Positions 1 through 64,000 of a stretch of DNA of 64,000 bases are shown here, piece by piece. Below the pieces are notes generated by a model. That model saw only the letters and a program-made list of their open reading frames with translations, was not told the DNA's origin and made no database searches. How positions within the stretch are numbered: the stretch's first letter is position 1; every line of letters starts with the position of its first letter. The translations under genes were made by a program, and so were the position numbers. Origin of the DNA: Anaerolineales bacterium (GTDB taxonomy: Bacteria > Chloroflexota > Anaerolineae > Anaerolineales > UBA11579); the NCBI GenBank assembly GCA_025808555.1, contig CP075526.1, positions 696,712 to 760,711 on the forward strand. The letters are read 5' to 3'.

Positions 1-2100
1 TCAGAACTGCTCAAGCTGCTGCTCATCATTTACCTGGCGGCTTACCTGGCCGACCGCCAGCCGCTGATGACCGGGCTGCTGCCGCTGCTGGCGCCCACGG
101 CAGTGATGACCGGCGCGGTGTTGTTGTTGCTTATGGTGCAGCGCGATCTCGGCACGGCCTGGGTCTTTATCTTCATTTACACGATCCTGATCTACATCGC
201 CGCGGGCAAGCGGCGTGTACTGCTGGCCAGCGCGCTGGTGCTGATCCTGGCGATGGTGGCCGGCTACGAACTGGTGGGCCTTGTGCATGCCCGCATCGAC
301 AGCTGGCTAAACCCCTGGGTAGACCCGACCAATCGCTCCTACCAGATCGTGCAGGCGCTGATGGCGATCGCCGCCGGCGGCATGTTCGGCCGCGGGCCTG
401 GCCTGGGCAGCCCGGGCTTTGTGCCCGTGGCCCACAGCGACTTTATCTACACCTCCATCGTGGAGGAAAGCGGCCTGCTGGGCGCCATCGCCCTGCTGGC
501 GCTGATCGCCTTCCTGGTGGTACGCGCCCTGCGCATCTCGCTGCATGCTCGGGACGCTTACCAGCGCTATCTGGCCATCGGCCTGGCCGCCTACATCGCC
601 AGCCAGAGTTTGCTGATCATTGGCGGCAACATCCGCATGCTGCCGCTGACCGGCGTCACCCTGCCGTTCGTCTCCTACGGCGGCTCATCCATGCTGGTCT
701 CGTTCTTTGCATTGCTGCTGCTGTCTCTGGTGAGCCATGACGGTGTGCACCGTTCGGCGCCGGTGCTCAACAGCCGCCCCACCCTGATCATTGCCGGGCT
801 GTTGCTGGGCGCGTTCGCCCTGGCGGCCGCCATCACCGGCTGGTGGGGTGTAGTGCGCGGGCCAGACCTACTAACGCGTAACGACAATGCCCGCCGCGGC
901 CTGTCTGACCGTTACGTCTGGCGCGGCGCCCTGCTGGATCGTGACTATGAGCCACTCTCGCGTACCGGCGGCGCGGCCAGCGAGTACACGCGTGACTATG
1001 TTGAACCGAGCCTGGGCAATATTCTGGGCTATTCGCACCCGCAATTCGGCCAGTCTGGCCTGGAAGATGGGCTCGACCCGATCCTGCGTGGCGAAGAACG
1101 CCAGCCAGCCTGGGGCCTATGGATGAGCCATATTCTGTACGGCCAGCCATCGCCCGGGCTGGATGTGCAATTGAGCCTGGACCTGGAGCTGACCCTGTAC
1201 AGCATGCAAGCGCTGGAGGGCCAGCGCGGCGCTGCAGTGGTGATGGATGCGGCCAGCGGTGAAGTGCTGGCAATGGCATCCCAGCCCAGCTTCAATGCCA
1301 GCACTGTGGCTGAAGACTGGCCCGCCCTGCTGGAAAGCGAATATTCGCCATTGATGAACCGCGCCGTGCAAGGCGCCTACCCGCCGGGCGGCGCCCTGGG
1401 GCCATGGCTGCTAGCCGCCGCCCGCAGCCAGGACATACTGCCCGAGCCCAGCGCTGAGACAAGCTATGTGCTGAACGGCGTGACGCTGGAATGCACTCGG
1501 GAACCTGCTCAGCTGGAGTGGGACGCGTTGATCGCAGGTGCGTGCCCGGGCGCGCTGGCGCAGTTGGGCCTGGCGCTGGGCGAGCAGAACCTGCTGGCCC
1601 TGTACAACACGCTGGGCCTATATAGCGCACCCAGCGTGCCGCTGCGCCAGCCGGCGTTCACTGCGCCGGCCAGCCTGCCGCGGCCGGGTGAGGCCGCCAC
1701 CGGCCAGGCAGGGATGCTGGTGAGCCCGCTGCAAATGGCCCGCGTGGCAGCCACGCTGAGCAACGGCGGCCAGCTGCCGGCTGCCCAGCTGGCGCTGGCG
1801 GTGAAAGACGCCAGCGGCGAGTGGCTGCCATATACGGAGGAAGCGGCCGCGCAAGCAGTGCTGACCAGCGCGGCCGCCTTCAGCCAGGCCCAGCGCCTGG
1901 CCGCCAGCGATGAGCCGATATGGGAACTGAGCGCAACCGCGCTCGGCGCCAGCGGGCAACGCTACGCCTGGTACCTGGCCGGCAGCCTGAGCCGCGGCAA
2001 CCAGCCGACCCGCGTGGTGGTCGTGCTGCTGGAGGATGCCAGCCCGGCACGTGCCATGTCCATCGGCCGCGAACTGCTGCTGGCGGCGTTGGATGGATAG
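1..2100 (+). CDS. SEDS (FtsW/RodA) glycosyltransferase fused to a class-B PBP-like domain that lacks catalytic motifs; 5' end outside window
   Basis: The frame is open from base 1 (SELLKLLLIIYLAAYLAD..). SEDS hallmarks are GRGPGLGSPGFVPVAHSDFIYTSIVEE and LPLTGVTLPFVSYGGSS. After the last TM the sequence follows PBP2/FtsI landmarks (VVMDAASGEVLAMASQPSFN, NRAVQGAYPPG, TLSNGG), but SxxK reads GALG and there is no KTG. Confidence 0.85.
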   Translation, partial: SELLKLLLIIYLAAYLADRQPLMTGLLPLLAPTAVMTGAVLLLLMVQRDLGTAWVFIFIYTILIYIAAGKRRVLLASALVLILAMVAGYELVGLVHARIDSWLNPWVDPTNRSYQIVQALMAIAAGGMFGRGPGLGSPGFVPVAHSDFIYTSIVEESGLLGAIALLALIAFLVVRALRISLHARDAYQRYLAIGLAAYIASQSLLIIGGNIRMLPLTGVTLPFVSYGGSSMLVSFFALLLLSLVSHDGVHRSAPVLNSRPTLIIAGLLLGAFALAAAITGWWGVVRGPDLLTRNDNARRGLSDRYVWRGALLDRDYEPLSRTGGAASEYTRDYVEPSLGNILGYSHPQFGQSGLEDGLDPILRGEERQPAWGLWMSHILYGQPSPGLDVQLSLDLELTLYSMQALEGQRGAAVVMDAASGEVLAMASQPSFNASTVAEDWPALLESEYSPLMNRAVQGAYPPGGALGPWLLAAARSQDILPEPSAETSYVLNGVTLECTREPAQLEWDALIAGACPGALAQLGLALGEQNLLALYNTLGLYSAPSVPLRQPAFTAPASLPRPGEAATGQAGMLVSPLQMARVAATLSNGGQLPAAQLALAVKDASGEWLPYTEEAAAQAVLTSAAAFSQAQRLAASDEPIWELSATALGASGQRYAWYLAGSLSRGNQPTRVVVVLLEDASPARAMSIGRELLLAALDG

Positions 2101-2113
2101 AAACTAAGCTGCC

Positions 2114-2662
2114 TTAATTTGCAGGCTCCACAAGATATCTGACAACCGTATTTTGATCGATCACAGGCGGGGCCATGAAGCCGTAGTCGATCCGTACAAT
2201 GCGTCCCTTTGTCACCTGCAAAGTAATACTGGCACCACGGTCGGTGAGGAACACCAGCGCATATTCGCCGCGGGGGTAATTTTCATCGGAGTAGGCCGCA
2301 TCGGAGACTTCGTAAACTGCGTATAAGCTTTCGATCTGGACCCCGTTCCAGCTCTCAATATCGCTCCTGCGGATAAAGTTGCCCTCGGCTCCAAGAAAGG
2401 GCAGCACTTCAACCATAGCGCCTTCGGCCTCGTCGGGCAGGCACTTCGGTGGCCCGCCCAGCCCTTCTGCGTTTGTGCAGTAGGCTGGGGTGAATTCGAT
2501 CAGGGAACGCAACTGGGCAGCATCTCCGCTGAGTGCAATTTCAATAATACTGTCCAGTTCGGCGATCCCTGTTCGCTCGTTGAGCTGAGTTGGAGCGGCA
2601 CACGCAGACACGAAGATAGCGAGGGCAGCAATAACAACGATGCAGGTTCTTTGGTTCGACAT
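2114..2662 (-). CDS. hypothetical lipoprotein
   Basis: AGGAG lies 6 nt upstream of the ATG at 2662. The signal peptide has a lipobox (IVVIAALAIFVSAC). I recognised no family. Confidence 0.6.
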   Translation of the reverse strand: MSNQRTCIVVIAALAIFVSACAAPTQLNERTGIAELDSIIEIALSGDAAQLRSLIEFTPAYCTNAEGLGGPPKCLPDEAEGAMVEVLPFLGAEGNFIRRSDIESWNGVQIESLYAVYEVSDAAYSDENYPRGEYALVFLTDRGASITLQVTKGRIVRIDYGFMAPPVIDQNTVVRYLVEPAN

Positions 2663-2734
2663 GATAGGCTCCTGTTTTTTGTGCAATTGGACTGTTAGGA
2701 AGTACAACGATGGAGCAAACCCAAAAGTTTCTGA

Positions 2735-2763
2735 TTGACAGGCAAGCGTTTACTTGCCATACT
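2735..2763 (+). promoter_or_regulatory. candidate sigma-70-type promoter of the ArsR operon with an operator in the spacer
   Basis: TTGACA (2735-2740), a 17-nt spacer, then CATACT (2758-2763). GTG 2771 lies 7 nt after the -10 box, suggesting a leaderless mRNA. The spacer is the inverted repeat GGCAAG-cgttta-CTTGCC (2741-2758). Confidence 0.5.
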
Positions 2764-2770
2764 CTACTCC

Positions 2771-3049
2771 GTGGACCTGCTCTTCAAGGCACTGGCCGAC
2801 CCAACCCGCAGAAACATTCTTGACGAACTGAGCAAGCACGACGGTCAAACCCTGTTCGAGCTGTGCCAGCGTCTATTGTTTGAGCACAAGGTGGAATCCT
2901 CACGCCAGGCCATATCCCAGCATCTAGATGTGCTCGAGGCGGCAGACCTGATCCGCGTCGAGCGCAAGGGCCGCTACAAATTCCACTTCATAAATACCGA
3001 ACCATTGAAAGCCATCCAGCAGCGCTGGAGCGGCAAGGAGGCTTCATGA
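2771..3049 (+). CDS. ArsR/SmtB-family transcriptional regulator (probably leaderless, GTG start)
   Basis: LFKALADPTRRNILDEL...GQTLFELC...ISQHLDVLEAADLIRVERKGRYKFH is a typical ArsR wHTH. The track start at 2735 is the TTG of a TTGACA -35 box, so GTG 2771 is preferred. The stop overlaps the next gene (ATGA). Confidence 0.8.
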   Translation: MDLLFKALADPTRRNILDELSKHDGQTLFELCQRLLFEHKVESSRQAISQHLDVLEAADLIRVERKGRYKFHFINTEPLKAIQQRWSGKEAS

Positions 3050-3444
3050 GAATTTACATCACCAGCGTCCCCATCTCGGATTACGAGAACGCCGTGTCCT
3101 TTTATACGGAAAAGATGGGCTTTGTGAAGAAGCGCGATGTGGAGATGGGTCACGCCATGCGTTTCATCACCCTGGTCTCGCCCGAGGACCCGGAAGGGCC
3201 GGAGCTGCTGCTGGAGCCCAACGCCGAGCACCGCGGCATCAAGGCCCTGCGTGAAGCGCTGGCCGAGGATGGCATCCCCATCACCTCGTTCGCGGTCAAA
3301 GACTTGGACGCCGAGTACAAACGCCTGAGCGAGCTGGGCGTGCTATTCACGCAGAAGCCCATGCGCCAGGGCGGCTGGTATTCGGCGGTGCTGGATGACA
3401 CCAACGGCAACCTGATCGAGCTGGCCGAAGTGCCGAGCGCGTAA
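3046..3444 (+). CDS. VOC (glyoxalase/bleomycin-resistance) family protein
   Basis: MRIYITSVPISDYENAVSFYTEKMGFVKKRD.. and ..DTNGNLIELAE fit the VOC fold pattern. It is translationally coupled to the ArsR gene. Confidence 0.75.
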   Translation: MRIYITSVPISDYENAVSFYTEKMGFVKKRDVEMGHAMRFITLVSPEDPEGPELLLEPNAEHRGIKALREALAEDGIPITSFAVKDLDAEYKRLSELGVLFTQKPMRQGGWYSAVLDDTNGNLIELAEVPSA

Positions 3445-3446
3445 GC

Positions 3447-3477
3447 AAAAGCCCGTGGCATCACCACGGGCTTTTTA
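3447..3477. terminator. bidirectional intrinsic terminator between convergent VOC genes
   Basis: AAAAGCCCGTGG-catca-CCACGGGCTTTTT has a 12-bp stem flanked by A and T runs. Confidence 0.8.
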
Positions 3478-3495
3478 TTGGCATGCTGGCCTGGC

Positions 3496-3903
3496 TTATG
3501 CGCGGGCGGCCATCATCCAATGCGTGCCAAACTTATCGGTGAGCATGCCCAGCTCCTGGCCCCAGGGTTGCTTCTCGAAAGGCATAAAGACCGCGCCGCC
3601 CTCCGCCAGGGCTTTGAAGTACTCGCTCAGCTTGGCCACATCCGTACCGGCTACGCAGACGCGCACGTTGTCGCCAAAGGTGGTGGTCATGCCCGGCACA
3701 GTGTCGGCGGCGAACAGGGTCAGGAACTCGTTATCCAGTTCGGCGTGCATCACTTTGTGCGCTTCGTTCTCAGGCATCTCGTACATGTCGCGGTAGTAAT
3801 TCACCACCAGTTCGCCCCCGAACACGGCTTTGTAAAACTGCAGGGCCTGATCACAGGTGCCGTCAAACGTAAGGTTGGGCAACAGCTGCACTGCTTGCTT
3901 CAT
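3496..3903 (-). CDS. VOC family protein, PhnB-like
   Basis: LTFDGTCDQALQFYKAVFGGEL...MHAEL...FGDNVRVCV...WGQELGMLTDKFGTHWMM matches the PhnB/3-demethylubiquinone-methyltransferase-like VOC pattern. A GGAG lies upstream of the ATG. Confidence 0.75.
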   Translation of the reverse strand: MKQAVQLLPNLTFDGTCDQALQFYKAVFGGELVVNYYRDMYEMPENEAHKVMHAELDNEFLTLFAADTVPGMTTTFGDNVRVCVAGTDVAKLSEYFKALAEGGAVFMPFEKQPWGQELGMLTDKFGTHWMMAARA

Positions 3904-3915
3904 TGTATATCTCCT

Positions 3916-3951
3916 CTGCTAATATGCAAGTATATACTTGCATATTAGCAG
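3916..3951. promoter_or_regulatory. 36-bp perfect palindrome (operator candidate) just upstream of the PhnB-like gene SD
   Basis: CTGCTAATATGCAAGTAT|ATACTTGCATATTAGCAG has 18-nt arms and no spacer. It contains TATACT/TATATA and lies 13 nt from ATG 3903. Confidence 0.6.
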
Positions 3952-4018
3952 GAGACGGCATAGATGTAAAGGGTAGAAAAATAGAGCGAGCAGCCCTTTT
4001 GCAGCTGTATCTGCGCTT

Positions 4019-5233
4019 CTAAAACTCAACGCGCACGAAGCGGCGCTTGCCGACCTGCAGCACGCCGGCGGCAGGCAGCGGAGCGGCTGGGTCTGTCAGC
4101 GCCTCGCCATCCAAACGGACGCCATTTTGCTCCACCAGGCGACGGCCCTCGCTCTTGCTCTTGACCAAACCAACGGCCAGCAAAATGTCGAGCAAGGATT
4201 GGCTCTTATCCACAGTAAACGTATCCATCGCCGTTGGTACGTCGCCCTGCTGAAATACGCGGTCAAAGTTTTGGCGGGCGGCTGCGGCCGCCTCGGCGCC
4301 GTAGAAGATGCCGGTGATCTCGGCGGCCAGCTCGGCTTTGGCTTCACGCGGGTGTAGGCTGCCGTCGGCGACGGCCGCCTCGCGGCGGGCCACCTCGCTG
4401 GCGTTCCAGCGGGTGGCCAGGCGCATGTAGGCGCCCATGGCCTTATCCGGCACGCTCATCACCTTGCCGAACATGTCGTTGGCGTCGGTATTGAGCGGGA
4501 TATGGTTGCCGAGCGACTTGCTCATCTTGATCTCGCCATCCGTGCCGGGCAGGATACCGAGGATGATGCCAATGTTGGGTTTCTCACCCATGGCGCTCAT
4601 CAGCTTGCGCCCGGCGGTGAGGATATTGAAAAGCTGGTCCGTGCCGCCCACCTGCACATCGGTCTTGAGGGCGTAAGCATCGTAGCCCTGCATGATGGGA
4701 TAGAAGGTCTCGTGCAGGTAAATGGGGTCGCCCTTCTCCCAGCGCAAGTGGAAGTTCTCACGCGTGACGAACTGTTGCAGGGTGAAGTTGGCCGCCAGTT
4801 TGATCAGGTCGGCAAAATCGAGCTTGGAGAGCCATTCGGCGTTGTGGCGCACCTCGGTCTTGTCGCGGTCCAGCACGCGGAAGGCCTGCTCGGCATAGGT
4901 CTGCGCGTTCTGCTCCACTTCTTCGGCGGTTAGCTGGGGACGCAGCTGATCCTTGTCGGACGGGTCGCCGATCAGCGAAGTGAAGCTGCCGATGAGGAAG
5001 ACGACATGGTGCCCAAAATCCTGGAACTGGCGCAGCTTGCGCATGGGGATGGTGTGGCCCAGGTGCAGATCCGTAGTGCGCGGGTCAAAGCCGGCATAGA
5101 CGCGCAACGGGCGGCCGCTGGCCTGCGCCTCGTTGAGGCGCTGGCGCAGCTCGGTCTCCATGGCTTTGGCCAGCTGCGGGTCACCGTATTCGGTGCCCTG
5201 CATCAGAGTTTGGACTTGCTCTTCAATGTTCAT
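4019..5233 (-). CDS. tyrS: tyrosine--tRNA ligase
   Basis: Class I signatures HLGH (HIGH) and KMSKS are present, with a C-terminal S4-like domain (GLVKSKSEGRRLVEQNGVRLDG). Confidence 0.95.
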   Translation of the reverse strand: MNIEEQVQTLMQGTEYGDPQLAKAMETELRQRLNEAQASGRPLRVYAGFDPRTTDLHLGHTIPMRKLRQFQDFGHHVVFLIGSFTSLIGDPSDKDQLRPQLTAEEVEQNAQTYAEQAFRVLDRDKTEVRHNAEWLSKLDFADLIKLAANFTLQQFVTRENFHLRWEKGDPIYLHETFYPIMQGYDAYALKTDVQVGGTDQLFNILTAGRKLMSAMGEKPNIGIILGILPGTDGEIKMSKSLGNHIPLNTDANDMFGKVMSVPDKAMGAYMRLATRWNASEVARREAAVADGSLHPREAKAELAAEITGIFYGAEAAAAARQNFDRVFQQGDVPTAMDTFTVDKSQSLLDILLAVGLVKSKSEGRRLVEQNGVRLDGEALTDPAAPLPAAGVLQVGKRRFVRVEF

Positions 5234-5350
5234 GCTCGACTCCGTTAAACAAAGACGCCCTCGTTGGCGAGGGCGCGCAGATTGCCCGTCACCAGCTCAG
5301 CAGGTCGGGGCGTATGCATATGCCGGGGCAAATTCTGCGTGCATGTTGGC

Positions 5351-5391
5351 ATTATAGCATGCGGGTGACAGCAGAACCGGCGTGCTATAAT
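5351..5391. promoter_or_regulatory. divergent candidate -10 boxes for tyrS (minus) and the HNH gene (plus)
   Basis: TATAAT occurs on the minus strand (5351-5356) and on the plus strand (5386-5391), with GTGACA 15 nt upstream of the plus one. Confidence 0.4.
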
Positions 5392-5414
5392 GCGCAGGTT
5401 GCACCATCACGGCC

Positions 5415-5930
5415 ATGCAACCAAGCTTAAAGGAACTCGTCCTCGTCCTCAACACCAACTACGAACCGATCAACGTTTGCACCATACGCCGCGCCATGGG
5501 TCTGATCTTTTCTGAGAAGGCCTCCATGCTCCAGAACGGCCGCGGCGAGATCCACACGGCTCGTCAGGTGTACCCAGCCCCCTCCGTCATCCGGTTGGAG
5601 CGTATGGTGCGCCGCCCCCGCCCCAAAGTCAAGCTGAACAAGCAGGAAATCTTCCGCCGAGACGGGCATACCTGCCAGTATTGCGGCCGCAAAGATGTGG
5701 AGCTGACCCTCGACCATATCCTGCCGCGCCGCCTGGGCGGCCGTCACAGCTGGGAGAATCTGATCACCGCCTGCCGGGCCTGCAACCACCAAAAAGGCGG
5801 CCGCGTGCTGGAGCACGCCGGCATGCAGCTGCTCAGCCAGCCGCATGCGCCCGCAGCCTCGGCCCAGTACATCTTTGGCCGCTATCTGGCCGAGAACATG
5901 GATTGGAATAGCTTTATCACTGGCTGGTAA
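5415..5930 (+). CDS. HNH endonuclease family protein
   Basis: CQYCGRKDVELTLDHILPRRLGGRHSWENLITACRACNHQKG is an HNH zinc-finger nuclease motif. Confidence 0.85.
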   Translation: MQPSLKELVLVLNTNYEPINVCTIRRAMGLIFSEKASMLQNGRGEIHTARQVYPAPSVIRLERMVRRPRPKVKLNKQEIFRRDGHTCQYCGRKDVELTLDHILPRRLGGRHSWENLITACRACNHQKGGRVLEHAGMQLLSQPHAPAASAQYIFGRYLAENMDWNSFITGW

Positions 5931-5984
5931 GGTGCGCAGCACCTTACCAGCAGTAGCACCGGATTGACTTGCTGCGCACCTTTT
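5931..5984 (+). terminator. possible terminator after the HNH gene
   Basis: GGTGCGCAGC (5931-5940) pairs with GCTGCGCACC (5971-5980), followed by TTTT. The loop is long (30 nt). Confidence 0.4.
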
Positions 5985-5985
5985 A

Positions 5986-6022
5986 GGAGAAGCTACTCGG
6001 CTGCGCCGAGTGACGCTTCTCC
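5986..6022 (+). repeat. 37-nt nested-hairpin repeat, copy 1
   Basis: GGAGAAGCTaCTCGGCtgcGCCGAGtGACGCTTCTCC. The same architecture occurs at 9929-9965. Confidence 0.75.
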
Positions 6023-6047
6023 GCGCCATAGTCTTCCAGGAAGTTCC

Positions 6048-6073
6048 GTGCATCCTGAGCGAAGCGAAGGATC
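6048..6073. repeat. 26-nt repeat GTGCATCCTGAGCGAAGCGAAGGATC
   Basis: Its reverse complement recurs at 26908-26933 (GATCCCTCGCTTCGCTCAGGATGCAC) with one mismatch. Confidence 0.7.
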
Positions 6074-6122
6074 ATCGTGGCCTCAATATAAAAAGTCACG
6101 CGCTGCATAGAAGATTTGCCAG

Positions 6123-6170
6123 CAAGTAACAAAAAAAGGCGGCCTGTTGGCCGCCTTTTTTTGTTACTTG
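6123..6170. terminator. bidirectional intrinsic terminator / 22-bp-arm perfect palindrome overlapping the lgt stop
   Basis: CAAGTAACAAAAAAAGGCGGCC-tgtt-GGCCGCCTTTTTTTGTTACTTG. Confidence 0.8.
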
Positions 6171-6982
6171 CGCTTCTTCTTCTCTGGCCGGGTGTGCCGA
6201 TAGATCAGCGTACCGGCCGCCAGCACCAGCACGACCGCCATCAGGGTCTGGTTGGCGTTGAAACCGCCCACCTGTGAAGCATCCAAACGCAGGAAGTCGA
6301 GCAGGATGCGGATGGTTGGATAGGTGATGAGGTAGGTTAGGAAAATATCGCCCGGCTTGAGCACTTTGCCGTACTTGCGGCCCAGCCAGACCAGGAATAT
6401 GACCGTGACCAGGCTCCACAAAGACTCATACAGAAAGATGGGGTGATAGCGGGCCACGTCGGCGAACTCAGGCAGGCGGTGGACCGGGTCAATGGTGATG
6501 GCCCAGGGCAGATCGCTCGGCGCGCCATAAAGCTCCTGATTAACAAAGTTGCCCCAGCGACCGATGGCTTGGCCGAGGGCCAGCGGAGCGGCGATGACAT
6601 CCAGCCAGGCGGGCAACTTCTCGCCGTGCCTGCGGGCCATGATGTACAGCGCGATCACGCCGCCCACCACCGCGCCGGGGATGCCCAGGCCGCCGCGCCA
6701 CACCGCAATCGCATCCAGCGGGTGGGTGAGATAGTACATGGTGGTGACGCCCGCCTCCACCATGCTGGGCGGCGGAGTGAGGATGTGCCACAGACGAGCG
6801 CCAATGATGCCGCCCAGCACGATCCACAGCAGGCTATCCCAGATGAATTCGCTGTTCATCTTGCGTTCCTTGGCGATGCGCTCGCCCAGGTAGGCCGCGG
6901 CGATCACGCCGCTCATCAGGATCAGGCCGTAGAAGTGGATCGTGAGCGGCCCGATATAAATTGCAGTTTGGTCAATTGACAT
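6164..6982 (-). CDS. lgt: prolipoprotein diacylglyceryl transferase
   Basis: IHFYGLILMSGV, GARLWHI, WRGGLGIPGAVVGG and GRWGNFVNQELYG are Lgt signature blocks. Confidence 0.92.
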   Translation of the reverse strand: MSIDQTAIYIGPLTIHFYGLILMSGVIAAAYLGERIAKERKMNSEFIWDSLLWIVLGGIIGARLWHILTPPPSMVEAGVTTMYYLTHPLDAIAVWRGGLGIPGAVVGGVIALYIMARRHGEKLPAWLDVIAAPLALGQAIGRWGNFVNQELYGAPSDLPWAITIDPVHRLPEFADVARYHPIFLYESLWSLVTVIFLVWLGRKYGKVLKPGDIFLTYLITYPTIRILLDFLRLDASQVGGFNANQTLMAVVLVLAAGTLIYRHTRPEKKKRK

Positions 6983-6991
6983 GGAAACTCC

Positions 6992-7645
6992 TTACTTGCG
7001 AGGCTTGCGCGCTACGCCCCGTTTGCCGGGCGCGGCGGCTTTGGCCGCAGGCAGCTTGCGCGCTTCGCTGCGCACATGCCAGATGCGTTGAATAGCAGTG
7101 AGGTTTGCACCAATGGCGATGATGCTGACGCCGATCAGCGGGATATTGAATAACAGCGTAGGTCCAAGGATGAAATAGCGCTCCACCCGGCTGAGCAGGC
7201 CCACTTTGGCCTCCAGCCCAACGCTTTGAGCGCGCGCACGAATGTACGAGACCAATACCGAGCCAAAAGCGCCCAGGTAGCTGGCCACCGCCAGCCAGTG
7301 GTTGTTGTTGAGGCTGGCCCACCACAGCAGGCCACCGTAGACCACCAGCTCGCCGTAGCGGTCACTGACCGAGTCGACAAAGGCGCCGAATTCCTGCGAT
7401 TCGCCGCGGCGGCGGGCCAGGGCGCCATCCAGGGCATCGAAGGGCGTCATGAGCAGCACCATCAAGCCCGCCATCGAAAAATTGCCCTGGGCGGCGAACC
7501 AGGCGCCGACCGAGATGCCCAAAAAGCCCACGATGGTGAGCATGTTGGGGGTGACGCCGAGTTTGTCCAGAAGTTCAACGGTGGGATTGATAAGCCAGGC
7601 AAAACTAATGCGCAGGCGGTCAGTGAAGGTTATGGGGTCGCGCAT
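6992..7645 (-). CDS. CDP-alcohol phosphatidyltransferase family protein
   Basis: The motif DALDGALARRRGESQEFGAFVDSVSDRYGE equals D-G-x2-A-R-x8-G-x3-D-x3-D. The protein is polytopic. Confidence 0.85.
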   Translation of the reverse strand: MRDPITFTDRLRISFAWLINPTVELLDKLGVTPNMLTIVGFLGISVGAWFAAQGNFSMAGLMVLLMTPFDALDGALARRRGESQEFGAFVDSVSDRYGELVVYGGLLWWASLNNNHWLAVASYLGAFGSVLVSYIRARAQSVGLEAKVGLLSRVERYFILGPTLLFNIPLIGVSIIAIGANLTAIQRIWHVRSEARKLPAAKAAAPGKRGVARKPRK

Positions 7646-7681
7646 GGAAGGATTGTATGCTACTGGAGCGCACGCGCGGTG

Positions 7682-9907
7682 TCAAGCAAGGTCATCACCC
7701 TCGCCCTCGCTGCCAAAGTGGTCCAGGTCCATCAGGACTTCGCGCTCGCGGCCTCCGCTTTGCGCAGGGCCGAGCACGCCCATCTCTTCGAGCTCATCTA
7801 CCAGGCGGGCCGCCCGCGGGTAGCCCACCTTGAGGGCGCGCTGTAAGTGCGAGGCGCTCGACTTGCCGGTGACGCGGATCACATCAATAGCCCGGTCGAT
7901 CAGCTCATCGCGGTCTTCGCTCAGCGCTTCGCGCTGAAGCAAGCCATCCCACGGGGCCGAGACATCCTCATCCGGCGGCCAGGCCTTCTGCCAATAAGCG
8001 ATCACCGCTTCGATCTCGGCATCGGTGATCATGACGCCCTGGGAGCGCATGGGGCCGGCCGCCTCAGGCGAGAGGTACAGCATATCGCCGCGGCCCAGCA
8101 GAGATTCGGCGCCAGTGGTATCGAGGATGACGCGCGAGTCGATCGCCGAGGCGACCGCGAACGAGATGCGCGCCGGGAAGTTGGCCTTGATCAGGCCGGT
8201 GACCACATCCGTACTGGGTCGTTGGGTGGCCACCACCAGATGGATACCCACGGCACGAGCCATCTGCGCCAGGCGCACCAGGGTGCTTTCGGTGTGCTCG
8301 GCGGTGTTCATCATCAGGTCGGCCAGCTCATCGATCAGCACGACGATGCGCGGCAGGCGCTCGCCGTCTTCGTTCTTCTCGACCTTGCGGTTGTACCCGT
8401 CAATATCGCGCACACGCTCCTGCTCCAGCAGTTTGTAGCGGCGCTGCATCTCGGCCACCACCCAGCGCAAGCTGGCAGTGATGCGCTCAAGCTCGGTCTC
8501 GACTTTGCCGATCAGGTGCGGCAACCCGTTGAAACGCACCAGCTCCACCATTTTGGGGTCGAGCATCACCAGACGCAGGTCGGCCGGGCTGTTGTTCATC
8601 ATCAAGCACACTGCGATGGCCGAGATGAGTACAGACTTGCCGGAGCCGGTGGTACCGGCCACCAACAGATGCGGCATGCGCGCCAGGTCGGCTGCCAGTG
8701 GCTCACCGGACACATCGCGCCCCAGCGCAATGCCCAGTTGCGAGTTGAGCTTGTGGAACGCCATGCTCTCGAGGATGGGGCGCATGCGCACCGTCATCGT
8801 GCGCAGATTCGGCACCTCGATGCCTACATAAGAGCGGCCCGGCACCGGCGCCTGGATGCGCAGGCGCTGGGCGGAGAGCGCCAGCGCCAGGTCACGCTGC
8901 AGGGCCGAGATCTGGGCCACGCGCACGCGCTGGCCGCCCTCGCCCTGCGGGTCGCCGGGGCGTTGGATGTAGCCCGGCTCCACGGCGAACTGCGTCACCG
9001 TCGGGCCGACTTGGAAGTCGATCACTTTGGCAGGCACACCCAGCTCGGCCAGCGCTTTCTCAAGCAGGCCGGCCATCTCGTTGATGTGGCGCTCATCGGG
9101 GCGTGTGGTGCGCTCCTCCACCAGCAGCTTGAGCGGCGGCAGGTCGGCCGAGCGCGGCACGGCCGCCTTGGCGGGTTTCTTCTGCTCTTCGCTGAGTTTG
9201 AAATCTTTGCGGAATTCGGCAGGCACGCGTTGGCGGCGCGGGCGCGCCGGCGCAGGTTCATCGTCCGGCTCGTTGTCAACGCCCATGGGCGAGGCGGTGA
9301 AAACGGGCTCGTCGTCAAATTCAAAGCTCGGCAGCTTGGGCTCAGCGCCATGTCCACCCAACTGACCGCGCAACCAGGCCACCTGGCTAAAGGCCCACAG
9401 GCCAGCCAGGCCAGCCACTGCCGCGAACACTAAGCCGGTAATGCCCATCGCCAACCAGCTGGGCAGCACGCTGTCCAGTAATAAGTGCAGACCTTCAGCC
9501 AGCCCCCAGCCGATGAGGCCGCCGGCGCGGCCAGCTTCTGCCTGCTCCAGCGAGAGCCCGGTGACCAGGCTCAGCAAGCCCAGCGCGGCGAAGACGGCAA
9601 TTTCAAAAGCGATCAGGCGCGCCGGAGTCAGGCTTGCGCCCAGGCGGCGACGCTGCAATAGCTGCCAGCCTGCCAGGCCCAACCCGATCACCACCAGCAC
9701 CGAGCCCCAGCCCAGCCAGCGGCGCCACACGCCCACCCAGGGGGTGAGCCAGGCGCCGCCCGTCAGGCCGAGCAGGCCGAGGATGGTAATGACAGCCAGC
9801 GCGATAAGCAACACCCCGACCACATCGGAGACATAGTCGGCCGGGCCACCTTGCAGCCAGCCCACCCGCTCCCACAGGGAGCGTTGTGGCTGGCGTTCAG
9901 TGGCCAT
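7682..9907 (-). CDS. ftsK: DNA translocase FtsK/SpoIIIE
   Basis: N-terminal TM helices, Walker A GTTGSGKSV, VVLIDELADLM, and a C-terminal gamma wHTH (ASHLQRALKVGYPRAARLVDELEEMG). The start was moved to ATG 9907 (MATERQ) because 9929-9965 is an intergenic repeat. Confidence 0.9.
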   Translation of the reverse strand: MATERQPQRSLWERVGWLQGGPADYVSDVVGVLLIALAVITILGLLGLTGGAWLTPWVGVWRRWLGWGSVLVVIGLGLAGWQLLQRRRLGASLTPARLIAFEIAVFAALGLLSLVTGLSLEQAEAGRAGGLIGWGLAEGLHLLLDSVLPSWLAMGITGLVFAAVAGLAGLWAFSQVAWLRGQLGGHGAEPKLPSFEFDDEPVFTASPMGVDNEPDDEPAPARPRRQRVPAEFRKDFKLSEEQKKPAKAAVPRSADLPPLKLLVEERTTRPDERHINEMAGLLEKALAELGVPAKVIDFQVGPTVTQFAVEPGYIQRPGDPQGEGGQRVRVAQISALQRDLALALSAQRLRIQAPVPGRSYVGIEVPNLRTMTVRMRPILESMAFHKLNSQLGIALGRDVSGEPLAADLARMPHLLVAGTTGSGKSVLISAIAVCLMMNNSPADLRLVMLDPKMVELVRFNGLPHLIGKVETELERITASLRWVVAEMQRRYKLLEQERVRDIDGYNRKVEKNEDGERLPRIVVLIDELADLMMNTAEHTESTLVRLAQMARAVGIHLVVATQRPSTDVVTGLIKANFPARISFAVASAIDSRVILDTTGAESLLGRGDMLYLSPEAAGPMRSQGVMITDAEIEAVIAYWQKAWPPDEDVSAPWDGLLQREALSEDRDELIDRAIDVIRVTGKSSASHLQRALKVGYPRAARLVDELEEMGVLGPAQSGGREREVLMDLDHFGSEGEGDDLA

Positions 9908-9928
9908 ATTGTTCTGCTTCGCAGAACT

Positions 9929-9965
9929 GGAGAAGCTGCTCGGCTTTGCCGAGCGACGCTTCTCC
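9929..9965 (+). repeat. 37-nt nested-hairpin repeat, copy 2
   Basis: GGAGAAGCTgCTCGGCtttGCCGAGcGACGCTTCTCC. It has 4 differences from copy 1, all outside the stems. Confidence 0.75.
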
Positions 9966-10006
9966 GAGTTTCTCTCAGGCATGACTATCTCCGCCTATAA
10001 CGGTTT

Positions 10007-11053
10007 CTAAGCATGCTCCCCGGGAGTTTCGAGCCAGGCCGGGCCTTCGGCCTGGTCCTTCCACGGCTCGCCCAACAGCTGCAGGCTGAGGCGCTGGCGG
10101 TCGGATTCGACCTGGAGCACCTTGACCTGCACTTGCATGCCGGCTTCCAGCACCAGGCGTGGGTCCAGGCGGTGGTGCAGGCCCATCTGGGTAATGTGTA
10201 TCAAGCCTTCCAGTCCCTCTTCCAGTTTGGCGAAGGCACCAAAGTGTACAACTTCAGTGATCTCGGCGCTGGTTTCTGCGCCTTCGGGGAAGCGTTCCAT
10301 CACGGTGGCCCAGGGGTTGTGCTGGCCGCGCTTGACGCTGAGCGAAACCCGCTCCAGATCGCTGTTGATCTCAAGCACCACTACCGAGAGCACCTGGCCG
10401 GGCGAAGCGATCTCGCGCGGGTGGCCCACACGGCCCCACGAGAGCTCGGAGATGTGTACCAGCCCTTCCACCCCGCCCAGGTCAATGAACAGGCCAAAGT
10501 TGGTGACGTTGGTGACCTTGCCTTCCACCTGTTGGCCGGGCTGCAGGGTTTGCAGCAAGCCCTGGCGCGAGCCGGGGGCGCTTTCAGCAGCCCGCTCGGA
10601 GAGCACAATCCGGCCGCGCTCCGGGTCACATTCGATCACCTTGAGCTCCATCTCTTTGCCCATGTAGCTTTCGAGCAGCTTTTCGGTGACACGCTGGCCA
10701 CTGGCCGTGGCGGCCAGGTGCGAGCGGGGCACAAAGCCTTGGAATTCCTGGGCGCGCACCAGCAGGCCGCCCTTATTCCAGCTCACCACTTCGGCATAGC
10801 AGACGGTTTCGTTCTCCTGCAGCTCCAGCACGCGGCGCCAATCCACCCAGCCCATGCTCTCATCGGCCTTAGGCGCCGGCGTGCGGCCGCCGTGGCGGTT
10901 CCCCCCCCGCGGGCCGGCTGGCCGCTGGCCGGGGCGCTTGGCGCCCGGGCGGCGGTTGGGCGCAGCCGAACCAAGATGGTCATCAGCCAGCGAGCCGCCC
11001 CACCCTTCACTGCGCGGGGCCGAAGAGTTTCTGGCACGGTTGTACTCGTTCAT
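10007..11053 (-). CDS. S1 RNA-binding domain protein (ribosomal protein S1-like) with Arg/Gly-rich N-terminus
   Basis: There are several S1 repeats (GKVTNVTNFGLFIDLGGVEGLVHISEL; ITEVVHFGAFAKLEEGLEGLIHITQM). The start codon overlaps the stop of the upstream gene (ATGA at 11051-11055). Confidence 0.85.
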   Translation of the reverse strand: MNEYNRARNSSAPRSEGWGGSLADDHLGSAAPNRRPGAKRPGQRPAGPRGGNRHGGRTPAPKADESMGWVDWRRVLELQENETVCYAEVVSWNKGGLLVRAQEFQGFVPRSHLAATASGQRVTEKLLESYMGKEMELKVIECDPERGRIVLSERAAESAPGSRQGLLQTLQPGQQVEGKVTNVTNFGLFIDLGGVEGLVHISELSWGRVGHPREIASPGQVLSVVVLEINSDLERVSLSVKRGQHNPWATVMERFPEGAETSAEITEVVHFGAFAKLEEGLEGLIHITQMGLHHRLDPRLVLEAGMQVQVKVLQVESDRQRLSLQLLGEPWKDQAEGPAWLETPGEHA

Positions 11054-12954
11054 CAGTGTGTTTCCTTTCCATTCTTTACGGCAAGAGTGTCTTTTTCCAT
11101 TTCAAGCAAGCTGCGCGCCACACTCTCGATGGCGACGCGCTGCTTGCGATACAGATCAGCTTCAGACATGGTCAGGCGCATGGCTACCTCGCGCACCTTG
11201 CGGCCCTGCATGAACTTCATTTCGAGCAGGTTGTAGAGCATCCACTCACCGTTGAGGCGGGGTTCACCTTCGGGTTTGTTGCGCTCAATGGCGGTCTTCA
11301 GAATCGAGCGCACCGCCAACGACGGGTTGCCCTCGTGCTGCTCCAGCGCGCTTTGCACCACCTGCAGGCCGCGCAGCGGGCTCTGGGTCAGCTTGGGGCC
11401 GCCCCAGTAATGCGTAAGCGCATCCCGCACCCACTTGACCAGGTCTTTGTACTTGGGCAGTGCCTCAACATCACTGAGCACTTCACCCTGGTCGTAGCGC
11501 GAGGCAGCGCGTAAACGCTGAATGACCTCAACCCGCGGGGTAAGGCTTTGCAGCGAGCGCAGCACATCGCCCTGCTGGCGGCGGTCTTCCAGCGCCTGGG
11601 CCGCACGCGCCCCCAGGCTCTCCAGGGCGCGCAATTGCTCTTCGCTCAGCTCGCCCTTGCGGCCGCGCTGCACGCCCAGCATGCCGATGAGCGGCCCGCC
11701 CTCGCGGCTGTGCAGCGGCAGCAGGCGGTACCCGCTCCAGGTGAAGACCTGCGAGCCATTCTGCTTGCCGGCTACTTTGAGCAGGTCTTTGGATTTGTCG
11801 CTATCGCGCAAGTTACGCGAGCCGACCTCGACCACGGTTTGCATCTGGCCGTCCTGCAAACCAACGACGAAGGCTGATTTGCTCTGGAAGCGGTCGCACA
11901 CCGCGGCCAGCACGGCTTCAAGAAATTGGCGCATATCTGCATCGGTCAGGAAGCGCTCAGGCAGCTCCTGTAGGAACTGCATATCGTCTTCGCTGGCGCC
12001 GAAGATGAGCCACTTTTCCAACACCGGCGCGGCCAGGGTGAGCATGTGCGAAACCAGCAGGGTGGAAAGGCCCACCAGGATGGGCAGCACGACCCCATCC
12101 TGAATTTGCAGAATGCGGCCAATATCATCCGTCCAGGGGATGAGCGCCAGCACGATGAACACGGTGACCGGGCCGCGCAGCAGCCAGCGGAACAGGCGGC
12201 TCTTGACCACGCGGTCCGGCCAGGGCACGCCAAAAAAGGCGGTGGCATACGCCATGGCGACCATGGCGTAGAACACGAACACGTTGGCGATCGACGCGGT
12301 AAGGAAGAAGATGATCGGCACCGCTGCAGCCAGCTCGCCCGCCAGCAGCAGGAAGGGATAGCTGCCCACCGCCACGGCGATCGAGCCGACCAGCAGATAG
12401 GTCATGCGCCGGCGGCTGGCGGTGAGCACGGTGCGCTTCCAGGCCCGGTAAATGACCGAAAGGGCCATCAGCATAGTGACGACGTAATAGACGCTGAAGC
12501 CCAGCGACAGCGGCGTGAGCGTAAGGTGCGGCACGGGTTGGGCATCCGCCACCAGCGGGCCGAGGAACAGCGTGGTGGGTAGCAGCAGCGAGAAGGCCGC
12601 CGATACAAAGTACGAGAAGCGCACCGCCCAGCGGCGGCGGCCGCGCGAGGGGCGGCCAGTCGTCTCCAGCAGGGCATCCGAAAAGTGCAGGTAGGCGGCG
12701 GGCAGGAACAGCGTGCCCATCCACTGCAGGCGCAGCCACACCTCCAGGCTGGTCGATTGGCTCAGCACGCCGGCCACCGCCTCGCCCAGAAAGCTGACCA
12801 TGACACAGGCCAGGATGACGGCAAAGGCCCGCGAAATACGGTCACGCAAATTAAATGTCAGGGCGCGCAGAAACAGCGACAACGCCGTGATGGCGATGCC
12901 GGCTTCAAATATTCGGTTGATGGTTTGCAAACTTCTCAGAACCCAATCGTCCAT
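11053..12954 (-). CDS. polytopic membrane sensor-like protein with C-terminal sigma-70 region-4-like HTH
   Basis: About 300 aa of TM helices are followed by a soluble middle domain. The C-terminus is YWGGPKLTQSPL...WMLYNLLEMKFMQGRKVREVAMRLTMSEADLYRKQRVAIESVARSL. Confidence 0.6.
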   Translation of the reverse strand: MDDWVLRSLQTINRIFEAGIAITALSLFLRALTFNLRDRISRAFAVILACVMVSFLGEAVAGVLSQSTSLEVWLRLQWMGTLFLPAAYLHFSDALLETTGRPSRGRRRWAVRFSYFVSAAFSLLLPTTLFLGPLVADAQPVPHLTLTPLSLGFSVYYVVTMLMALSVIYRAWKRTVLTASRRRMTYLLVGSIAVAVGSYPFLLLAGELAAAVPIIFFLTASIANVFVFYAMVAMAYATAFFGVPWPDRVVKSRLFRWLLRGPVTVFIVLALIPWTDDIGRILQIQDGVVLPILVGLSTLLVSHMLTLAAPVLEKWLIFGASEDDMQFLQELPERFLTDADMRQFLEAVLAAVCDRFQSKSAFVVGLQDGQMQTVVEVGSRNLRDSDKSKDLLKVAGKQNGSQVFTWSGYRLLPLHSREGGPLIGMLGVQRGRKGELSEEQLRALESLGARAAQALEDRRQQGDVLRSLQSLTPRVEVIQRLRAASRYDQGEVLSDVEALPKYKDLVKWVRDALTHYWGGPKLTQSPLRGLQVVQSALEQHEGNPSLAVRSILKTAIERNKPEGEPRLNGEWMLYNLLEMKFMQGRKVREVAMRLTMSEADLYRKQRVAIESVARSLLEMEKDTLAVKNGKETH

Positions 12955-12977
12955 GCGGCTTTCAACTCTAAAAAGAT

Positions 12978-13526
12978 TTATGCCAGGCGTTTGGCAAAGA
13001 ACAGCGCAATATCCTGATTCTCATAATAGCGGTCACTAAAACCAGCAAACTCAAAGGCCAGCTTCTGGGCCAGTTTGATGGCGGGCTGATTCTTGGCCTG
13101 CATCTCCAGCACCAGGCGCTGGCAGCCGTGCTCACGCGCCCAGGCCTGGGCGCCCAGCGCCAGGCGGCTGCCCACCCCACGGCGGCGTTGGCTGGCGGCC
13201 ACCACCACATCGGTGAGCCAGGCGGTGGAAGGCACCAGCTGGGTGGTCAGGGCGGCATAGCCCACCGGCTGGCCTTCGGCCTCGGCCAGCAGCACCAGGC
13301 TGCGCTGCGCCAGCAGGGCGGCCTGGGCCTGCTTGGGGCGCGGGTAGGCCACCTGCATCAGGCGCGGCAGGCGCATTTCACGGAAGCGGGCGCCCATGCG
13401 CGGGGTGGCCGAGTCGACTTCCATCTGCCAGACGTATTCGGTGGAATAGCCATGGTCCAGCGCCATCAGGGCCGGATAGTCTTCGTCGGCGACCGGGCGC
13501 AGGGTAACTTGTAATTTTTCGCTCAT
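12978..13526 (-). CDS. GNAT family N-acetyltransferase
   Basis: The acetyl-CoA site is VVVAASQRRRGVGSRLALGAQAWAREHG. The start overlaps the upstream stop. Confidence 0.85.
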   Translation of the reverse strand: MSEKLQVTLRPVADEDYPALMALDHGYSTEYVWQMEVDSATPRMGARFREMRLPRLMQVAYPRPKQAQAALLAQRSLVLLAEAEGQPVGYAALTTQLVPSTAWLTDVVVAASQRRRGVGSRLALGAQAWAREHGCQRLVLEMQAKNQPAIKLAQKLAFEFAGFSDRYYENQDIALFFAKRLA

Positions 13527-14221
13527 GAGCTTGGCGCCTCAATACGCACGGGCACGCGGCAGGGCGGCAGCTCGCTGCCATTGCTATCAGTGATCACCAA
13601 CTGGAGCACATAATCGCCTATGGGCAGGCGTGAAGTGTCCCAGTTCTCCACCAGCACATCATCCCGGATAATGGTGCGGCCGGCTTGGATCGTGAGCCAC
13701 AGCTCTTCCTCGGCGCGGGCAACTTCGAACTTATAGAAGCCAAAATTGGTCACGTCCACTGTGCCGGTGATGGAGACAGAGCCACTAATGGTGTCTCCCG
13801 GCTGCGGGTCGGTGATCTCTATTTGCGCCGCCACGCAAGCCTCCGGGTTGACCGCCACCGTGGGCAGCGGCGTGGCGGTGGCCAGCACTTCATCGCCGGC
13901 GGGGGTGACAGTGGTGGCACCAGTTTGGGTATCCATGGAAAGTGACAGCGTGGGCGTGGCCAGCAGATCCTGGGCGGGCAGCGAGGTGGCGACAAAAGTG
14001 ACCATTACAAAAACGCCTACCGCGATCACCAGCATGCCAAACAGCATCAGCGCCGCCTGGTTCAGCCGCTCGCGGCTGGCCTGGCGCTCCAGGCCATAGT
14101 GGGCCTCACGCACTTCCTGCCAGGCCAGCAGGAAGCGGTAAAAGTAGAGAATGCCACCCAGGCCCAGTAAAAAGTACAGGACCGCTTCATATTGAACGAA
14201 AAATCGTAATACTTCAGCCAT
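13523..14221 (-). CDS. hypothetical membrane-anchored protein with beta-rich extracytoplasmic domain
   Basis: Two N-terminal TM helices, a Thr/Pro linker, and a C-terminal Ig-like-looking domain (ITDPQPGDTISGSVSITGTVDV..). No family recognised. Confidence 0.55.
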   Translation of the reverse strand: MAEVLRFFVQYEAVLYFLLGLGGILYFYRFLLAWQEVREAHYGLERQASRERLNQAALMLFGMLVIAVGVFVMVTFVATSLPAQDLLATPTLSLSMDTQTGATTVTPAGDEVLATATPLPTVAVNPEACVAAQIEITDPQPGDTISGSVSITGTVDVTNFGFYKFEVARAEEELWLTIQAGRTIIRDDVLVENWDTSRLPIGDYVLQLVITDSNGSELPPCRVPVRIEAPSS

Positions 14222-14233
14222 CGGAGCAACAGC

Positions 14234-15070
14234 TTAGAGCTTACGCAGCACTCCACGAACCAATTGAGTGAGTTTTGGCGCCAGCACCTTGCCGGCCTCC
14301 AGCACTTCTTCGTGCGTGGTCTCGGTGTTGCCGTCCAGGTTGGCTTTGTTACTGACGCCAGAGATGCCCAGCACACGCGTGCCGCTGTGGCGGGCGATCG
14401 TGGCCTCCGGCACGGTGGACATGCCCACCGCATCCACCCCCATCGCCCGCAGGAAGCGCAGGTCAGCCGGGGTTTCAAAGCTGGGGCCGGCCAGGCAGCA
14501 GTACACGCCCTCGCGCAGCTTCAGGTGCTCGGCGGCGGCCACCTCACGCGTCAGGGCCTGCAGCTGGCGGTCGTAGACCTGGCTCATGTCAGGGAAGCGC
14601 GGGCCAAGCTCTTCCAGATTGGGGCCGCGCAGCGGGTTCTGGCCGGCCATGCCGATCAGGTTGAGATGGTCAGTGATAAGCATCAGGTCGCCGGGCTCAA
14701 AGTCAGGGTTCACCGCTCCGGCCGCGTTGGTGATCACAATGATCTCAATGCCCAGGGCTTGCATCACCCGTACGGGTAGGCCCAGGCGGGGCATGTCATA
14801 GCCTTCGTAATAGTGGGTGCGTCCCTGCATGACGATCACGTTCTGGCCTTCCAGGGTACCCAGCACCAGGCGGCCCACGTGACCTTTAACGCCAGAGACC
14901 GGCCAGCCCGGTATTTCACTGTAGGGAACGTATTCAGGGTTTTCGATCGATTCGGCTAAGGAACCCAAACCAGAGCCCAGGATCATGCCTATACGGGGCT
15001 TTTGGTCGGTCTTTTTCTGGATCGCAGCAGCTGCAGCTTGAATATCGGCAATGGTGAGGAAATCACCCAT
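14234..15070 (-). CDS. purine nucleoside phosphorylase (PNP/MTAP family)
   Basis: GMILGSGLG, RLVLGTLEGQNVIVMQGRTHYYEG, GPSFETPAD and GMSTVPE are PNP-I (trimeric family) blocks. Confidence 0.9.
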   Translation of the reverse strand: MGDFLTIADIQAAAAAIQKKTDQKPRIGMILGSGLGSLAESIENPEYVPYSEIPGWPVSGVKGHVGRLVLGTLEGQNVIVMQGRTHYYEGYDMPRLGLPVRVMQALGIEIIVITNAAGAVNPDFEPGDLMLITDHLNLIGMAGQNPLRGPNLEELGPRFPDMSQVYDRQLQALTREVAAAEHLKLREGVYCCLAGPSFETPADLRFLRAMGVDAVGMSTVPEATIARHSGTRVLGISGVSNKANLDGNTETTHEEVLEAGKVLAPKLTQLVRGVLRKL

Positions 15071-15198
15071 CTATGTTCTGCTCCATTGGAAGGTTGATAA
15101 AACGCTAAAGGACAATAAGCAAAATTATAACAGTTGGCCCGTATCCGCCAGCCCTGAACAGCTAAGGGATTGCTGAGCGTGAGGTTAGAGGGCTTCAT

Positions 15199-15369
15199 CC
15201 ACAGATGAACACGGATAAACAGATGTGCGTAGAGGCGCAGCGTGCTACGCCCCTGCATAGCCGATATTGAGTTCCAGCCAACAGGCAGGAACTCTGCACC
15301 GAATCGCGTAGGGGCGGGTCTAAGACCCGCCCCTACATGGCCGATATTGAATTCCAGATCAGCAGGCAG
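15199..15369. repeat. cluster of intergenic repeat modules
   Basis: CCACAGATGAACACGGAT (15199-15216) is also present reversed at 63234-63251. There are two ~40-bp direct repeats, GCCCCT.CAT.GCCGATATTGA.TTCCAG...CAGGCAG (15249-15288 and 15329-15369). A palindrome GTAGGGGCGGGTCTAAGACCCGCCCCTAC lies at 15308-15336. Confidence 0.75.
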
Positions 15370-15451
15370 AAGAGCCATAGTGTGTCCCGAACGGAGCGAG
15401 GGACCGTTGCAGCGAGCATAAGGCGCAGCACGCTGCCCTTAGCCAAACAGA

Positions 15452-16480
15452 CTACAGATTGCGCGCGAAGGCCGCCAAAGTGGTCTCAACATCGGCCTGA
15501 TCCACCCCGTGATGGGTAACCGCGCGGAAGCTGCCGTAGCTGCCCTCATCCAACAGCACGCCGTCTCGGGCCAGATTGGCAATCAGCGCCTGCGGGTTTA
15601 CTTGCGAACCTTCGGCCAGGCGGAAGCGCACAATGTTGGTGTGTGCTTCCGGCACCACAAAGTCGCGGAACTCCATCAGGCCTTCGGCCAGGCGGGCGGC
15701 GCAGGCATGGTCCTCCGCCAGGCGGTCCACCATCTTGGTCAGCGAAAGTATGCCCGCCGCGGCCAGAATGCCGGCCTGGCGCATGCCGCCGCCGAGCTGC
15801 TTGCGAGCACGGCGGGCACGATAGATGAAATCCTCATCGCCACACAGCACCGAGCCGACCGGGGCGCACAACCCTTTGCTCAGGCAGAAGGTAACCGAGT
15901 CAGCATCCGCCACCAGGGCAGCCGCCGGCACCCCTAGCGCCACGGCAGCGTTGAACAGGCGCGCGCCATCAATGTGCAGCTTGAGCCCGTTGGCATGGGC
16001 CAGCCCGGCCACGGCGCGGGTGTATTCCACACTGAGCGGTACGCCATTGCAACGATTGTGAGTGTTCTCAAGCGAAATAAGTCGCGTCACCGCGTGGTGC
16101 ACATCGTCCTCACGGATAGCCCCTCGAATGTCCTCCAGGCGCAACGTGCCGTCCGGCTGGTTGGGCAGCGTGTGCGGCTGAATGCCGCCCACCGCGGCCA
16201 GGCTGCCGGTCTCCGAGTTGAACGGGTGCGAAAGATTGCCGAGGATCAACTCGTCGCCGCGCTGGCAGTGAGCTAAAAACGCGGCCAGGTTACCCATATG
16301 GCCCGAGGGCACGAACAGGGCCGCCGCCTTGCCAGTCATCTCGGCCGCCAGCTCCTGTAATCGGTTTACAGTGGGGTCTTCGCCATACACATCATCGCCC
16401 ACTTCGGCGCGGGCCATCGCCTCACGCATTTCCTCGGTCGGCTTGGTAACGGTATCAGAACGCAGGTCAATCGGAGTCAT
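15452..16480 (-). CDS. ltaE: low-specificity L-threonine aldolase
   Basis: [39 protein letters not shown] and the PLP-lysine region [13 protein letters not shown]. Confidence 0.88.
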
Positions 16481-16500
16481 GTGCTCATTCTAAGCGGGAT

Positions 16501-16540
16501 TAATCGATTAATCCGTTAATCCGTTAATCCGTTAATCCAA
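16501..16540. repeat. five tandem 8-bp units (TAATCCGT family) 21-60 nt upstream of the ltaE start
   Basis: TAATCGAT TAATCCGT TAATCCGT TAATCCGT TAATCCAA. Confidence 0.9.
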
Positions 16541-16910
16541 ACTATCAACAATGATTTAGCGATATGCGCTTTTGCAGATTCGTGCCCACACGCTGCCGCA
16601 CTAAAGGCACTGTCGTCATTCCGAACAAGCCGCGTAGCGGCGAGGAGCCGCAGTGCATTCCTGCGGAGGAATCCTTTAGGACAATCCAAAGTCATGTTGA
16701 TGGTGCAATGGCCTCGCTACGCTCGGAATGCACGATGCGCGCGTAGCCCCACTCTCTTGTCATTCTGACCGGGTTCATGCACATACACCTGACCGCCGAA
16801 CCCAGATCAGGGAAGAATCCTTACTGGCATATCTTCCGTGCAACGCGGGGGCCAAAAGTCTCGTCAGCGAGGATTCCTCGCTACGCTCGGAACGCACGGC
16901 CCCGCGTTGG

Positions 16911-17235
16911 GGCGTACTGCGTGCGCTCACTAGGGCACCTGCCACCCGGAACCCTTGACACCACACCCCAATTCGCCCGCCAACCAAGGTTCCCTGCTAT
17001 ACCCTGTCATTGCGAGGACGTAAAGCCACCTATCGCTGAGCGACAAGCCGAAAAGACAAAGAATTAACCAACTCAATGAAACGAGGTTAAAACTATTAAA
17101 ACAATTAATACATTAGGTACATTTCCCGTAAGCGCAGGCTACACAGGATGAAAAAGCAGGGGCAAATGTTTTAACTTGAGAACTATCAAAGCGGGGTCAG
17201 TACTTTGACTGTGATGATGATTAATAGTTATCTGC
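16911..17235. repeat. left copy of a diverged ~310-325-bp inverted repeat
   Basis: The reverse complement matches 26477-26782 in collinear blocks. The block pairs are 17220-17235/26477-26492 (16/16), 17161-17179/26525-26543 (19/19), 17080-17130/26573-26623 (50/51), 16952-16972/26720-26740 (20/21) and 16911-16920/26771-26782. Confidence 0.8.
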
Positions 17236-17267
17236 GAACAAGCGCACTGCGGTGCGCCCTGCCAGCG

Positions 17268-18227
17268 CTACCCTCTGGCCTGCAAGTTTTTCAGCGCATG
17301 CTGCAGATCAGCCGGCAGTGGTGCGCTAAAGGTGCGCATCTCGCTCTCACCCGGCAGCACCAGCCCCAGGCGAGCCGCATGCAAAAACTGGCGCTTGAGC
17401 GGCAAGCTGGGCTTGCGGCGGCCATACACCGTATCCCCCGCCACAGGGCAGCCAATAAAAGCCAGATGCACGCGGATCTGGTGCGTGCGGCCTGTGTGTA
17501 TATCCACTTCCAGCAGCGTGTGCTCGTCAAATTCCTCGACCGTGCGGTACTCGCTCACCGCCTCGCGGCCACGGCTGCTACTGGAGCGCACCACCGCCAT
17601 GCGCTTGCGCTCACGCGGGTCACGCCCGATGGCCGCCTCGATGCGGCCGGTGGGCGTGGTCGGCCGCCCATCTACCAGGGCGATGTAGGTCTTTTGAGCC
17701 TGGCGCTGCTGGAACTGGGCCTGCAGTGCGTGCTGGGCCGCGTCGTTCTTGGCCAGCACGATCAGGCCCGAGGTGTCCTTGTCCAGGCGGTGGACGAGGC
17801 CAGGGCGCAGCTCGCCGCCCACGCCTTCGATCTCGGGCGCGTGGGCCAGTGCAGCATTAATGAGCGTGCTGCGGTCATGCCCGGCAGCCGGGTGCACCAC
17901 CATGCCTGCTGGCTTGTTGACGATCAGCACATCATTGTTCTCAAAGACGACATCCAGCGGAATATTTTCTGGCACCAGCTGGCTGCGCGCGGCCGGCGGC
18001 ACGCGCACATCAACCTGCTCGCCGCCCTCAAGCTGCTGGCCGCTTTTGCTGGCTGGCTTCCCATTCACCAGCACCAGCCCATCCTTGATCAAGGCCTGCA
18101 GGCGGGCGCGTGAGAAGCCATCCAGTTGCTCAACCAGAAATTTATCCAGGCGCTGCACGCCGCCCTGGTTTTGGAAGGTATGGGTGATACCCGGCGGGCA
18201 GGTGTCCTCAGTTGGCGGGTTTGTCAT
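17268..18227 (-). CDS. rluD: RluA-family 23S rRNA pseudouridine synthase (RluD-like)
   Basis: S4 domain (RLDKFLVEQLDGFSRARLQALIKDGLVLVNG) plus catalytic HRLDKDTSGLIV. The start was placed at ATG 18227, which overlaps the lspA stop by 20 nt. Confidence 0.88.
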   Translation of the reverse strand: MTNPPTEDTCPPGITHTFQNQGGVQRLDKFLVEQLDGFSRARLQALIKDGLVLVNGKPASKSGQQLEGGEQVDVRVPPAARSQLVPENIPLDVVFENNDVLIVNKPAGMVVHPAAGHDRSTLINAALAHAPEIEGVGGELRPGLVHRLDKDTSGLIVLAKNDAAQHALQAQFQQRQAQKTYIALVDGRPTTPTGRIEAAIGRDPRERKRMAVVRSSSSRGREAVSEYRTVEEFDEHTLLEVDIHTGRTHQIRVHLAFIGCPVAGDTVYGRRKPSLPLKRQFLHAARLGLVLPGESEMRTFSAPLPADLQHALKNLQARG

Positions 18228-18750
18228 CGCCCTTGGCAGGCGCGCCGTGGGCCTGCTCCCTGCGCTCACGGTTGAAGAGAAGGTCCAGCAACAGCACCGC
18301 CACGCCACAGGTGATGCTGGCATCGGCAATGTTCCACACCGGGAAGCGGCCAATCGAAATGAAATCGGTCACATGGCCATGCTGCAGCCGGTCGATCAGG
18401 TTGCCCAGCGCCCCACCCAGCTGCAGGCTCATCGCCAGGCGCACAGCCCAATCGCCCGGCTCCAGGCGCGGGAAGTAGTACACGATCATGCCCGCCACCA
18501 GGATCGCCAGCACGGCGAAGATGCCGCCGGCGTTCTGGAACATGCCAAAGGCCGCGCCGGTGTTTTGCCAATGCACAATGCGCGCATACGGCGCCAGCTC
18601 CTCCCATGGCATCCAGGTCTGGCCATAGGCCAGGTTGGCGCGCACCCAGTTCTTGGTGAGCTGGTCAAGCACAATGAGGGTGCCGGAGATCAGCACCAGA
18701 GAGAAATAGCTGCGCAGGTTAATGCGGGGTTGCGGTGTGTTGGATGTCAT
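18208..18750 (-). CDS. lspA: lipoprotein signal peptidase II
   Basis: NTGAAFGMF and VTDFISIGRFPVWNIADASI are LspA blocks. Four TM helices. Confidence 0.9.
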   Translation of the reverse strand: MTSNTPQPRINLRSYFSLVLISGTLIVLDQLTKNWVRANLAYGQTWMPWEELAPYARIVHWQNTGAAFGMFQNAGGIFAVLAILVAGMIVYYFPRLEPGDWAVRLAMSLQLGGALGNLIDRLQHGHVTDFISIGRFPVWNIADASITCGVAVLLLDLLFNRERREQAHGAPAKGDDKPAN

Positions 18751-18798
18751 GAGCCCTCAAGCTGGGATGAAGCGCTATTCTACCCGTCACGGGGCGAG

Positions 18799-19956
18799 TC
18801 ACTTCTGGTCTTGCAAATATACGCGTGGCACGCGTGTATTGATGTTGGTGAGGATCTCATAGGGGATGGTGCCGGCCCAGCCGGCCAGGTCTTCGACCGT
18901 GATGCGCTCGTTGCCGCTCTGGCCTACCACAATGATCTCATCCTCGTTGAAGGCGGAGTCTTCTTCTATATTGACCATGAACTGGTCCATGCAAATGGTG
19001 CCCACCACCGGATAGCGTTGGCCCTTGATCAGCACCTGCGCCTTGCCAGACATCGCGCGGAAATAGCCATCGCCATAGCCCACCGGCACGGTGACCACCC
19101 GCACCGGGTGGTCGCTCTGCCAAGTCGAGCCGTAGCTCACCGGGTGGCCGGGCTGCACAACTTTGAAATACACAATGCGCGAAGACCAGGTGAGCGCCGG
19201 CCGCACAGCCACAGTCTGCTGAACCTGGGCGGAAGGATATACACCATACAGCAAGATGCCCGGCCGCACCATGTCCATCCAGCTTTCGGGCAACTGCAGC
19301 ACCGCGCCGGAGTTGGCCATGTGGCGCAGCGGCATTGGCAGGCTGCGCTTCTCATAGAAGCGCAGCACTTCCTGAAAGCGCTCCACTTGCAAACGAGCCG
19401 AACTCAGGTCTGCCGCGTCGGCATTGGCAAAGTGCGAGAAGATGCCCTCAACCTCAACATGCTTACACTGCAAGGTGGCTTCGAGCAAACTTTCGGCGTT
19501 GTAGTAGTGCACGCCAATACGCTCCATGCCCGTGTCGATCTTGAGGTGCACACGGGCGGTCACGCCGGCAGCCGCCGCGGCGGCCTCGACCTGCTCCAGT
19601 TTCTGGGTCGAAGATACCGTCAGGGTCAGATTGTGCTGCAGGAACAGCGGCGCCTGGCTGCCCAGAATGCCCCCCAGCACCAGGATCGGCGTGGTGATGC
19701 CCGCCTCGCGCAGCAGGATGCCTTCTTCGAGGTACGCCACGCCGATCGAGCCGACCCCCAGCTCTTGCATATATTGGCCCACCCGCACCAGGCCGTGCCC
19801 GTAGGCATTGGCTTTGAGGATTGGCATGACCCTGGCGCCGCCCACATGCGTCTGGATGGCCTGCAGGTTACTTTGCAGGCGATGCAGGTCCACCTGCACA
19901 TGCGTGGGGCGCAAGTCAGCGCTGGTGCTGATGGTGGGATGGTTGCTGATTTGCAT
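18799..19956 (-). CDS. alr: alanine racemase
   Basis: The PLP site is VMPILKANAYGHG, and the C-terminal block is YGDGY. Confidence 0.92.
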   Translation of the reverse strand: MQISNHPTISTSADLRPTHVQVDLHRLQSNLQAIQTHVGGARVMPILKANAYGHGLVRVGQYMQELGVGSIGVAYLEEGILLREAGITTPILVLGGILGSQAPLFLQHNLTLTVSSTQKLEQVEAAAAAAGVTARVHLKIDTGMERIGVHYYNAESLLEATLQCKHVEVEGIFSHFANADAADLSSARLQVERFQEVLRFYEKRSLPMPLRHMANSGAVLQLPESWMDMVRPGILLYGVYPSAQVQQTVAVRPALTWSSRIVYFKVVQPGHPVSYGSTWQSDHPVRVVTVPVGYGDGYFRAMSGKAQVLIKGQRYPVVGTICMDQFMVNIEEDSAFNEDEIIVVGQSGNERITVEDLAGWAGTIPYEILTNINTRVPRVYLQDQK

Positions 19957-20096
19957 GCAGGTGAATTCTATCTGTGAAGGACATCATCTTGGGGATTGCT
20001 TCGCCCGCCTGCAGCGGGCTCGCAAGGACGGCGATGGGTCGTCTTTGCGAGGAGGGCTGCACAAAGTGCAGCCGACGAAGCAATCTCCAACATAGG

Positions 20097-21578
20097 TCAG
20101 TTCCGGCCGGCGCGCACACGCTGGCGGGCAAAGGCCAGGGCCGCGGCCCGGTCAGGCACATTGCCCATGGCCTGGGCCTCGCGCAGCGCCTCCAGGATCT
20201 CGCCCACCTTGCGGCCCGGCTTGAGGCCCAGCTCGTTCATCAGGTCATTGCCATTGAGCAGCACCGGCGGTGAGACGATCTCATCGGCCAGCTCATAGTA
20301 GCCCTCCAGCAGGGCGCGCAAAGTATCCAGCGTGGCGGTGAGCTCCTTCTCGTCCACGGCAGGGCCGCGCTTGCCAAGCTGGTCGGCCAGCGAGAGCAGG
20401 CAGATGTCCACGCCGGCCGCGCCGGCGTCACGAAAGTAACGATAGATGGCGCGGCGACTGGGCGGCTTGCCTGTGTGGGTCAGCAGGAAGGGGCGCATGT
20501 GGTGCGCCACAATCGTACGCAGCAGTTGGGTCTCGTCGCTGCTCAGGTGCATGGCCTGGGCGCGCTCCTCGATCAGCTCGGCGCCGCGTGCTTCATGCTC
20601 AAAGAAGCGGATGCGTCCGTTGGGATCCACCGTGCGGGCCAGCGCCTTGCCGGCATCATGCAGCAGGGCGGCCAGCAGCAGCAGGCCACGCCGCGGGCGG
20701 CCAGGCACCAGCTCAGCCGCCAGGTGCTGGCTGATCTGGCCGCGGTAACGGCCAAGGCGCAGCACGGTCAGCCCGCTGACCAGCTCCCCCACCCCATCCG
20801 CCGGATAGTTTTCATCCAGCGCGCTGAAGACCAGGCCCAGCTTGTCTACGACGTGCAGACTGTGATTCCACACATCGTAGATGTGCGGCGGCGATTGCTC
20901 CAGACCTTTGAGCGGCTCAAGCTCGGGAAACAGTACCGACAACGCGCCGAACACATCCAGCGCACGCAGTGAGGCGGCGGGCTTGGGCGCCAACAGCAGG
21001 CGGAAGATCTCATCCCGCCGGCGCTCCGGCGAGACCTGGGCCAGCTGCGGCACAGCAGCGCGCAGGGCGGCGCGTGTGTCCGGCTCCATTTGCAAGCCGA
21101 AGGCAGCCGCCATGCGCACGGCGCGCAGGATGCGCACCGGATCGTTGGCAAAGGCCAACGATCCGCCCATACGCAAGCGCTTGGCGCGCAGGTCGGCTGC
21201 GCCGCCCAGCGGGTCATGCAGGGCTGAGTCGTGCAGACTGAGCGCCATAGCGTTAATGGTGAAATCACGCCCGGCCAGGTCTTCCTCCAGGCTGGCGCCC
21301 TGCTGGGCGACAAAGTCGAGCGCGGCGCCATGGTCCGGCAGCAGCACGCGGCCAGCATCGCGCTCGGCGTCCAGCGCGTAGAAGCTGCCGCCGAGCGCAT
21401 CGGCCACCTTGCGCGCCAAGGGGATGGCGCGGCCCGGCACGACAAAATCGAGATCGTGCACGGCGCGGTTGAGCAGCAGGTCGCGCACCGCGCCGCCCAC
21501 CAGGTACAGCGGCTGATCAGGTGGCACGGCGGCGCGCACTTGTTGCACCAGTGGCGGCAGTTGAGGAAAACCGGTCAT
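20097..21578 (-). CDS. cca: CCA tRNA nucleotidyltransferase / poly(A) polymerase family with HD domain
   Basis: GGAVRDLLLNRAVHDLDFVV, RDFTINAM, and the HD region LLAALLHDAGK. Confidence 0.85.
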   Translation of the reverse strand: MTGFPQLPPLVQQVRAAVPPDQPLYLVGGAVRDLLLNRAVHDLDFVVPGRAIPLARKVADALGGSFYALDAERDAGRVLLPDHGAALDFVAQQGASLEEDLAGRDFTINAMALSLHDSALHDPLGGAADLRAKRLRMGGSLAFANDPVRILRAVRMAAAFGLQMEPDTRAALRAAVPQLAQVSPERRRDEIFRLLLAPKPAASLRALDVFGALSVLFPELEPLKGLEQSPPHIYDVWNHSLHVVDKLGLVFSALDENYPADGVGELVSGLTVLRLGRYRGQISQHLAAELVPGRPRRGLLLLAALLHDAGKALARTVDPNGRIRFFEHEARGAELIEERAQAMHLSSDETQLLRTIVAHHMRPFLLTHTGKPPSRRAIYRYFRDAGAAGVDICLLSLADQLGKRGPAVDEKELTATLDTLRALLEGYYELADEIVSPPVLLNGNDLMNELGLKPGRKVGEILEALREAQAMGNVPDRAAALAFARQRVRAGRN

Positions 21579-21621
21579 GAGCTAAGTCTAGCGTACGCGT
21601 TCCCTCTGGAGCGCTACTAGT

Positions 21622-22191
21622 CTATTCAGCAGCTTTGTACTTACTGGTATCGACCACGCCGATAAAGGGCAGATTGCGGTAGTACTCATCCAGATCAAGC
21701 CCATAGCCAAAAACGAACTTGGTAGGGATGACGAAGCCGGTGTAATCAATCTGCACTTCCGTCTGGCGCAATTCCGGCTTGTCGAGCAGGCTGCAGACTT
21801 TGAGGCTAGCAGGGTTGCGGGATTGCAGCAGAGCCAGCACCGAGGCGATCGTGTTGCCGCTGTCCACAATGTCCTCAACCAGCACCACATTACGCCCGGC
21901 AATGTCCATGCTCAGGTCCATGGTGATGCGCACCTGGCCGCTGCTCTCCCGCGCCCCGGCGCCATAGGAGGAGACGGCCATAAAATCCATCATGTGCGGG
22001 GCGCCGATGTGGCGCACCAGGTCAGTGAGGAACATGACCCCGCCTCGCAGAATGCAGATGAGCACCAGATCGCGGCCGGCATAATCCTGGCTGATCTGAG
22101 CGCCTAGTTCTTTGATGCGGGTTTGCAGCTGCTCTTCGGTGATCAGCACCTCAGACAGCAGGTCGGCATAGGGCGGCGGGAGCTGCGGCAT
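21622..22191 (-). CDS. hpt: hypoxanthine phosphoribosyltransferase
   Basis: The PRPP loop is NVVLVEDIVDSGNT, with flanking Hpt blocks (LICILRGG). Confidence 0.92.
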   Translation of the reverse strand: MPQLPPPYADLLSEVLITEEQLQTRIKELGAQISQDYAGRDLVLICILRGGVMFLTDLVRHIGAPHMMDFMAVSSYGAGARESSGQVRITMDLSMDIAGRNVVLVEDIVDSGNTIASVLALLQSRNPASLKVCSLLDKPELRQTEVQIDYTGFVIPTKFVFGYGLDLDEYYRNLPFIGVVDTSKYKAAE

Positions 22192-22193
22192 GG

Positions 22194-22763
22194 TTAGTTG
22201 GGCACCTCGTGGTGGGCACGGCAGCGCGCTTCGTACATTTCAGAGGCGCCGACGATAACAATGGGGTCATTGTAGTTGGCGGGGCGGCCGTTCACCAAGC
22301 GCTGGGTACGGCTGGCATCCCGCCCGCACACCATGCAAATGGCGTGCAGCTTGTCCACCCGCTCGGCCTGAGCGGTGAGCACCGGCATGCTGCCGAAGGG
22401 CTCGCCGCGGAAATCGGTATCGAGCCCGGCGACGATGACGCGGAGGCCACTCTCGGCCAGGTATTTGGCGATGGCCACGATTTCCTCATCCAGAAATTGG
22501 GCCTCGTCTATCCCCACCACGGTGGTGGCGGGCTGCAGCTGGGCACGGATGTCGGCGGCCTTTTCGATGGCAACGGCATCGAATTCATTGCCGGCGTGGG
22601 AGACGACCTTGCTTTCGGCGTAACGGTCATCCAGAGCAGGCTTGAATACCTGGATGTGCTGATTGGCGATCTTGGCGCGGCGCAGGCGGCGGATCAGTTC
22701 GTCAGATTTGCCGCAGAACATCGAGCCGGTGATGACTTCCAGTGAGCCGGTTTGGGTTTCCAT
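22194..22763 (-). CDS. tdk: thymidine kinase
   Basis: P-loop [11 protein letters not shown] and the C-terminal zinc ribbon [13 protein letters not shown]...EARCRAHH. The start was placed at METQTG (22763). Confidence 0.9.
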
Positions 22764-22876
22764 TTGCACCTCAACAGTTGTGAAGGGAGTGCGCCACAAA
22801 CCGTGGCTTTGGCGCTTATTGTAGAACAACTCCGCGCGGGATGCCACGCAAAGTTGGGCAGACCGGAATCTTTAAA

Positions 22877-22907
22877 CAAAAAAGCGCTCCCGTGCGGGAG
22901 CGCTTTT
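22877..22907. terminator. intrinsic terminator downstream of rpmE
   Basis: AAAAAAGCGCTCCC-gtgc-GGGAGCGCTTTT. On the minus strand it is followed by a T run. Confidence 0.8.
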
Positions 22908-22921
22908 GAATTGCTACGGAG

Positions 22922-23416
22922 TTATTCAGCCGCTTCGGCTTCAGCCTCGGGCTCGGTGTCGCTGCCTTCGGGCAGGGCGAAACCGGCGCGCTTGAGAGCC
23001 TTCTTGGTGTCGGCCAGACCCTTGCGGCCAACGCCATCCAGCGCCAGCAGAGCTTGGTCGCCGCCTTGCAGCTTCTCGACGAATTGGCCGGCGGTCTCGA
23101 TGCCGGCGGCCTTGTAGGCCTCCAGCGTCTTCTTGGTGAGTTCGAACTCAGCCAGCGGGCGGGTGGGCGAGGTCTTGGCCGCGGTGGCGGCGTCGCGGGT
23201 CTTCTTGTACTCGGTGCGCACTTCCAAGCGCTTGTAGAAGCGGTCCACCTGGCCTTCGGTGTCAACGATGCGCTGCTCACCGGTGTAGAAGGGGTGGCAG
23301 TTGGAGCAAATGTCTACGCGGATCTCGGCCTTGGTGGAGCCGGTGGTCCAGCTGTTGCCGCAAGCGCAAATCACTTTGGCTTCGGTGTAGTACTTGGGAT
23401 GGATCTCAGCCTTCAT
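22922..23416 (-). CDS. rpmE: 50S ribosomal protein L31 with ~95-aa C-terminal helix-hairpin-helix-like extension
   Basis: [46 protein letters not shown] is canonical L31 (CxxC type). An extra tail contains [16 protein letters not shown]...[24 protein letters not shown]. Confidence 0.9.
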
Positions 23417-23457
23417 TGTTTCCTTTCAACGCCATGCTGCGGCGCTTCAATTGATAT

Positions 23458-23721
23458 TTACTTGGCCTCAGCCGGCTGTACGCTTACGCGCTTGCGGCCA
23501 TTGGCCACCGTCTCGAAGACGACCTGGCCGTCAATGGTGGCGAAGATGGTGTGATCCTTGCCCAGGCCTACGTTCTGGCCGGGGTGGATCTTGGTGCCGC
23601 GTTGGCGCACCAGAATGTTGCCAGCTTTCACCTGCTCGCCGCCAAACTTCTTGACGCCCAGGCGCTGGGAGTGGCTGTCTCGTCCGTTGCGGCTGGAACC
23701 GCCGCCCTTTTTATGTGCCAT
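23458..23721 (-). CDS. rpmA: 50S ribosomal protein L27
   Basis: [29 protein letters not shown]. Confidence 0.97.
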
Positions 23722-23739
23722 CTGTCATCTACTCCAAAC

Positions 23740-24198
23740 TTATTTCTTCTTTGCGGTCTTCTTGGCCGCAGTCTTCTTGGCTACCGTTTTCTTGGCGGCA
23801 ACCTTCTTGGCAGCGGGCTTGCGCTTGGCCGCAGCCTTCGGCGCGGCGGCTTCCTGCTTGGCAGGCTTGCTGCGCGTTTCGCCAGCAATGTCAATGCTGT
23901 CGATCATCAGGCGGGTCAGCTTCTGGCGGTGGCCAGTCTTGACGCGGTAGCGGATCTTGGGCTTGTACTTGAAGACCGTGATCTTGGGACCCTGGGCGTC
24001 GTCCACTACCGTGGCGGCCACTTTGGCGCCGGCCACTGTGGGCGTACCCACCAGGATATTGTCGCCATCGGAGATCAGCAGTACCTGCTCAATTTCGATC
24101 TGTTTGCCAGCTTCCTGGGCAACCAGATCCACCTCAATGGTTTCACCTTCCACGGCTTTGTACTGCTTGCCGCCGCTCTCAATAATTGCGTACCGCAT
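23740..24198 (-). CDS. rplU: 50S ribosomal protein L21 with Lys/Ala-rich C-terminal tail
   Basis: [24 protein letters not shown] is the canonical L21 start, so the track ORF start at 24369 is too far upstream. The tail is [30 protein letters not shown]. Confidence 0.93.
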
Positions 24199-24390
24199 CA
24201 ACCTATCTCCAACTTTCAAGAATAAGCCCCAGCATTTCGCCGGGGCCGAAATCGTGTAAACACGATGCCCAGTAGGCGGTGCATTATACGAGCAGAAGCC
24301 CCCAACTGTCAACGGCGCGGCCTGGGGCCAGGGCTTATGGGTTGGGCGGGTTTCCCCGGCCAGGGCCAAGGCCGAACATATGTGCAGCCG

Positions 24391-25008
24391 CTAACGCATG
24401 GTGGCCGCGGCATAGATGGTGAAGGTGGACACGAACCAGTGGATGAGAAAGGGATAAAGGAAGGAGCGGGTGCGCCAGGCCACCAGGCCAAAAAGGACCC
24501 CGCCGAACAGGGTGGAGTAGGTTTCGACGGCGGGTTTGCTGATATGGGCCAGGGCGAAGGGTACCGAGGCGAGCCAGAGGGCGTTGGCGCCGAAAAAGCG
24601 GGCGTAGCCGAAGAGCAGAAAGCCGCGGAAGAAGAACTCCCAGCCGATAAGATCGAGAAAAGTGTAGATGGCGGCGGCCGGGCCGCTTTGGTGGGCGTAG
24701 TAGGCGACCATGTTGGGGTCGTTGCGGCCGACGAACCAGAGGATGGGCGCGCCAATTGCGACCACCAGGCCGGTGAGGGCCAGGCCGGCGCGCCAATCGC
24801 CAAGTTGGAAGCCGTACTCGCCCACCGGGCGGCGGAAGGCAAAGATAATGATGCCGAGCGGGATGATGAGGTACAGCGCCACACGGTCGATGACCTTGAT
24901 GGGGGTGAGGCGCTCGTAATAGTCGATCATGAGCAGCAGCGTGCTGACGATGGTGAGGGCGACCACCTCGCGGTCAAACTTGACATTGAAATCGAAGAGT
25001 TTTTTCAT
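24391..25008 (-). CDS. CPBP family intramembrane glutamic endopeptidase (CAAX protease family)
   Basis: The EExxxR-type motif is GWEFFFRGFLLF, with a later FALAH and a further His. The protein is polytopic. ATG 25008 sits 1 nt after the upstream stop. Confidence 0.75.
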   Translation of the reverse strand: MKKLFDFNVKFDREVVALTIVSTLLLMIDYYERLTPIKVIDRVALYLIIPLGIIIFAFRRPVGEYGFQLGDWRAGLALTGLVVAIGAPILWFVGRNDPNMVAYYAHQSGPAAAIYTFLDLIGWEFFFRGFLLFGYARFFGANALWLASVPFALAHISKPAVETYSTLFGGVLFGLVAWRTRSFLYPFLIHWFVSTFTIYAAATMR

Positions 25009-25009
25009 G

Positions 25010-26464
25010 CTAGTAGGAGAAGCCAGCATGGTTGCCATCCGGCCCGAAGAGTTGGGCCAGTTTGGCAGCGTCGCGGTGCAGCTCCAGACCCCAATTCAAC
25101 CACAGCAACGCGACGAGCAGCCCGGCAGCTACGACGCGAGGGGCACTGCGGCTGGCTTGCGCCAACAGCTCACGACGTTGTGACCAAGCATGGCCTGCAT
25201 AGACGGCCAGCACCGGCAGGATGGCAAGATGGAAACGGTCCTCCGCCATGAGGAGCATGTGAGGCACGATGTACCCTGCCAGCAGAAGAAGCACCAGCGT
25301 GTGTGCACGCGTGCTGCGAGCGAATGAAAAGCCAAGCGCGGCAAGGGTGGCGATGATAGGGAACGGCAGCGTGAAGAGCAGGAAAACGCCAACCAACGGC
25401 ACGGTTGGAATGCTGCCGAAGAAGTTGTTGGTATAGAAATAACTGATGGCGCGGCGCTCGAGGCCAAAAAAGTAGCCGAGCTTGCTGGCCATGAGACTTG
25501 GTACGCGGCCGGGGTCTTCTTTTATATAGTCGAGCGCCATTTGCGTACCGCGCGTGTTGCGTTCGCCGTCGTCGAGATAGGGCAAGAGCTCCAGCGAGAT
25601 GCCGTACTGGAAGGTTCCGGTGCCCTGCGGGTGGTAGCCCATGTGCAGGTTATAGCCCATCGAATTCTCGACGAAGGTGAACTGACCTTCGAGCAGGGTA
25701 TTGCGTATCGTCCAGGGCAGCACGAGCGCCAGCACGGCCGCGCCGTACAAAAATGCGCCGCGCACGTTGCGCAGGCCGAACAGGATCCAGAGACCGGCCA
25801 GGCCGGCGAAGGCGAAGATGACCGAACGGGTCAGCGTGGCAATGCCGAGGATAAGGCCGGCCAACAGCCAGTCACGGGCGCGCTGCTTCTCGGCAGCGCG
25901 CAGCAGGGCCAGCAGGCCGCCGAGCACCAGCGGGAAGAACAGGTTCTCTGTGGCGAGGGCCAGCGGATAGATGAGCAGCATCGGATAGGCGGCCAGCGCC
26001 AGCCCGGCGAAGCGGGCGACGCGCTCGTCATCGGGAAACAGGCGGCGGGCGAGGGCAAAGGTGAGCGGCGCCAGCAGCGCGCCGAGGGCGGCGTTGGCCA
26101 GGCGGGCGGCGAACAGGCGCCACTCCAGCCCGCTGAGGGTGTAGACGCCGGCGAGCAGGAAGGGATAGGCCGGGGCACGGAAGGAGGTCTCGATGCCACG
26201 CGGGTCATAGTCGGGCGCAATGAAGTCTATGTCGATGTAGCTGCGCATCAGGTCCAGGTCGGGCTGGGCGTACCAGCGGTAGCCCTGGCCGGCGGCGAGG
26301 CTGCGGCCAAGCATGTCGTACTGGAACATGTCATCGAGCCCGATGGGCAGGTTGATGGCGGCGATGACGGGGATGAGGCGCAGGATGAGGGCGAGGAGGA
26401 ACAGGCCTGCGGGCGAGAAGAGTTTGGGGAGGCGCATGGAATGGGCGGAATTATATGCTGGCAT
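25010..26464 (-). CDS. glycosyltransferase family 39 (ArnT/PMT-like) membrane protein
   Basis: About 12 TM helices, with an N-terminal loop PIGLDDMFQYD resembling the GT-C DxD/ExD loop. The start could instead be 26437. Confidence 0.6.
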   Translation of the reverse strand: MPAYNSAHSMRLPKLFSPAGLFLLALILRLIPVIAAINLPIGLDDMFQYDMLGRSLAAGQGYRWYAQPDLDLMRSYIDIDFIAPDYDPRGIETSFRAPAYPFLLAGVYTLSGLEWRLFAARLANAALGALLAPLTFALARRLFPDDERVARFAGLALAAYPMLLIYPLALATENLFFPLVLGGLLALLRAAEKQRARDWLLAGLILGIATLTRSVIFAFAGLAGLWILFGLRNVRGAFLYGAAVLALVLPWTIRNTLLEGQFTFVENSMGYNLHMGYHPQGTGTFQYGISLELLPYLDDGERNTRGTQMALDYIKEDPGRVPSLMASKLGYFFGLERRAISYFYTNNFFGSIPTVPLVGVFLLFTLPFPIIATLAALGFSFARSTRAHTLVLLLLAGYIVPHMLLMAEDRFHLAILPVLAVYAGHAWSQRRELLAQASRSAPRVVAAGLLVALLWLNWGLELHRDAAKLAQLFGPDGNHAGFSY

Positions 26465-26476
26465 CGGGCCATGGTT

Positions 26477-26782
26477 GCAGATAACTATTAATAATCATGT
26501 CGTTTTTGGCCCCCATATGAATGGTCAAGTTAAAACATTTGCCGTGTTTTCCAGCAGGATTTAGCCCGTAGCTACGGGAAATGTACTTAATGTATTAATT
26601 GTTTTAATAGTTTTAACCTCGTTCGTTTGCTGAGTGGCTGTTTCTTGTTTTTTTGTGCTAGCGGAGCGGAGCGCTCAAGCATGGCGAGGTTATAGCAGGG
26701 TATGTGGGCTGGTGGGTGGATTGGGGTGTAGTGTCAAGGGAGAGGAGTGGACGCAGTAGCTTGCTGCAAGCAGCGTACGCCT
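26477..26782. repeat. right copy of the inverted repeat
   Basis: See the left copy. Identity between the blocks is much lower (estimated by eye). Confidence 0.8.
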
Positions 26783-27011
26783 CGACGCTTCAGGATTCGT
26801 TGTTTCAGCCAGCTTGCCAGAGCGAATACGCGCCGCAAATGCCCTTCGCTGCGCTCAGGGCGACACGGTTCTGGAACTGGCTCTTGCTGGCGAATACGCG
26901 TAGCGAGGATCCCTCGCTTCGCTCAGGATGCACATTTTACGATTACGGCTTGAACAAGCTGTAAAATCCCTGTGCGAGATCATGCTGACAATAGAAGGAC
27001 CGCAGAGAGCG

Positions 27012-27392
27012 ATGACTGAGCCACCCCAATTCTCCAACTGGCAAGAGGCATGGGAATGGCATGCCCGCCAGACATCAGACCATTTTGAGGCACAAACGGC
27101 AGAAGAGCTTTTGGCTCAGATTACTGCGGGGCACTATGATGGGTACTACACGATTTGGTATCGCCTGCGCGAGAAAGTTTCGCTGGCCCAGGCGGCGCCG
27201 GTGTTATTGGATGTTTTGCGACGGGAAGCGGATGACCTGATCCGCTATCACTGCGCGGCGGCCCTGTTTTACTTGATGGGGCATACGGATGACGCTCCGC
27301 CACCGTTGCGCCCAAGGGTGCAGTGGGCGCACAAAGGCGAGGCGGCCCGCCAGGCTGCGATTGATGAGTTGGAGCAGAGCCTGGCGGAGTGA
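27012..27392 (+). CDS. hypothetical protein
   Basis: The open frame begins at 26928. The start is uncertain (26982 or 27012). It is a helical protein with no recognised family. Confidence 0.45.
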   Translation: MTEPPQFSNWQEAWEWHARQTSDHFEAQTAEELLAQITAGHYDGYYTIWYRLREKVSLAQAAPVLLDVLRREADDLIRYHCAAALFYLMGHTDDAPPPLRPRVQWAHKGEAARQAAIDELEQSLAE

Positions 27393-27494
27393 GTGCAGGA
27401 AAGAATCTATAGTTATAAAAACTGGGGCAGTGTGCAATCTTTAGATTGCTCGTCGCTCAGCGGCTGCGCCGCCTCACTTCCTCACAATGACAAG

Positions 27495-27854
27495 TTATTT
27501 TTTCCCTGCCCTACCGAACCATGTGTGGCGGTTGTGGGCGATGACGTTGTAGATGGGGTCACGCAGGAAGGCAGGAACGAGGCGCAGGACACCGAGCAGC
27601 GGCCAGGGGAAGCGCAGGTAGCGCAGCAAGCGGAGGCCGGCGGCAGAACGCAGATAGATGCGCCCGCCGTCTTGCACGACGACGCTGTCGTAATCATCCA
27701 GCGGCAGGCCGGCGGCGGCCAGGACGCGCTGGCCGCGCTCGGACTGCAGCGAGGCGTACTCAAGCGCACCGTCACGTTGGCGGGCTTGCAGGAAGCTGAC
27801 GCTGCGATTGCACAACGCGCAGTAGCCATCGTACAGCACTAGGGGTCTACTCAT
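27495..27854 (-). CDS. thiol-disulfide oxidoreductase DCC family protein (DUF393)
   Basis: LVLYDGYCALCNRSVSFL is the DCC motif. The start was placed at MSRPLV (27854), because the region upstream is repeat DNA. Confidence 0.8.
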   Translation of the reverse strand: MSRPLVLYDGYCALCNRSVSFLQARQRDGALEYASLQSERGQRVLAAAGLPLDDYDSVVVQDGGRIYLRSAAGLRLLRYLRFPWPLLGVLRLVPAFLRDPIYNVIAHNRHTWFGRAGKK

Positions 27855-27884
27855 GCCCCGCCCCGTGCGCAGCTTCGCTGCGCG

Positions 27885-27947
27885 GGAGTTCGCTGCGCGA
27901 ACTCCAAGAAGTCTTCGAACATGCTCTGTTGTGGTCGGGTTCGCTGC
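27885..27947. repeat. GTTCGCTGCGC-AACTCC repeat pair upstream of the DCC gene
   Basis: The palindrome GGAGTTCGCtgcGCGAACTCC lies at 27885-27905, and a second GTTCGCTGCGCTAACTCC lies about 40 nt downstream. Confidence 0.6.
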
Positions 27948-27984
27948 GCTAACTCCAGATGGCTTTGAACACACACTCTAGATT

Positions 27985-28452
27985 TCATCTGGCTTCACGC
28001 TTCATCACCATAATGCGCTCATCTACCCGTTCAAATTCAGCGATCATGGCGGGCATCTGCGTCAGGCGGCGAAAATACTTCGGTAAATGCTCTCCCGCCA
28101 CTTCAATAAAGCCAAATTTCTCGTAGAGGGGCTTGAGGGCGGAGATGCTCATAAGGTACAGCTCGCTCGTGTGCTGAGCGAGCAGGCTTTCGATGATGGC
28201 ACGGCCGACGCCGCGGCCCTGCCAGGCTGGTACTACCGCGATGGAGGCCAGCTCCCAAGTGCCGTCTTTGTGTTGTTTGATCTGGCCGCAGCCAATAAAT
28301 TCGCCGACGGGCGTGAGGGCGACATGGAAGTTTTGCCAGTCAAGCCCATGCTGGAAAAGGTCGGCTTGCTCGATAAGCTGGCGGATGGGAGCAGCGTGCT
28401 GCGGCCCGGCGGGCTGGATGCTGAATTCGGGTAGCGCGGTGAGGTTATCCAC
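27985..28452 (-). CDS. GNAT family N-acetyltransferase
   Basis: IAVVPAWQGRGVGRAIIESLL. Confidence 0.85.
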   Translation of the reverse strand: MDNLTALPEFSIQPAGPQHAAPIRQLIEQADLFQHGLDWQNFHVALTPVGEFIGCGQIKQHKDGTWELASIAVVPAWQGRGVGRAIIESLLAQHTSELYLMSISALKPLYEKFGFIEVAGEHLPKYFRRLTQMPAMIAEFERVDERIMVMKREAR

Positions 28453-29902
28453 GCAACAGTTCGTTGAGGATGCGGGCAGCGGCTTTGGGGTCGGCCTTGC
28501 CTTTGGTGCGCTGCATCAGCTGGCCCACAAACCAGCCCATCAGCGCTTCTTTGCCGGCGCGGAAGCTGGCGACGTTATCAGGGTTGGCGGCGATGATGTC
28601 TTCGGCGATCTTGCGCAGCTCGGTCTCATCGGAGACCTGGGCGAGGCCCTCGGCCTGGACGATGTCGGCAGGCGGCTGACCGCTGGCCTGCACCTTGGCG
28701 AGCAGGCTCTTGCCGGTGGGCGTGTTTACGGCGCCGGAGTCCATCAGTTTGAGCACTTCGGCGAAGTACTCCGGCGTGAGCTTGAGTTGGTCAGCGGTTT
28801 GGCCGCTCTCGTTGAGCATGGCCATGACATCGTTCATCAGCCAGTTGGAGACGCGCTTGATGTCGCCCCCGTAAGCGGCCGCGGCCGCCTCGAAATAGTC
28901 GGCCAGGGCGCGTTCACTGCTGAGAATGTCAGCGTCATACTCGGGCAGGCCGACCTGCTCGATGAAGCGCTGGCGGCGGGCGAGCGGCAGCTCGGGCAGG
29001 CCGTTGATGATCTCGGCGCGGCGCTCGTCGCTGAGCACCAGCGGCAACAGGTCTGGCTCGCGGAAGTAGCGGTAATCGGCCTCGGTCTCCTTGGAGCGCA
29101 TTTTGCTGAGCGTGCCGGTGTTCTCGTCCCAGGCCAGGGTCCAGGGCTGGATGGTGCCGCCGGCCTCGACCTCGCGGGTTTGGCGTTCGATCTCGGCCAG
29201 GATGGCGCTGCGCAGCGAGTCGATCGAGTTGACGTTCTTGATCTCGGTCTTGGTGTTGAGCTCGGTGCTGCCTACGGGGCGAATGGAGACGTTGGCATCG
29301 GCGCGCAGGTGACCCTTCTCCATGTCGGCTTCGGAGATGCCCAGCCAGCGCAACAGCTGGCGCAGGCGGATGAGGTATTGGGCGGCCTCGTCGGCCGAGC
29401 GCAGGTCCGGCCCGGTGACCATCTCGACCAGCGGCACGCCGCAGCGATTGAAGTCAATGAGGCGGGCGCCATCGGCGCGGTTCACGGTCTTGCCGGCATC
29501 CTCCTCCAGGTGGAGCTTGTGGATGCCTATTCGACGTGTCCCGTTGGGCGTGGGCAGATCCATGTGGCCGCCGTTGGCCAGCGGCATGTCGTATTGCGAG
29601 ATCTGGTAACCCTTGGGCAGGTCTGGGTAGAAGTAGTTTTTGCGGTCAAAGTGGGAGACGGGCTGCAGCTCGGCGCCCATGGCCGCCGCCAGCGTGGCGG
29701 CTTTCTGCACGGCATTCTCGTTGAGCACCGGCAGCACCCCGGGCAGGCCGCTGCACACGGGGCAGATGTTGGTGTTGGGCGCATCGTCCCAGGAGTCGGC
29801 TCTGCAGGAGCAGAAGATCTTGCTCTGGGTGTTGAGCTGGATGTGGGTCTCGAGACCGATGACGACTTCGTACGCAGCTGTGCCGCGTGTTTCGTTAGGC
29901 AT
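28445..29902 (-). CDS. gatB: Asp-tRNA(Asn)/Glu-tRNA(Gln) amidotransferase subunit B
   Basis: YEVVIGLETHIQLNT, NICPVCSGLPGVLPVLN, and the C-terminal YqeY-like tail. Confidence 0.95.
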   Translation of the reverse strand: MPNETRGTAAYEVVIGLETHIQLNTQSKIFCSCRADSWDDAPNTNICPVCSGLPGVLPVLNENAVQKAATLAAAMGAELQPVSHFDRKNYFYPDLPKGYQISQYDMPLANGGHMDLPTPNGTRRIGIHKLHLEEDAGKTVNRADGARLIDFNRCGVPLVEMVTGPDLRSADEAAQYLIRLRQLLRWLGISEADMEKGHLRADANVSIRPVGSTELNTKTEIKNVNSIDSLRSAILAEIERQTREVEAGGTIQPWTLAWDENTGTLSKMRSKETEADYRYFREPDLLPLVLSDERRAEIINGLPELPLARRQRFIEQVGLPEYDADILSSERALADYFEAAAAAYGGDIKRVSNWLMNDVMAMLNESGQTADQLKLTPEYFAEVLKLMDSGAVNTPTGKSLLAKVQASGQPPADIVQAEGLAQVSDETELRKIAEDIIAANPDNVASFRAGKEALMGWFVGQLMQRTKGKADPKAAARILNELLRG

Positions 29903-30176
29903 GGGGGGATTTTACCAACGTCAGGTTCATGAACTTAGCGAGCGTGAGGATTGCGGTTCAATAACCGGTTCAACGGAGGATTGCTTGCAGTGTGCTGCCG
30001 GCCTGCAGGTTATTGTACGCTCTACCGCAGGACTGCCCATGTGACTACCCACCTGGGTGCCAATTGAGTTTATACTTAACATGGCTTGATGGGGCCTGTG
30101 CCAAAACTCCACAACTGCATTGCAGTGCAACCGCCGGTCTGCTGGCACAAACGACAATCAAGAGGAACGTAAAACG

Positions 30177-32378
30177 ATGAAAAGTTCTCTGAATTCCAGC
30201 TGGAGACTAATTGTTGCTTTGACGCTAGTAGTCGTTTTGGCGCCGTTCCCCACACGACAGGCGAAAGCTGCCGGCGTTTCGCCGGCTAGCTATCTTGCAG
30301 AGGACGGCAGCCTGATGCTGCCAGCCGACTTCAGCGGCGCGCTGGATCTGACGGGCTGGGACGTGGGTCTGGATAGCCAGCGAGGCCTGGTGTTTCAACC
30401 CGCCGCGGCAATTGACGGCGCATGGAGCGCCCTAAACGATGTGGGTACAGGCTTGAACGGCAGCGGCAACACGATCGCGCTGGATGGCGGCACGGTGTAT
30501 GTGGGCGGCTTTTTTACCGATGCAGCAGGTGACCCGGATGCGGATAACATCGTCAAGTTAGAAGGCGGCGCCTGGACCACGCTGGGTGGGGCTAACACAG
30601 GGTTGAACCAGGGTGTCCGGGTGGTTGTGATCGATGGGGGTGTGATCTATGCCGGCGGCACCTTCACGGATGCCGGGGGTGATCCGGATGCGGATAACAT
30701 CGCCAAGTTTGAAAGCGGTGCATGGTCCTCTTTAGGCGGCGCCGGTACGGGTTTGAATTCGGGTGTATTAAGCATCACAATCGATGGCGGCATTATCTAT
30801 GCTGGAGGCAATTTCACGAACGCCGGCGGCGATCCAGACGCCGATCGGATCGCGCAATTCAGCGGCGGCAGTTGGTCTTCGCTGGGTGGGGCAAACAGCG
30901 ACCTGAACAACAGGGTAGAAGTAATCGAAGTTCACGGAGGGATTATTTACGCCGGCGGCGCCTTCCTGAATGCGGGGCTAGACCCTGATGCCAATTTCAT
31001 TGCCAAATTTGAAAGCGGCGCCTGGTCCTCGCTGGGAGGTGCCGGCACCGGCCTATCCGGCCCTGTTCTTGATCTTGTCATTTCCGGCGCGGTGATCTAT
31101 GCCGCCGGCGATTTTGTAAATGCCGGCGGGGATGCGGATGCCGATTACATTGCCAAGTTTGAGAGCGGCGCATGGTCATCCCTGGGCGGTTCGGGCAGCG
31201 GTCTCCCGGGGTATGTGGAGGTGCTGCTGATCTCCGGCGGGATTATTTACGTGGGCGGGGATTTCGACAACGCGGGCGGAGACCCAAATGCTGATCGAAT
31301 TGCCAAGTTTAGCGATGGCGCCTGGTCCTCCCTGAATGGGGCTAACACAGGTTTGAGTGACATTGTTAACGATATGGTGATCGTGGACAACGTACTGTAC
31401 GCCGTCGGCTCCTTTGAAAACGCCGGTGGCGATGCGGATACGGATTACGCGGCTCAATTTGGTCTGGTGTTTAGTAAACCCCAAACCACGACCCAACAGA
31501 TTTCAAGAGTAGAGATTGCTACCTCAGGTACCACTACGCTGGAGCTGGGTGATATTTCAGTTAGCCTGCCGGCTGAAGCCGTGACTGGTCTAGGCTCTTG
31601 TAGCTTGAGCATTCAAGACCTTGGCAATTCCGGCGATTTTGGATTTACTCTGAACGATAGCGTTTGGGATGTAGATATCACTTGTGACGGGGCAAACCAG
31701 CATATCTTCCTTGCGCCGATAACAATTTGTATTCGTCCCGAAGGAAGCACGGACGATAAAAAGATCTTCCATCGCGGGGATGCTGGCGGTTCCTGGGATC
31801 CGCTGGCGACGCTTAGCAGCTCCAGCGGCATGATCTGTGCCCACACGCGCACCCTCTCATTGTTTACATTAGGAAGTTTTAGTCTGCCGAATACTGGGTT
31901 TGCGCCTAATGTGGCAGCTGAACTGAACCCGAAAGCGGCGTATGCATCAACTGGATTACATCTCAGCATCCCCAAGCTTGGCCTGGCGACTGACATCGTC
32001 GGCGTTCCACAGGGCATCAATGGGTGGGATGTTAGCTGGCTGGGCGAGAGCGCCGGCTTCCTGCACGGCACTGCTTTCCCGACCCTTGCGGGAAACACGG
32101 TTATCACTGCTCATGTATGGGGCGCGGACAATCAGCCTGGCCCGTTTGCAGGATTGCATGGCTTACGGTACGGCGACCATATTAGTATCAATGCCTGGGG
32201 CCAAACATACACCTATGAGGTACGGACCAACACCAGCTACAGCCCCAGCAGCCTTAGCCCGCTGGCCACAACCGATCATGATTGGGTGACATTGATCACT
32301 TGCCAAGGTTTTGATGAAGTCAGCGGCGAATACCTGTTTAGACGGGTTGTGAGGGCGGTGCTAATCAGCATCGATTAG
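30177..32378 (+). CDS. secreted 7x50-aa repeat (propeller-like) protein with internal LPNTG and C-terminal sortase domain
   Basis: GAGGA SD lies before ATG 30177. Signal peptide is MKSSLNSSWRLIVALTLVVVLAPFPTRQAKA. Seven repeats run from 30420 to 31469. LPNTG is at 31884-31898. The sortase triad context is NTVITAH (His codon 32112-32114), TLITC (Cys codon 32301-32303) and RRVVRA. Confidence 0.8.
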   Translation: MKSSLNSSWRLIVALTLVVVLAPFPTRQAKAAGVSPASYLAEDGSLMLPADFSGALDLTGWDVGLDSQRGLVFQPAAAIDGAWSALNDVGTGLNGSGNTIALDGGTVYVGGFFTDAAGDPDADNIVKLEGGAWTTLGGANTGLNQGVRVVVIDGGVIYAGGTFTDAGGDPDADNIAKFESGAWSSLGGAGTGLNSGVLSITIDGGIIYAGGNFTNAGGDPDADRIAQFSGGSWSSLGGANSDLNNRVEVIEVHGGIIYAGGAFLNAGLDPDANFIAKFESGAWSSLGGAGTGLSGPVLDLVISGAVIYAAGDFVNAGGDADADYIAKFESGAWSSLGGSGSGLPGYVEVLLISGGIIYVGGDFDNAGGDPNADRIAKFSDGAWSSLNGANTGLSDIVNDMVIVDNVLYAVGSFENAGGDADTDYAAQFGLVFSKPQTTTQQISRVEIATSGTTTLELGDISVSLPAEAVTGLGSCSLSIQDLGNSGDFGFTLNDSVWDVDITCDGANQHIFLAPITICIRPEGSTDDKKIFHRGDAGGSWDPLATLSSSSGMICAHTRTLSLFTLGSFSLPNTGFAPNVAAELNPKAAYASTGLHLSIPKLGLATDIVGVPQGINGWDVSWLGESAGFLHGTAFPTLAGNTVITAHVWGADNQPGPFAGLHGLRYGDHISINAWGQTYTYEVRTNTSYSPSSLSPLATTDHDWVTLITCQGFDEVSGEYLFRRVVRAVLISID
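30420..31469 (+). repeat. seven in-frame tandem 150-bp (50-aa) coding repeats
   Basis: The (A/S)W(S/T)(S/A/T)L motif recurs exactly every 50 residues (ORF residues 101, 151 ... 401). Consensus: AWSSLGGAGTGLN..V..I.I.GGIIYAGG.F.NAGGDPDAD.IAKFESG. Confidence 0.9.
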
Positions 32379-32492
32379 ACAAGCCGTCAAAAAGGAGCGA
32401 GAGCGCCCTGTAGAGTTGAACGAACAAGCTGCAAAGCTACTGCGTGACATCCATAAACGCTACGTGATAGATACGAATTCTGAGCCTATCCC

Positions 32493-33341
32493 TTACGGGT
32501 ACTCGTAGAACCCCTTGCCGCTCTTGCGACCCAGGTAACCGGCGTCGACCATGCGGCGCAGGAGCGGGGCTGGGCGATACTTGCTATCGCCCAGGTCACG
32601 CTGCAGGACTTCCATCACATAGAGCACGACATCAAGGCCGATAAGGTCGGCCAGGGTTAGCGGGCCCATGGGATGGGCCATGCCGAGCTTCATGACGGTA
32701 TCGATGCCCTCGGCATCCGAGACGCCCTCCTCGAGGGCGAAGATGGCTTCGTTGATCATGGGGCACAGCACGCGATTGGAGACGAAGCCGGGCGAGTCAT
32801 TGACCACGACGGGGGTCTTGCCCATTTGGCGGCCGACCTCGAGGGCGAGGTCTACGCTGGCGTCGCTGGTGCCCAGGCCGCGCACGATCTCGATGAGCGA
32901 CATGAGCGGCACCGGGTTGAAGAAGTGCATGCCCACGACCTTGTCGGGGCGCTTCGTAGCGGCGGCCAGCTTGGTGAGGCTGATCGAGGAAGTATTGGAG
33001 GCCAGCACCGTTTCGGGGCGGGCGATGCTGTCCAGATCCTGAAAGAGCTTGAACTTGATCTCAGGGTTCTCGGTGGCGGCTTCGATCACCAGGTCGGTTT
33101 CGGCGACGCCCTTGATGTCCGTCACAGGGATGATGGCGAGGGCGGCTTGCTTCTGCTCCGGCGTGATGCGGCCCTTCTCAGCCAGTTTCTCGACCGACTT
33201 GGCGATGGTGCTGACGCCGCGCTGCACGAACTCTTCGGCCACATCCATTATAGTGACCTGGTAGCCGGAAACGGCGGCAGTCTGGGCGATGCCGTTGCCC
33301 ATGGTGCCGGCGCCGATGACGAAGATCTTCTTGATGGCCAT
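32493..33341 (-). CDS. hbd: 3-hydroxybutyryl-CoA dehydrogenase
   Basis: The Rossmann start is [17 protein letters not shown], and the C-terminal block is [17 protein letters not shown] 33341 overlaps the upstream stop (TAATG). Confidence 0.88.
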
Positions 33342-33832
33342 TAGGACTCCTGCTGCTCTTTCCAAATCTTGTAATTCTCGGTAATTTGCTGAGCGTGGGC
33401 GCGGGGATGGTTGGAGTAGATGCGCAGCCACTTCTCGAAGGTATAGGGCTCGTCGTATTCAGGGTGCACGACGGTGTTGCTCCATACTTCGTCGGGCAAA
33501 TTCTTGATGAAGTCGTAGGTGACTTTGCGCACGAGCCGCGTCAGGGCCAGGGCGTCTTCAATGTTCTCGGAGTGGTAGTTGAGCTTGACGGCCCACAGGT
33601 CCTGGTCGTAGGCCATCAGGGGCTGGCCGGGTTCGGCAACCAGGCGGCGGGCGCGCAGGTAACTGTTGGTCTCGCTATCGAGCAGGTGAATGATGTTCTC
33701 GTGCACGCTCCACGCATCCGGGGCGGGCTTGAATAGCCAGGCCTCCTGCGGGATGGTATTCAGCGCGGCTTCGAATTCGTCGAAGGCGCTGGCGTATTTC
33801 TCGATGAGCTGCTGGCGTTCGGCTTTATCCAC
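33341..33832 (-). CDS. DinB family protein
   Basis: The four-helix DinB_2 pattern has His at IIHLLDSE and NHPRAH. Confidence 0.65.
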
Positions 33833-35044
33833 TTAGTCCTCCAATTCGATGGCCATGGCCACGGCTTCACCGCCGCCGAGGCACAGCGAGGCAATGCCGC
33901 GCTTGAGGCCGCGATCTTTGAGGGCGTAGATGAGCGTGGCCAGCAAGCGGGCGCCGCTGGCGCCCAGCGGGTGGCCGAGGGCGATGGCGCCGCCGTTGAC
34001 GTTGACCTTGCTCCAATCCCAACCCTGGTCGGCGAGGGCATAGCCATCCGCCAGCACCTGGGCGGCGTAGGCCTCGTTGAGCTCGATGAGGTCGACATCG
34101 GTGAGAGTCCAGCCAATTTTTTGCAGGAGCAGCGGGATGGCACGCGCCGGGGCGATGAAAATGCTCTTAGGGTCGACGGCGGCCTGGGCGTAGCCCACGA
34201 TGCGAGCGAGCGGCTTGACGCCGAGCTCAGCAGCGCGGGCGCGGCTGGCGATGATGGTGGCGGCGGCGCCGTCGTTGAGGCCGGGGGCGTTGCCGGCGGT
34301 CACCTTGCCGCCTTGTTTAAAGGCGGCGGGCAGCTTGTGGAGCTGCTCGAGCGAAGTGTCACGGCGGGGCGACTCGTCAGTGTCGACAAGGGTCACGCCT
34401 TTTTTGCCTTTCACCTCAACGGGCACGATCTCATCCTTGAACTTGCCGCCGTCAATGGCGGCGACCGCTTTTTGGTGGCTGGCGAGGGCGAATTCGTCCA
34501 TCGCCTCGCGGGTGACTTCGTATTCATCGGCGATGAATTCAGCGGCATCGCCCATGATCCAGTCTTCGAATGGGTCCCATAGGCCGTCGTGCTGCAGCGC
34601 GTCGGTGAGCTGGGCGCTGCCATAGCGCAGAGAGCCGCCGCGGCCATCCACCAGGAAGGGCGCCTTGCTCATGCTCTCCATGCCGCCGGCCACGAACAGG
34701 CTGCCGTCGCCGGCCTTGATGGCCTGCGAGGCGAGCATGACGGCTTTGAGGCCCGAGCCGCACACCTTGTTGATGGTGGTGGCGCCGACCTCGGGGCTGA
34801 TGCCCGCATAAATGCTGGCCTGGCGGGCAGGCGCCTGGCCCAGGCCGGCGGAGACCACGTTGCCCATGATGACTTCGTCGATGGCGGCGGAGCTATCCAG
34901 CCCGGCGCGCTCGAGGGCGGCCTTGACGGCCACGGCGCCGAGCTGCGGCGCAGTGAGCGTGCTGTAGGCGCTGAGGAACCTGCCGATGGGCGTGCGCACT
35001 GCGCTGAGGATCACTGGCTCATTTGGATTTTGGGTCATAACCAT
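33833..35044 (-). CDS. acetyl-CoA C-acetyltransferase (thiolase II)
   Basis: [12 protein letters not shown], the active-site Cys in [28 protein letters not shown] and [10 protein letters not shown]. Confidence 0.92.
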
Positions 35045-35045
35045 C

Positions 35046-35957
35046 CTATGGGTTGGGCTTGCGTGCGATGAATGTGAACGAACCGCTGGTGGAAAGTTGG
35101 CGATAGGCCTCGCTGGCGCGCTCGGAGCGAGTGAAAGCATACCCCAGCCACCACCACAGGCGATGGAGCGCCTGCAGCGGCGCCACCAGCAGGCGGCTTA
35201 GCCAGCCGGGCGCCATGCGGAACAGCGCCATGGCGCCGATGGCCTGCAAGGCCTGCCAATCGGGGGACGGGCTGACCGCCTGCACCTCAAAGCCCGCGTT
35301 GTGCAACGTATTATAAGTTGCCAGGTGGCTGTGGTGGTAGAAGCTGTCGTTGTGGAAGGGCTCCATAAATGAGACGGTGCCGATGAGGACGCCGCCGGGC
35401 TGCAGGCAGCGAAAGGCCTCCTGCATCATCACGAAGGGAAACTGGATGTGCTCCAGCACGGCGATGCTGAGGATGAACTCGAAGCTATTGTCTGCAAACG
35501 GCAGGGCGTGGCCATCGCCGCGGATCGGGGCTTCAGGCAGAACGTAATCCAACCCGACCCATTCGTAGCCGAAGGCCTCGGCGACCTCACGGTGGATGCC
35601 ATCACCACAGCCGAGGTCGAGCATGAGCGCATCCTTAGCGCGGGCGCGGGGGAAGTGGCTGACCAGCGTGCGGGTGAGATGCCAGGGAATATCGAGAGCG
35701 GCAAGGTCGAGGGCCGGGCTGGGATTAGGACGCAGCGGCTCGAAGGCAAAACCGGCCGGCACGGGCGCGCCGCCCAGGGTGAACTTCACCGTCTCCGGTT
35801 TGGGGCGCTGCAGGCGCAGGTCCAGCTGGCCATTGGCGTCGGCCGGGTACTGCAGGCCGCACTGCGTGCAGCCTGCCCCACCCGCCTGAGGACGCAGCGG
35901 TGAGCCACAGATGGGGCAGACGAGGGTGGCCCACACCCGTTCAGAGATCGTATGCAT
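35046..35957 (-). CDS. class I SAM-dependent methyltransferase with N-terminal zinc-ribbon
   Basis: CPICGSPL...CTQCG is the ribbon. The SAM motif I is MLDLGCGDG, followed by LQPGGVLI. Confidence 0.75.
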   Translation of the reverse strand: MHTISERVWATLVCPICGSPLRPQAGGAGCTQCGLQYPADANGQLDLRLQRPKPETVKFTLGGAPVPAGFAFEPLRPNPSPALDLAALDIPWHLTRTLVSHFPRARAKDALMLDLGCGDGIHREVAEAFGYEWVGLDYVLPEAPIRGDGHALPFADNSFEFILSIAVLEHIQFPFVMMQEAFRCLQPGGVLIGTVSFMEPFHNDSFYHHSHLATYNTLHNAGFEVQAVSPSPDWQALQAIGAMALFRMAPGWLSRLLVAPLQALHRLWWWLGYAFTRSERASEAYRQLSTSGSFTFIARKPNP

Positions 35958-35958
35958 G

Positions 35959-36447
35959 CTACGGAGTTGCTTTCCAGGCCGCCTTCAGGCGCGCCCAGGT
36001 GTCTTCCAGCGTTTCAGGCAGCACGCGGGTGCTGCCGACGGTGGAGGTGAAGTTGGTATCGCCGGCCCAGCGCGGCACGATGTGCAGATGCAGATGCTCG
36101 GCGATGCCTGCGCCGGCCGCGGCGCCCAAGTTGGCGCCCAGGTTGAAACCCTGCGGGCCGTATTCGGCCTCCAGGGCGGTGATGGCCTGGGTCTGCAGCT
36201 CCATCATTTCGGCACGGGCGAAGGCGGCGAGCTCGTCCAGGCGGGCGGCGTGGGCCAGCGGCAGCACCATCAGGTGGCCGCTGGTGTACGGGTAGCGGTT
36301 GAGCATGACGAAGGCATGCTGGCCGCGATGGAGGATGAGATTATCGGCGCTGTCGGCCTCGGCCAGCGCCTGGCAAAACACGCAGGCATCTGCGTCTGGC
36401 TTGCGCTCGATGTAGGGCTTCCGCCAGGGGGAAAAGAGGCGCTGCAT
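35959..36447 (-). CDS. HIT family protein (Ap4A phosphorylase-like)
   Basis: CVFC...VMLNRYPYTSGHLMVLP and the histidine triad HLHLHIVPRW. The start was placed at MQRLFSPW (36447). Confidence 0.8.
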   Translation of the reverse strand: MQRLFSPWRKPYIERKPDADACVFCQALAEADSADNLILHRGQHAFVMLNRYPYTSGHLMVLPLAHAARLDELAAFARAEMMELQTQAITALEAEYGPQGFNLGANLGAAAGAGIAEHLHLHIVPRWAGDTNFTSTVGSTRVLPETLEDTWARLKAAWKATP

Positions 36448-36580
36448 GGGATGAATTGTAGCAGTGTCAAGTGAACAGGTAACAGTCCACAGTTGACAGG
36501 AGGCACGCCCAACAGAGCAATTCCTTGACGCAGCCACTGCGCGGCTTGACGTGCCAACGGGCGGCAAGTATCCTGCACGC

Positions 36581-37738
36581 ATGCAGCAGATGGGCATGTT
36601 CTCCCCCGAACCCAAGACGATCACGGTAACCGAGCTGACGCGTGGCCTGCGCCGGGCGATCGAGTCAGTGGATGTGTTCCAGAACCTGTGGGTGCAGGGC
36701 GAAGTATCCAATTTTTCGCGCCCGCAATCCGGGCATTGGTATTTCACCCTGAAGGACCGCGACGCGGCCCTGCCGTGCGTGATGTGGCGCAGCACGGCTG
36801 AACTGCAGGCCCAAATCCCAAAAAATGGCGACAGCATCGAAGTGCACGGCGGGCTGAGCATTTACGAAGCCCAGGGGCGTTACCAGCTGTATGTGGACGA
36901 GATCCGCTCGGCCGGGGCGGGCACGCTGTACCAGAAATTTGTTGAGCTCAAGAACAAGCTGGAAGCCGAGGGCCTGTTCGAGCGCCGGCGCAGCCTGCCG
37001 CCCTGGCCGCGGCGCATCGGCATCGTCACTTCGGCCACCGGGGCGGCGCTGCAGGATGTGCTGCATACGCTGGAGCGCCGCTACCCGTTGGCCGAGGTGG
37101 TGCTGGCTCCGGCCCAGGTGCAAGGGCCGAGCGCGGCCATGTTGGTGGCGGATGCCTTGGGCATGCTGGACCAGTTCGCCCAGCCCGACCTGATCCTGCT
37201 GGTGCGCGGCGGCGGCTCGCTGGAGGACCTGGCGGCTTTCAACAGTGAAATTCTGGCGCGCGCCATCGTGCGCACCCGCGCCGTGGTGGTAAGCGGCGTG
37301 GGCCATGAAACCGATGTGACGATTGCCGACTTTGCGGCCGACCTGCGCGCCCCCACCCCCACCGCCGCAGCCGAGCTGGCCACGCCGGATGTGCAGGAAC
37401 TGCGCGGCCAGCTGGCCGCCCTGCGCAGCCGCCTGGTGCGCCAGACGCCGCTGGCCAAGATCAACCGGGCGCGCCAACAACTGGACGAGTTGAGCCTGCG
37501 CGGCGGCCGCGCCCTGGCGCAGCGTGCCCGCCTGCTGCGGGCAGAGCTGAGCAGCCAAACGGCTCGGCTGGAAGCGCTGAGCCCGCTAGCGGTGCTGCAA
37601 CGCGGCTACGCCGTGGTGCGCAGCGCCGAGGGCCAATTGGTGAGCGATGCCGGCAACGTGCAGGCCGGCGACAAGCTGACGGTGCGCGTGCAACGCGGCA
37701 GCATCAATGTAGAAGTAAAAGAGACGAAGGAAGACTAA
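36581..37738 (+). CDS. xseA: exodeoxyribonuclease VII large subunit
   Basis: The OB-fold start is ITVTELTRGLRRAIE...LWVQGEVSNFSRPQSGHWYFTLKD. Other blocks are IGIVTSATGAALQD and GGGSLEDL. The start is ambiguous (36551-36596). Confidence 0.9.
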   Translation: MQQMGMFSPEPKTITVTELTRGLRRAIESVDVFQNLWVQGEVSNFSRPQSGHWYFTLKDRDAALPCVMWRSTAELQAQIPKNGDSIEVHGGLSIYEAQGRYQLYVDEIRSAGAGTLYQKFVELKNKLEAEGLFERRRSLPPWPRRIGIVTSATGAALQDVLHTLERRYPLAEVVLAPAQVQGPSAAMLVADALGMLDQFAQPDLILLVRGGGSLEDLAAFNSEILARAIVRTRAVVVSGVGHETDVTIADFAADLRAPTPTAAAELATPDVQELRGQLAALRSRLVRQTPLAKINRARQQLDELSLRGGRALAQRARLLRAELSSQTARLEALSPLAVLQRGYAVVRSAEGQLVSDAGNVQAGDKLTVRVQRGSINVEVKETKED

Positions 37739-37962
37739 TGGCCAAGCCCAAAGAGATCAGCAGCCTGAGCTATGACCAGGCCTTGGAAGAGCTTGATAGC
37801 ATTGTGCAGCAATTGGAAGCCGAAGTGGGCGACCTGGACGCGGCCCTGGCGCTGTACGAGCGCGGCCAGGCGCTGAGCCAGCATTGCAGCACGCTGCTGG
37901 AGCAAGCCGAACTGCGCGTGCAGCAGCTGGGCGCCGACGGCGAGCTTAAGCCGCTGGAATGA
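37738..37962 (+). CDS. xseB: exodeoxyribonuclease VII small subunit
   Basis: LSYDQALEELDSIVQQLE...L..AL.LYERG. The start overlaps the xseA stop. Confidence 0.9.
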   Translation: MAKPKEISSLSYDQALEELDSIVQQLEAEVGDLDAALALYERGQALSQHCSTLLEQAELRVQQLGADGELKPLE

Positions 37963-38741
37963 TGCAGCCACTGCGCTTCATGGATGCGGCGCGGCCCAAG
38001 CCGCAGCCACGCGGCGTTGACGTGGTCAGCACCCTGTTGCATTTCTCCATCATCACCTATGCCGTGCCGTCTGAGCGCCTGCGCCCGCTGGTGCACGAGC
38101 GCTTTGAGCTGCTGACGGTTGAGGTGGACGGCGAGCAATGTGCCCTGGTGTCAGTAGTGCCATTTCAAGAGCTGGATTTCCGGCTGGCGGCCTACCCCTC
38201 CCCACAATTCCGTTTCGGGCAGACCAATTACCGCGTGTATGTGACCGACCGCAGCACGGGCCAGCCCTGTGTATGGTTCCTGGGCAGCCTGCTGGACTCG
38301 CTGACGGTGGTGATCCCCCGCTATCTATGGAAGCTACCCTGGCACCACGGGCGGATGCACTTTGACTGCGCGCTGGGGGCAGATGGGCGCTACGAACGCT
38401 ACGCCATCACAACGCGCTCAGCCTGGGGCGGCGCAGTGCTTAAGCTGCGGCAGGCCTTTAGTCTGCCGCAGCAGCATGCCGGCTTCCCGGACGAGGAGAC
38501 GGCCATGGTGTATCTAACACACCCGCTCAACGGCTACTACCACCGCCGTGACGGCAAGCTAGGCAGCTACAGCATCTGGCACGACCGACTGGAGATGCAG
38601 GCGGCCGAGGTGGTGGAGGCGCGCTTTGAGGCGCTGGAGCGGCTGGGGGTGGCCAGTTTTGAGGAGCAGCGCAGACCGTACAGCGCGTTGGTTCAGGCGC
38701 AGACGGAGTTCACGATCTACTTGCCGCCGGGGTTGGCGTAG
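37959..38741 (+). CDS. DUF2071-like hypothetical protein
   Basis: It is coupled to xseB (ATGA). The pattern LLHFSIITYAVPSERLRPLV...FQELDFR resembles DUF2071 as I recall it, which I have not verified. Confidence 0.5.
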   Translation: MMQPLRFMDAARPKPQPRGVDVVSTLLHFSIITYAVPSERLRPLVHERFELLTVEVDGEQCALVSVVPFQELDFRLAAYPSPQFRFGQTNYRVYVTDRSTGQPCVWFLGSLLDSLTVVIPRYLWKLPWHHGRMHFDCALGADGRYERYAITTRSAWGGAVLKLRQAFSLPQQHAGFPDEETAMVYLTHPLNGYYHRRDGKLGSYSIWHDRLEMQAAEVVEARFEALERLGVASFEEQRRPYSALVQAQTEFTIYLPPGLA

Positions 38742-39014
38742 AGGCTACGGCGGCGCGATAAAACGAAGAGCTTCAAGCTTTCTTTTTTCAGGGGCGCTGC
38801 CCCTGTGACCCCGCAGGGGGAACCTACGCTACGCTGGAGTTGGTTCCCCTGGCCCCTCCGCAAACGCTCAGTCTGGGATCTGCAACCATAGAAGACGGCG
38901 GCGACGATGGCCTCGAAGACCTGGATATTGATCTTGACCTGGATTTCTGGGGTCCCGCGTCGTACGTGAGCTCGTGCTGCTTGTTACAAGCTCACTTTTG
39001 AACAGGCTGCTGGC

Positions 39015-39382
39015 TTAACCTAATTTTGATCGGAGCGCTTTGGGCAGGCTGGCAATGACGAGAGCGTAGGAATGATCGATCATTTCGCGCAGGACATCAT
39101 CGGGCAAGCCTTCGCCTACCACGACCGTGTTCCAATGCTTTTTGTTCATGTGATAACCCGGGCGCACCCACTGGGGATAGGCGGCGCGGAGAGCTAGGGC
39201 ATCTTCAGGATCGCACTTGAGATTCAGGGTCAGCTGCTCCTCGCCCTCGCCGATGAGGCCGAACATCTTGCCGCCCACTTTGAGCACACGCGCCCCAGGG
39301 CCAAACGGATAGCTGTCGCTGGCGCCAGGTTTCTTGAGGAAATATAGGCCAGCACGCCGGCGTGAGTTTGCAATTTAGCCAT
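39015..39382 (-). pseudogene. MmcQ/YjbR family gene interrupted by an apparent 1-nt frameshift
   Basis: ATG 39382 (overlapping the tlyA stop) gives [17 protein letters not shown]. One extra A in the AGAAAC run (plus strand 39328-39335) would join it to KPGASDSYPFGPGARVLKVGGKMFGLI...HMNKKHWNTVV, matching the full-length YjbR layout. Confidence 0.6.
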
Positions 39383-40181
39383 CGGTGTCCTCCTGAGGCG
39401 TACCGGCCAAGACCACATCGAGGTCTATGCTGTGAGCAACGATTTCCTCAGAAACGGAAGCCGTTGCCCACAGCAAAAACTCCACGTTGCCTTTGGGGCC
39501 AAGCACGGGCGAGCGCAGCAGACCGCGTACCGTCAGCCCCCGTTCGGCGACAAAATCGAGCATATCCTGCAGCACGCGGCGGTGGACGGCGGCGTCACGG
39601 ATCACGCCTTTGCCGCGGGCCACTTCCTTCTTGCCCGCCTCGAACTGGGGCTTGATGAGCGCGACCACCTGTCCACCGGGCTTAAGCCAGTGTTGGAAAA
39701 CGGGCAGCAGGGTCTTAAGCGAGATGAACGAAGCATCGACCACCACGCCATCTACCAATTCAGGCAGGGCGACTACGTTGCGGGCATTGGTCTCTTCCAT
39801 TACAACGACGCGCGGATCCTGGCGCAGTTGCCAGTGCAGCTGGCCCTTGCCCACATCGATGGCGTAGACCTTGGCCGCGCCGCGCTGGAGTAAACAATCG
39901 GTGAAGCCGCCAGTGGAGGCGCCGACATCCGCCGCCACCCAGCCGGCCACATCGATGGCGAAGCCGTCCAGCGCAGCTTGCAGCTTCTCGCCGCCGCGCG
40001 AGACGAAGGGCGGCCGTGCGGCCAGCTCGAGGGCAGCATCCTCCGCCAGCAGCTGGCCGGGTTTATCCACGATCTGGCCGTTGAGGCGCACCTGGCCGGC
40101 CATGAGCAAGCGCTGGGCCTGGCTGCGAGTCTCAGCCAGGCCGCGCTTCACCAGCAGCAGATCGGCGCGTTGTTTGGGCAT
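39375..40181 (-). CDS. tlyA: TlyA family rRNA (cytidine-2'-O)-methyltransferase
   Basis: S4 domain [27 protein letters not shown] plus the FtsJ-type SAM site [16 protein letters not shown]. Confidence 0.9.
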
Positions 40182-40232
40182 GACTTGATTTTATAGCACT
40201 GCCAACTATGGCAACGCCACAGTTGGCAGTGT

Positions 40233-41108
40233 ATGATTCGTAGCATGCTGCTCGCTTTGCTAAAAAACATGCGCCCGAAGCAATGGGCCAAGAACGTTTT
40301 GCTGTTTGCGGGGCTGGTGTTCGACCGTCAGCTGACCCAGCTGGGCCCGCTGAAGCAAACCCTGCTCGGTTTCGTGTTCTTCTGCCTGCTCAGCAGCAGC
40401 GTGTATCTGATCAACGACATCATGGACCTGGAGGCGGACCGCCGCCACCCGGTCAAGAAGAAACGCCCGCTGGCATCCGGCGCGCTGCCGCTGCCGCTGG
40501 CGATGGGCGCGGCGGGGGTCTGCATGCTGGCAGCGCTGCTGGGCGGCTTCTGGCTCTCGCCTGCGTTCGGCATCATCTGCGTGATTTACCTGGCGCTCAA
40601 CTTTGCTTACTCCCGCTGGCTCAAGCACATCGCCATCATTGATGTGATCGTGCTGGCCATGTTCTACGTGCTGCGGGTGGCGGCCGGCGTGACCCTGATC
40701 GATGTGGTGCGCTTCTCTCCGTGGCTGTATGTATTCACCACCTTCTTTGCGCTGTTCCTCGGTATTGGCAAACGCCGGGCAGAGATCACCGCCAAGGGTG
40801 GCGCCCATACCCGAAAAGTTCTGGCGGGTTATACCCAGGAGTTCCTTGACCAGTTGCTGCTGATCGTGCTGAGCCTGGCGATCCTGACCTACAGCCTGTA
40901 CACCTTCTCGGCTCCGAACCTGCCTGACAATCACAGCATGATGCTGACGATCCCCTTCGTGCTGTATGGCTTCTTTCGTTATTTATATCTAGTGCAGGTC
41001 AAACACTCTGGCGAAGCGCCAGAGGAGATCCTGTTCTCCGACCGCCCGCTGCAAATTGACCTGGTGCTGTGGGCGTTGACCGTGTTGCTGGTCTTCTATA
41101 TCTCGTGA
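40233..41108 (+). CDS. UbiA-family prenyltransferase, decaprenyl-phosphate phosphoribosyltransferase-like
   Basis: NDIMDLEADRRHPVKKKRPLASG, with a second Asp-rich region. About 8 TM helices. Confidence 0.75.
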   Translation: MIRSMLLALLKNMRPKQWAKNVLLFAGLVFDRQLTQLGPLKQTLLGFVFFCLLSSSVYLINDIMDLEADRRHPVKKKRPLASGALPLPLAMGAAGVCMLAALLGGFWLSPAFGIICVIYLALNFAYSRWLKHIAIIDVIVLAMFYVLRVAAGVTLIDVVRFSPWLYVFTTFFALFLGIGKRRAEITAKGGAHTRKVLAGYTQEFLDQLLLIVLSLAILTYSLYTFSAPNLPDNHSMMLTIPFVLYGFFRYLYLVQVKHSGEAPEEILFSDRPLQIDLVLWALTVLLVFYIS

Positions 41109-41110
41109 GC

Positions 41111-42049
41111 ATGCCGGCAGGCACCGGGGCGGCCCCCGGCAAAGTGATCTTATTTGGCGAGCACGCCGCCGTGTACGGGCAGCCCGCCATCGCCGTGCCG
41201 GTGCAGCAGGTGACGGCCCGCGCCCTGGTGCGCCCGCTGTTCAATGCGCCCAGCGGGCGCATCCGCATCCTGGCCCCCGAAGTGGGCTTCGAAGCCGACC
41301 TGAGCGAGATGGACGCGCAGCACCCGCTGGCGGCGGCCGTGCGCTTCACGCTGGAGGCGATGGGCGTGGAGCACCCGCTGGCAGTCACCATTCGGATCAG
41401 CTCCACCATCCCGGTGGCGGCGGGGCTGGGCTCCGGCGCGGCGGTCAGCGTGGCCATCGCCCGGGCGCTGTCTGGCTTTCTGGGCCATCCGCTGAATGAT
41501 GAGCAGGTCAGCGCGGTGGCGTTCGAGGTCGAGAAGATCCACCACGGCACTCCGTCCGGCATCGATAACACCGTCATCACCTATAACCGGCCGGTGTATT
41601 TCATTAAGGGCCAGCCGTTGCAAACCTTCACGCTGGGCGCGCCGCTGAACTTGGTGATCGCCGACACGGGCATCCCCAGCCCAACCAAAGTGACGGTGGG
41701 CGATGTGCGCGCCAGTTGGGAAGCTGAACCCGAACGCTATGACGCGTTGTTTGCTGAAATTGGCGCGATCGCCAAAACAGCCCGTGGCGCGCTGGAGCGC
41801 GGCGAACTGGCCACACTCGGCGAACTGATGAACCGCAACCACAGCCTGCTGCAAGACCTGGGCGTATCCAGCCCCGAGCTGGACAGCCTGGTGGCGGCGG
41901 CCCGCGCCGCCGGCGCGCTGGGCGCCAAGCTCTCCGGCGGCGGGCGCGGCGGCAACATGGTGGCGCTGACCAACGGCGACCCGGCCGCGCTGCAAAGCCA
42001 GCTGCACGCAGCAGGCGCCCGCAGTAGCCTGCACACGGTGGTGGTATGA
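41111..42049 (+). CDS. mvk: mevalonate kinase
   Basis: GKVILFGEHAAVYGQPAIAVPV and the GHMP motif PVAAGLGSGAAVSVA. The ATG lies 3 nt after the upstream stop. Confidence 0.88.
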   Translation: MPAGTGAAPGKVILFGEHAAVYGQPAIAVPVQQVTARALVRPLFNAPSGRIRILAPEVGFEADLSEMDAQHPLAAAVRFTLEAMGVEHPLAVTIRISSTIPVAAGLGSGAAVSVAIARALSGFLGHPLNDEQVSAVAFEVEKIHHGTPSGIDNTVITYNRPVYFIKGQPLQTFTLGAPLNLVIADTGIPSPTKVTVGDVRASWEAEPERYDALFAEIGAIAKTARGALERGELATLGELMNRNHSLLQDLGVSSPELDSLVAAARAAGALGAKLSGGGRGGNMVALTNGDPAALQSQLHAAGARSSLHTVVV

Positions 42050-42846
42050 GCGAGCTGGTCTTCCTCAAACTGGGCGGTTCGTTGATCACGGACAAGCACA
42101 CCGAGGCCATGCTGCGCCCGGAGCTGGTGCGACGGATTGTGGAGGAGATTGCCGCAGCGCGCCAAGCCAGCCCCGATCTGCAAATTGTGCTCGGGCACGG
42201 CTCCGGCTCGTTTGGGCATGTGCCGGCCAAGAAATTTGGCACGCGCCAGGGCGTGCGCACGCCGAAGCAGTGGCGCGGGTTTGTGGAGGTATGGCGCTAT
42301 GCCAGCGCGCTCAACCAGGCGGTGATGGGAGCGCTGGCCGCGGTGAGTGACCAGCCGGCCGTAGCGTTTGCGCCGGTGAGCAGCGTGCTGGCCGCCGGCG
42401 GCCGCGTACAGCATTGGAACCTGGAACCGCTGCGCCGCGCCCTGGCCTCGGGCCTGCTGCCGGTGGTGTATGGTGACGTGATATTTGATATGGAGCTCGG
42501 CGGCACGATCTTCTCGACCGAGGACCTGTTCGTGCATCTGGCCGCCGAGCTGCGGCCTGCACGCATTCTGCTGGCGGGCAGCGACGCCGGCGTGTATGAC
42601 CGCTACCCGGACGGCGAAGTGGTGGGGCGCATCACACCCGCCAGTTATGCCAACCTGGCGGCGCTGCCGGGAGCATCGGCGGCCACGGACGTGACCGGCG
42701 GCATGGCCAGCAAGGTGGAGAGCATGCTGAGCATCGTGCAGGCCCAGCCCGAATGCACGGTGAGCATTTTTTCGGGGATTGAAGAGGGCAACATTCGCAA
42801 CGCGTTGCTGGGCAAAATGCTCGGCACCACGCTGGCAGCGCAGTAA
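42046..42846 (+). CDS. isopentenyl phosphate kinase
   Basis: Amino-acid-kinase fold with LVFLKLGGSLITDK and VLGHGSGSFGH. It overlaps the mvk stop (ATGA). Confidence 0.8.
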   Translation: MSELVFLKLGGSLITDKHTEAMLRPELVRRIVEEIAAARQASPDLQIVLGHGSGSFGHVPAKKFGTRQGVRTPKQWRGFVEVWRYASALNQAVMGALAAVSDQPAVAFAPVSSVLAAGGRVQHWNLEPLRRALASGLLPVVYGDVIFDMELGGTIFSTEDLFVHLAAELRPARILLAGSDAGVYDRYPDGEVVGRITPASYANLAALPGASAATDVTGGMASKVESMLSIVQAQPECTVSIFSGIEEGNIRNALLGKMLGTTLAAQ

Positions 42847-42903
42847 TTGCCCTGCGTTTCTCTCGTTGACAGTCCCATAGCCATCAACTAGACTTTTCAT
42901 ACG

Positions 42904-44058
42904 ATGATCATTACGCGCCAACTACTCGAACAGTACGAGGACCAGACACTGGCTCCATACGGGATGCGCAGCCGCGACAGCAAGGGCCGCGAATACCCCG
43001 ACAAGGAACCGGAGTATCGCACTGCATTCCAGCGCGATCGTGACCGCATCATTCACACCACAGCATTCCGCCGCCTGGAGTACAAGACGCAAGTCTTCAA
43101 CAATTTTGAGGGCGACTACTTCCGCACGCGCTTGACCCATACACTCGAAGTGGCCCAAGTGGGCCGCACCATCGCGCGGGCGCTGGGCGCCAACGAGGAT
43201 CTGATCGAGGCGATCTGCCTGGCGCACGACCTGGGGCACGCTGCCTTCGGCCACTCCGGCGAAGCCACGCTCAACGAGCTGCTCAAGGACCACGGCGGCT
43301 ACGATCACAACAAACAGTCCTTCCGCATCGTCACCAAGCTGGAGCGCCGCTTTCCCAACTGGCCCGGGCTCAACCTGACCTGGGAAGTGCGCGAGGGCAT
43401 CGTCAAGCACGAGACCGAATACGACGTCTCGGATGCGACCGACTTCAACCCGGAGCTGCGCGGCAACCTGGAAGCGCAGATTGCCAACATTGCCGATGAG
43501 CTGGCCTACACCACCCATGACCTGGATGATGGTTTGCGCTCGGGCATGATCCACCACGAAATGTTCGGCGATCTGGGCCTGTGGAAGATGGTGATCGAGA
43601 GCGTGGGCTGGGACGGCAAGGGCGAGATGAGCGAACTGCTGCGCCACCAGATCATCCGCCGCCTGGTGGGCATCCTGATCAGTGATGTGGTCGAAGCCAC
43701 CAATGCCCGCATCGAGGCCAGCGGGGCGCAGAGCGCGCTGGCCATCCAGCAATTGGACGCGAATGTGATAGGCTATAGCGATTCATTGCTCCCACTCAAC
43801 AAAGAACTGAAGACCTTTTTGTTCAAGAACCTGTACAACCACCCTCGGGTGCGCGGCATGGCCGAGCACGCCCGCAACGCGCTCATCACCATCTACCGCG
43901 CCTATGTGGCCAAGCCGGAGATGCTGCCGCCTGACTTCCAGGCGGCCATCCCCAGCCGCGGCCTGGAGCGGGCCGTGTGTGATTACATTGCCGGCATGAC
44001 CGATCGGTTTGCCGAGCAGGAGAACAACCGACTGAAGGGAAGTACTGGCTTGCCATGA
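42904..44058 (+). CDS. dGTP triphosphohydrolase-like HD-domain protein
   Basis: FQRDRDRIIHTTAFRRLEYKTQVF, RLTHTLEVAQV, AHDLGHAAFGH and DELAYTTHDLDDG. Confidence 0.88.
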   Translation: MIITRQLLEQYEDQTLAPYGMRSRDSKGREYPDKEPEYRTAFQRDRDRIIHTTAFRRLEYKTQVFNNFEGDYFRTRLTHTLEVAQVGRTIARALGANEDLIEAICLAHDLGHAAFGHSGEATLNELLKDHGGYDHNKQSFRIVTKLERRFPNWPGLNLTWEVREGIVKHETEYDVSDATDFNPELRGNLEAQIANIADELAYTTHDLDDGLRSGMIHHEMFGDLGLWKMVIESVGWDGKGEMSELLRHQIIRRLVGILISDVVEATNARIEASGAQSALAIQQLDANVIGYSDSLLPLNKELKTFLFKNLYNHPRVRGMAEHARNALITIYRAYVAKPEMLPPDFQAAIPSRGLERAVCDYIAGMTDRFAEQENNRLKGSTGLP

Positions 44059-44525
44059 GCTCACACGAGTTTTATCTGACCCCCGAAGGCATCGAGAAGC
44101 TCAAGGCCGAGCTGGCTGAGCTGAGCGGCCCGCGCCGCACGGAGTTGGCCCAACGCCTGCGCACCGCCATCCAGCAGGGCGACCTGTCTGAGAATGCGGA
44201 CTACTCCAAGGCCAAGGAAGACCAGGCCTTTCTGGAAGGCCGCATTCAGGAGATCAATGCCATTCTGGGTAATGCGGTCCTGATCACGGAGCAAAGCAAC
44301 CCGGACGGCGTGATCGGCATCGGCTCGACGGTGACGCTGAAGGAAAAGGGGCGCGAGCCGGTCAGGTACTTCCTGGTGGGCGCGCAGGAGGCTGACCCGC
44401 GCAATGGCAAGATCTCGAACGAGTCACCGATCGGCAAGGCGCTGCTGGGCCATAAGGCCGGCGACAAGATAGAGGCGCACACCCCGGCGGGGGCTTTAGT
44501 GTTTGAAGTGGTGAGTGTGGAGTAG
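44055..44525 (+). CDS. greA: transcription elongation factor GreA
   Basis: LTPEGIEKLKAELAEL..RR...L..A...GDLSENADY and SNESPIGKALLGHKAGD. Confidence 0.93.
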   Translation: MSSHEFYLTPEGIEKLKAELAELSGPRRTELAQRLRTAIQQGDLSENADYSKAKEDQAFLEGRIQEINAILGNAVLITEQSNPDGVIGIGSTVTLKEKGREPVRYFLVGAQEADPRNGKISNESPIGKALLGHKAGDKIEAHTPAGALVFEVVSVE

Positions 44526-44650
44526 TTGACAGTAGACAGACGGCAGTTGACAGAAACCTACCCCGATTGAGTTATTCACAAACAGACTCATATCTTCCCT
44601 TCTCCCACTGGGAGAGGGCGCGAGCCAGCGGGGTGAGGAAGTCTGCAAAC

Positions 44651-44677
44651 AAAAAGCCAGCTTTCGCTGGCTTTTTT
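44651..44677. terminator. bidirectional intrinsic terminator between greA and the convergent hypothetical gene
   Basis: AAAAAGCCAGC-tttc-GCTGGCTTTTTT. Confidence 0.8.
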
Positions 44678-44702
44678 CTGTCTACTGTTGTCTGTGCACT
44701 GT

Positions 44703-45788
44703 TTACTGCTTCGACCAGACGGCCAATTCGAGCGTGACGCGCTCGAAGAAGCTGTCCTCAGGCAGGGCGCCTTCGCCGTATTGCATATCCACCACGCGGG
44801 CGACCATTTGGAGGGTAGCGGTCTCGAGCACCATCTCGACGCCGGGGCTGCACAGCGCCGGCTCGCCCTTGGCGGAGAGGCGGGCGCGGGCCGCATCATC
44901 GCGGAAGACGTGGCTACTCATCAGCACCTTGGTGACGGTTTGGATGTCATTCTTATCGAACAGCCAGATCTCAAAGGCGGTCACGCGCTTGGGTGTGCCC
45001 ACGCCGATCGTCTCGGCGATGCCAACGCCGCATTCGCCCATGAACTCGCCGGCTGGCGAATCGATGCTGAACGAGTCGTCGAAGAGGTCATCGCCCACGT
45101 GATACGTGGTCATCCATTGCGAGAGCGGCAGCGCATCCCCGCCGCCAGCATGCGGCAGCGGGCTGGCGGGCTGCATGCGGCCGCGCGGGCCAAAGGGCGA
45201 AGCGCTGCCGGCTGCCGCCTGCCGGCGCTTCCACAGGGTGATGCCGCCGAACGCGACGGCGATGGCGATCATCAGGCCGCACATCATGGTCAGCCAGTTG
45301 CGCGCGTTCTGCAACGGCGCGCCGGCGGCGGGCTGGGTAGGCTGCGGAGTCGGCTGACCGTCTGCGGGGGTTTGCGGGTCAGCCGTGGTGAGCTGGCCCA
45401 GCATGGATTGGAAATGGGCGATGGTATCGATGCTCTGGCTGCCGGGGGCGGCGGCAACGGCCGCCATGGTGGAGTCGACTGCGGCGCCGAGCGCCGTCAG
45501 GCGCTCACGCGCCGCGGCTTCGTCGGGGTTCAGGGTGTAGGAGTCGATGACGGCGCGCAGGTAGCTCTGCTGGTAGTCGGCGCGCAGCTGTTCCGGATTG
45601 CCGTCAACGAATTCGACGGGGTAGAGCCACCAGCCGATGACCAGCCAGCCGAAGAGCAGGCCGGCAATGCCAGCCACGATGGCCAAGGTGCGGGGTTGGC
45701 GCAGGCTGGCGAGTAGTTGCGCCGGGTTGAAAGCCGCCCTGCGGAGCGGGGCGGGCTCATTCGTTTGAGGTTCTGGGTCGTAGTCCAT
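44703..45788 (-). CDS. hypothetical membrane protein (two TM segments, unknown soluble C-terminal domain)
   Basis: The TM segments are at IVAGIAGLLFGWLVIGWWL and WLTMMCGLMIAIAVAFGGITLW. No family recognised. Confidence 0.55.
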   Translation of the reverse strand: MDYDPEPQTNEPAPLRRAAFNPAQLLASLRQPRTLAIVAGIAGLLFGWLVIGWWLYPVEFVDGNPEQLRADYQQSYLRAVIDSYTLNPDEAAARERLTALGAAVDSTMAAVAAAPGSQSIDTIAHFQSMLGQLTTADPQTPADGQPTPQPTQPAAGAPLQNARNWLTMMCGLMIAIAVAFGGITLWKRRQAAAGSASPFGPRGRMQPASPLPHAGGGDALPLSQWMTTYHVGDDLFDDSFSIDSPAGEFMGECGVGIAETIGVGTPKRVTAFEIWLFDKNDIQTVTKVLMSSHVFRDDAARARLSAKGEPALCSPGVEMVLETATLQMVARVVDMQYGEGALPEDSFFERVTLELAVWSKQ

Positions 45789-45852
45789 TAGGGTTGGATT
45801 CTAGAGGAGCGGGCACGAATACGCAACTGGTCTAGGCAATCTGAAAGGCAAG

Positions 45853-45969
45853 GTCATTCCGAACCCGAGCGCAGCGAGTGGTGAGGAATCCTTTAGTGCA
45901 TTGCCAAACCAGAGTAACTTTTTTGGCCTAAAGGATTCCTCCTCGGCCTTTGGCCTCGTTCGGAATGAC
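45853..45969. repeat. 117-bp imperfect hairpin repeat (GTCATTCCGAAC ... GAGGAATCCTTTAG family)
   Basis: The left arm is GTCATTCCGAAC..GAGGAATCCTTTAG and the right arm is CTAAAGGATTCCTC..GTTCGGAATGAC. A related half-element starts at 16615. Confidence 0.7.
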
Positions 45970-45989
45970 AGGGGGTGTTTTAGCCAGCC

Positions 45990-46018
45990 GTCATTGCGAG
46001 CGCATTCCTCGCAATGAC
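45990..46018. repeat. 29-bp hairpin repeat immediately downstream of the topA stop
   Basis: GTCATTGCGAG-cgcattc-CTCGCAATGAC. A related GTCATTGCGAGG occurs at about 17006. Confidence 0.7.
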
Positions 46019-46024
46019 AGAAGC

Positions 46025-48355
46025 CTAAGCTGCCTGGCCTTCGGCCTCTTCCTTCTGCACATCATCCAGCGGGAATTGCGTTTCGCAGGTCATGCACTGG
46101 GCAAAGTTCTTGTTGGCGATGACCAGCGTGCCGCCGCAGCTGGGGCACGGCGTAGGCAGCGGGCGCTTCCACGAGGTGAACTCGCAGGCCGGGTAATTGG
46201 CGCAGCCGTAGAAGATGCGGCCCTTGCGGGTGCGGCGTTCAACGACATCGCCGCCATCCAGCGGGCAGGTGACGCCGATCTTCTCGAGCCAGGGCTCGGT
46301 GTGGCGGCAATCCGGGAAGCGTTCGCAGCCGATGAACTTGCCGTAGCGCCCCCAGCGGATGATGAGCTGGCCCTGGTTGCAGGTGGGACACTCGCGGCCG
46401 ATGTATTCCGGCCCGGCTTTGGATTCGGGCATTTCCAGCTTGGCCTTCTCCACCGTCTCAGAGAAGGGCTCGTAAAAGTCGCTAAGGACGCGCACCCAGT
46501 TGGCATCGCCGGCGGCGATCTTGTCCAGGTTGGCTTCCATCTCGGCGGTGAAGTTGAAATCCACAATGTCGGGGAAGTGCTCGGTGATGAGGTCATTGAC
46601 CAGCAGTCCCGTCTCGGTGGGGATGAAGCGCTTGTCCTCACGCACCACATAGCCGCGCTGCTGCAGCGTGTTGAGCGTGGGCGCATAGGTGGACGGGCGG
46701 CCGATGCCGTACTCTTCCAGCGCTTTGACCAGCGAGGCATCGCTGAAGCGCGGCGGCGGCTGGGTGAAATGCTGTAACGGCAACAGCTCAAGGAGCTTTT
46801 GCGCTTGACCCTCAGCCAGGTCCGGCGGGATAGGCGAGTCGTCCTCGCCTTCGGCCTTGACGGTCTCGTCCTTGGCCTCTTCGTAGACGGCCAGATAGCC
46901 GGGGAATTGCAGGATGGAGCCTGAGGCGCGTAGCAGGTACTCGTTGGTGCCCTGGCCCACAACGCGCACCGAGATGGTGTCGTAGACAGCCGGCACCATC
47001 TGCGAGGCGAGGAAGCGCTGCCAGACCAGCTGGTACAGGCGGAACTGGTCACGGCTGAGGAAGTCTTTGACCTGGGCTGGGGTGCGCATGGCCGATGTGG
47101 GACGCACAGCTTCATGCGCTTCCTGGGCGCCCTTGGCGCGGGTCTTGTACTCGGGCGCCTGCTCCGGCAGGTAGCTGGCGCCGTGCACGCTGGTGACGTA
47201 CTCGCGTGCCTCTTGCTGGGCCAGCGGCGAGATATAGGTCGAGTCGGTACGCATATAGGTGATGAGGCCGGTGGTCTCGCCCTGCCCCAGGTCAATGCCT
47301 TCGTACAGTTGCTGGGCGATGGCCATGGTGCGCTTGGCGGTGTAGCCTAGCTTGCGCGAAGCCTCTTGCTGCAGGGTGCTGGTGGTGAAAGGCGCGGGCG
47401 GCTTGCGGCGGCGCTGGCCGCGCTTGATCTCACGGATGGCGTAGCTGGCGGTCTGCATATCGGCCAGCAGCGGGTCGACCTTTTCCTTGGCGCCCAGGTC
47501 GGGCTCCTCGCCGTTGACATCGGCCAGTTTGGCGACGAAGGTGTTCTGGCTGCCTTCGGGCTGTAGCTTGGCTTCGATGGACCAATATTCCACTGGAACA
47601 AAGGCGTCGATCTCGCGCTCGCGCTCGACGATGAGACGCAGGGCGACAGACTGCACGCGCCCGGCCGAGAGGCGGTTGCGCACCTTGGTCCACAGGATGG
47701 GGCTGAGGTTGTAGCCCACCAGGCGGTCGAGCACGCGGCGGGTTTGCTGGGCGTCGACCAGGTTCATGTTGATATCGCGCGGCTGACCGAAGGCCTCCTC
47801 GATGGCGGGCTTGGTGATCTCATGGAAGACGACGCGCTTGGCACGCGCCGGGTCGATCTCGGCCGCTTCGATGAGGTGCCAGGCGATGGCTTCGCCTTCG
47901 CGATCAGGATCGGTGGCGAGGAAGATCTCCTCGGCCTTGGCAGCCTCGGCCTTGAGGCCCTTGACCACCTTGCGCTTCTCGTTGGGGATGCGGTACTTGG
48001 GCGCGAAGCTGTTCTCCACATCCACCGAGAGCTGCGAACGCAGCAGGTCACGCACATGGCCAACCGAGGCTTCGACGCGGTAGCCGTTGCCGAGGTAGCG
48101 ACCTACGGTGCGGGCCTTGGCGGGCGACTCGACGATGACCAGGCGGCCCTTGCGCTTGGCGTCCTGGCGCTCCTGCTTGGTGGGCTTGACCGGTGCAGCG
48201 ATGCCCTCATGCGCGGGGGTGCGGCCCATGCGGAACAGGGTAGTGCCGCACACGCCGCAGGTGCCGCGCGTGCCCGGCGCCCCGCTGGCCGTGTACTCCG
48301 GCTGCGGGTTCACCATCTCACGCTTGGTCTTACACTTCACACAATATGCTTCCAA
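46025..48355 (-). CDS. topA: DNA topoisomerase I with extra N-terminal zinc ribbon and C-terminal zinc fingers
   Basis: TOPRIM LVIVESPAKARTVGRYLG, the active-site region YITYMRTDST, C4 fingers CPTCNQG..C..C and CPSCGG..C. The N-terminal ribbon is CVKC...CGVCG. Confidence 0.95.
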   Translation of the reverse strand: MEAYCVKCKTKREMVNPQPEYTASGAPGTRGTCGVCGTTLFRMGRTPAHEGIAAPVKPTKQERQDAKRKGRLVIVESPAKARTVGRYLGNGYRVEASVGHVRDLLRSQLSVDVENSFAPKYRIPNEKRKVVKGLKAEAAKAEEIFLATDPDREGEAIAWHLIEAAEIDPARAKRVVFHEITKPAIEEAFGQPRDINMNLVDAQQTRRVLDRLVGYNLSPILWTKVRNRLSAGRVQSVALRLIVEREREIDAFVPVEYWSIEAKLQPEGSQNTFVAKLADVNGEEPDLGAKEKVDPLLADMQTASYAIREIKRGQRRRKPPAPFTTSTLQQEASRKLGYTAKRTMAIAQQLYEGIDLGQGETTGLITYMRTDSTYISPLAQQEAREYVTSVHGASYLPEQAPEYKTRAKGAQEAHEAVRPTSAMRTPAQVKDFLSRDQFRLYQLVWQRFLASQMVPAVYDTISVRVVGQGTNEYLLRASGSILQFPGYLAVYEEAKDETVKAEGEDDSPIPPDLAEGQAQKLLELLPLQHFTQPPPRFSDASLVKALEEYGIGRPSTYAPTLNTLQQRGYVVREDKRFIPTETGLLVNDLITEHFPDIVDFNFTAEMEANLDKIAAGDANWVRVLSDFYEPFSETVEKAKLEMPESKAGPEYIGRECPTCNQGQLIIRWGRYGKFIGCERFPDCRHTEPWLEKIGVTCPLDGGDVVERRTRKGRIFYGCANYPACEFTSWKRPLPTPCPSCGGTLVIANKNFAQCMTCETQFPLDDVQKEEAEGQAA

Positions 48356-48384
48356 ACAAACACCTCTAATGAATAAGTTCTAAC

Positions 48385-49494
48385 CTACAGGTAACGCTGC
48401 AAGCCTTTTTCTTTCAAGGCTTCAATGACCTGGCGCACATCCTGAGCGCGCTCACGGCTGCAAATTAATAGCACATCTCCGGTATCTACGACCACCAGAT
48501 CCTTGACGCCAACGGTAACGATGAGACGCTCGGCTGTGTTGCTGGCGCCGTGCACGAGTGAATTGTGGCTGTCGAGATCATGGTGGTGCGGGTGCAGGGC
48601 CAGGTTGCCGTTGCCGTCCGCCGGCAGCACTTCAAAGAGCGAAGTCCACGAGCCGACATCGTTCCAGGCCAATTCCTTGGCGGGGATGACGGCCACGTTG
48701 GCGGCATGCTCCATAACGCCGTAGTCGATCGTCTGGGCCGCAATGCGCGGCCATTCATGCGCGATCACGTCTGCATAGTCGGCAGAGCCCATGGCGGCGG
48801 CCACTTTTTCAAGCGTGGCATGCAGATCGGGCATCTGCTCGGCAAACTCCTGCATGATGCGCGCAATGCTCCAGATGAACATGCCAGAATTCCAGGCGTG
48901 GTCACCGGCGGCCAGCATACCCTCCGCTTCCGGCTGGCTGGGTTTTTCTTTGAATCGCTTAACCTTGTGAGCCACAAAGCCGCCGAACTCGCCCAGGCTG
49001 TCACCCATTTGGATGTAGCCATATTGCGTAGCGGCGAAGGTGGGCTCAATGCCCAGCGTCACCAGCGGCCCGGTCTGCGCCAGGGCCACGGCGGCTTCCA
49101 GGTAACGATGGAAGCCGGCTTCGTTGGCGATGTAGTGGTCAGCGGTGAGCACGATCATCACCGCCTGCGGGTCACGCGCACCCAGGGCGGCGGCCGCCAG
49201 CCCGATGGCCGCGGCGGTGCCGCGCGGCTGCGGCTCGAGAATGTAATTCTCAGCGGGCAGCTCGGGCGCGTGGGTCTTGAGCTCGGCGGCCTGCTGCTGG
49301 CTGGTGACCACCAGGATGCGCTCGGGCGGCAGCAGCGCCCGCAGGCGCTGCACCGCGATCTGGAACAGGCTGCGCTCCTCGATCAGGGTGAGCATTTGCT
49401 TGGGCTTGGATTGGCGCGAGAGCGGCCACAGGCGTGTGCCGCCGCCGCCGGCCATGATGACCGCGTATGCATGCTGCAATGGAGTCTCAGCCAT
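48385..49494 (-). CDS. mannose-1-phosphate guanylyltransferase-like nucleotidyltransferase
   Basis: AVIMAGGGGTRLWPLSR. The start was placed at MAETPLQ (49494), which overlaps the dprA stop by 8 nt. Confidence 0.82.
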   Translation of the reverse strand: MAETPLQHAYAVIMAGGGGTRLWPLSRQSKPKQMLTLIEERSLFQIAVQRLRALLPPERILVVTSQQQAAELKTHAPELPAENYILEPQPRGTAAAIGLAAAALGARDPQAVMIVLTADHYIANEAGFHRYLEAAVALAQTGPLVTLGIEPTFAATQYGYIQMGDSLGEFGGFVAHKVKRFKEKPSQPEAEGMLAAGDHAWNSGMFIWSIARIMQEFAEQMPDLHATLEKVAAAMGSADYADVIAHEWPRIAAQTIDYGVMEHAANVAVIPAKELAWNDVGSWTSLFEVLPADGNGNLALHPHHHDLDSHNSLVHGASNTAERLIVTVGVKDLVVVDTGDVLLICSRERAQDVRQVIEALKEKGLQRYL

Positions 49495-50614
49495 AACTGG
49501 CTCCCAGCTCGCGGGCGGCCACATAGGCCATGCCGCCCACATGCCGCACCAGGCCTTTGAGTTCCATAAGCGTAAGGGTAGAGGACACCTGCGCAATGGG
49601 CAAGGCGGCGCGGGCGCCGATCTCGTTCAGGTGCAGGGGCTCAGCGCCCAGCACACTATACAGAGCAGCTTCAGTGGCGTCAGCCGGCAGGGCCTGGCGC
49701 GCGTCTTTGTTCAGATCCATCGTTTCCAGGTTCAATACCTTCAATAGAGTTTCAAATTGCAGCAGCGGGTGCGCCCCGCGCTCGATCAGCAGGTTGCAGC
49801 CTTTGCTTTGCGGGGCGTAGATCGGGCCGGGCACGGCGAACACCTCGCGTCCCTGCTCGGCGGCAAAGCCGGCCGTGATCAGCGCCCCGCTGCGCTCGCC
49901 TGCCTCGATCACCACCACGGCCTGCGCCAGGCCGGAGATGATGCGGTTGCGCGGCGGAAAGTTGGCCGAGTCCGGCGGGGTGCCGAGCGCATAATCGCTC
50001 AGCACGGCGCCGCGCTGGGTCATCTCGTCTGCCAGGCGGTGATGAGCGACGGGATAGATGCTATCCAACCCATGCGCCACCACGCCCAGCGTGCGCCCGC
50101 CAGCCCGCAGGGCCGCGGTATGAGCGAAGCTATCCACACCTTTGGCCAGCCCGCTCACCACGGTGATGCCGCGCTGGGCCAGGAAGCTGGCCAGTTCCTC
50201 GGCCACCTGGCGGCCGTAAGTCGTTACCTGGCGGCTGCCAACGATCGCCACCGCCCACTCATCTTCGGGCAGCAGGTCACCACGCAGGTAGAGCACGGGT
50301 GGCGCCTGCTCCAACTCCCGCAGACGGCGCGGGTATTCGTCATCTTCCCACACCAGGGCGCGCACGCCGTGAGCGGCCAGCTGAGCCGGGATATGCTCCA
50401 ACTGCAGGGTCTGGCGCGCCTGCACCAGCCCGGCGGTAGCGGCGGGCGGCAAACCGGCGGCCTGCCACTGGGCCGGCGTTGCGGCCCAGGCGGCCTTAGC
50501 GCTGCCGAAGGCAGCCAGCAGCCTGCGGAAGCGCACCGCCCCCACATTCTTTACGCTGGTGAGCGCGATGCGGCTCAGGCGTTCAGCGTCCATGTACGTA
50601 TTCATGTCGGGCAT
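49487..50614 (-). CDS. dprA: DNA-processing protein DprA
   Basis: AIVGSRQVTTYG, SGLAKGVDSFAHTAAL, and a C-terminal wHTH. Confidence 0.9.
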   Translation of the reverse strand: MPDMNTYMDAERLSRIALTSVKNVGAVRFRRLLAAFGSAKAAWAATPAQWQAAGLPPAATAGLVQARQTLQLEHIPAQLAAHGVRALVWEDDEYPRRLRELEQAPPVLYLRGDLLPEDEWAVAIVGSRQVTTYGRQVAEELASFLAQRGITVVSGLAKGVDSFAHTAALRAGGRTLGVVAHGLDSIYPVAHHRLADEMTQRGAVLSDYALGTPPDSANFPPRNRIISGLAQAVVVIEAGERSGALITAGFAAEQGREVFAVPGPIYAPQSKGCNLLIERGAHPLLQFETLLKVLNLETMDLNKDARQALPADATEAALYSVLGAEPLHLNEIGARAALPIAQVSSTLTLMELKGLVRHVGGMAYVAARELGASYG

Positions 50615-50653
50615 TCAAAACGGCGACCAGAATACCACATGCGCTTTGCAGGC

Positions 50654-51268
50654 TTATGAGGACGAGGCTTCCGCGGGCGGGTCTGGCAGCAGGCCGGGCA
50701 GCAGGTGCACATGCATTCGTTTGTTGGCCAGGTCTACATCTGTTACCACCTCGCGGATGGCAGGCAGCAGCACTTCGCCATAGCGTTCGGAGCGCACGAT
50801 ATAGACGTCATTGGCGCCGGTCTCCAACACCTGGGTCAGCGTGCCCAGCTCTTCGCCGGCATCGCTCACCACCGTCAGGCCCATGAGCTGGTGGCGGTAG
50901 TACTGGCCGGGCGGCAGCGGCGGGCTGTCCTCCACGCGGGAGAACAGAGGCGCGTTGCGCAGATGCTCGATGGCATTTCGGTCAGGGAATTCTTCGAAGG
51001 ACAGCAGCAAGCCGCCGTCCACAGGGCGCTGGGTGCGGATGGTGACCGGCGTGTGCTCGGCACCCAGGAACAGCTTCAGGCCGGGCTGCAAACGCTCAGG
51101 GAAGTCGGTTTCGATGGACACCTGGGCTTCACCGCGCAGGCCATGCGGGCGGCGCAAAATGCCCACCAATACAAAGTCAGGCTCGCGGAATTCCGCTGAG
51201 CCTGACTGGGAGGGCTTGCCTTGGTTTGCCTTGCGGCGTTGGCTGGCTTGTTGTCTGCGCGAGGTCAA
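50654..51268 (-). CDS. rimM: 16S rRNA processing protein RimM (basic N-terminal extension)
   Basis: VLVGILRRPHGLRGE and a PRC barrel (GLTVVSDAGEELGTLTQVLETGANDVYIV). Confidence 0.88.
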   Translation of the reverse strand: MTSRRQQASQRRKANQGKPSQSGSAEFREPDFVLVGILRRPHGLRGEAQVSIETDFPERLQPGLKLFLGAEHTPVTIRTQRPVDGGLLLSFEEFPDRNAIEHLRNAPLFSRVEDSPPLPPGQYYRHQLMGLTVVSDAGEELGTLTQVLETGANDVYIVRSERYGEVLLPAIREVVTDVDLANKRMHVHLLPGLLPDPPAEASSS

Positions 51269-51501
51269 TCAGGTTCCGAAATGTGCAGCGTGGCGCGCTT
51301 GCCATCCTGCGAAGCGGCCACTTGCAGCAGCAGGCGAATGGCATTGGCCACGCGCCCGTTGCGGCCAATGATACGACCCATGTCTTCTTTGCCAACCAGT
51401 AAAGAGAGCTCGGTGCCCTCGCCGCGACGGCGTTGGCTCACGCGCACCTGGGTGGGGTCATCCACCAAGGCGCCAGCGATGTATTCGACGAGCTCTTTCA
51501 T
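51265..51501 (-). CDS. KH domain RNA-binding protein (YlqC/UPF0109)
   Basis: MKELVEYIAGALVDDP..V.V and GKEDMGRIIGRNGRVANAIRLLL. It sits in the conserved rpsP-KH-rimM order. Confidence 0.88.
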   Translation of the reverse strand: MKELVEYIAGALVDDPTQVRVSQRRRGEGTELSLLVGKEDMGRIIGRNGRVANAIRLLLQVAASQDGKRATLHISEPD

Positions 51502-51509
51502 GCGTGTTT

Positions 51510-52067
51510 TTACTCAGCAGCAGGAGCGTCAGCCGCAGGAGCTTCTTCTGCCGGAGCAGCGGGGGCTTCGGCAGCGGGGGCTTCGGCGGCTTCAGCAGCC
51601 GGGGCCTCAGCGGCCGGCGCTTCAGCAACTGGAGCTTCAGCTACGGCTTCGGCGGCAGGGGCTGCGGCTGCCGGAGCAGCAGCCGGGGCCGGGGCAGCCT
51701 TCTTGCGGCTGCTGGTGGCCGGAGCCGGGAAGCTGGTGCGGCCATCCGCATTGCGGATCTTGGCCGCGGCGTCAGCCTCGGCCAGCAGGGTCTCCAGGCT
51801 TTCGCCGGCCTTGAAGCGCTCATAGCGCGCCATCAGGCCCGCCTGCTGGAACACCTGCTGGGCGGATTCGCTGGGCTGGGCGCCATTGCTGATCCAGTGG
51901 TAAATGCGATCTTCCTGCAACGCGATGGTGGCAGGCTTGGTGCGCGGGTTGTAAGAACCCAGCACCTCGATGAAACGGCCTTTGGCCGGGCTTTCTTTGT
52001 CGGCCGCCACGATGCGGAAGCTAGCCTGATTGTGGCCGCCAACGCGGCGCAGTCTAATACGTACCAT
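51510..52067 (-). CDS. rpsP: 30S ribosomal protein S16 with Ala/Glu/Pro-rich C-terminal tail
   Basis: MVRIRLRRVGGHNQASFRIVAADKESPAKGRFIEVLGSYNP. The tail is AEAPAAEAPAAEAAEAPAAEAPAAP. Confidence 0.93.
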   Translation of the reverse strand: MVRIRLRRVGGHNQASFRIVAADKESPAKGRFIEVLGSYNPRTKPATIALQEDRIYHWISNGAQPSESAQQVFQQAGLMARYERFKAGESLETLLAEADAAAKIRNADGRTSFPAPATSSRKKAAPAPAAAPAAAAPAAEAVAEAPVAEAPAAEAPAAEAAEAPAAEAPAAPAEEAPAADAPAAE

Positions 52068-52312
52068 CTAAAAAACAAGCTCCTCGAATATTCTTTAAAA
52101 GCGGGAATTGCCCGCGATTTTGCTTGCCCGGAGGTTGACTCCAAACAGCGGGTGATTGTAGCCGCTCTGGGGTGGGCGGTCAAGAGCAGCCCAGCCGGCG
52201 CAAGGCGCAAATTGCCGGCGCTCTCTTGTCCGCTTTTCAGGTTTCCACTACACTATAGGCTCATCCCCCGGTGCCGCCCGGCACAATGAATCATCCTCGA
52301 GGAGAGAGACGA

Positions 52313-53167
52313 ATGGCCAAAGTAGCGATTATTACGGACAGTACCACCTACCTTCCCAAGGAACTAAGCGAGGGCCTGAACATCAATATTGTGCCCACCG
52401 TAGTGATCTGGGATGGCAAAGAACTGCGTGATGGCGTAGATATCCAGCCCGGCGAGTTTTACGAACGCCTGGCGAAGGCTGAGACCATGCCCACGACCTC
52501 GCAGCCCTCGCCGGCTGCCTTCAAGGACATGTACGAGAAGCTGCAAAAGGATGGCTATACCGACATCCTCGGCCTGTTCGTATCCGCCAAGCTGTCGGGC
52601 ACGATTGCCTCGGCCAACCAGGCCAAAGACCTGGTGAGCGGGCTGAACATCGAAGTGATGGACGGCCACTCGGCCTCCATGGGCACCGGTTGGGCCCTGC
52701 TGGAGGCCGCCAAGGCCGCCAAAGCCGGCAAGTCTCTCAAAGAGTGCGCTGACATCGCCAAGAAGGCCGGCGAGCAGACCGGCCTGCTGCTGCTGGTCGA
52801 CACGCTGGAGTTCCTGCACCGCGGCGGCCGCATCGGCGGCGGCGCCCGCTTCCTGGGCACCGCGCTAAACCTGAAGCCGATCCTGGAAGTGCAGGACGGC
52901 CGCCTGGAGCCGCGCGAGCGCGTGCGCACCAAGGCCAAAGCCTTGGCCCGCATTCTGGACCTGGTGGACGAGCGCATCGGCGGCCGCACGCCGCTGCACC
53001 TGGCGGTGGTGCACGCCAACGCCGAGGCTGACGCCAAGGCCCTGCTAGACGAAGCCAAGACCCGCTTCAAGCCGGACATGACCGCCCTGACCGCGGTGAG
53101 CCCTTCGGTGGGCACGCACACCGGCCCCGGCACCTTGGGCGTAGCCTTCATGGCGGGATACAAATAG
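52313..53167 (+). CDS. DegV family fatty-acid-binding protein
   Basis: MAKVAIITDSTTYLP, TSQPSP and SGTIASA. GAGGAGAG lies before ATG 52313. Confidence 0.88.
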   Translation: MAKVAIITDSTTYLPKELSEGLNINIVPTVVIWDGKELRDGVDIQPGEFYERLAKAETMPTTSQPSPAAFKDMYEKLQKDGYTDILGLFVSAKLSGTIASANQAKDLVSGLNIEVMDGHSASMGTGWALLEAAKAAKAGKSLKECADIAKKAGEQTGLLLLVDTLEFLHRGGRIGGGARFLGTALNLKPILEVQDGRLEPRERVRTKAKALARILDLVDERIGGRTPLHLAVVHANAEADAKALLDEAKTRFKPDMTALTAVSPSVGTHTGPGTLGVAFMAGYK

Positions 53168-53193
53168 TCGACAGGTTACAGTCAAGAGCTAAT

Positions 53194-53224
53194 AAAAAAC
53201 CTGCGCACATGCGCAGGTTTTTTT
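53194..53224. terminator. bidirectional intrinsic terminator between the DegV gene and pdp
   Basis: AAAAAACCTGCGC-acat-GCGCAGGTTTTTTT. Confidence 0.8.
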
Positions 53225-53242
53225 GTCGCAACACTTCTAACG

Positions 53243-54547
53243 TTACTTCACAACGCCATAGGAATGACGCAAGCGCTTTACCTTCTTGGCAGACCACTTG
53301 TGGGCGGCCAGCACGCGTGTGCGCGCCGCGGCCAACGAGTCTTTTGAATTGGCGTGCAGCACGAACAGCGGCTCGCCCTTCTTCACGCGGTCGCCGACTT
53401 TGTGCAGCACCACAATGCCCACGGCAGGGTCGATCGTATCGCCCTTCTTGGCGCGCCCGGCGCCCATCTCCACTGAGGTCTCGCCCACGATCTGGGCATC
53501 GATCCATTTGATATACGCGCTCTTGGGCGCGGGCACTTCTTCAATGAAAGGCGCAGCCGGCAGCTTGTCTGGCTGGTCCACATAGCTCACATCGCCGCCC
53601 TGGGCGGCCACCAGCTTGCGGAAGCGCTCAAAAGCGCTGCCGTCTTGCAGCGTGGCCGCGGCTTTTTTGCGGGCGGCTTCCGGCGTGCTGGCCGCTTTGC
53701 CGAGCACCAGCAGGTGGCTGGCAATATCCAGGCAATGCTCGCAAAAATCCTGCGGCCCGCCGCCGTGCAGGGTTTCGATGGCTTCTTTGACCTCGAGGGC
53801 GTTGCCCACGGCGAAGCCGAGCGGCTGATTCATGTCGGAGAGCAGACACACCACTTTTCGATTGGCCAGCTTGCCAATCCGCACCATGATGGTCGCCAGC
53901 TTTTTGGCCGCAGGCAGCGTTTTCATGAACGCGCCAACGCCAACTTTCACATCCAGCACCATGCGCTGGGCGCCGGCGGCGATCTTCTTGCTCATGATCG
54001 ACGAAGCGATCAGCGCCAGCGAGTCGACCGTGCCGGTCACATCCCGCAGGGCGTACATCTTGCCGTCGGCGGGGGCCAGCTTGCCGGTTTGCCCGGTGAG
54101 CACCAGTCCCAGACCCTTGAGTTGGGCCAAAAACTCTTCCTTGCTGAGGTCGGTGCGGTAGCCCGGAATGGACTCCATCTTGTCCAGCGTGCCGCCGCTG
54201 AAACCAAGGCCGCGGCCAGACATTTTGCCCACCCGCAGCCCGCAGGCCGAGACGATCGGCTCGACCACCAGGGTAGTCTTGTCGCCCACCCCACCGGTGG
54301 AATGCTTGTCCAGGGCAATATCCACGACCTGGCTCAGGTCCAGCACCTCGCCCGAATTGGCCATGGCCAGGGTCAGATCGGTCACCTCGCGGTCACTCAT
54401 CCCGTTCAGCAGCACTGCCATGGCCCAGGCGCTGGCCTGGTAGTCAGTCACAGTGCCGTCCGTGAAACCACGTACAAAGAATTCGATCTCCTCGGTGGTC
54501 AGTTCCAGGCCATCACGCTTCTTTATGATCAGATCAACGGTTCGCAT
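53243..54547 (-). CDS. pdp: pyrimidine-nucleoside (thymidine) phosphorylase
   Basis: MRTVDLIIKKRDG..L..EEI.FFV.G...G...DYQASAWAMAV and DKHSTGGVGDKT. At 434 aa it has the canonical length. The track ORF extends 252 aa too far upstream. Confidence 0.92.
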   Translation of the reverse strand: MRTVDLIIKKRDGLELTTEEIEFFVRGFTDGTVTDYQASAWAMAVLLNGMSDREVTDLTLAMANSGEVLDLSQVVDIALDKHSTGGVGDKTTLVVEPIVSACGLRVGKMSGRGLGFSGGTLDKMESIPGYRTDLSKEEFLAQLKGLGLVLTGQTGKLAPADGKMYALRDVTGTVDSLALIASSIMSKKIAAGAQRMVLDVKVGVGAFMKTLPAAKKLATIMVRIGKLANRKVVCLLSDMNQPLGFAVGNALEVKEAIETLHGGGPQDFCEHCLDIASHLLVLGKAASTPEAARKKAAATLQDGSAFERFRKLVAAQGGDVSYVDQPDKLPAAPFIEEVPAPKSAYIKWIDAQIVGETSVEMGAGRAKKGDTIDPAVGIVVLHKVGDRVKKGEPLFVLHANSKDSLAAARTRVLAAHKWSAKKVKRLRHSYGVVK

Positions 54548-54673
54548 GTCACCTCGCCTGAAATTATACTGGCGGGTCTCATTAGTCCAAACGGCTGTTA
54601 AACCAGACTCAACATTCCCCCTGTCTTGCCCTACAATACTCTGGCAGCCAAAAGCTGGGCTGCCAGTCTGCTT

Positions 54674-57600
54674 ATGACGATTGTTCTCACTAAAGTGCGG
54701 GCCCCGCAGCGGCGCAAAGACGTTTTGCGCCGCGTGCGGCTGGTGGATACGCTGCACCAGAACCTGCACCGCAAACTGACCTTTGTTTCGGCCCCCGCCG
54801 GCTACGGCAAAACCACCCTGCTGGTGGATTTTGCCGCGGATGTGGACGCCCACGTATGCTGGTACCGCATCGGGCCTGAGGATGGCGACCTGGTGCAGTT
54901 CGCCCAGCACATCGTAGCGGCCTTCCAGCAGGAGTTCCCCGGCTTCGGCAAAGCGCTCGAAGAGCGTCTGAACACCCCCGGAGCGCGGCCAGACGCCCCC
55001 AGCATTGCCACCGAGATCATCAATGCTGTGCAGGAACAGGTGCCGGATTTCAGCGTACTGGTGCTGGACGATTACCACCTGGCGGGCGAGAACCAGCAGA
55101 TCGTCGATCTTCTCGAGAACCTGCTTGAGCATTTGCCAGACCATCTGCGCATCCTGATCGGCTCGCGCAGCGTATACGGCATCCCGGCCGCCAGCTTGTA
55201 TATCCGTGACGAACTGGTCACCATCAGCGCGGATGAGCTGCGCTTCCGCGCCGATGAGCTGCAAAAGCTGGTGCTGCAGAACTACCGCATGCGCCTCTCG
55301 CAAGAAGAAGCCGAAGAGCTGGCCAAGCGGGCCGATGGCTGGATCGTGGCCCTATTGCTGGCCGTGCGCGCCATGAGCACCGGCGGCCTGCCGCGCTTCC
55401 TGGGCAATACCGAGCAGATCTATACCTACCTGGCTGAAGAAGTGGTCAGCCAGCAAAGCGAGGACCTGCGCGAGTTCATGCTGGGCGCCTCGATCTTTAG
55501 CGACTTTGCAGAAGCCCAGTGCAATTATGTGATGCGGCGTGAAGACTCGGGTGATATGCTGCGCGCCCTCGAGGAGCGCAACCTGTTCGTCAGCCGCACC
55601 GAAACGCGTGAAGGCAGCAGCTATCGCTTTCACCAGCTGTTCTCAGAATTCCTGCAGGATTATTTTGCCCGCCATAACCCCGCCCTGCTGGGCAGCCTGC
55701 ACGCCCGCGCCGCCGATTGGCACTTCCAACGCCGGGAGTGGGAGAACGCCGTCCAGCACAAGTTCGCCTCAGGCGAAGTGCAGGCTGCCGCGGCGTGGAT
55801 GGATTCCGCCGCTGAACATTTCTACACCACTGGCCGCCAGGCCCTGCTGGCGCGCTGGCTGGAAGACCTAGATAAGACGCCCGGCCTGCGCCAGCACGCG
55901 CCGCGCCTGATCCTGTACCAGGCCAAGTCACTGGGCAACCAAAGCCAGTTTGAAGCATGCCTCAAGCTGCTGGCCCAGGCCGAACCGATCCTGAAACAGC
56001 GCGGCGACGCCGAGTTGCTGGCCAATGCCTTTATCACCCGCGGCATGGTGTATCGCTTTACCGGCAAGCCCAAAGACGCGATAGACCTGGCCGAATCCGC
56101 GCAGGAGCTGCTGGCCGGTGAACTCAAGAACAGCCTGCAGTGGTACCAGGCAGAACGTTTGCGCGGCGTAGCGCTGCATCTGCTAGGTAAAACCGAAACT
56201 GGAATCGAACACATCAACATGGCAGTAGCGGGCTTACGCCAGCTGGCCGAGAAGACCTCTGAAACCATGCGCCCGGTCTATCTCTTCGACCTGGCGGAAT
56301 GCCTCAATGACCTTGGACTGATCCATATCACCAGCGGGCAAATGCTCAGCGCCCAACAAGCCTTCGAGGAAGTGTTGGATATCCATGTCAGCATCCGAAG
56401 CAATCTGGGCGCCCTGGCTTCTGCTCGCAACAACATTGCCTACTTGCAACACCAGATCGGGCAACACCAGGCCTCATGGAAGCAGTACACCCAAGCACTT
56501 GCCTATGTGAAGGCCTCAGGCAGCGCGCGCGTACATATTGGCATCCTTAGCGGCCAGGGGGCTTTGTTGCTGGACGCAGGGGACCCGCTTGAAGCCCGGG
56601 TCTGCTTGCTGGCTGCGGTGGAAGTGGGTGAAGCCACAGGCGAGCTGCAGGAGCTGGTGCCAGTCTACGTAAGCATGGCGCGGGTCACCAGCGCCCTGGG
56701 CGACTACAACGAAGCCATGGCGTGGCTACGCAAAGCCGCCAGCCAGGCCGGCTCACGCTTCAGCCGCGCCGAGTATGCCCTGCACATGGGCTGGACCTAT
56801 GCCAATATGCAGCAGCACGACCTGGCGCTGCAGCAGCTTGAGCTCGCCATGCAGAACTGGGGCGAGCAACCCCAGCAGGACCAGGTAACCGCTGCCTTCC
56901 TGCGCGCCTGCATTCTGTACGCCCAGGGCGAGGAAGCCGAGGCCGACCCGTTGTTGGCCTTGGCGCTGGAGGGTGCAGCGCGGCTGGGCTATCAGCAATT
57001 CCTCATTCCGCTGGCGCGGGATTGGCAAAACGCTCTGGGGCGCGCCCAGGCCAAATCTCCATCGCCCCAACTGGCGGACATCCTGGAGCAAGCCAGCCGC
57101 CCCAATTTCACCCGCAGCATGCTCGAAGGGACAGAAGAGGGAGCCACGACAGAACCGCAGCAGCTGGAAGTGCATACGCTGGGCGGCTCTGAGATCCGCC
57201 GCAATGGCGAAGTGCTGCCGGTCACGATCTGGCGCTCCACACGCGCCCGCTCACTCTTCATTTACATACTGGATCGCGGCCGGGTACGCAAGGATGCGAT
57301 CGGCATCCACTTCTGGCCTGATTTCAGCCCCGGGAAGGTGAGCAGCAATTTCCACGCCACCCTGTGGCGCGTGCGCCAGGCGCTGGGCTTCAAAGACTCG
57401 ATCGTCTTTGAAGATGAGCACTACTCGCTGCACCCCAGCATCCAAACCTGGTATGACGCCGCAGAGTTCGAGAACTACATGCGCATGGCCACCACCGCCG
57501 GGCTGGAGGAAGCCGAGCCAGCTGAGCAAGCCGAGATGCTGCGCCAGGCGCTACGCTTGTACCGCGGGCCTTATTTGGAAGATGTATATATGGAGTGGGC

Positions 57601-57901
57601 CGACGAACGCCGCGAGGAGCTGCGCAGCCTGTACCTGGGCGGGTTGGAACTGCTGGGCGATATTGAGGTCAGGGCCAAACGCTTCCGTGAGGCTCGTGAG
57701 ATCTATGAGCGCATCGTAGCCAGCGACCCCTACCGTGATGAAGCCCATCTGGCCCTCATGAAGAGCATGGCCGATTCAGGGGCTACATCTGCTGCCATCC
57801 TGCACTACAAGGAATACCAGAAACTACTACGCAAGGAGCTGAACGCCGAGCCGATCGAGGCTCTGAAAACCTACTACCAGCAGCTGACCATTAGTGTCTA
57901 G
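54674..57901 (+). CDS. STAND-type regulator: MalT-like ATPase + TPR region + C-terminal SARP (wHTH + BTAD) module
   Basis: LTKVRAPQRRKDVLRRVRL and Walker A FVSAPAGYGKTTLL, with Walker B VLVLDDYH. A long helical-repeat middle follows. The C-terminus is LEVHTLGGSEIRRNGEVL...RSLFIYIL...ALRLYRGPYLEDVY..W....R..L...Y. Confidence 0.8.
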   Translation: MTIVLTKVRAPQRRKDVLRRVRLVDTLHQNLHRKLTFVSAPAGYGKTTLLVDFAADVDAHVCWYRIGPEDGDLVQFAQHIVAAFQQEFPGFGKALEERLNTPGARPDAPSIATEIINAVQEQVPDFSVLVLDDYHLAGENQQIVDLLENLLEHLPDHLRILIGSRSVYGIPAASLYIRDELVTISADELRFRADELQKLVLQNYRMRLSQEEAEELAKRADGWIVALLLAVRAMSTGGLPRFLGNTEQIYTYLAEEVVSQQSEDLREFMLGASIFSDFAEAQCNYVMRREDSGDMLRALEERNLFVSRTETREGSSYRFHQLFSEFLQDYFARHNPALLGSLHARAADWHFQRREWENAVQHKFASGEVQAAAAWMDSAAEHFYTTGRQALLARWLEDLDKTPGLRQHAPRLILYQAKSLGNQSQFEACLKLLAQAEPILKQRGDAELLANAFITRGMVYRFTGKPKDAIDLAESAQELLAGELKNSLQWYQAERLRGVALHLLGKTETGIEHINMAVAGLRQLAEKTSETMRPVYLFDLAECLNDLGLIHITSGQMLSAQQAFEEVLDIHVSIRSNLGALASARNNIAYLQHQIGQHQASWKQYTQALAYVKASGSARVHIGILSGQGALLLDAGDPLEARVCLLAAVEVGEATGELQELVPVYVSMARVTSALGDYNEAMAWLRKAASQAGSRFSRAEYALHMGWTYANMQQHDLALQQLELAMQNWGEQPQQDQVTAAFLRACILYAQGEEAEADPLLALALEGAARLGYQQFLIPLARDWQNALGRAQAKSPSPQLADILEQASRPNFTRSMLEGTEEGATTEPQQLEVHTLGGSEIRRNGEVLPVTIWRSTRARSLFIYILDRGRVRKDAIGIHFWPDFSPGKVSSNFHATLWRVRQALGFKDSIVFEDEHYSLHPSIQTWYDAAEFENYMRMATTAGLEEAEPAEQAEMLRQALRLYRGPYLEDVYMEWADERREELRSLYLGGLELLGDIEVRAKRFREAREIYERIVASDPYRDEAHLALMKSMADSGATSAAILHYKEYQKLLRKELNAEPIEALKTYYQQLTISV

Positions 57902-57994
57902 GCAAGGAAATTGCATCTTACAAGCAAGAAATTACGGGAAAAGCTACTCGATTTGGGTGGCTTTTTTTGACCCATGCTCATAGCTGCGTTCATA

Positions 57995-58016
57995 GGCCGC
58001 TTTATACAATGCGGCC
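57995..58016. promoter_or_regulatory. palindrome GGCCGC-N10-GCGGCC spanning a TACAAT box upstream of the repeat-peptide gene
   Basis: GGCCGCtttatacaatGCGGCC. TACAAT is at 58005-58010, about 40 nt before ATG 58051, in an unusually AT-rich spacer. Confidence 0.35.
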
Positions 58017-58050
58017 AATCTAATCAAAAAGAAATAGGAGATTTACAAAC

Positions 58051-58248
58051 ATGACCAAGAAATTTGCTTTCGCTCATCCCGTCGGCGGTGGTATCGGCAC
58101 CGCCCCCCAAAGCAACCATCCTGTTGGCGGCGGCATCGGCACTGGCCCCGGCCTGTCCCACCACCCCGTCGGCGGCGGTATCGGCACCGCTCCCCAAGGC
58201 AACCATCCTGTTGGCGGCGGCATCGGCACTGGCCCCACCACTCTGTAA
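58051..58248 (+). CDS. 65-aa repeat peptide, 4 x HPVGGGIGT(A/G)P units, unknown family
   Basis: AGGAG at 58036-58040 lies 10 nt before the ATG. It is on the same strand as its neighbours, has GC-rich third positions, and the substitutions between repeat cores are mostly synonymous. Confidence 0.6.
   Translation: MTKKFAFAHPVGGGIGTAPQSNHPVGGGIGTGPGLSHHPVGGGIGTAPQGNHPVGGGIGTGPTTL
58075..58245 (+). repeat. A-B-A'-B' tandem coding repeat (42/45/42/42 nt)
   Basis: Units are at 58075-58116, 58117-58161, 58162-58203 and 58204-58245. B and B' share an identical 33-nt run, CATCCTGTTGGCGGCGGCATCGGCACTGGCCCC. Confidence 0.9.
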
Positions 58249-58299
58249 ATTTGTAACCACCTTAATCGAACTAACAGTACTCGCCTTAGGAGACCTACA

Positions 58300-58515
58300 A
58301 TGTCCAAGCTGAAACTGAACGCTATCGCAACTCTCGCTTTGGTAGACCAGGATTTCAAAGCTGCTGTTCTGAGCGGCCGTCTGCAGGAAAAGTTGGGCGC
58401 CTTCCAGCTGAACGAGGAAGAAATGCGCGCCATCACGGCCATCCAGGCGATGGATCTGGACCAGTTCATGCGCCGCCTCGGCTCGCTGATCCAGACCTCG
58501 GCGGCTGTACACTAA
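58300..58515 (+). CDS. 71-aa helical protein resembling NHLP/Nif11-type leader-like proteins
   Basis: AGGAG at 58288-58292 lies 7 nt before the ATG. LNAIATLALVDQDFKAAVLSGRLQEKLGAFQLNEEEMRAITAIQAMDLDQFMRRL fits my recollection of the NHLP-clan pattern, which I have not verified. Confidence 0.6.
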   Translation: MSKLKLNAIATLALVDQDFKAAVLSGRLQEKLGAFQLNEEEMRAITAIQAMDLDQFMRRLGSLIQTSAAVH

Positions 58516-58609
58516 GAAGCTCTAGCATTACTTTGGGATAGCTGCCCTACTCCCGGCAGCAAGCACCGTTCCCTTAACATGACGCATGCCCGCAAGATGA
58601 GCAGCGCTT

Positions 58610-61600
58610 ATGGGTATTGAGACAATGCTGCTGGCTTCCTTCAAAGACTCACCCTCGCGTCAAAACGCTCCGGACGCGGATTCTTTGCGCAACCTGAGCA
58701 AGGTCAAAGCGCTGGTTGAGCACAGCGCCGACGCGGTCCTCATCCTGCATCCGGAGAGCGGCAAGATCCTGGTAGCCAACCAGAGCGCCCTGCTGCTGTT
58801 CGAGGCCGACGAGGGAGCGCTGTACGGGCTCACCTTCAACCAATTGAGCGCAACCAAGAACGCGCCCAAAACCTCGCCGTTGGACCGCTATGCGGATTAT
58901 GTGCAGCGCGTACGGGCCGGCGAATCCCCAGAGTTTGAATGGCAGGGGCGCACTCCCAGCGGCAAGCAGATCTCCGGCAAGGCGCAGATGTCAACTTTGC
59001 CTGTAAAGGATGCGGAGTTCATCCGTATTCATATTTCGCACCCCGAAGTCGAAGCCGCCAGCTGGGTTGAGGACAGCCAGCATGTTGATGAGCTGGCAGC
59101 CCTGGCACTGACTGGCGCCAGCATTGCCTCCAGCCTGGATATTGACAAAGTGATGGAAGTGGTCGGCAAGCAGCTGGCCACCCTGCTCGAGGCCAACACC
59201 TTCATAGCCTACGACTGGCTGGCCAACAGCAAAGACCTGCGCATGCGCCATAGTTACACTATGGCACGCAGCCAGCCGAAACCGGTTGCGCCCCATTTGG
59301 ATGTCAGCAACGTGCTGGAGTTGGGCCGCCCGGTGCAAAAACAGATCGACGCCAGCACCACTACGGCCGCTGAAAAGAAGGCCATGAAGTCTGCCGGGGC
59401 GACGACCGTGCTTATATTGCCACTCATTGCGCAGAGCAAGACCATCGGCCTGGCCGAATTGCAAGACAAGCGCGAGGGCCACACCTTCAGCAGCCGCGAG
59501 ATCTATTTGGCGCAGACCCTGTGCCACCAGGCCGCCGTCGCCATTGAAAATGCCCGTCTGTTCCAGGCCACTCGCCGCCAGCTGCAGGAGTTGACCATTT
59601 TGCAGCAAGTGGCCAACGCCACCACCGAGGCCAACAGCGTGGACGAGCTGATCGAGAGCGCCACCCAGTTGATCCGCCACAGCATTTACTCGGATAACTT
59701 CGGCATCATTCTATTGGGTGAAGACGGGCAACTGCACATTCATCCCTCCTACGAATCGGCCCCCGAGGTTGCCAGTAAGCCCATCCCGCTGGGCCAGGGC
59801 GTCACCGGCCGCGTAGCCCAGTCCGGCAAACCCATGCGCATCGCCGACACGCGCCAGGAAGCCAATTACCTGGACTACGACCAGCAAACCCTTTCCGAGC
59901 TGTGCGTGCCGATGAAGATCGGCGAGCGTGTAATTGGCATCATCAACACGGAAAGCCGCGAGCTCAACCACTTCACCGAAGACGACGAGCGCCTGCTGCT
60001 CACGCTGGCCGGCCAGCTGGCCACCGGCATCGAGCGCCTGCGCAACGCAGCCGCCGAAGGCCGCCGCACGCATCAACTGGCAGTTCTCAATGAGCTCACC
60101 AGCCGCATGAGCGGCGTGCTGGAGCGCGACAAACTGTTCCAGATCATTGTCGAGTGCCTGCACCGCCGCATGGGCTACTACTCCACCGACATCTCCCGCG
60201 TGGATGATGACACCCAGTCCTACATCGTGGAGGCTGTGGCCGGCGGCTTTGAACTCGTGGCCGAGCGCCAGGGCTACACCCAGCCTTTCGGGCTGGGCCT
60301 GCTGGGGTTGGCTGCCCGCACAGGCGAAATAGTTCACACCAACAATGCCAGCGCCCATCCGAACTTCTTCATGGTGGAAGGCTTTGCCAGGATCCAATCA
60401 GAGATTGTCATCCCGATCAAGATCTACAACAAGGTGTATGCCTTGCTGAACATTGAAAGCCAGCAAGCCAACGCGTTTGACGATTACGAGATCGCCGCCC
60501 TATCCACGCTGGGGGATCAGATCTCCATGTTCCTGGAGAGCGTGCATCTGTTCGAGTCGACCAAGCGCCAGCTTCAGGAGCTCACCGTGCTGCACGCCAT
60601 CACCCAGGCGGCGGTTAATGCCCGCACCCAGGATGAGCTGATCGAGCGCGCCACCGAGATCATCGGCGCCAGCTTGTATACAGACAAATTTGGCTTCCTC
60701 ACCATGCACCCGGATGGCGATAAGCTGATCGTACATCCATCCTATAGAGGTATCACTCCGCAGGATCTGTCTCGAATGGTGACGCTGTCCGAAGGCGTGA
60801 CCGGCCGCGTGGCGGCCACCGGCAAAGCCTGGCGTGTGCCGGATGTGCGCAAGGAGCCCAGCTACATGCGCATCAACCCCAACATGCGCTCTGAGCTGTG
60901 CGTGCCCATCCTCGGCAACGGCAACCGCGTGCTGGGCGTGATCAACGCCGAGAGCATACGCGTGAACGCGTTCACCGACTCGGACCTGCGCCTGCTCAGC
61001 ACGATCGCCGGCCAGATCGGCACGGCCATTGAGAAGCTGCACTTGTTGCAATCCGAGCGCTTCCAGCGCAGCCAGGCCGAGACCCTGCGCGAGGTGGCCG
61101 CCATCCTGGGCTCCGCCGCAGACCGGGCCAGCGTGCTGGATCTGATCCTCGAGCAGCTCAAGCGCGTCGTGCCGTTCGACAGCGCGTCAGTTCAGCTGGT
61201 GCGCGGTGAAAACCTGATCGTGCACGCGGTGGCGGGCAACTTGGAGTCGGCCGTGGTCGGCCTCGAACTGCCGATCAAAGAAGACAAATTCGCCCACCCG
61301 TTGCTGTTCGAACAGCGCACCGTGCTATATGAAGACATCAGTGACCACCCCGACTGGCTGCAGCTGGAAGGCGCCAGCAATGTGAAATCATGGATCGGTG
61401 CACCGCTGATCGCCCGCGGCGCCTGCATTGGTGTGCTGACCGTGGACGGATACACCGCAAAGCAGTTCTCGCAGGCCGATGCCGACCTGGTGGCCACTTT
61501 CGCCATCCACGCCGGCATTGCGTTGGAGAATGTACGCCTGTTTGAAGAAGCGCAGGACGCCTATCTGCAAACCGTCAGCGCCCTGGCCAGCGCCATTGAC

Positions 61601-62128
61601 GTGCGTGACACCTATACCAGCGGCCACAGCCAGCGCCTGGTGGATATGGCCGTGGAAACCGGCCGCCTGCTGGGCTGCACTCCACAGGAGCTGGTTGACA
61701 TCAAATGGGGCGCCCTGCTGCATGACATTGGAAAGATCGGCGTGCCGGATGAGATCCTGCGAAAGCCCAGCTCACTGGAACAAGCTGAACTAGAAGTGAT
61801 GCGCCAGCACCCTGAGATCGGCGCCCGCATTGTGGAGCCGGTGCGCAACCTGGCCACCGTGGCCCCCATCATCCGTGCCCACCAGGAACGCTATGACGGC
61901 TCGGGCTACCCTGACGGGCTCAAGGGTGATCAGATCCCCAAGATCGCCCGCATCATCAGCGTGGCCGACGCCTATGTGGCCATGACTGACGAGCGTGTGT
62001 ACCGCAAAGCGCGTTCGAAGGAAGAAGCCATCGCCGAGCTTAAGCGCTGCAGCGGTACGCAATTCGACCCGCTGGTGGTTGAGGCGTTCCTGCAGGTGCT
62101 TGACACCTGCAACGGCGACGAAACCTAG
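58610..62128 (+). CDS. PAS + multi-GAF (about five) + HD-GYP domain protein (putative c-di-GMP phosphodiesterase)
   Basis: N-terminal PAS (VEHSADAVLILHPESGKILVANQSA). Repeated GAF blocks each have GVTGRVA..GK..R..D and SELCVP. The C-terminus has HSQRL..., HDIGKIGVPDEIL and HQERYDGSGYPDGL. Confidence 0.85.
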   Translation: MGIETMLLASFKDSPSRQNAPDADSLRNLSKVKALVEHSADAVLILHPESGKILVANQSALLLFEADEGALYGLTFNQLSATKNAPKTSPLDRYADYVQRVRAGESPEFEWQGRTPSGKQISGKAQMSTLPVKDAEFIRIHISHPEVEAASWVEDSQHVDELAALALTGASIASSLDIDKVMEVVGKQLATLLEANTFIAYDWLANSKDLRMRHSYTMARSQPKPVAPHLDVSNVLELGRPVQKQIDASTTTAAEKKAMKSAGATTVLILPLIAQSKTIGLAELQDKREGHTFSSREIYLAQTLCHQAAVAIENARLFQATRRQLQELTILQQVANATTEANSVDELIESATQLIRHSIYSDNFGIILLGEDGQLHIHPSYESAPEVASKPIPLGQGVTGRVAQSGKPMRIADTRQEANYLDYDQQTLSELCVPMKIGERVIGIINTESRELNHFTEDDERLLLTLAGQLATGIERLRNAAAEGRRTHQLAVLNELTSRMSGVLERDKLFQIIVECLHRRMGYYSTDISRVDDDTQSYIVEAVAGGFELVAERQGYTQPFGLGLLGLAARTGEIVHTNNASAHPNFFMVEGFARIQSEIVIPIKIYNKVYALLNIESQQANAFDDYEIAALSTLGDQISMFLESVHLFESTKRQLQELTVLHAITQAAVNARTQDELIERATEIIGASLYTDKFGFLTMHPDGDKLIVHPSYRGITPQDLSRMVTLSEGVTGRVAATGKAWRVPDVRKEPSYMRINPNMRSELCVPILGNGNRVLGVINAESIRVNAFTDSDLRLLSTIAGQIGTAIEKLHLLQSERFQRSQAETLREVAAILGSAADRASVLDLILEQLKRVVPFDSASVQLVRGENLIVHAVAGNLESAVVGLELPIKEDKFAHPLLFEQRTVLYEDISDHPDWLQLEGASNVKSWIGAPLIARGACIGVLTVDGYTAKQFSQADADLVATFAIHAGIALENVRLFEEAQDAYLQTVSALASAIDVRDTYTSGHSQRLVDMAVETGRLLGCTPQELVDIKWGALLHDIGKIGVPDEILRKPSSLEQAELEVMRQHPEIGARIVEPVRNLATVAPIIRAHQERYDGSGYPDGLKGDQIPKIARIISVADAYVAMTDERVYRKARSKEEAIAELKRCSGTQFDPLVVEAFLQVLDTCNGDET

Positions 62129-62131
62129 CCG

Positions 62132-63168
<1,037 letters not shown>

Positions 63169-63172
<4 letters not shown>

Positions 63173-63251
63173 AGATAAACACAGATAGAAGCAGAGATGA
63201 ACTCAGATATATCTGCGTTTATCGCCTTTCAGCATCCGTGTTCATCTGTGG
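63169..63251. repeat. 83-bp hairpin-bounded repeat filling the queA-ruvB spacer
   Basis: CCACAGATAAACAC (63169-63182) is inverted at GTGTTCATCTGTGG (63238-63251) with one mismatch. The terminal motif is shared with 15199-15216. Confidence 0.7.
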
Positions 63252-63252
63252 G

Positions 63253-64000
63253 CTAAAACAGCGTAGGTGTATTCAACTGCGCTGGCACCGGCAAGCCCAG
63301 GTGCTTGCAGGCCGCCAAGGTGGCATGGCGGCCCTGGGCACGCCGCTCCAGGAAGCCGAGCTGCATCAGATACGGCTCGACCACGTCCATGATCGTGTCG
63401 GGCTCTTCGCTCACCGCGGCTGAGATGGTGTTGAGCCCCACCGGGCCGCCGCTGAACTTCTCAATAATCACGCGCAGCACGCGCCGGTCCAACTCGTCCA
63501 GGCCAAGCTCGTCAACCTCCAGCAGCTGCAGGGCCTGCTGGGCCACGGCGCGGGTCATCTGCCCGCTGGCGCGCACTTCGGCATAGTCACGCACGCGGCG
63601 CAGCAGACGCAGCGCCACGCGCGGCGTGCCGCGGCTGCGTGTGGCGATCTCGCGCATGCCCTCCGGGTCGGGCTGCAGACCCAGCTCGCCGGCCGCCCGC
63701 GCCAGGATGGCCCGGATCGCCTCGGGCTCGTAGTAGTCCAGGCGGAAAGTAGCGCCAAAGCGGGCGCGCAGCGGCGCAGTCAGCAATGCCAGTCGGGTGG
63801 TGGCGCCGATGACGGTGAAGCGCGGCAGCTTGAGCCGGATGGCGCGGGCCGACGGGCCTTTGCCGATGACGATATCGAGCGAATAGTCTTCCATGGCCGG
63901 GTAGAGCACTTCTTCCACGGCTTTGCCCAGGCGGTGGATCTCGTCGACAAACAACACATCGCCTTCGTTGAGGTTGCTCAGGATGGCGGCCAGGTCGCCC
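63253..64000 (-). CDS. ruvB: Holliday junction helicase RuvB (N-terminus outside window)
   Basis: The frame stays open to base 64000 ([24 protein letters not shown]). Other blocks are FTVIGATTR and [11 protein letters not shown]. Confidence 0.93.

Follow-up and report, generated by a model that had tools for sequence, protein, structure and literature searches.

The gene at positions 30177..32378 on the plus strand of the window (the whole stretch of 64,000 nucleotides from Anaerolineales bacterium contig CP075526.1 that was analysed) encodes a secreted protein of 733 aa in which a cargo region, an LPXTG motif and a sortase domain follow one another on a single chain. On balance, we lean towards reading its last ~165 residues as a self-contained covalent sorting cassette, i.e., a sortase signal and its sortase on one chain. 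This cassette forms the end of hundreds of different surface proteins, and each cargo therefore probably comes with an anchoring enzyme of its own that is used once. In textbooks, sortases are membrane-anchored enzymes working on separate, membrane-held substrates. A full-text search of the openly accessible literature returned no description of a natural LPXTG-sortase fusion.

The reading frame (30177-32378, +) is open and continuous, codes for the full 733 aa and ends with a TAG stop at 32376-32378. A Shine-Dalgarno-like GAGGA, read from the sequence at 30162..30166 (+), lies 10 nt 5' of the ATG at 30177, and use of the in-frame TTG upstream of this ATG (at 30120) would add just a polar leader. 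A hydrophobicity scan placed a Sec-type signal peptide at aa 1 to ~31/32 (30177..30272, +), comprising a basic n-region, the h-region LIVALTLVVVLAPFP and an AKA/AG cleavage-type site; the cut was assigned by the A-x-A rule, and aa 1-29 of this region had a pLDDT below 50 in the AlphaFold2 model. The cargo (30354..31466, +) consists of seven 50-aa repeats resembling Rax2 / DUF5122, with weak Pfam matches to both. The repeat period is exactly 50 aa, with a strict pattern in six repeats (aa 107 to 357) and a degenerate seventh (~aa 407), and AlphaFold2 modelled the repeats as a seven-bladed beta-propeller with four strands per blade (pLDDT 90-97). The propeller is followed by a predicted beta-sandwich stalk domain (aa 440-567; 31494..31877, +), which was delimited from the AlphaFold2 secondary structure (pLDDT 76-93), gave no match in the Pfam search and has its final strand stopping 2 residues ahead of LPNTG; the junction between cargo and cassette was confidently modelled. 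After LPNTG come a polar linker and a globular sortase domain of 138 aa. The Kyte-Doolittle scan detected only two hydrophobic segments in the protein, namely the N-terminal signal peptide and one propeller strand, and found no hydrophobic window past aa 300 and no hydrophobic segment or basic tail after LPNTG. An earlier sequence-only reading of this DNA had proposed the order of open reading frame, signal peptide, seven 50-aa repeats, a domain of about 140 aa, LPNTG and sortase, with no transmembrane segment or basic tail behind the motif. Its elements were all re-read as stated, the domain of about 140 aa being the beta-sandwich and the seventh repeat being the degenerate one, and the scan upheld the missing segment and tail.

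The LPNTG motif occupies aa 570-574 (31884..31898, +), and the predicted scissile bond is Thr573-Gly574. In the unfiltered homologue alignment (n=120), the columns of the motif contained P in 98/98, T in 98/99 and G in 97/97 sequences, followed by F in 95/98. A stricter set of 325 non-redundant homologous modules, selected by HMM, had P in 325/325, T in 320/325, G in 325/325 and the next Phe in 320/325, and both xPxTG and the complete His/Cys/Arg triad were kept in 318/325 modules. The P4 position holds L, I, M or V, while X varies freely among at least eight residues (A, D, S, E, N, K, G and V). As judged from these alignments, conservation of the motif is far beyond chance, and the pattern of fixed Thr/Gly and free X is that of a true sortase signal. 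The sequence-only reading had allowed that the motif could be coincidental; this is rejected because orthologues, and likewise paralogues whose cargo is unrelated, almost without exception carry LPXTG at the same position. A chance motif, or an assembly or gene-call artefact joining a surface protein to a separate sortase gene, is extremely improbable as an explanation. Its support is just the prior, since LPXTG would occur by chance in about 1-2% of proteins of such length by our own estimate. Against it, identical architecture and spacing recur across hundreds of independent assemblies, and an artefact in particular is ruled out by this repetition together with the continuous frame and the confidently modelled junction.

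The cassette is conserved, ~165 residues long and always C-terminal; across proteins that range from 490 to >2800 aa and carry N-terminal signal peptides, the motif lies 166-172 aa before the C-terminal end. The cargos are unrelated to one another and adhesin-like, including Chlam_PMP, beta-helix, TIG, Big_5, HYDIN-type Ig, DUF7933 and propeller domains. A genome scan yielded 570 relatives; within the best 80 of them a single MAG had as many as 5 loci, some of them in tandem. There are several cassette copies per Anaerolineae genome, and at least 1433 clusters (50% identity) match at E<=1e-30. Going by these sequences, the cassette is portable, C-terminal and shared by a large Anaerolineae family rather than a one-off fusion, and it behaves like a sorting tag. 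Homologues of the propeller in Bacteroidota, Ignavibacteria and related groups end instead in the T9SS CTD (PF18962), which thus stands where the cassette stands on homologous cargos. The T9SS CTD is a passive signal and is removed by a separate sortase-like enzyme (PorU), whereas the cassette has signal and enzyme fused. Short sortase-only matches (141-184 aa), considered as candidate stand-alone versions, were rejected as truncated gene calls, fragments or one deletion derivative, and none of them had an N-terminal membrane anchor.

The sortase catalytic domain (aa 596-733; 31962..32375, +) is class C-like and has no membrane anchor. It matched Pfam Sortase PF04203 (MEROPS C60) at aa 596-729 with 62.5 bits against a cut-off of 26.6, covering profile positions 1-124 of 125, and the protein ends at the last strand of the barrel, beta-8. 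The AlphaFold2 model of the module (pLDDT 92.4, pTM 0.88) has the eight-stranded beta-barrel sortase fold, and Foldseek gave a probability of 1.00 to sortases, with TM values of 0.63-0.68 to class C and 0.6-0.68 to many sortase structures. The catalytic His646 (NTVITAH; 32112..32114, +) is conserved in 121/121 sequences of the homologue alignment and, by HMM comparison with the PDB, aligns with the VITAH/VISGH His of class C sortases of known structure. The catalytic Cys709 (TLITC; 32301..32303, +), conserved in 119/120 sequences, aligns in the same way with TLLTC/TLITC of solved sortases and is the sole Cys in the 160-aa fragment that the predicted cleavage would free. The catalytic Arg722 (RRVVRA; 32340..32342, +; 119/120) lies within the Pfam match, which extends to aa 729, and was assigned from its family-wide invariance and its position 13 residues past Cys709, a spacing identical to that between Cys184 and Arg197 in S. 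aureus SrtA. The sortase fold and triad had been named in the sequence-only reading: the former was confirmed by PF04203, while for the latter His646 and Cys709 matched class C sortases residue by residue, Arg722 agreed by invariance and spacing, and the coordinates given for the Cys codon were borne out. Sequence and model together indicate that the sortase domain is genuine and looks catalytically competent.

Class C (pilus-specific) sortases with an N-terminal lid gave the best matches in sequence and structure; examples are A. oris SrtC-1 (2XWG), S. pneumoniae SrtC-1 (2W1J), C. diphtheriae SrtA (5K9A) and GBS SrtC1. The NCBIfam class_C_sortase model was likewise the best of all class models, at 41.8 bits against a cut-off of 160 and with a partial match (aa 618-711). 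Also below their cut-offs were class E (32.6/160), class F (26.5/166), class D (24.0/165), SrtD (25.9/140) and marine (GN) (25.7/158), and no class A or class B NCBIfam model reached E<=1 against this protein. Placement in a defined sortase class was rejected, as every NCBIfam class model falls far short of its cut-off, and the database name "class F sortase" attached to some homologues is unsupported for this protein (26.5 bits vs 166). Like class C sortases, the cassette has the eight-stranded barrel, the His/Cys/Arg triad and a loop ~25 residues upstream of beta-1 that would lie over the substrate groove. Unlike them, it carries a genuine LPxTG-F (here LPNTGFAPN; family LPxTGFAPG) in place of the DP[W/F/Y] lid, and neither the C-terminal transmembrane anchor nor the pilus gene cluster with pilin substrates of class C accompanies it. 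The cassette has no N- or C-terminal membrane anchor because the sortase domain is itself the C-terminal end of a large secreted protein.

Motif and enzyme are connected by a conserved docking linker of 21 residues, FAPNVAAELNPKAAYASTGLH (31899..31961, +), which is irregular and confidently modelled (pLDDT 85/93/81, range 81-93, in the AlphaFold2 module model). Its family consensus is F-A-P-G-x-V-T-x-L-P-x-Q-P-x-x-K-A-Y, with F conserved at 99%, T at 86%, L at 90% and Y at 97%. In long-linker homologues the insertions come after "AY", so LPxTGF...AY moves as one block. The sequence-only reading had raised the question of whether the linker can reach the Cys, and structure prediction portrays an ordered, docked segment rather than a floppy tether. 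In the HMM alignment with a class C sortase, the residues directly after the motif match its GLDPF lid; the DPF of this lid falls opposite A576-P577-N578, not opposite LPNTG, and therefore the motif could rest just outside the groove. Sequence and model place LPXTG roughly where the class C pseudo-substrate lid sits. Docking of the motif in the groove is suggested by pLDDT, by positional homology to the lid and by weak covariation (MI-APC, Neff about 226, phylogeny not controlled), in which the strongest partner of P4 (aa 570) is aa 695, located in the beta6/beta7 loop, while residues 576-578 are coupled to positions 701/702, 713 and 641 close to the active site.

Class C lids are known pseudo-substrates that overlap the LPAT peptide bound to SrtA, and they contain DP[WFY] only, without Thr-Gly (PMC3493515). 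A rival reading is that LPXTG stays permanently bound and uncleaved as an autoinhibitory pseudo-substrate lid, that the sortase acts in trans on other proteins and that the N-terminal domains merely place it at the cell surface. This is in keeping with the HMM alignment of the motif region with the class C lid region, with the established pseudo-substrate role of such lids (PMC3493515) and with the stable docking of the modelled linker. We consider it quite unlikely, however: known lids are DP[WFY], not LPXTG, and an invariant scissile-bond Thr/Gly combined with a free X typifies signals that are cleaved. Each lineage has dozens of large surface proteins of unrelated kinds, and an enzyme-carrier role for every one of them would be difficult to explain; an enzyme acting in trans also has no separate substrates with canonical signals in the 986 kb searched. 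The search for canonical sortases and substrates covered about 1 Mb of selected loci. Loci and window together came to 986 kb, a sample both small and biased, and contained no LPXTG/LAXTG ORF with a hydrophobic segment, so no classical partner of the cassette is visible there.

In the self-contained cassette that we favour, the protein would be exported by Sec and its signal peptide cut off near Ala31/Ala32. The GFAPGxVTxLPxQ..AY linker would hold LPNTG where class C sortases keep their pseudo-substrate lid, with the LPNTG segment filling a substrate groove, either that of the sortase domain on its own chain or that of a neighbouring copy; the data fit trans cleavage between copies as well as they fit cis cleavage. 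Attack of Cys709 on Thr573-Gly574 would join the 54-kDa cargo to the sortase domain as a thioacyl intermediate. An envelope amine would then resolve this intermediate, the candidates being the stem peptide or cross-bridge of peptidoglycan and a Lys on a protein of the envelope, so that the cargo would be covalently attached and a 17-kDa enzyme fragment starting GFAPN would be released. With one round of cleavage and release, each enzyme would be spent on one cargo. The sequence-only reading had suggested such self-cleavage in cis with a single delivery of the cargo, and each of the computational checks it listed agreed with it. We infer this chemistry as a whole, i.e., cleavage, acyl-enzyme, single turnover and acceptor. 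After cis cleavage, Gly574 would be a tethered sortase-type nucleophile beside the thioester, and religation may therefore compete with transfer. Counting against this best reading, one enzyme domain per cargo is costly.

Compared with the S. aureus SrtA paradigm, the protein shares the N-terminal signal peptide, a C-proximal LPXTG under the same positional constraints and the Cys transpeptidase. It has the signal-peptide-like N-terminus and the pentapeptide of a canonical substrate, but its signal is not followed by the membrane-spanning hydrophobic segment and positively charged tail; moreover, the enzyme lies downstream of the motif on the same polypeptide, is not membrane-bound and is present at a fixed 1:1 ratio.

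A self-cleaving sortase fusion tag was reportedly engineered by Mao in 2004. Sortases slowly hydrolyse their own signal when a nucleophile is absent, which supports a reading of the C-terminal region as a self-removing pro-domain: the Thr-Gly bond would be merely hydrolysed with water as acceptor, leaving a soluble mature protein, and the domain would serve as a secretion or folding helper. Engineered SrtA-LPETG-target fusions (BISOP) cleave themselves and have been used in exactly that manner (PMC2901362). Even so, such a pro-domain seems decidedly unlikely here, because a transpeptidase fold with a full triad in >1400 clusters would be elaborate for simple proteolysis, and the cargos resemble anchored surface proteins, to which other phyla give anchoring or sorting domains. 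The engineered tags and the cassette are alike in having sortase and LPXTG on one chain, and the self-cleavage demonstrated in the engineered fusions also speaks for the favoured reading. The tags are artificial and ordered enzyme-LPETG-target, so the enzyme retains the acyl side and the target is freed. In the cargo-LPXTG-enzyme order of the cassette, by contrast, the cargo would be the acyl donor and could be ligated onward.

The acceptor separates the favoured cassette from another reading with the same chemistry, in which a Lys or N-terminus of another copy or of an envelope protein accepts the cargo and fibres, a sheath or a surface-layer network is polymerised. We regard such polymerisation as unlikely. 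In its favour, the closest relatives by sequence and by structure are class C sortases that polymerise pili, genes of this type are often in tandem, and the cargos are adhesin or fibre-like repeats. However, the varied cargos share neither a conserved Lys resembling a pilin motif nor an acceptor domain, and all-vs-all ORF clustering of 77 loci revealed no conserved operon partner or acceptor gene, yielding just members of the family, ORFs antisense to them and generic families. The genes neighbouring the present one are gatB and those for a GNAT acetyltransferase, a 3-hydroxyacyl-CoA dehydrogenase, DinB and a thiolase, and no pilin genes were found near it. A SEDS-PBP gene is located at positions 67-2100 of the window. 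Going by its gene content, the organism makes peptidoglycan, and with these synthesis genes present a classical acceptor is available, which also counts against polymerisation and in favour of the self-contained cassette.

The working logic of the cassette would resemble that of the Hedgehog C-terminal (Hint) autoprocessing domain, which forms a thioester at the cargo junction, transfers the cargo to a nucleophile and is lost once this single turnover is complete. Hedgehog chemistry proceeds by an N-to-S acyl shift at its own Cys with cholesterol as the acceptor. The likeness is an analogy of logic only; fold and chemistry are unrelated, and there is no homology.

A broader reading, to which we give slightly less than an even chance, is that Anaerolineae display much of their surface proteome via single-use "suicide" sortases fused behind their own LPXTG, without a membrane-anchored sortase or a membrane-retention signal, the cargo being stored as a thioester and ligated once to the envelope. 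If true, a 1:1 fusion of signal and enzyme, neither of them membrane-anchored, in a large natural family would alter the picture of sortases. For protein engineers, the compact ~165-aa cassette would offer a portable single-chain ligation tag, self-ligating and then self-removing. Anaerolineae are abundant, poorly studied filamentous bacteria of sludge, sediments and the subsurface; the mechanism, if true, would account for how they build their surface and would bear on the debated envelope architecture of the Chloroflexota.

The open reading frame at 30177–32378 (+) was open throughout and encoded a 733-aa product, with GAGGA located 10 nt 5' of its ATG. All landmarks of the sequence-only reading were found where it had placed them on this strand: LPNTG at aa 570–574 (nt 31884–31898), His646 of NTVITAH, Cys709 of TLITC (codon 32301–32303), and Arg722 of RRVVRA. 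The seven 50-aa repeats that it described were consecutive and had an exact 50-aa period. The full-length AlphaFold2 model (mean pLDDT 87.9) comprised a disordered signal peptide (aa 1 to ~31, ending in an AKA/AG site), a seven-bladed beta-propeller (~aa 60–430, pLDDT 90–97), a short hinge, a beta-sandwich (aa 440–567), LPNTG two residues beyond the last sandwich strand, an irregular linker, and a sortase barrel (aa 590–733). In a Kyte-Doolittle scan, hydrophobic windows were confined to the N-terminal signal peptide and one propeller strand, and nothing like a TM segment or basic tail followed LPNTG, as had been claimed.

The proposed sortase domain was recovered by Pfam Sortase (PF04203), which matched aa 596–729 with 62.5 bits (cut-off 26.6). 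Its His and Cys aligned residue for residue with those of solved class C sortases, and class C sortases were the top Foldseek matches (probability 1.00, TM 0.63–0.68; among them 2XWG, 5K9A/6BWE, 3O0P, and 2W1J). The 13-residue spacing from Cys709 to Arg722 equals that from Cys184 to Arg197 in S. aureus SrtA. Assignment to an NCBIfam sortase class was rejected, every class model scoring far below its cut-off (best, class C, 41.8 bits vs 160); therefore, the enzyme is termed class C-like and not a class C sortase. It differs from class C sortases in lacking the DP[WFY] lid and the C-terminal membrane anchor, and its gene lacks their pilus gene neighbourhood.

Searching with the C-terminal 185 aa identified 208 homologues, and those with a taxon name in the record were Chloroflexi/Anaerolineae. 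In the unfiltered alignment of the best 120 of these, conservation along the motif and its next residue was L 83/98, P 98/98, T 98/99, G 97/97, and F 95/98, with X variable; after this came a conserved A-P-G-x-V-T-x-L-P-x-Q...A-Y and then the L-E-I-P-x-L-G start of the barrel. Among 325 non-redundant modules picked by HMM coverage only, with the motif not a criterion, P and G were present in all 325, T in 320 (three of the exceptions were Ser), and F after the motif in 320 (the remainder Tyr), while position X held A, D, S, E, N, K, G, V, or another residue. Of the 325 modules, 318 retained the motif as well as the complete His/Cys/Arg triad, so LPXTG is conserved in homologues, and the suggestion that it might be coincidental can be set aside. 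Strict conservation of P, T, and G around an unconstrained X is what a real sortase signal shows, with the invariant Thr-Gly as the predicted scissile bond. In family members whose linker is longer, the extra residues come after "AY", indicating that LPxTGF...AY behaves as a single unit whose tether varies in length.

The module alone (aa 555–733), modelled by AlphaFold2 with a 93-sequence alignment, reached a pLDDT of 92.4 and a pTM of 0.88. The three 10-residue blocks covering LPNTG and the linker had pLDDT values of 85, 93, and 81, yet no regular secondary structure; since far lower values are expected of a free tether, the model predicts a defined packing of this segment on the barrel. In class C sortases, the lid is a loop ~25 residues upstream of beta-1 that lies in the substrate groove and overlaps the LPAT peptide bound to SrtA, the two prolines coinciding (PMC3493515). 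In a profile-to-PDB alignment, the GLDPF lid of an Ebp class C sortase faced the residues that immediately follow LPxTG, so a segment at that position can reach the groove. The motif might accordingly be read as an uncleaved pseudo-substrate lid, but the class C lid is a substrate mimic whereas this family has a true LPXTG there, and we regard that reading as improbable. Covariation, in which phylogeny was not controlled, gave aa 695, in the beta6/beta7 loop, as the best partner of the P4 residue (rank 61 of 14365) and coupled residues 576–578 to 701/702, 713, and 641, close to the active site; it lends weak support to a motif used as substrate. In SrtA, the beta6/beta7 loop is the element that reads Leu-Pro.

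We propose that the protein would be exported by Sec and lose its signal peptide, after which Cys709 would attack Thr573-Gly574, in cis or between copies, to give a cargo-thioacyl-enzyme intermediate. An envelope amine would then attack this intermediate and receive the cargo, releasing a fragment beginning GFAPN with a computed mass of 17.1 kDa. Engineered SrtA-LPETG-target fusions are self-cleaving (PMC2901362), which makes such same-chain chemistry feasible by analogy. After cleavage in cis, Gly574, a good sortase nucleophile, would be tethered beside the thioester, and religation could compete with transfer; we speculate that this may instead be a way of storing activated cargo until an acceptor comes. 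Were water the acceptor in place of an amine, the sortase domain would be a self-removing pro-domain, which we consider very doubtful.

The gene lies on its own between gatB and a 3-hydroxyacyl-CoA dehydrogenase/DinB/thiolase group, all on the opposite strand. The dehydrogenase at 32493–33431 (-) has its longest ORF from GTG, overlapping the DinB gene at 33341–33832 (-) by ~90 nt; translation probably begins at an internal Met instead, since Pfam matches only from residue 34 onward. About 4 kb upstream of the LPNTG-sortase gene, a Rce1/CAAX-type intramembrane protease-like gene (24391–25038, -) shares 29 nt with the end of a PMT_2 family glycosyltransferase gene encoding many TM segments (25010–26464, -), a possible envelope-glycosylation pair. 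One ORF at 67–2100 (+) encoded both an FtsW/RodA/SpoVE (SEDS) domain (183 bits) and a penicillin-binding transpeptidase domain (57 bits); it is a SEDS-bPBP fusion and demonstrates peptidoglycan synthesis by the organism. The SEDS match covered profile positions 136–352 only, so this gene probably begins upstream of the window.

A scan of species-representative genomes gave 570 relatives. The best 80 (77 distinct loci, up to five per MAG) were all from Anaerolineae or Chloroflexota MAGs, and in these loci the motif lay 166–172 aa from the C-terminus of proteins of 490 to >2800 aa with hydrophobic N-termini. Searching 1.84 billion representatives with a profile yielded at least 1433 clusters at E<=1e-30; among the best 150 matches, 147 proteins were newly returned, with the motif in the C-terminal part of 144 and 166–172 residues from the end in 137. 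The cargos were unrelated: Chlam_PMP repeats, right-handed beta-helix, TIG, Big_5, HYDIN-type Ig, and DUF7933, besides the propeller of the window protein. On these data the LPXTG-sortase region, meaning the last ~165 residues with motif, linker, and sortase domain, is a portable C-terminal cassette. In other phyla, propeller homologues end with a T9SS sorting domain where the window protein has the cassette, marking this position as the one where such cargos carry a sorting device. The Rax2/DUF5122-type seven-blade propeller is a common surface cargo there, its partners in homologues of window aa ~60–430 (P0132–P0240) being T9SS CTD (PF18962), PF19565, FlgD-Ig (PF13860), or CSLREA domains. 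Many paralogues (e.g. L045:42-866 and L032:3977-4711) had, directly before LPXTG, a conserved ~100-aa domain without a Pfam match (NYLLVEAG.NG.F ... GTYRLF[VI]CGTTSI.D ... F.V), possibly a stalk or adaptor dedicated to the cassette; in the window protein, a different beta-sandwich takes its place.

Two side-by-side cassette genes in the same orientation occurred in ten loci (L010, L012, L014, L015, L023, L037, L043, L047, L058, and L067), suggesting local duplication or co-expressed sets. These tandem genes and the class C affinity of the enzyme would also fit transfer to another protein, forming covalent polymers, which we judge unlikely. One rare 1048-aa homologue (P0308) carried two cassettes in series (aa 689–858 and 878–1048), the second with a degenerate LPKMGY motif and an intact His/Cys/Arg triad. 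Clustering all ORFs of the 77 loci revealed no recurrent neighbour gene, and a search of 986 kb yielded no ORF combining LPXTG/LAXTG with a hydrophobic segment; the sample is small and biased, which makes this weak evidence. Short sortase-only matches were rejected as stand-alone enzymes, being truncated gene calls or, in locus L009, a deletion derivative. This 184-aa ORF (L009:7845-8399) fuses the signal peptide and first ~60 aa of a protein resembling that of the window directly to the sortase domain, without propeller, sandwich, or LPXTG; the junction lies at a common GWDV (N-terminal LDGWDV, sortase NGWDVSWLG), as would result from a microhomology deletion or, alternatively, from collapse during assembly.

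In databases the proteins bear the names "sortase" or "LPXTG-site transpeptidase family protein", and NCBIfam offers no model specific to this family. In the full-text literature, with most subscription journals outside its scope, we found engineered self-cleaving fusions only and no description of a natural cargo-LPXTG-sortase family. On the sequence evidence, the cassette would represent sortase-mediated sorting in which enzyme and signal are fused and the membrane anchor is dispensed with, the sortase probably acting for a single turnover.

What the first reader, a model, noticed from the sequence alone, without database searches (positions are those of the whole stretch)
54674..62128. Four-gene same-strand locus (ATPase-TPR-SARP regulator, repeat peptide, NHLP-like protein, PAS-5xGAF-HD-GYP) with no maturase nearby
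The intergenic gaps are 149, 51 and 94 nt, and all four genes are on the plus strand. The locus is bounded by the divergently oriented pdp and the convergent queA. SARP/BTAD activators classically switch on secondary-metabolite clusters. HD-GYP proteins hydrolyse c-di-GMP, and the five GAF domains imply small-ligand sensing. The 64 kb contain no radical SAM, YcaO, lanthionine synthetase, P450, peptidase-ABC exporter or other recognisable RiPP tailoring gene. Either the small proteins are unmodified, for example signalling or metal ligands sensed by the GAF array, or the modifying enzymes are encoded elsewhere. I am not aware of a described system with this composition.
Basis: inference. Interest (0 to 1): 0.7.

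Follow-up and report, generated by a model that had tools for sequence, protein, structure and literature searches.

The report
Glycine-repeat peptide signalling cassette, Chloroflexota
The four genes are a real, widely conserved and apparently undescribed regulatory cassette of filamentous Chloroflexota: a large ATP-driven activator next to a tiny glycine-rich peptide, a small helper protein and a c-di-GMP-degrading enzyme, most likely a peptide-signalling circuit rather than an antibiotic-type peptide cluster.

Summary
All four + strand genes, the gaps of 149/51/94 nt and the domain calls are correct. About 50 ORFs of the 64 kb window hold no recognisable RiPP maturase.

The synteny is not confined to this genome. 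The set recurs in about 20 Anaerolineales species. Distant Chloroflexota (regulator 27-29% identical) keep the same core in at least five unrelated neighbourhoods:
- a MalT-type STAND-TPR-SARP regulator, followed by a terminator;
- two direct repeats 8-9 nt upstream of a -10 box;
- a small Gly-rich peptide;
- an Os1348/PF14407-like (NHLP-clan) small protein;
- a variable signalling enzyme (HD-GYP most often, otherwise a histidine kinase or an MscS-cNMP channel).

In the distant versions the peptide is a Sec-type propeptide. Its 9-13-residue tail (e.g. GPSIGGVGS) resembles one unit of the window's leaderless 4x xPxGGGIGx concatemer.

Best reading, inferred at about 0.4: a peptide-pheromone-like feed-forward circuit. 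It follows RRNPPA logic with a non-RRNPPA receptor and controls c-di-GMP hydrolysis.

The RiPP reading is weakened. The 71-aa protein has no core, and in one relative its domain is fused to a receiver domain.

I found no description in the literature. Nothing has been tested experimentally.

The parts
54609..54637 (+). Sigma-70-like promoter candidate for the regulator gene (TCAACA-17-TACAAT)
   Evidence: Consensus scan only. This is weak evidence.
54674..57901 (+). REG: a MalT-type STAND NTPase, then WHD/arm, TPR sensor region and a C-terminal SARP module (wHTH + BTAD); 1075 aa
   Evidence: The ATG at 54674 agrees with the N-termini of orthologues. REG aligns over its full length with the regulators of the distant cassettes (27-29% identity, E 1e-129 to 1e-132).
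57935..57969 (+). Intrinsic-terminator-like hairpin with a U-run, closing the regulator transcript
   Evidence: A 15-bp stem of -21.6 kcal/mol, z -3.05 against shuffles. An equivalent 'GGTAGCC-TTTTTT' element is visible in most relatives.
57974..58017 (+). Activator-type promoter. Direct repeats TCATAG at 57978-57983 and 57990-57995 (12-nt period), then 9 nt, then the -10 box TACAAT at 58005-58010. There is no -35 consensus.
   Evidence: The element occurs once per locus, always on the + strand between REG and the first small gene, in 59 sources. Several of these were not used to build the profile (nhmmer). It is the only hit in the 64 kb window (E 2.8e-11). Distant cassettes carry the equivalent GTGAGTA x2 at an 11-nt period, 8 nt from TATAAT, and L072 has GTTAATAG x2.
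58051..58248 (+). PEP: a 65-aa leaderless peptide with 4 tandem units of (N/S/H)-H-P-V-G-G-G-I-G-T; the SD is at 58036-58040
   Evidence: It is conserved in 36 distinct peptides, 136 units in all, with 2-5 copies (27 have 4) and a 14-residue period in 92 of 100 spacings. The residue after Pro is uniform within 35 of 36 peptides but takes 7 different values between them. Synonymous third-position variation is seen.
58300..58515 (+). A 71-aa Os1348/PF14407-like (LigA/NHLP-clan) small helical protein with no core-peptide tail; the SD is at 58288-58292
   Evidence: 29 invariant columns; five-helix model, pLDDT 82.
58610..62128 (+). Output enzyme: (PAS)-5xGAF-HD-GYP, a putative c-di-GMP phosphodiesterase, 1172 aa
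   Evidence: the HD and GYP motifs are visible in the translation. No terminator-like element lies in the 94-nt gap, so co-transcription with the small genes is plausible but unproven.

Best explanation
The locus is one member of a conserved Chloroflexota signalling cassette.

Shown:
- A STAND-TPR-SARP regulator gene ends in a terminator.
- It is followed by a promoter that lacks a -35 box and instead carries two direct repeats placed 8-9 nt upstream of the -10 box.
- That promoter heads an operon encoding a Gly-rich peptide, an NHLP-clan small protein and a signalling enzyme.

Inferred:
- The regulator's C-terminal SARP module binds the direct repeats and switches the operon on.
- Its TPR sensor is controlled by the Gly-rich peptide, or by a fragment of it. 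This would give a positive-feedback, pheromone-like circuit with the logic of Rap-Phr, PlcR-PapR or AimR-AimP.
- The final output in this clade is more PAS-GAF-HD-GYP enzyme, and therefore lower c-di-GMP.

In distant relatives the peptide is made as a Sec-type propeptide. Signal-peptidase cleavage after an AxA site would release a 9-13-residue xPxGGGxG(S/G) peptide outside the cell. In the window's clade the export signal is gone and the same unit is repeated about four times. The peptide there is therefore either a polyprotein pheromone exported or processed by an unknown route, or an intracellular multivalent ligand.

The NHLP-like protein is an obligatory third partner. Its role is unknown. 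My guess is an adaptor or antagonist that binds the peptide or the regulator, not a RiPP precursor.
For: (1) Core conservation across contexts. REG + peptide + NHLP-like is found in these settings:
- Window clade, flanked by pdp and queA.
- dnaX-ybaB-recR neighbourhood, with DUF5317 and an HK, a short HD-GYP or a 112-aa unknown protein.
- With an MscS-cNMP channel.
- With REC-GAF-HD-GYP, X-HD-GYP or PAS-GAF-GAF.
- With an upstream 7TM-PAS-GAF-HK and an NHLP::REC fusion.
REG sits directly upstream of the NHLP-like gene wherever upstream DNA is present in the 33 metagenome loci.

(2) The promoter element is conserved. Its geometry matches SARP sites, which are heptamer direct repeats with an 11-nt period about 8 nt from the -10 box (established knowledge for Streptomyces SARPs).

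(3) Propeptide architecture in 13 relatives. A K/R-containing n-region is followed by a hydrophobic h-region, a Pro near -6, small residues at -3 and -1 (VFA|, ALA|, AYA|, AWA|, AHA|), and a Gly-rich tail. Pro is at +2 and never at +1. L058 has a window-clade-like NHLP protein but a propeptide-type peptide, which links the two forms.

(4) The repeats are homogeneous within a peptide but differ between species. Copy number varies from 2 to 5, and the PEP-NHLP unit is tandemly duplicated in some loci.

(5) Precedent. RRNPPA receptors bind peptides in a TPR groove, their propeptide genes lie next to the receptor gene, and tandemly duplicated pheromone propeptides exist (PMC9765709, PMC11343458).

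(6) Against a RiPP role. The 71-aa protein ends right after the conserved domain. The domain is fused to REC in P0091 and to an M78 peptidase in P0125. No maturase was found in any neighbourhood.
Against: - There is no experimental or expression data of any kind.
- The window's peptide has no signal sequence, so secretion is unsupported in this very clade.
- No Opp-type importer or processing protease is linked to the locus.
- The regulator is not an RRNPPA protein, and peptide binding to its TPR region is pure inference.
- A peptide-versus-regulator covariation test was inconclusive.
- The role of the always-present NHLP-like protein is unexplained by this model.
- Signal-peptide cleavage was judged by eye; SignalP was not available.
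- Within the window clade the whole region is collinear, so linkage to the HD-GYP gene rests mainly on the recurrence of HD-GYP in other clades.
Confidence: 0.4

Rival explanations
1. Split RiPP system. The Gly-rich peptide and/or the NHLP-clan protein are precursors modified by enzymes encoded elsewhere in the genome, and REG is the pathway-specific SARP activator.
For: - The 71-aa protein belongs to the Os1348/PF14407 lineage that is annotated as RiPP precursors (PMC8939145 and PMC12353581).
- More distant members carry variable C-terminal tails of 10-70 residues, like cores.
- Multi-copy core peptides are common in RiPPs.
- SARPs classically control biosynthetic clusters (established knowledge).
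Against: - No maturase, protease-transporter or RRE protein was found in the 64 kb window, nor within 8-10 kb in any of five or more independent contexts.
- The window-clade protein has no core and no GG site.
- The domain is fused to a receiver domain in P0091.
- The constant neighbours are signalling enzymes.
- The propeptide form has an ordinary Sec signal, not a RiPP leader.
Confidence: 0.15
2. Enzyme-centred module. The peptide and/or the 71-aa protein are intracellular ligands or partner proteins sensed by the GAF/PAS array, or otherwise bound to the output enzyme. REG merely transcribes the operon in response to an unrelated small-molecule effector, as MalT does with maltotriose.
For: - The genes are tightly packed on one strand, with no terminator before the HD-GYP gene.
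- GAF/PAS-containing outputs recur.
- The peptide is leaderless in this clade.
- The N-terminal half of REG is MalT-like.
Against: - Outputs without any GAF also occur: a 249-aa HD-GYP, 262-272-aa HisKA-HATPase proteins and an MscS-cNMP channel. The peptide and the NHLP-like protein stay constant throughout.
- The number of GAF domains (0-5) does not track the peptide copy number.
- The propeptide forms point to an extracytoplasmic product.
Confidence: 0.17
3. Co-regulated but mechanistically unrelated genes. The Gly-rich peptide is a small envelope or membrane-associated structural or stress peptide, and the NHLP-like protein is an unrelated small protein. They are kept together only as targets of the same activator.
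For: - The propeptide forms could stay membrane-anchored if they are not cleaved.
- DUF5317, a polytopic membrane protein, is inserted into one branch.
- No receptor-ligand evidence exists.
Against: - The order regulator-peptide-NHLP is strict across 27-29% regulator identity and changing neighbourhoods.
- The AxA site with Pro at +2 is conserved.
- Unit homogenisation within a peptide, with divergence between species, is typical of specificity-determining signals.
- The PEP-NHLP unit is tandemly duplicated in some loci.
Confidence: 0.1
4. NLR-type amyloid signalling (BASS-like). The STAND protein and the short Gly-rich motif form a templating pair, as described for filamentous bacteria.
For: A STAND NTPase-TPR protein lies next to a short G-rich repeated motif in a filamentous lineage. 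The concept is described in Dyrka et al., bioRxiv 10.1101/2020.01.06.895854.
Against: - BASS pairs need the same motif at the NLR N-terminus and at the partner's C-terminus. REG starts directly with the NTPase and holds no GGG[IVL]G or PxGxGG motif anywhere.
- There is no Bell-domain partner.
- The effector is a DNA-binding SARP module.
- The units contain two prolines per 14 residues.
Confidence: 0.03

Closest known systems
RRNPPA quorum-sensing cassettes of Bacillota and their phages (Rap-Phr, NprR-NprX, PlcR-PapR, PrgX, AimR-AimP)
   Same: - The gene for a cytoplasmic TPR-containing receptor/regulator is followed directly by a small propeptide gene.
- In relatives the propeptide has a Sec signal, and the short active part lies at the C-terminus.
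- Tandemly duplicated pheromone units are known (PMC11343458).
- Autoinduction logic.
   Different: - The receptor here is a roughly 1075-aa MalT-type STAND ATPase with a C-terminal SARP (wHTH-BTAD) output. It is not an HTH/phosphatase + RNPP-type TPR protein.
- The phylum is Chloroflexota.
- An NHLP-clan small protein is an extra constant partner.
- The window-clade peptide has lost the signal peptide.
- No Opp link was found, and nothing has been tested.
SARP-family and 'large SARP' regulators (AfsR: SARP + NB-ARC + TPR) of actinomycetes
   Same: The same three module types are present. The target promoter has direct repeats replacing the -35 box, 8-9 nt from the -10 box (an 11-nt period in the distant branch).
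   Different: - The domain order is inverted: NTPase-TPR first and SARP last.
- The NTPase is MalT-like rather than NB-ARC-like.
- The target is a peptide/c-di-GMP operon, not a biosynthetic cluster.
- The repeat period in this clade is 12 nt.
MalT of E. coli (STAND transcription activator)
   Same: The N-terminal ~490 residues match the MalT model (E 1.3e-74). The WHD_MalT and TPR_MalT families hit the orthologues. A sensor-ligand-plus-ATP oligomerisation mechanism is expected.
   Different: The score is far below the equivalog cut-off (252 against 537 bits). The LuxR-type HTH is replaced by wHTH-BTAD. The ligand is unknown.
Os1348 family NHLP-clan proteins (NF038399) / Pfam PF14407 Frankia_peptide (LigA-like domain X-group of ECOD, together with NHase alpha, Nif11 and ComX)
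   Same: The ~65-residue helical domain is homologous. Profile-level links are seen. The relative P0168 passes the NF038399 cut-off. Nitrile hydratase alpha chains are the best PDB sequence hits.
   Different: - The window protein scores 18.3 (cut-off 40) and 14.1 (cut-off 48).
- It has no C-terminal core and no double-glycine site.
- There is no ATP-grasp or other maturase.
- It is always paired with a regulator and a Gly-rich peptide.
Multi-copy pheromone or morphogen precursors: yeast alpha-factor (4 tandem copies); PatS/PatX of filamentous cyanobacteria (own knowledge)
   Same: Several identical short units lie in one precursor. A short peptide acts on a transcription factor in a filamentous multicellular bacterium.
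   Different: There is no sequence relation and no pro-region or Kex2-type sites. The window peptide has no export signal.

Membership tests
SARP (wHTH + BTAD) transcription activators | OmpR-type wHTH followed by a BTAD domain | tested here: met
   PF03704 BTAD scores 79.2 bits against a cut-off of 22.1, at residues 928-1071. The AfsR model aligns residues 818-1070 to its positions 16-264.
SARP (wHTH + BTAD) transcription activators | Target promoter with direct repeats overlapping the -35 region, about 8 nt from the -10 box | tested here: met
   TCATAG-N6-TCATAG-N9-TACAAT at 57978-58010, conserved in 59 sources. GTGAGTA repeats at an 11-nt period, 8 nt from TATAAT, occur in the distant branch. 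Binding itself was not tested.
STAND / MalT-type NTPase regulators | N-terminal P-loop NTPase + WHD + arm + TPR sensor | tested here: met
   The MalT model hits residues 4-487 at E 1.3e-74 (below the equivalog cut-off, so MalT-like rather than MalT). AAA_16/AAA_22 hits are present. WHD_MalT and TPR_MalT hit the orthologues.
RRNPPA quorum-sensing systems | Receptor of the RRNPPA TPR family (5-9 TPRs with an N-terminal HTH or phosphatase domain) | tested here: not met
   There is no RNPP_C or HTH_XRE hit in the window regulator. The only hit is a 0.0014, sub-threshold RNPP_C match inside the BTAD region of L029 REG. The architecture is STAND-SARP.
RRNPPA quorum-sensing systems | Adjacent small ORF with an export signal and a C-terminal mature peptide | tested here: inconclusive
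   This is met by eye in 13 relatives: n-h-c regions, an AxA site and a 9-13-residue tail. It is not met in the window, where only 6-10 residues precede the first unit and there is no hydrophobic stretch. SignalP was not available.
RRNPPA quorum-sensing systems | The peptide binds the TPR groove and changes receptor activity; re-import by Opp | not testable with these tools
   This needs binding assays or genetics. The covariation proxy was inconclusive.
NHLP / Os1348 / PF14407 RiPP precursors | Score above the curated family cut-off | tested here: not met
   NF038399 gives 18.3 bits against 40, and PF14407 gives 14.1 against 48. Relatives score as follows: P0168 45.6 (passes), P0196 39.9, P0047 31.
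NHLP / Os1348 / PF14407 RiPP precursors | A leader followed by a cleavage motif and a core peptide | tested here: not met
   The protein ends about 6 residues after the conserved domain and has no GG motif. In 28 family members the last positions vary but are not extended.
NHLP / Os1348 / PF14407 RiPP precursors | Co-located tailoring enzyme (ATP-grasp, radical SAM, LanM, YcaO and the like) and an export protease | tested here: not met
   None was found among about 50 window ORFs, nor in the precomputed Pfam tables of neighbours.
HD-GYP c-di-GMP phosphodiesterases | An HD_5 domain with the HD and GYP motifs | tested here: met
   PF13487 scores 129.8 bits. 'HDIGK' and 'GSGYPDGL' are present in the translation. 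Activity was not tested.
BASS / NLR amyloid signalling pairs | The same short motif at the N-terminus of the NLR and the C-terminus of a Bell-domain neighbour | tested here: not met
   No motif is present in REG, and there is no Bell-domain gene.
Known anti-phage defence systems (STAND/Avs-like) | Match to a PADLOC model | tested here: not met
   There were no hits for any of the four proteins or for DUF5317.

The most novel reading that the evidence does not exclude
A phylum-wide, so far undescribed peptide-signalling system of Chloroflexota in which a STAND ATPase with a SARP output is the receptor for a short xPxGGGxG peptide. In the window's Anaerolineales clade the pheromone has lost its export signal and become a leaderless tetravalent concatemer. 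It would then work inside the cell, or along the filament, as a multivalent ligand that nucleates oligomerisation of the STAND regulator. The NHLP-clan protein would act as its chaperone or antagonist, and c-di-GMP hydrolysis would be the read-out.
Probability: 0.2. Interest if true: 0.85.

Novelty: new variant of a known kind. Interest (0 to 1): 0.64.

Why it matters
Peptide-receptor communication of the cytoplasmic-receptor type is so far described essentially for Bacillota and their phages (PMC9765709, PMC11343458). Filamentous Chloroflexota are abundant in wastewater, sediments and soils, and almost nothing is known about how their cells signal to each other.

If this cassette is such a system, four things follow:
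- Peptide signalling extends to another phylum, with a different receptor class: a STAND ATPase fused to a SARP module.
- It is tied directly to c-di-GMP, and so to filament, biofilm and motility decisions.
- An NHLP-clan domain gains a non-biosynthetic role, which cautions against annotating such proteins automatically as RiPP precursors.
- A precise operator (57974-58017) and defined peptides are now available for immediate biochemical testing.

Tried and rejected
- The protein search with the 65-aa peptide found only one fragment. The peptide is probably low-complexity or often uncalled, so peptides were recovered from the locus DNA instead.
- The AlphaFold model of the 71-aa protein (pLDDT 82) has no significant PDB fold match.
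- Alignments A2 and A3 were too diverse for the search for related loci, so A1 and A4 were used.
- Rfam gave no hit in the window, so no riboswitch is involved.
- PADLOC gave no hits, so this is not a known defence system.
- BASS amyloid pairing was rejected because REG carries no shared motif.
- A leader-peptide or attenuation role for PEP was considered and rejected. Relatives encode signal-peptide forms, and the downstream genes have nothing to do with glycine.
- PEP and the 71-aa ORF are in frame across a single TAA, which suggested read-through. The frame relation is not conserved in L003 and L005, so this is taken as coincidence.
- Covariation of peptide type with regulator subdomains gave a residual rho of about -0.23. 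The pairs are not independent and phylogeny confounds the test, so it is inconclusive.
- My first regex for an 11-nt repeat period found nothing. The period in this clade is 12 nt.
- The hairpin in the gap before the HD-GYP gene is not significant (z -0.58).
- Literature searches for DUF5317, Franean1_4349, Os1348, and RRNPP plus Chloroflexi found no description.

Full report
**1. Observation**

- REG, 54674-57901
- a 65-aa repeat peptide (PEP), 58051-58248
- a 71-aa protein, 58300-58515
- a 1172-aa protein, 58610-62128

The gaps are 149, 51 and 94 nt, and both small ORFs have AGGAG ribosome-binding sites.

Pfam and NCBIfam support the domain calls:
- REG has a MalT-type STAND NTPase N-terminal half (E 1.3e-74, below the equivalog cut-off), TPRs, and a C-terminal wHTH+BTAD (SARP) module.
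- The last gene has five GAF stretches and an HD_5 domain with the HD and GYP motifs. Its PAS match is sub-threshold.
- The 71-aa protein hits PF14407 and NF038399 (Os1348 NHLP clan) only below threshold.

TRF finds the peptide repeat. pdp lies divergently upstream and queA convergently downstream.

I scanned about 50 ORFs of the window against Pfam. They are housekeeping genes, among them FtsW-PBP, TyrS, FtsK, Lgt, LspA, Alr, GatB, TopA-side genes, thiolase and exonuclease VII. None is a radical SAM RiPP enzyme, YcaO, lanthionine synthetase, P450, ATP-grasp or peptidase-ABC exporter. Rfam finds nothing.

**2. Are the small ORFs genes?**

The 71-aa protein has 44 database clusters at 61-99% identity, all about 70 aa and all from Anaerolineales MAGs. 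Twenty-nine of its columns are invariant.

The peptide is present in every complete related locus. Across 36 distinct peptides and 136 units:
- The unit is x-x-P-x-G-G-G-(I/V/T)-G-x. Units were picked with the pattern ..P.G.G.G., so Pro and three of the Gly positions are fixed by the search. Gly at the one unconstrained motif position occurs in 135 of 136 units.
- The period is 14 residues in 92 of 100 spacings.
- Copy number runs from 2 to 5, and 27 peptides have four copies.

In 135 distinct unit DNA sequences the third codon positions of the Pro and Gly codons vary freely while the amino acids stay fixed. Selection therefore acts on the translated product.

The residue after Pro is the same in all units of 35 of 36 peptides. 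Between peptides it takes seven values (M, V, I, L, C, T, R). This pattern of uniformity within a peptide and difference between species is what specificity-determining signal peptides show.

**3. Synteny**

In 20 GTDB species representatives and many metagenome contigs the order is S16-DegV-pdp-REG-PEP-NHLP-HDGYP-queA. The whole region is collinear in that clade, which by itself says little about function.

The decisive evidence comes from distant relatives found with a family profile. Their NHLP-like proteins are 30-49% identical to the window's. Their regulators are 27-29% identical over the full length (E ~1e-130). Their flanking genes are entirely different. The core is kept in each case:

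| Loci | Order |
|---|---|
| L029-L034, L038 (next to dnaX-ybaB-recR) | REG - 35-43-aa peptide - DUF5317 membrane protein - PF14407/Os1348 protein - HisKA-HATPase, or a 249-aa HD-GYP, or a 112-aa unknown |
| L035, L036, L039, L040 | REG - peptide - NHLP-like - MscS channel with a cNMP-binding domain |
| L041 | REG - peptide - NHLP-like - REC-GAF-HD-GYP |
| L070 | REG - peptide - NHLP-like - 391-aa HD-GYP |
| L068 | REG - peptide - NHLP-like - PAS-GAF-GAF |
| L072 | 7TM-PAS-GAF-HK - REG - peptide - NHLP-like domain fused to a receiver domain |

REG lies directly upstream of the NHLP-like gene wherever upstream DNA exists in the 33 metagenome loci. The conserved core is therefore regulator + peptide + NHLP-like protein. 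The output gene is exchangeable but is always a signalling protein, most often an HD-GYP.

**4. The peptide in relatives is a propeptide**

In the distant cassettes the small ORF has this layout:
- a charged N-terminus;
- a 15-20-residue hydrophobic stretch;
- often a Pro near -6;
- a small-x-small site;
- a 9-13-residue Gly-rich tail.

Examples, with the predicted cleavage marked by |:
- ...FPQVVFA|GPSIGGVGS
- ...APQVAHA|NPTGGGWGS
- ...LPEAAYA|FPTSGGVGG
- ...FPGVALA|GPGGGGSGSR
- ...TSSAYA|MPDGGGGCGTPGC
- ...HVAWA|GDLGGGGGVGGG
- ...ALA|AGAPVGFGGQ

This is the textbook shape of a Sec signal peptide with a signal-peptidase I site. Pro is at +2 and never at +1, consistent with the known intolerance of that enzyme for Pro at +1 (established knowledge). 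I judged this by eye.

The predicted released tail has the same pattern as one unit of the window peptide (HPVGGGIGT, QPTGGGIGG). L058 carries a window-clade-like NHLP protein together with a propeptide-type peptide, which bridges the two forms. I conclude, by inference, that the window peptide is a leaderless concatemer of the unit that relatives secrete singly.

**5. A conserved activator-type promoter**

Three elements lie between REG and PEP in the window:
- A strong terminator-like hairpin at 57935-57969 (z -3.05).
- TCATAG-N6-TCATAG at 57978-57995.
- After 9 further nt, the -10 box TACAAT at 58005-58010, with no -35 consensus. The sigma-70 scan accordingly did not call this promoter.

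A profile of this element hits exactly once per locus, on the + strand and in this position, in 59 sources. It gives a single hit in the 64 kb window (E 2.8e-11). The sequences used to build the profile match by construction. L017, L022, L047, L052, L059-L061 and L070 were not among them.

The dnaX-linked branch has GTGAGTA x2 at an 11-nt period, 8 nt upstream of TATAAT. L072 has GTTAATAG x2. Direct repeats in place of the -35 box, about 8 nt from the -10 box, are the known geometry of SARP-dependent promoters (established knowledge). The simplest reading is that REG activates the peptide operon.

**6. What the 71-aa protein is**

Its family profile reaches PF14407-labelled proteins. The relative P0168 passes the NF038399 cut-off and P0196 is borderline. 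The three best PDB sequence hits are nitrile hydratase alpha chains (best E 0.029). ECOD curators place PF14407 in a LigA-like group with NHase alpha, Nif11 and ComX (PMC12353581).

'NHLP-like' is therefore right at clan level. Several features speak against a RiPP-precursor role:
- The window protein fails both curated cut-offs.
- It ends right after the domain and lacks any Gly-Gly site.
- Relatives have the domain fused to a receiver domain (P0091) or to an M78 peptidase (P0125).
- Some loci duplicate the PEP-NHLP unit in tandem.

These features point to a protein-interaction or regulatory role. Its exact function remains unexplained.

**7. Mechanism proposed**

Shown: the cassette, its promoter architecture, coding constraint on the peptide, the homology relations and the exchangeable outputs.

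Inferred:
- REG binds the repeats and activates PEP, the NHLP-like gene and the output gene.
- The peptide, secreted in relatives, is the ligand of REG's TPR sensor. This gives an autoinducing loop like the RRNPPA systems, whose receptors bind peptides in a TPR groove and whose propeptide genes sit next to the receptor gene (PMC9765709). Tandemly duplicated pheromone propeptides are documented there (PMC11343458).
- In this clade the loop raises a PAS-GAF-HD-GYP enzyme and lowers c-di-GMP.

I give this reading about 0.4. The weakest points are the missing export signal in this very clade, the unexplained NHLP-like partner and the complete lack of expression or binding data. A covariation test was inconclusive.

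**8. Rivals**

- A split RiPP pathway with remote maturases (0.15).
- An enzyme-centred module in which the small proteins act on the GAF/HD-GYP protein (0.17).
- Mere co-regulation of unrelated small proteins (0.10).
- BASS-type amyloid signalling (0.03; the motif is absent from REG).

A known defence system is excluded by PADLOC.

**9. Novelty**

Full-text searches found no description of this cassette, of DUF5317, or of Os1348/PF14407 proteins in a signalling context. The parts belong to known families, and the inferred logic is that of a known kind, a cytoplasmic TPR receptor plus an adjacent propeptide. The receptor class, the NHLP-clan partner, the leaderless concatemer and the phylum are new. 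I rate it a new variant of a known kind, interest 0.64.

Noticed in passing
window 51510-52067 (-): Ribosomal protein S16 carries a C-terminal extension of about 90 residues rich in Ala, Pro and Glu. The orthologues in relatives are also long, at 164-212 aa.
   Followed up: no
window 58246-58299: PEP and the 71-aa ORF are in the same reading frame, separated by one TAA and 16 sense codons. The same holds in L001 but not in L003 or L005, so it is probably coincidence rather than programmed read-through.
   Followed up: partly
window 24391-25038 (-): A CPBP/Rce1-like intramembrane protease lies 33 kb from the locus. Members of this family process some peptide pheromones (MroQ/AgrD, own knowledge). 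No linkage to the cassette was shown.
   Followed up: no
window 30120-32378 (+): A 752-aa protein has a C-terminal sortase domain and a long N-terminal region with no family match.
   Followed up: no
window 11053-12954 (-): A 633-aa protein gives weak 7TM (HisKA_7TM) and GAF matches, but no kinase domain was detected. In L072 a 7TM-PAS-GAF-GAF histidine kinase sits directly upstream of the cassette's regulator.
   Followed up: no
L001-L007, about 3 kb downstream of the cassette (e.g. L001 16756-18111): A PAS-GGDEF diguanylate cyclase gene follows queA-ruvB-upp in most window-clade relatives. This places a c-di-GMP synthase near the HD-GYP gene. In the window it would lie beyond position 64000.
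   Followed up: no
L043 2402-3047; L051 642-1476; L052, L055-L057: The NHLP-like gene or the PEP-NHLP unit is tandemly duplicated, for example REG-NHLP-PEP-NHLP-GAF. L047 and L050 appear to lack PEP between REG and the NHLP-like gene.
   Followed up: partly
L029 7327-7899; L031, L033, L038: DUF5317, a polytopic membrane protein of about 190 aa with no literature, is inserted between the propeptide gene and the Os1348 gene in one branch only. It starts 10 nt after the propeptide gene's stop codon.
   Followed up: partly
L025 679-4351: An insertion of about 3.6 kb lies between pdp and the regulator gene in one relative.
   Followed up: no
window 12978-13526 (-) and 27985-28452 (-): Two GNAT acetyltransferases and a class I SAM methyltransferase (35046-35957) are present. 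All are generic families, far from the locus, and are not considered tailoring enzymes.
   Followed up: no

Follow-up and report, generated by a model that had tools for sequence, protein, structure and literature searches.

Is a 65-codon ORF in the genome of an Anaerolineales bacterium (contig CP075526.1, positions 696,712 to 760,711) a gene and, if so, what is the role of a product that consists of a short head followed by four Gly-rich units? The product of 58051..58248 reads MTKKFAFA followed by HPVGGGIGTAPQSN / HPVGGGIGTGPGLSH / HPVGGGIGTAPQGN / HPVGGGIGTGPTTL, with units of 14–15 aa (a single unit is, for example, QSNHPVGGGIGTAP, and FAFAHPVGGGIGTAPQSNHPVGGGIGTGPGLSHHPVGGGIGTAPQGNHPVGGGIGTGPTTL is the fragment expected from trypsin). 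Gly takes 21 and Pro 8 of the 65 codons. The degenerate pattern P-x-G-G-G-[I/V]-G occurs four times in the window (the whole 64,000-nt stretch analysed here), always within this ORF, against 0.07 expected from shuffles, and Tandem Repeats Finder resolved positions 58075–58236 into repeats of period 42 (3.8 copies, 72% matches) and period 87 (1.8 copies, 95%). The first-pass annotation of the window had described a four-unit ORF with an upstream AGGAG, which is borne out by the sequence and the ORF list, and had counted the differences between its units. Its figures for units A and B (6 of 33 nt, 5 of them synonymous) are correct. For A and A', it gave four differences in the 11-codon core, three of them synonymous; the three synonymous ones stand, but they are the only ones in the core, and the fourth, a non-synonymous AGC/GGC change (S/G), is located in the linker.

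Table 1. Features of the repeat-peptide locus, in coordinates of the window.
Feature	Position	Strand	Description
Regulator gene	54626..57901	+	1091 aa; MalT-like AAA+/STAND N-terminus, TPR repeats, C-terminal SARP module (winged helix + BTAD)
Intrinsic-terminator-like hairpin and U-run, predicted end of the regulator transcript	57935..57969	+	15-bp stem, -17.7 kcal/mol, z = -6.05
Direct repeat GCTCATAGC / GTTCATAGG	57976..57996	+	Presumed, predicted site of SARP-type activator
-10-like hexamer TACAAT	58005..58010	+	9 nt 3' of the second TCATAG; no recognisable -35
Shine-Dalgarno AGGAG of the peptide gene	58036..58040	+	10 nt upstream of ATG 58051
Repeat-peptide gene	58051..58248	+	65 aa: 8-aa head and four units, core H-P-V-G-G-G-I-G-T; start ATG 58051, stop TAA ending at 58248
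Spacer between peptide gene and p71	58249..58299	+	51 nt, unstructured (fold z = 0.17); carries the AGGAG of p71 (58288-58292)
p71	58300..58515	+	71-aa all-helical small protein; obligate partner of the peptide
Weak hairpin GCTGCC...GGCAGC after p71	58541..58560	+	z = -1.66
PAS-GAFx5-HD-GYP protein	58610..62128	+	1172 aa, putative c-di-GMP phosphodiesterase; last gene of the block

We compared the ORF with its relatives, where the first-pass annotation had proposed to look. The plus frame is open, with GGAG(G) 5' of the ATG, in all 19 genome loci, so both the frame and the ribosome-binding site are kept while the number of units varies. Across 73 units, the Pro and four Gly are invariant, yet each of the four codons for Pro and of the four for Gly is in use. 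Core units inside one locus have a pS of 0.48 and a pN of 0.004, dN/dS between loci is 0.05–0.2, and an AT-rich relative (L022) keeps the peptide with GGT-rich codons. The initial suggestion that the repeat is conserved as peptide rather than as DNA is supported, the codons of the invariant Pro and Gly being variable.

Across 17 loci, pN/pS was 0.34 in the peptide frame, 0.34 in the shifted antisense frame and 1.4–2.2 in the remaining four frames. The substitution pattern alone therefore cannot tell the first two frames apart, and the caveat entered earlier about the shifted antisense frame (58074..58469) was correct. This equality, the presence of long antisense ORFs in the window and a metagenome contig (L108) on which a real-looking secreted protein with GPMPPPTGK repeats lies opposite a PVGGGIG frame could be read as signs that the locus is not a gene, being either a DNA-level tandem repeat or the reverse of a true antisense coding frame (58074..58469 or 58024..58512). 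We regard this as extremely improbable. The shifted antisense frame is interrupted by 1–7 stops per locus in 19/19 loci, which is the opposite of the broken plus frame and preserved antisense frame envisaged in the first-pass annotation, and the other frames have pN/pS above 1.4. Moreover, both antisense ORFs run into p71, whose protein sequence is conserved on the plus strand, the ribosome-binding site and ATG are conserved on the plus strand, and contig L108 has neither the regulator nor p71. The stop codons and the overlap with conserved p71 led us to reject the antisense ORFs as the coding frame. We conclude, on this comparison of sequences, that 58051..58248 is a genuine protein-coding gene maintained by selection.

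The absence of conservation in any relative had also been considered; we found some 30 different relatives in genomes and metagenomes of Anaerolineales, each with 1–5 units and usually 4. The units, of 13–15 aa, have the family core [H/Y/Q]-P-x-G-G-G-[I/V]-G-[T/G/S]. Within one peptide they differ at 6–35% of nucleotides, chiefly at synonymous sites, and have lineage-specific residues in common: V, I, M, L, C, T or R at position x; H, Y, Q, R or G before Pro; and PQAN, PSFA, PLFN or VQFE as the linker. The final unit often ends straight after the core (...GGGIGG, ...GGGIGH or ...GGGIGTDH), and one copy of 26 aa consists of a single unit. The N-terminal head is short and polar in the cassette family (7–11 aa); a separate subfamily (P0046-49) is the sole one with a 36-aa N-terminal extension. 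A decayed copy was observed in one lineage (L016, L021 and L029).

No match for the peptide was obtained in Pfam or NCBIfam, and an exact look-up of the sequences of ten relatives in a collection of 15 billion proteins found none of them (0/10), in keeping with its first description as an unrecognised repeat peptide. A profile search of the protein collection with the peptide family returned just 10 matches, and a protein database search with the 65-aa peptide a single one, P0001, with two units. Because the contig of P0001 is 99.6% identical to the window, this match is uninformative for evolution, and its two-unit form may be an assembly collapse, since units B and B' have an identical 33-nt core. 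About 14 further members were recovered by a motif scan of metagenomes that was run independently of p71; most of the 120 metagenome motif matches were dismissed as unrelated sequences that were Gly-rich or out of frame. Literature searches on the motif and related keywords found no paper on the peptide. The FtsZ/tubulin signature is GGGTG[ST]G, and a likeness of the unit to it was set aside, its Thr position being I or V in 72/73 units. We conclude that the peptides form a family for which neither Pfam nor NCBIfam has a model and whose members are usually not called as genes.

The octarepeat of PrP is PHGGGWGQ, and the unit resembles it in form (P-x-G-G-G-hydrophobic-G), which had suggested at first reading, by analogy only, a metal-binding peptide of this type, with His and a Gly3 backbone as ligand. 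This is highly improbable. The residue before Pro is H in 29 of the 73 units, Q in 23, Y in 13, G in 4 and R in 4, with whole lineages carrying Q, Y, G or R; as His is not conserved, the copper-binding analogy fails. The family has no other conserved metal ligand, and Cys is sporadic among its members.

To place the peptide in its genomic context, we examined the gene order around it. A MalT/SARP-type regulator, the peptide, p71 and a PAS-GAFx5-HD-GYP protein follow one another on the same strand. In every locus with enough flank, the regulator lies directly 5' of the peptide and the HD-GYP protein is syntenic, and the metagenome members recovered by the scan, where flanks suffice, all have the regulator upstream and p71 downstream. 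In four loci (L010, L016, L029 and L104) the cassette of peptide and p71 is tandemly duplicated. This conservation shows that the peptide gene is the first of a two-gene cassette with p71, between the regulator and the PAS-GAFx5-HD-GYP gene. Thymidine phosphorylase and QueA flank the conserved block in all loci, and because synteny extends over the entire region, housekeeping genes included, the linkage could partly reflect vertical inheritance and not function.

The regulator matches BTAD (5.4e-22), TPR_12 and AAA_22/16 in Pfam, and MalT (1.3e-74, residues 20–503) and AfsR SARP (residues 834–1086) in NCBIfam. The HD-GYP protein matches GAF_2 (2.4e-78, five stretches) and HD_5 (1.2e-37) in Pfam and a NosR-family c-di-GMP phosphodiesterase (2.3e-47) in NCBIfam. 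Pfam scans of the window covered 42 large ORFs, several of which had no Pfam match, the others being housekeeping genes; no maturase, protease, exporter, import system or modifying enzyme was found in the conserved block or among the scanned ORFs of at least 200 aa in the 64-kb window. A sortase-domain gene is located 26 kb from the peptide, and nothing points to a link between them.

The partner protein p71 has 44 homologues (identity 61–99%), and its AlphaFold2 model consists of five helices (pLDDT 80). It matched NF038399 with an E value of 0.0018 (18.3 bits, under the curated cut-off of 40) and PF14407 with 0.059 (14.1 bits, under the curated cut-off of 48); NF038399 was weakly matched by 25/25 p71 members tested (E = 1e-5 or weaker). 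The p71 profile also weakly matched the solved Os1348 structure 6lk7 (E = 0.2), with the common segment ...L-[SN]-x-E-E-[LMV]-x-A-[VI]-x-S-I..., and a Foldseek search of the PDB with the p71 model gave no match with E < 3 and did not list 6lk7. Like the NHLP, Nif11, Os1348 and Frankia_peptide domains (70–90 aa), p71 is small and all-helical, and its wider relatives, which combine a conserved 65-aa domain with hypervariable C-terminal tails, have the tail variability of NHLP-type domains; unlike NHLP-type leader domains, p71 has no GG cleavage motif and its tail is just 6–8 aa long. ECOD groups the NHLP, Os1348 and Frankia_peptide leader domains together (PMC12353581). The neighbours of p71 in the window are not the GNAT, HEXXH-peptidase and SagB-type genes found around Os1348 in cluster OS3 (PMC7726476, Table 1). 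These profile matches weakly suggest that p71 is a distant relative of the NHLP/Os1348/Frankia_peptide (LigA-like) leader-type domains.

Fusions of p71 to a Gly repeat were absent among 60 sequences of 116 representative clusters, whose tails are variable and unrelated; of the two p71-domain fusions seen, one joined it to a receiver domain and the other to a region of 250 aa. Searches of plasmid and phage collections did not find p71. Four distant p71-like loci (L150, L152, L153 and L154) have a small ORF 5' of the p71-like gene, directly adjacent in three of them and separated by a DUF5317 membrane-protein gene in L153. These ORFs encode a hydrophobic signal- or membrane-anchor-like segment and one or two C-terminal Gly-rich units, and they are the only peptide-like ORFs with such a segment. 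Two of the four loci retain the BTAD regulator and the 12-nt repeat box. The similarity of the signal-bearing ORFs to one unit is short and of low complexity.

We then considered how the cassette might be expressed. The arms of the terminator-like hairpin behind the regulator are conserved, as GCTAC/GTGGC in some loci and GCTGC/GCAGC in others; a simple terminator scan did not detect this hairpin. Downstream of it, two copies of TCATAG (57978-57983 and 57990-57995, with a 6-nt gap and a 12-nt period) belong to a direct repeat that is the most conserved non-coding stretch of the 17-locus alignment. The exact pattern is present once in the window (0.09 expected for a one-mismatch search) and once per locus in 13/21 loci, and its layout is retained in the distant loci L150 and L154. 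The -10-like hexamer is conserved as TAnAAT in the same alignment, and a scan with the sigma-70 consensus found no -35/-10 pair at the peptide promoter. If transcription starts about 7 nt past the -10 box, near 58017, the repeats would occupy approximately -41 to -21. Characterised SARP boxes are separated from the -10 by roughly 8 nt. In the case of AfsR, the afs box spans -40 to -19 (PMC10936776). The peptide promoter resembles such SARP promoters (afs box, PMC10936776) in having two direct repeats over a missing or poor -35, ending just 5' of the -10, and in the SARP-domain regulator encoded next door; unlike characterised SARP boxes, which have an 11-nt period, its repeats have a 12-nt period and a 9-nt gap to the -10. 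The SARP module of the window regulator is C-terminal to the NTPase/TPR part, whereas that of AfsR-type proteins is N-terminal. If the TCATAG repeats recruit the regulator at the peptide promoter, the peptide would be a regulated output of the regulator.

The spacer between peptide and p71 measures 29–56 nt in relatives, is unconserved save for the ribosome-binding site and has no terminator. Its shortness, lack of structure and Shine-Dalgarno sequence for p71 imply that peptide and p71 are co-transcribed. The hairpin after p71 is far stronger and conserved in other clades (z = -5.8 in L012), and a search of Rfam with the region and five related loci yielded nothing meaningful. Since the peptide ORF occupies the 5' end of the operon and is so rich in Gly and Pro codons, it could act as a regulatory upstream ORF whose translation senses Gly-tRNA, EF-P or stalling and sets the expression of p71 and the HD-GYP protein, the peptide itself having no function; a nascent-chain effect would likewise conserve amino acids. 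We consider this very unlikely, because p71 has a strong ribosome-binding site of its own, the spacer is variable in length and unconserved and, in the window, unstructured, no terminator/antiterminator pair is present, and neither identical linker residues across units nor co-duplication with p71 would be expected for a sensor ORF. Leader-peptide attenuation was rejected on the same features of the spacer, namely its shortness and its lack of conservation and structure.

Being conserved among uncultured Anaerolineales and always beside p71 and a large regulator, the peptide is probably a multi-copy peptide precursor or ligand. Its best reading, which we put forward tentatively, is a regulator-controlled multi-copy pro-peptide or multivalent ligand. 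The regulator transcript would stop at its own terminator, and the peptide–p71 operon would start at the promoter lacking a -35 box, to which the TCATAG pair, placed as a SARP box, would recruit the neighbouring regulator. Less securely, every unit may be an equivalent module acting independently, and the pro-peptide may be cut at unit boundaries or read unit-wise, which would yield several copies of one short Gly-rich peptide. The residues shared by all units of a peptide, the variable unit number and the frequent end of the final unit at its core fit such equivalent modules. The most plausible role would be signalling between or within filaments, in which the peptide would target the TPR/STAND regulator, the GAF sensor protein or both and p71 would be its carrier or partner; the signal- or anchor-like segments in the four distant p71-like loci give a hint of this. 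Against this reading, identity of the units within a lineage could also result from gene conversion combined with purifying selection, with no release of units, and the block and the scanned ORFs of the window contain no protease, exporter, import or modifying gene. The decayed copy in one lineage and the departure of the direct repeats from the spacing of characterised SARP boxes also count against it. As the window's peptide has no hydrophobic segment or signal peptide, its export, if any, would need an unlinked route.

The same lack of a signal peptide, protease and exporter is compatible with a peptide that is never processed. The intact 65-aa, 6.0-kDa product would then be a cytoplasmic, disordered, multivalent protein, each unit binding one copy of a partner (p71, the regulator's TPR sensor or a GAF domain), so that oligomerisation is nucleated or blocked with feedback on its own promoter. 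STAND regulators act by oligomerisation. No confident fold was predicted for the peptide (AlphaFold2 pLDDT 42, from which we draw no structural inference), its linkage to p71 and the TPR/STAND regulator is strict, and the lineage-specific residues recur in all units of a peptide as if co-evolving with one binding site. However, a range of 1–5 units, including the single-unit copy, fits a fixed valency poorly, and the distant relatives have export- or anchor-like segments; we regard this reading as possible but unlikely.

Tandem-core precursors include the cyanobactin precursor PatE, fungal repeated-core RiPP precursors and the yeast alpha-factor pro-peptide. The peptide resembles them in its single small ORF with several near-identical units, short linkers and variable copy number, and in units that are identical as peptide while their DNA has diverged. 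It differs from them in having an 8-aa head in place of a long leader or signal sequence, in lacking a nearby protease or modifying enzyme for its putative processing, and in a core that is near-invariant throughout the clade and not hypervariable. A classical multi-core RiPP, for example an antibiotic, would require that the cores be modified and excised by enzymes encoded elsewhere in the genome, with p71 as a leader-like recognition element in trans or a second precursor. The very low pN of the cores within a locus would fit such a precursor, as would the weak placement of p71 in the NHLP/Os1348/Frankia_peptide leader clan (ECOD grouping, PMC12353581), the usual precursor layout of its wider relatives (domain and hypervariable tail) and the adjacent SARP-type regulator, a class located within antibiotic gene clusters (PMC10936776). 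Yet a textbook RiPP cluster is not supported, as no maturase, protease or exporter is among the scanned ORFs and the syntenic block adds no maturase; the head is too short for a leader (typically 20 aa or more); and the core is near-invariant over a family-level clade, in a locus inherited vertically among housekeeping genes, whereas hypervariable mobile clusters behave otherwise. The absence of p71 from plasmid and phage collections and of fusions between p71 and a Gly repeat among the 60 sequences examined also argues against it. We therefore find a classical RiPP quite unlikely, and an antibiotic from a local biosynthetic cluster is less likely than signalling.

For signalling, we compared the pro-peptide or ligand with peptide/TPR-regulator pairs of the RRNPP type, such as PlcR-PapR and AimR-AimP. 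As in these pairs, a small peptide gene lies directly 3' of a TPR-containing transcription factor, and the distant relatives have a hydrophobic N-terminal segment and a short conserved part at the extreme C-terminus. RRNPP regulators are HTH-TPR proteins with no NTPase that bind their peptide in the TPR groove, whereas the regulator here is a 1091-aa STAND ATPase with a SARP module; the window's peptide has four units and no export signal, the host phylum is Chloroflexota, and the extra partner p71 is always present. A more specific proposal, speculative and in our judgement decidedly unlikely as a whole, is that the leaderless four-copy pro-peptide is the ligand of the adjacent STAND/TPR regulator in a circuit with feedback, p71 and c-di-GMP, of a type undescribed for Chloroflexota. 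The regulator would activate the peptide's promoter through its SARP module, in a positive feedback loop. As a leader domain of the NHLP type that was recruited to stand alone as a partner, p71 would either carry the peptide or counteract it, and through the multi-GAF HD-GYP enzyme the switch would be tied to c-di-GMP turnover in these filamentous bacteria. Related lineages would have single-unit versions that bear a signal peptide.

Collectively, these findings describe a new family of small proteins that has a clear motif, p71 as its fixed partner, and candidates for both regulator and operator, and in which the peptide gene is among the most strongly constrained sequences of its neighbourhood. 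Small genes of this kind are routinely missed, 10/10 relatives checked being missing from the 15-billion-protein collection, and units that are identical as peptide with scrambled synonymous sites provide a search signature for hidden multi-copy peptide genes. The locus offers a module open to testing in a phylum for which genetics is almost lacking, abundant though it is in wastewater plants and sediments. Should the units prove to be released or sensed, peptide-based regulation would be extended to Chloroflexota and linked to c-di-GMP control, and this phylum would also be added to those that use NHLP-type domains away from biosynthetic clusters.

The peptide ORF encodes a head, MTKKFAFA, followed by the units HPVGGGIGTAPQSN (A), HPVGGGIGTGPGLSH (B), HPVGGGIGTAPQGN (A') and HPVGGGIGTGPTTL (B'). 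Tandem Repeats Finder resolved two periods, one of 42 nt and a younger one of 87 nt (two units), and all 4 occurrences in the 64 kb of a degenerate DNA pattern for P-x-G-G-G-[I/V]-G fall within this ORF (0.07 expected). The first-pass annotation had counted the nucleotide differences between units correctly but misplaced the single non-synonymous difference between A and A'. Its view that the motif is unrecognised agrees with the lack of any peptide match in Pfam or NCBIfam, and literature searches returned no paper on the motif. A Logan contig (L001) that is 99.6% identical to window 55741-58312 carries a 2-unit version of 36 aa (P0001), explained either by a genuine loss of 87 nt or by collapse of the assembly over the 33-nt core identical in B and B'.

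Because the peptide as query retrieves almost nothing from protein databases, we anchored the search on p71, the helical protein encoded downstream, which has 44 homologues in Anaerolineales metagenome-assembled genomes (identity 61–99%), and fetched 20 genomic loci around it. This comparison of relatives, proposed in the first-pass annotation, found the plus frame kept and the unit number variable: in nearly all 20 loci p71 is immediately preceded by a plus-strand ORF built of tandem Gly-rich units, and each relative's ORF has an ATG with GGAG or GGAGG upstream. Pro and four Gly never vary over the 73 units (19 loci), and for each of these two residues the full set of four codons is in use; the AT-rich relative L022 retains five units written in GGT-rich codons. 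Between unit pairs inside one locus, 48% of synonymous sites of the seven-codon core differ versus 0.4% of non-synonymous sites, and dN/dS between loci is 0.05–0.2. The earlier caveat about a shifted antisense frame (58074-58469, repeat PVPMPPPTGW) was well founded, its pN/pS being equal to that of the peptide frame (0.34 each; 1.4–2.2 in the remaining four frames). Preservation of that frame, named beforehand as grounds for doubting the peptide, was not seen: it holds 1–7 stop codons per locus in 19/19 loci and overlaps p71, a conserved plus-strand protein, and was rejected as the coding frame. The same specific tests disfavour the reading that the peptide ORF is not a gene. We conclude, as far as sequence comparison can settle coding status, that the peptide ORF is a genuine gene maintained by strong purifying selection.

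The consensus unit, [small/polar]-[H/Y/Q]-P-x-G-G-G-[I/V]-G-[T/G/S]-[G]-[P]-x-x, has a period of 14 aa (13–15). The residue before Pro is H in 29 of the 73 units, Q in 23, Y in 13, G in 4 and R in 4; with His not conserved, the metal-binding analogy drawn earlier is disfavoured and the peptide falls outside PrP-type repeats. Peptides usually have 4 units, with 5 in L011, L022 and L055 and 3 in L010, L024 and L094; several short database proteins have 2, and a 26-aa copy in L010 has a single one. The final unit often stops directly after the core. Lineage-specific residues at x, before Pro and in the linker are common to the units of one peptide, despite divergence at 6–35% of nucleotides. This pattern suggests one and the same constraint on every unit, which equivalently acting units would be expected to show; gene conversion may contribute to the likeness.

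The exact sequences of ten relatives are absent from a 15-billion-protein collection, and therefore gene callers mostly miss the family; a profile search yielded ten database proteins. Four of these database proteins (P0046-P0049) form a separate subfamily of 91–95 aa whose members start with a conserved extension of 36 aa and have four HP[VM]GGG[IV]GS units, acidic linkers and another genomic context, with no p71 or regulator nearby. In L027 the start codon of the subfamily ORF lies within a palindrome (GCATCCAT...ATGGATGC), and no obvious ribosome-binding site is visible. In L108 the motif match lies antisense to a secreted protein that looks real, beginning with a signal peptide and continuing with five SIYMGPMPPPTGK repeats; these contain the PMPPPTG sequence predicted for the shifted antisense frame in the window. 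The L108 protein has neither p71 nor a regulator close by and probably represents an unrelated protein of Pro-rich repeats.

The gene order is the same in every locus whose flanks are long enough: thymidine phosphorylase (-), regulator (+), peptide (+), p71 (+), PAS-GAFx5-HD-GYP (+), QueA (-), RuvB (-). The regulator (1091 aa) begins with a MalT-like AAA+/STAND region, continues with TPR repeats and ends in a SARP module made of a winged helix and BTAD. Metagenomes were also scanned, independently of p71, for pairs of motif copies at a distance of 42 nt. Of the 120 matches most were unrelated and about 14 were true family members; wherever one of the latter has flanking DNA, it is preceded by the regulator and followed by p71. 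The peptide–p71 pair is tandemly duplicated as one unit in L010, L016, L029 and L104; in one lineage the first peptide copy has decayed, and the intact second copies of L016 and L029 have P-L-S-G-G-I-G-G units. Across the genomes compared, the peptide gene shows strict linkage to both p71 and the regulator. No p71 match was found in plasmid or phage collections.

Coordinates of the peptide gene, its neighbours and related features
Feature	Location	Strand	Details
Peptide ORF	window 58051 (ATG)-58248 (TAA)	+	65 aa
Shine-Dalgarno AGGAG of peptide gene	window 58036-58040	+	10 nt upstream of ATG
p71	window 58300-58515	+	71 aa
Hairpin plus U-run ending regulator gene	window 57935-57969	+	-17.7 kcal/mol, z = -6
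Best-conserved non-coding stretch	window 57975-58010		TGCTCATAGCTnCGTTCATAGGG, about 7 nt, then TAnAAT
Weak hairpin after p71	window 58541-58560		
Post-p71 hairpin of relatives	L012 800-850		-24.5 kcal/mol, z = -5.8
Duplicated cassette	L010 3183-4216		three p71 copies; 1-unit and 3-unit peptides between
Duplicated cassettes	L016 3750-4806; L029 4514-5474		decayed first peptide copy, intact second
Small ORFs upstream of distant p71-like genes	L150 611-757; L151 1-147; L154 375-575; L153 67-195; L152 2-169		
P0046-P0049 subfamily	L027 640-927; L028 158-433		
Motif match antisense to secreted protein	L108 2695-2988	+	
Sortase-domain ORF	window 30120-32378	+	752 aa
ORF without Pfam match	window 28193-29932		579 aa
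Over-extended ORF	window 53243-55303	-	686 aa; phosphorylase match 53243-54559
Possible sensory ORF	window 11053-12954	-	633 aa

Pfam scans of 42 large window ORFs returned housekeeping functions, a few ORFs without match and one unlinked sortase-domain gene, and no radical SAM, YcaO, lanthipeptide synthetase, ATP-grasp, prolyl peptidase or peptidase-ABC exporter. The locus thus falls outside co-localised RiPP clusters on these scans. A classical RiPP with unlinked enzymes is possible but seems improbable: the locus is invariant and vertically inherited, the peptide has no leader, and no maturases turned up among the scanned ORFs. The sortase domain is C-terminal in its ORF, 26 kb from the peptide without sign of a link, and the ORF preceding it has no Pfam match. 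The thymidine/pyrimidine-nucleoside phosphorylase match covers the C-terminal ~438 aa only of its listed ORF, whose remainder overlaps the regulator gene on the opposite strand. Another ORF, with sub-cut-off matches to a histidine-kinase N-terminal 7TM region and a partial GAF domain, may be a further sensory protein.

The hairpin ending the regulator gene has arms conserved among loci, some changes being compensatory. Beyond it, two TCATAG repeats with a 12-nt period lie 9 nt upstream of a -10-like TACAAT, and no -35 was found at this candidate promoter. The window has a single exact copy of the repeat pattern, and so does each of 13/21 loci examined. Assuming a transcription start about 7 nt past the -10 box, the repeats span ~ -41 to -21; the afs box of AfsR spans -40 to -19, with two 11-bp direct repeats overlapping a poor -35 (PMC10936776). 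Placement at a poor or missing -35 is similar, as in SARP-dependent promoters, with a period one base off (12 here vs 11). The promoter architecture is conserved across the aligned loci, and we infer a candidate promoter that depends on an activator, presumably the SARP-type regulator encoded next to it, which would activate a peptide–p71 operon. The 51-nt peptide–p71 spacer is unstructured (z = 0.17) and unconserved save for p71's own ribosome-binding site, which argues for co-transcription and against an attenuator, and disfavours reading the peptide gene as a leader ORF. A conserved hairpin (CCTTAGGGTGAGGGTAAG...GCCCTCAC...CTTAAGG) lies 60–100 nt past the p71 stop, upstream of the HD-GYP gene, in L012 and homologously in L008, L014, L015, L017-L020, L025, L080 and L094; the window's clade has merely a weak hairpin there. 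The conserved hairpin has little covariation, no U-run and no Rfam match; it might stabilise the mRNA, take part in its processing or be bound by a protein.

The AlphaFold2 model of p71 has five helices (pLDDT 80), and Foldseek found nothing significant with it. NCBIfam NF038399 (Os1348 family, NHLP clan) was matched by 25/25 p71 members tested, below cut-off; Pfam Frankia_peptide scored E = 0.059, and the top PDB sequence match was the solved Os1348 structure 6lk7 (E = 0.2). Os1348 is a presumed modified small protein from a Pseudomonas cluster with GNAT, HEXXH and SagB-type genes (PMC7726476), none of which is present at the p71 locus. With sub-cut-off scores and different neighbours, p71 does not qualify as a member of the Os1348 or the Frankia_peptide family. 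In ECOD, the Frankia_peptide, Nif11, ComX and nitrile-hydratase alpha domains fall together under the LigA-like domains, a kind that RiPP precursors typically have (PMC12353581). An exhaustive profile search gave 116 representative clusters; sequences from 60 of the 116 have a common conserved domain of ~65 aa with variable C-terminal tails, and none is fused to Gly repeats. Two fusions, one to a receiver domain (P0100, 205 aa), the other to a C-terminal region of 250 aa (P0134, 324 aa), hint that the domain is usable in signalling proteins, beyond precursors.

Each of four distant p71-like loci (L150/L151, L152, L153, L154) has a small ORF upstream, directly so in three of four; a DUF5317 membrane-protein gene intervenes in L153. 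Their products have a polar N-terminus, an 18–22-residue hydrophobic segment with an AxA-like site (signal- or membrane-anchor-like) and one or two C-terminal Gly-rich units (...VLA-SPSHGGTGG; ...ALA-GFADGGIGSMRITPAGFADGGMGS; ...AAG-APMGYGGS; ...THA-CGLVGGGCNG). In L150 and L154 the BTAD regulator is still present, as is a 12-nt direct repeat with a -10 box downstream of it. These loci suggest an older module with a short, exported or membrane-anchored Gly-rich peptide, in the Anaerolineales clade the hydrophobic segment would then have disappeared and the unit been multiplied; we take this as a lead only, because the likeness to the peptide unit is short and low-complexity.

Tandem-core peptide precursors are the closest likeness in how the peptide would work. 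We tentatively read the units as equivalent modules of a multi-copy pro-peptide, a possibility that fits the identical units, variable copy number, truncated last unit, lack of a predicted fold (AlphaFold2 pLDDT 42) and export-type relatives. The main rival, an unprocessed intracellular multivalent ligand or scaffold binding p71, the TPR sensor or the GAF protein, is rather unlikely, and would explain the absence of any export or processing gene. RRNPP systems do not accommodate the locus, the regulator being of a different class and the peptide without an export signal. The peptide gene and its module are solid and testable, and the function is one that we infer; we classify the peptide as a previously unrecognised small-peptide family, newly combined with an NHLP-type partner and a STAND/SARP regulator.
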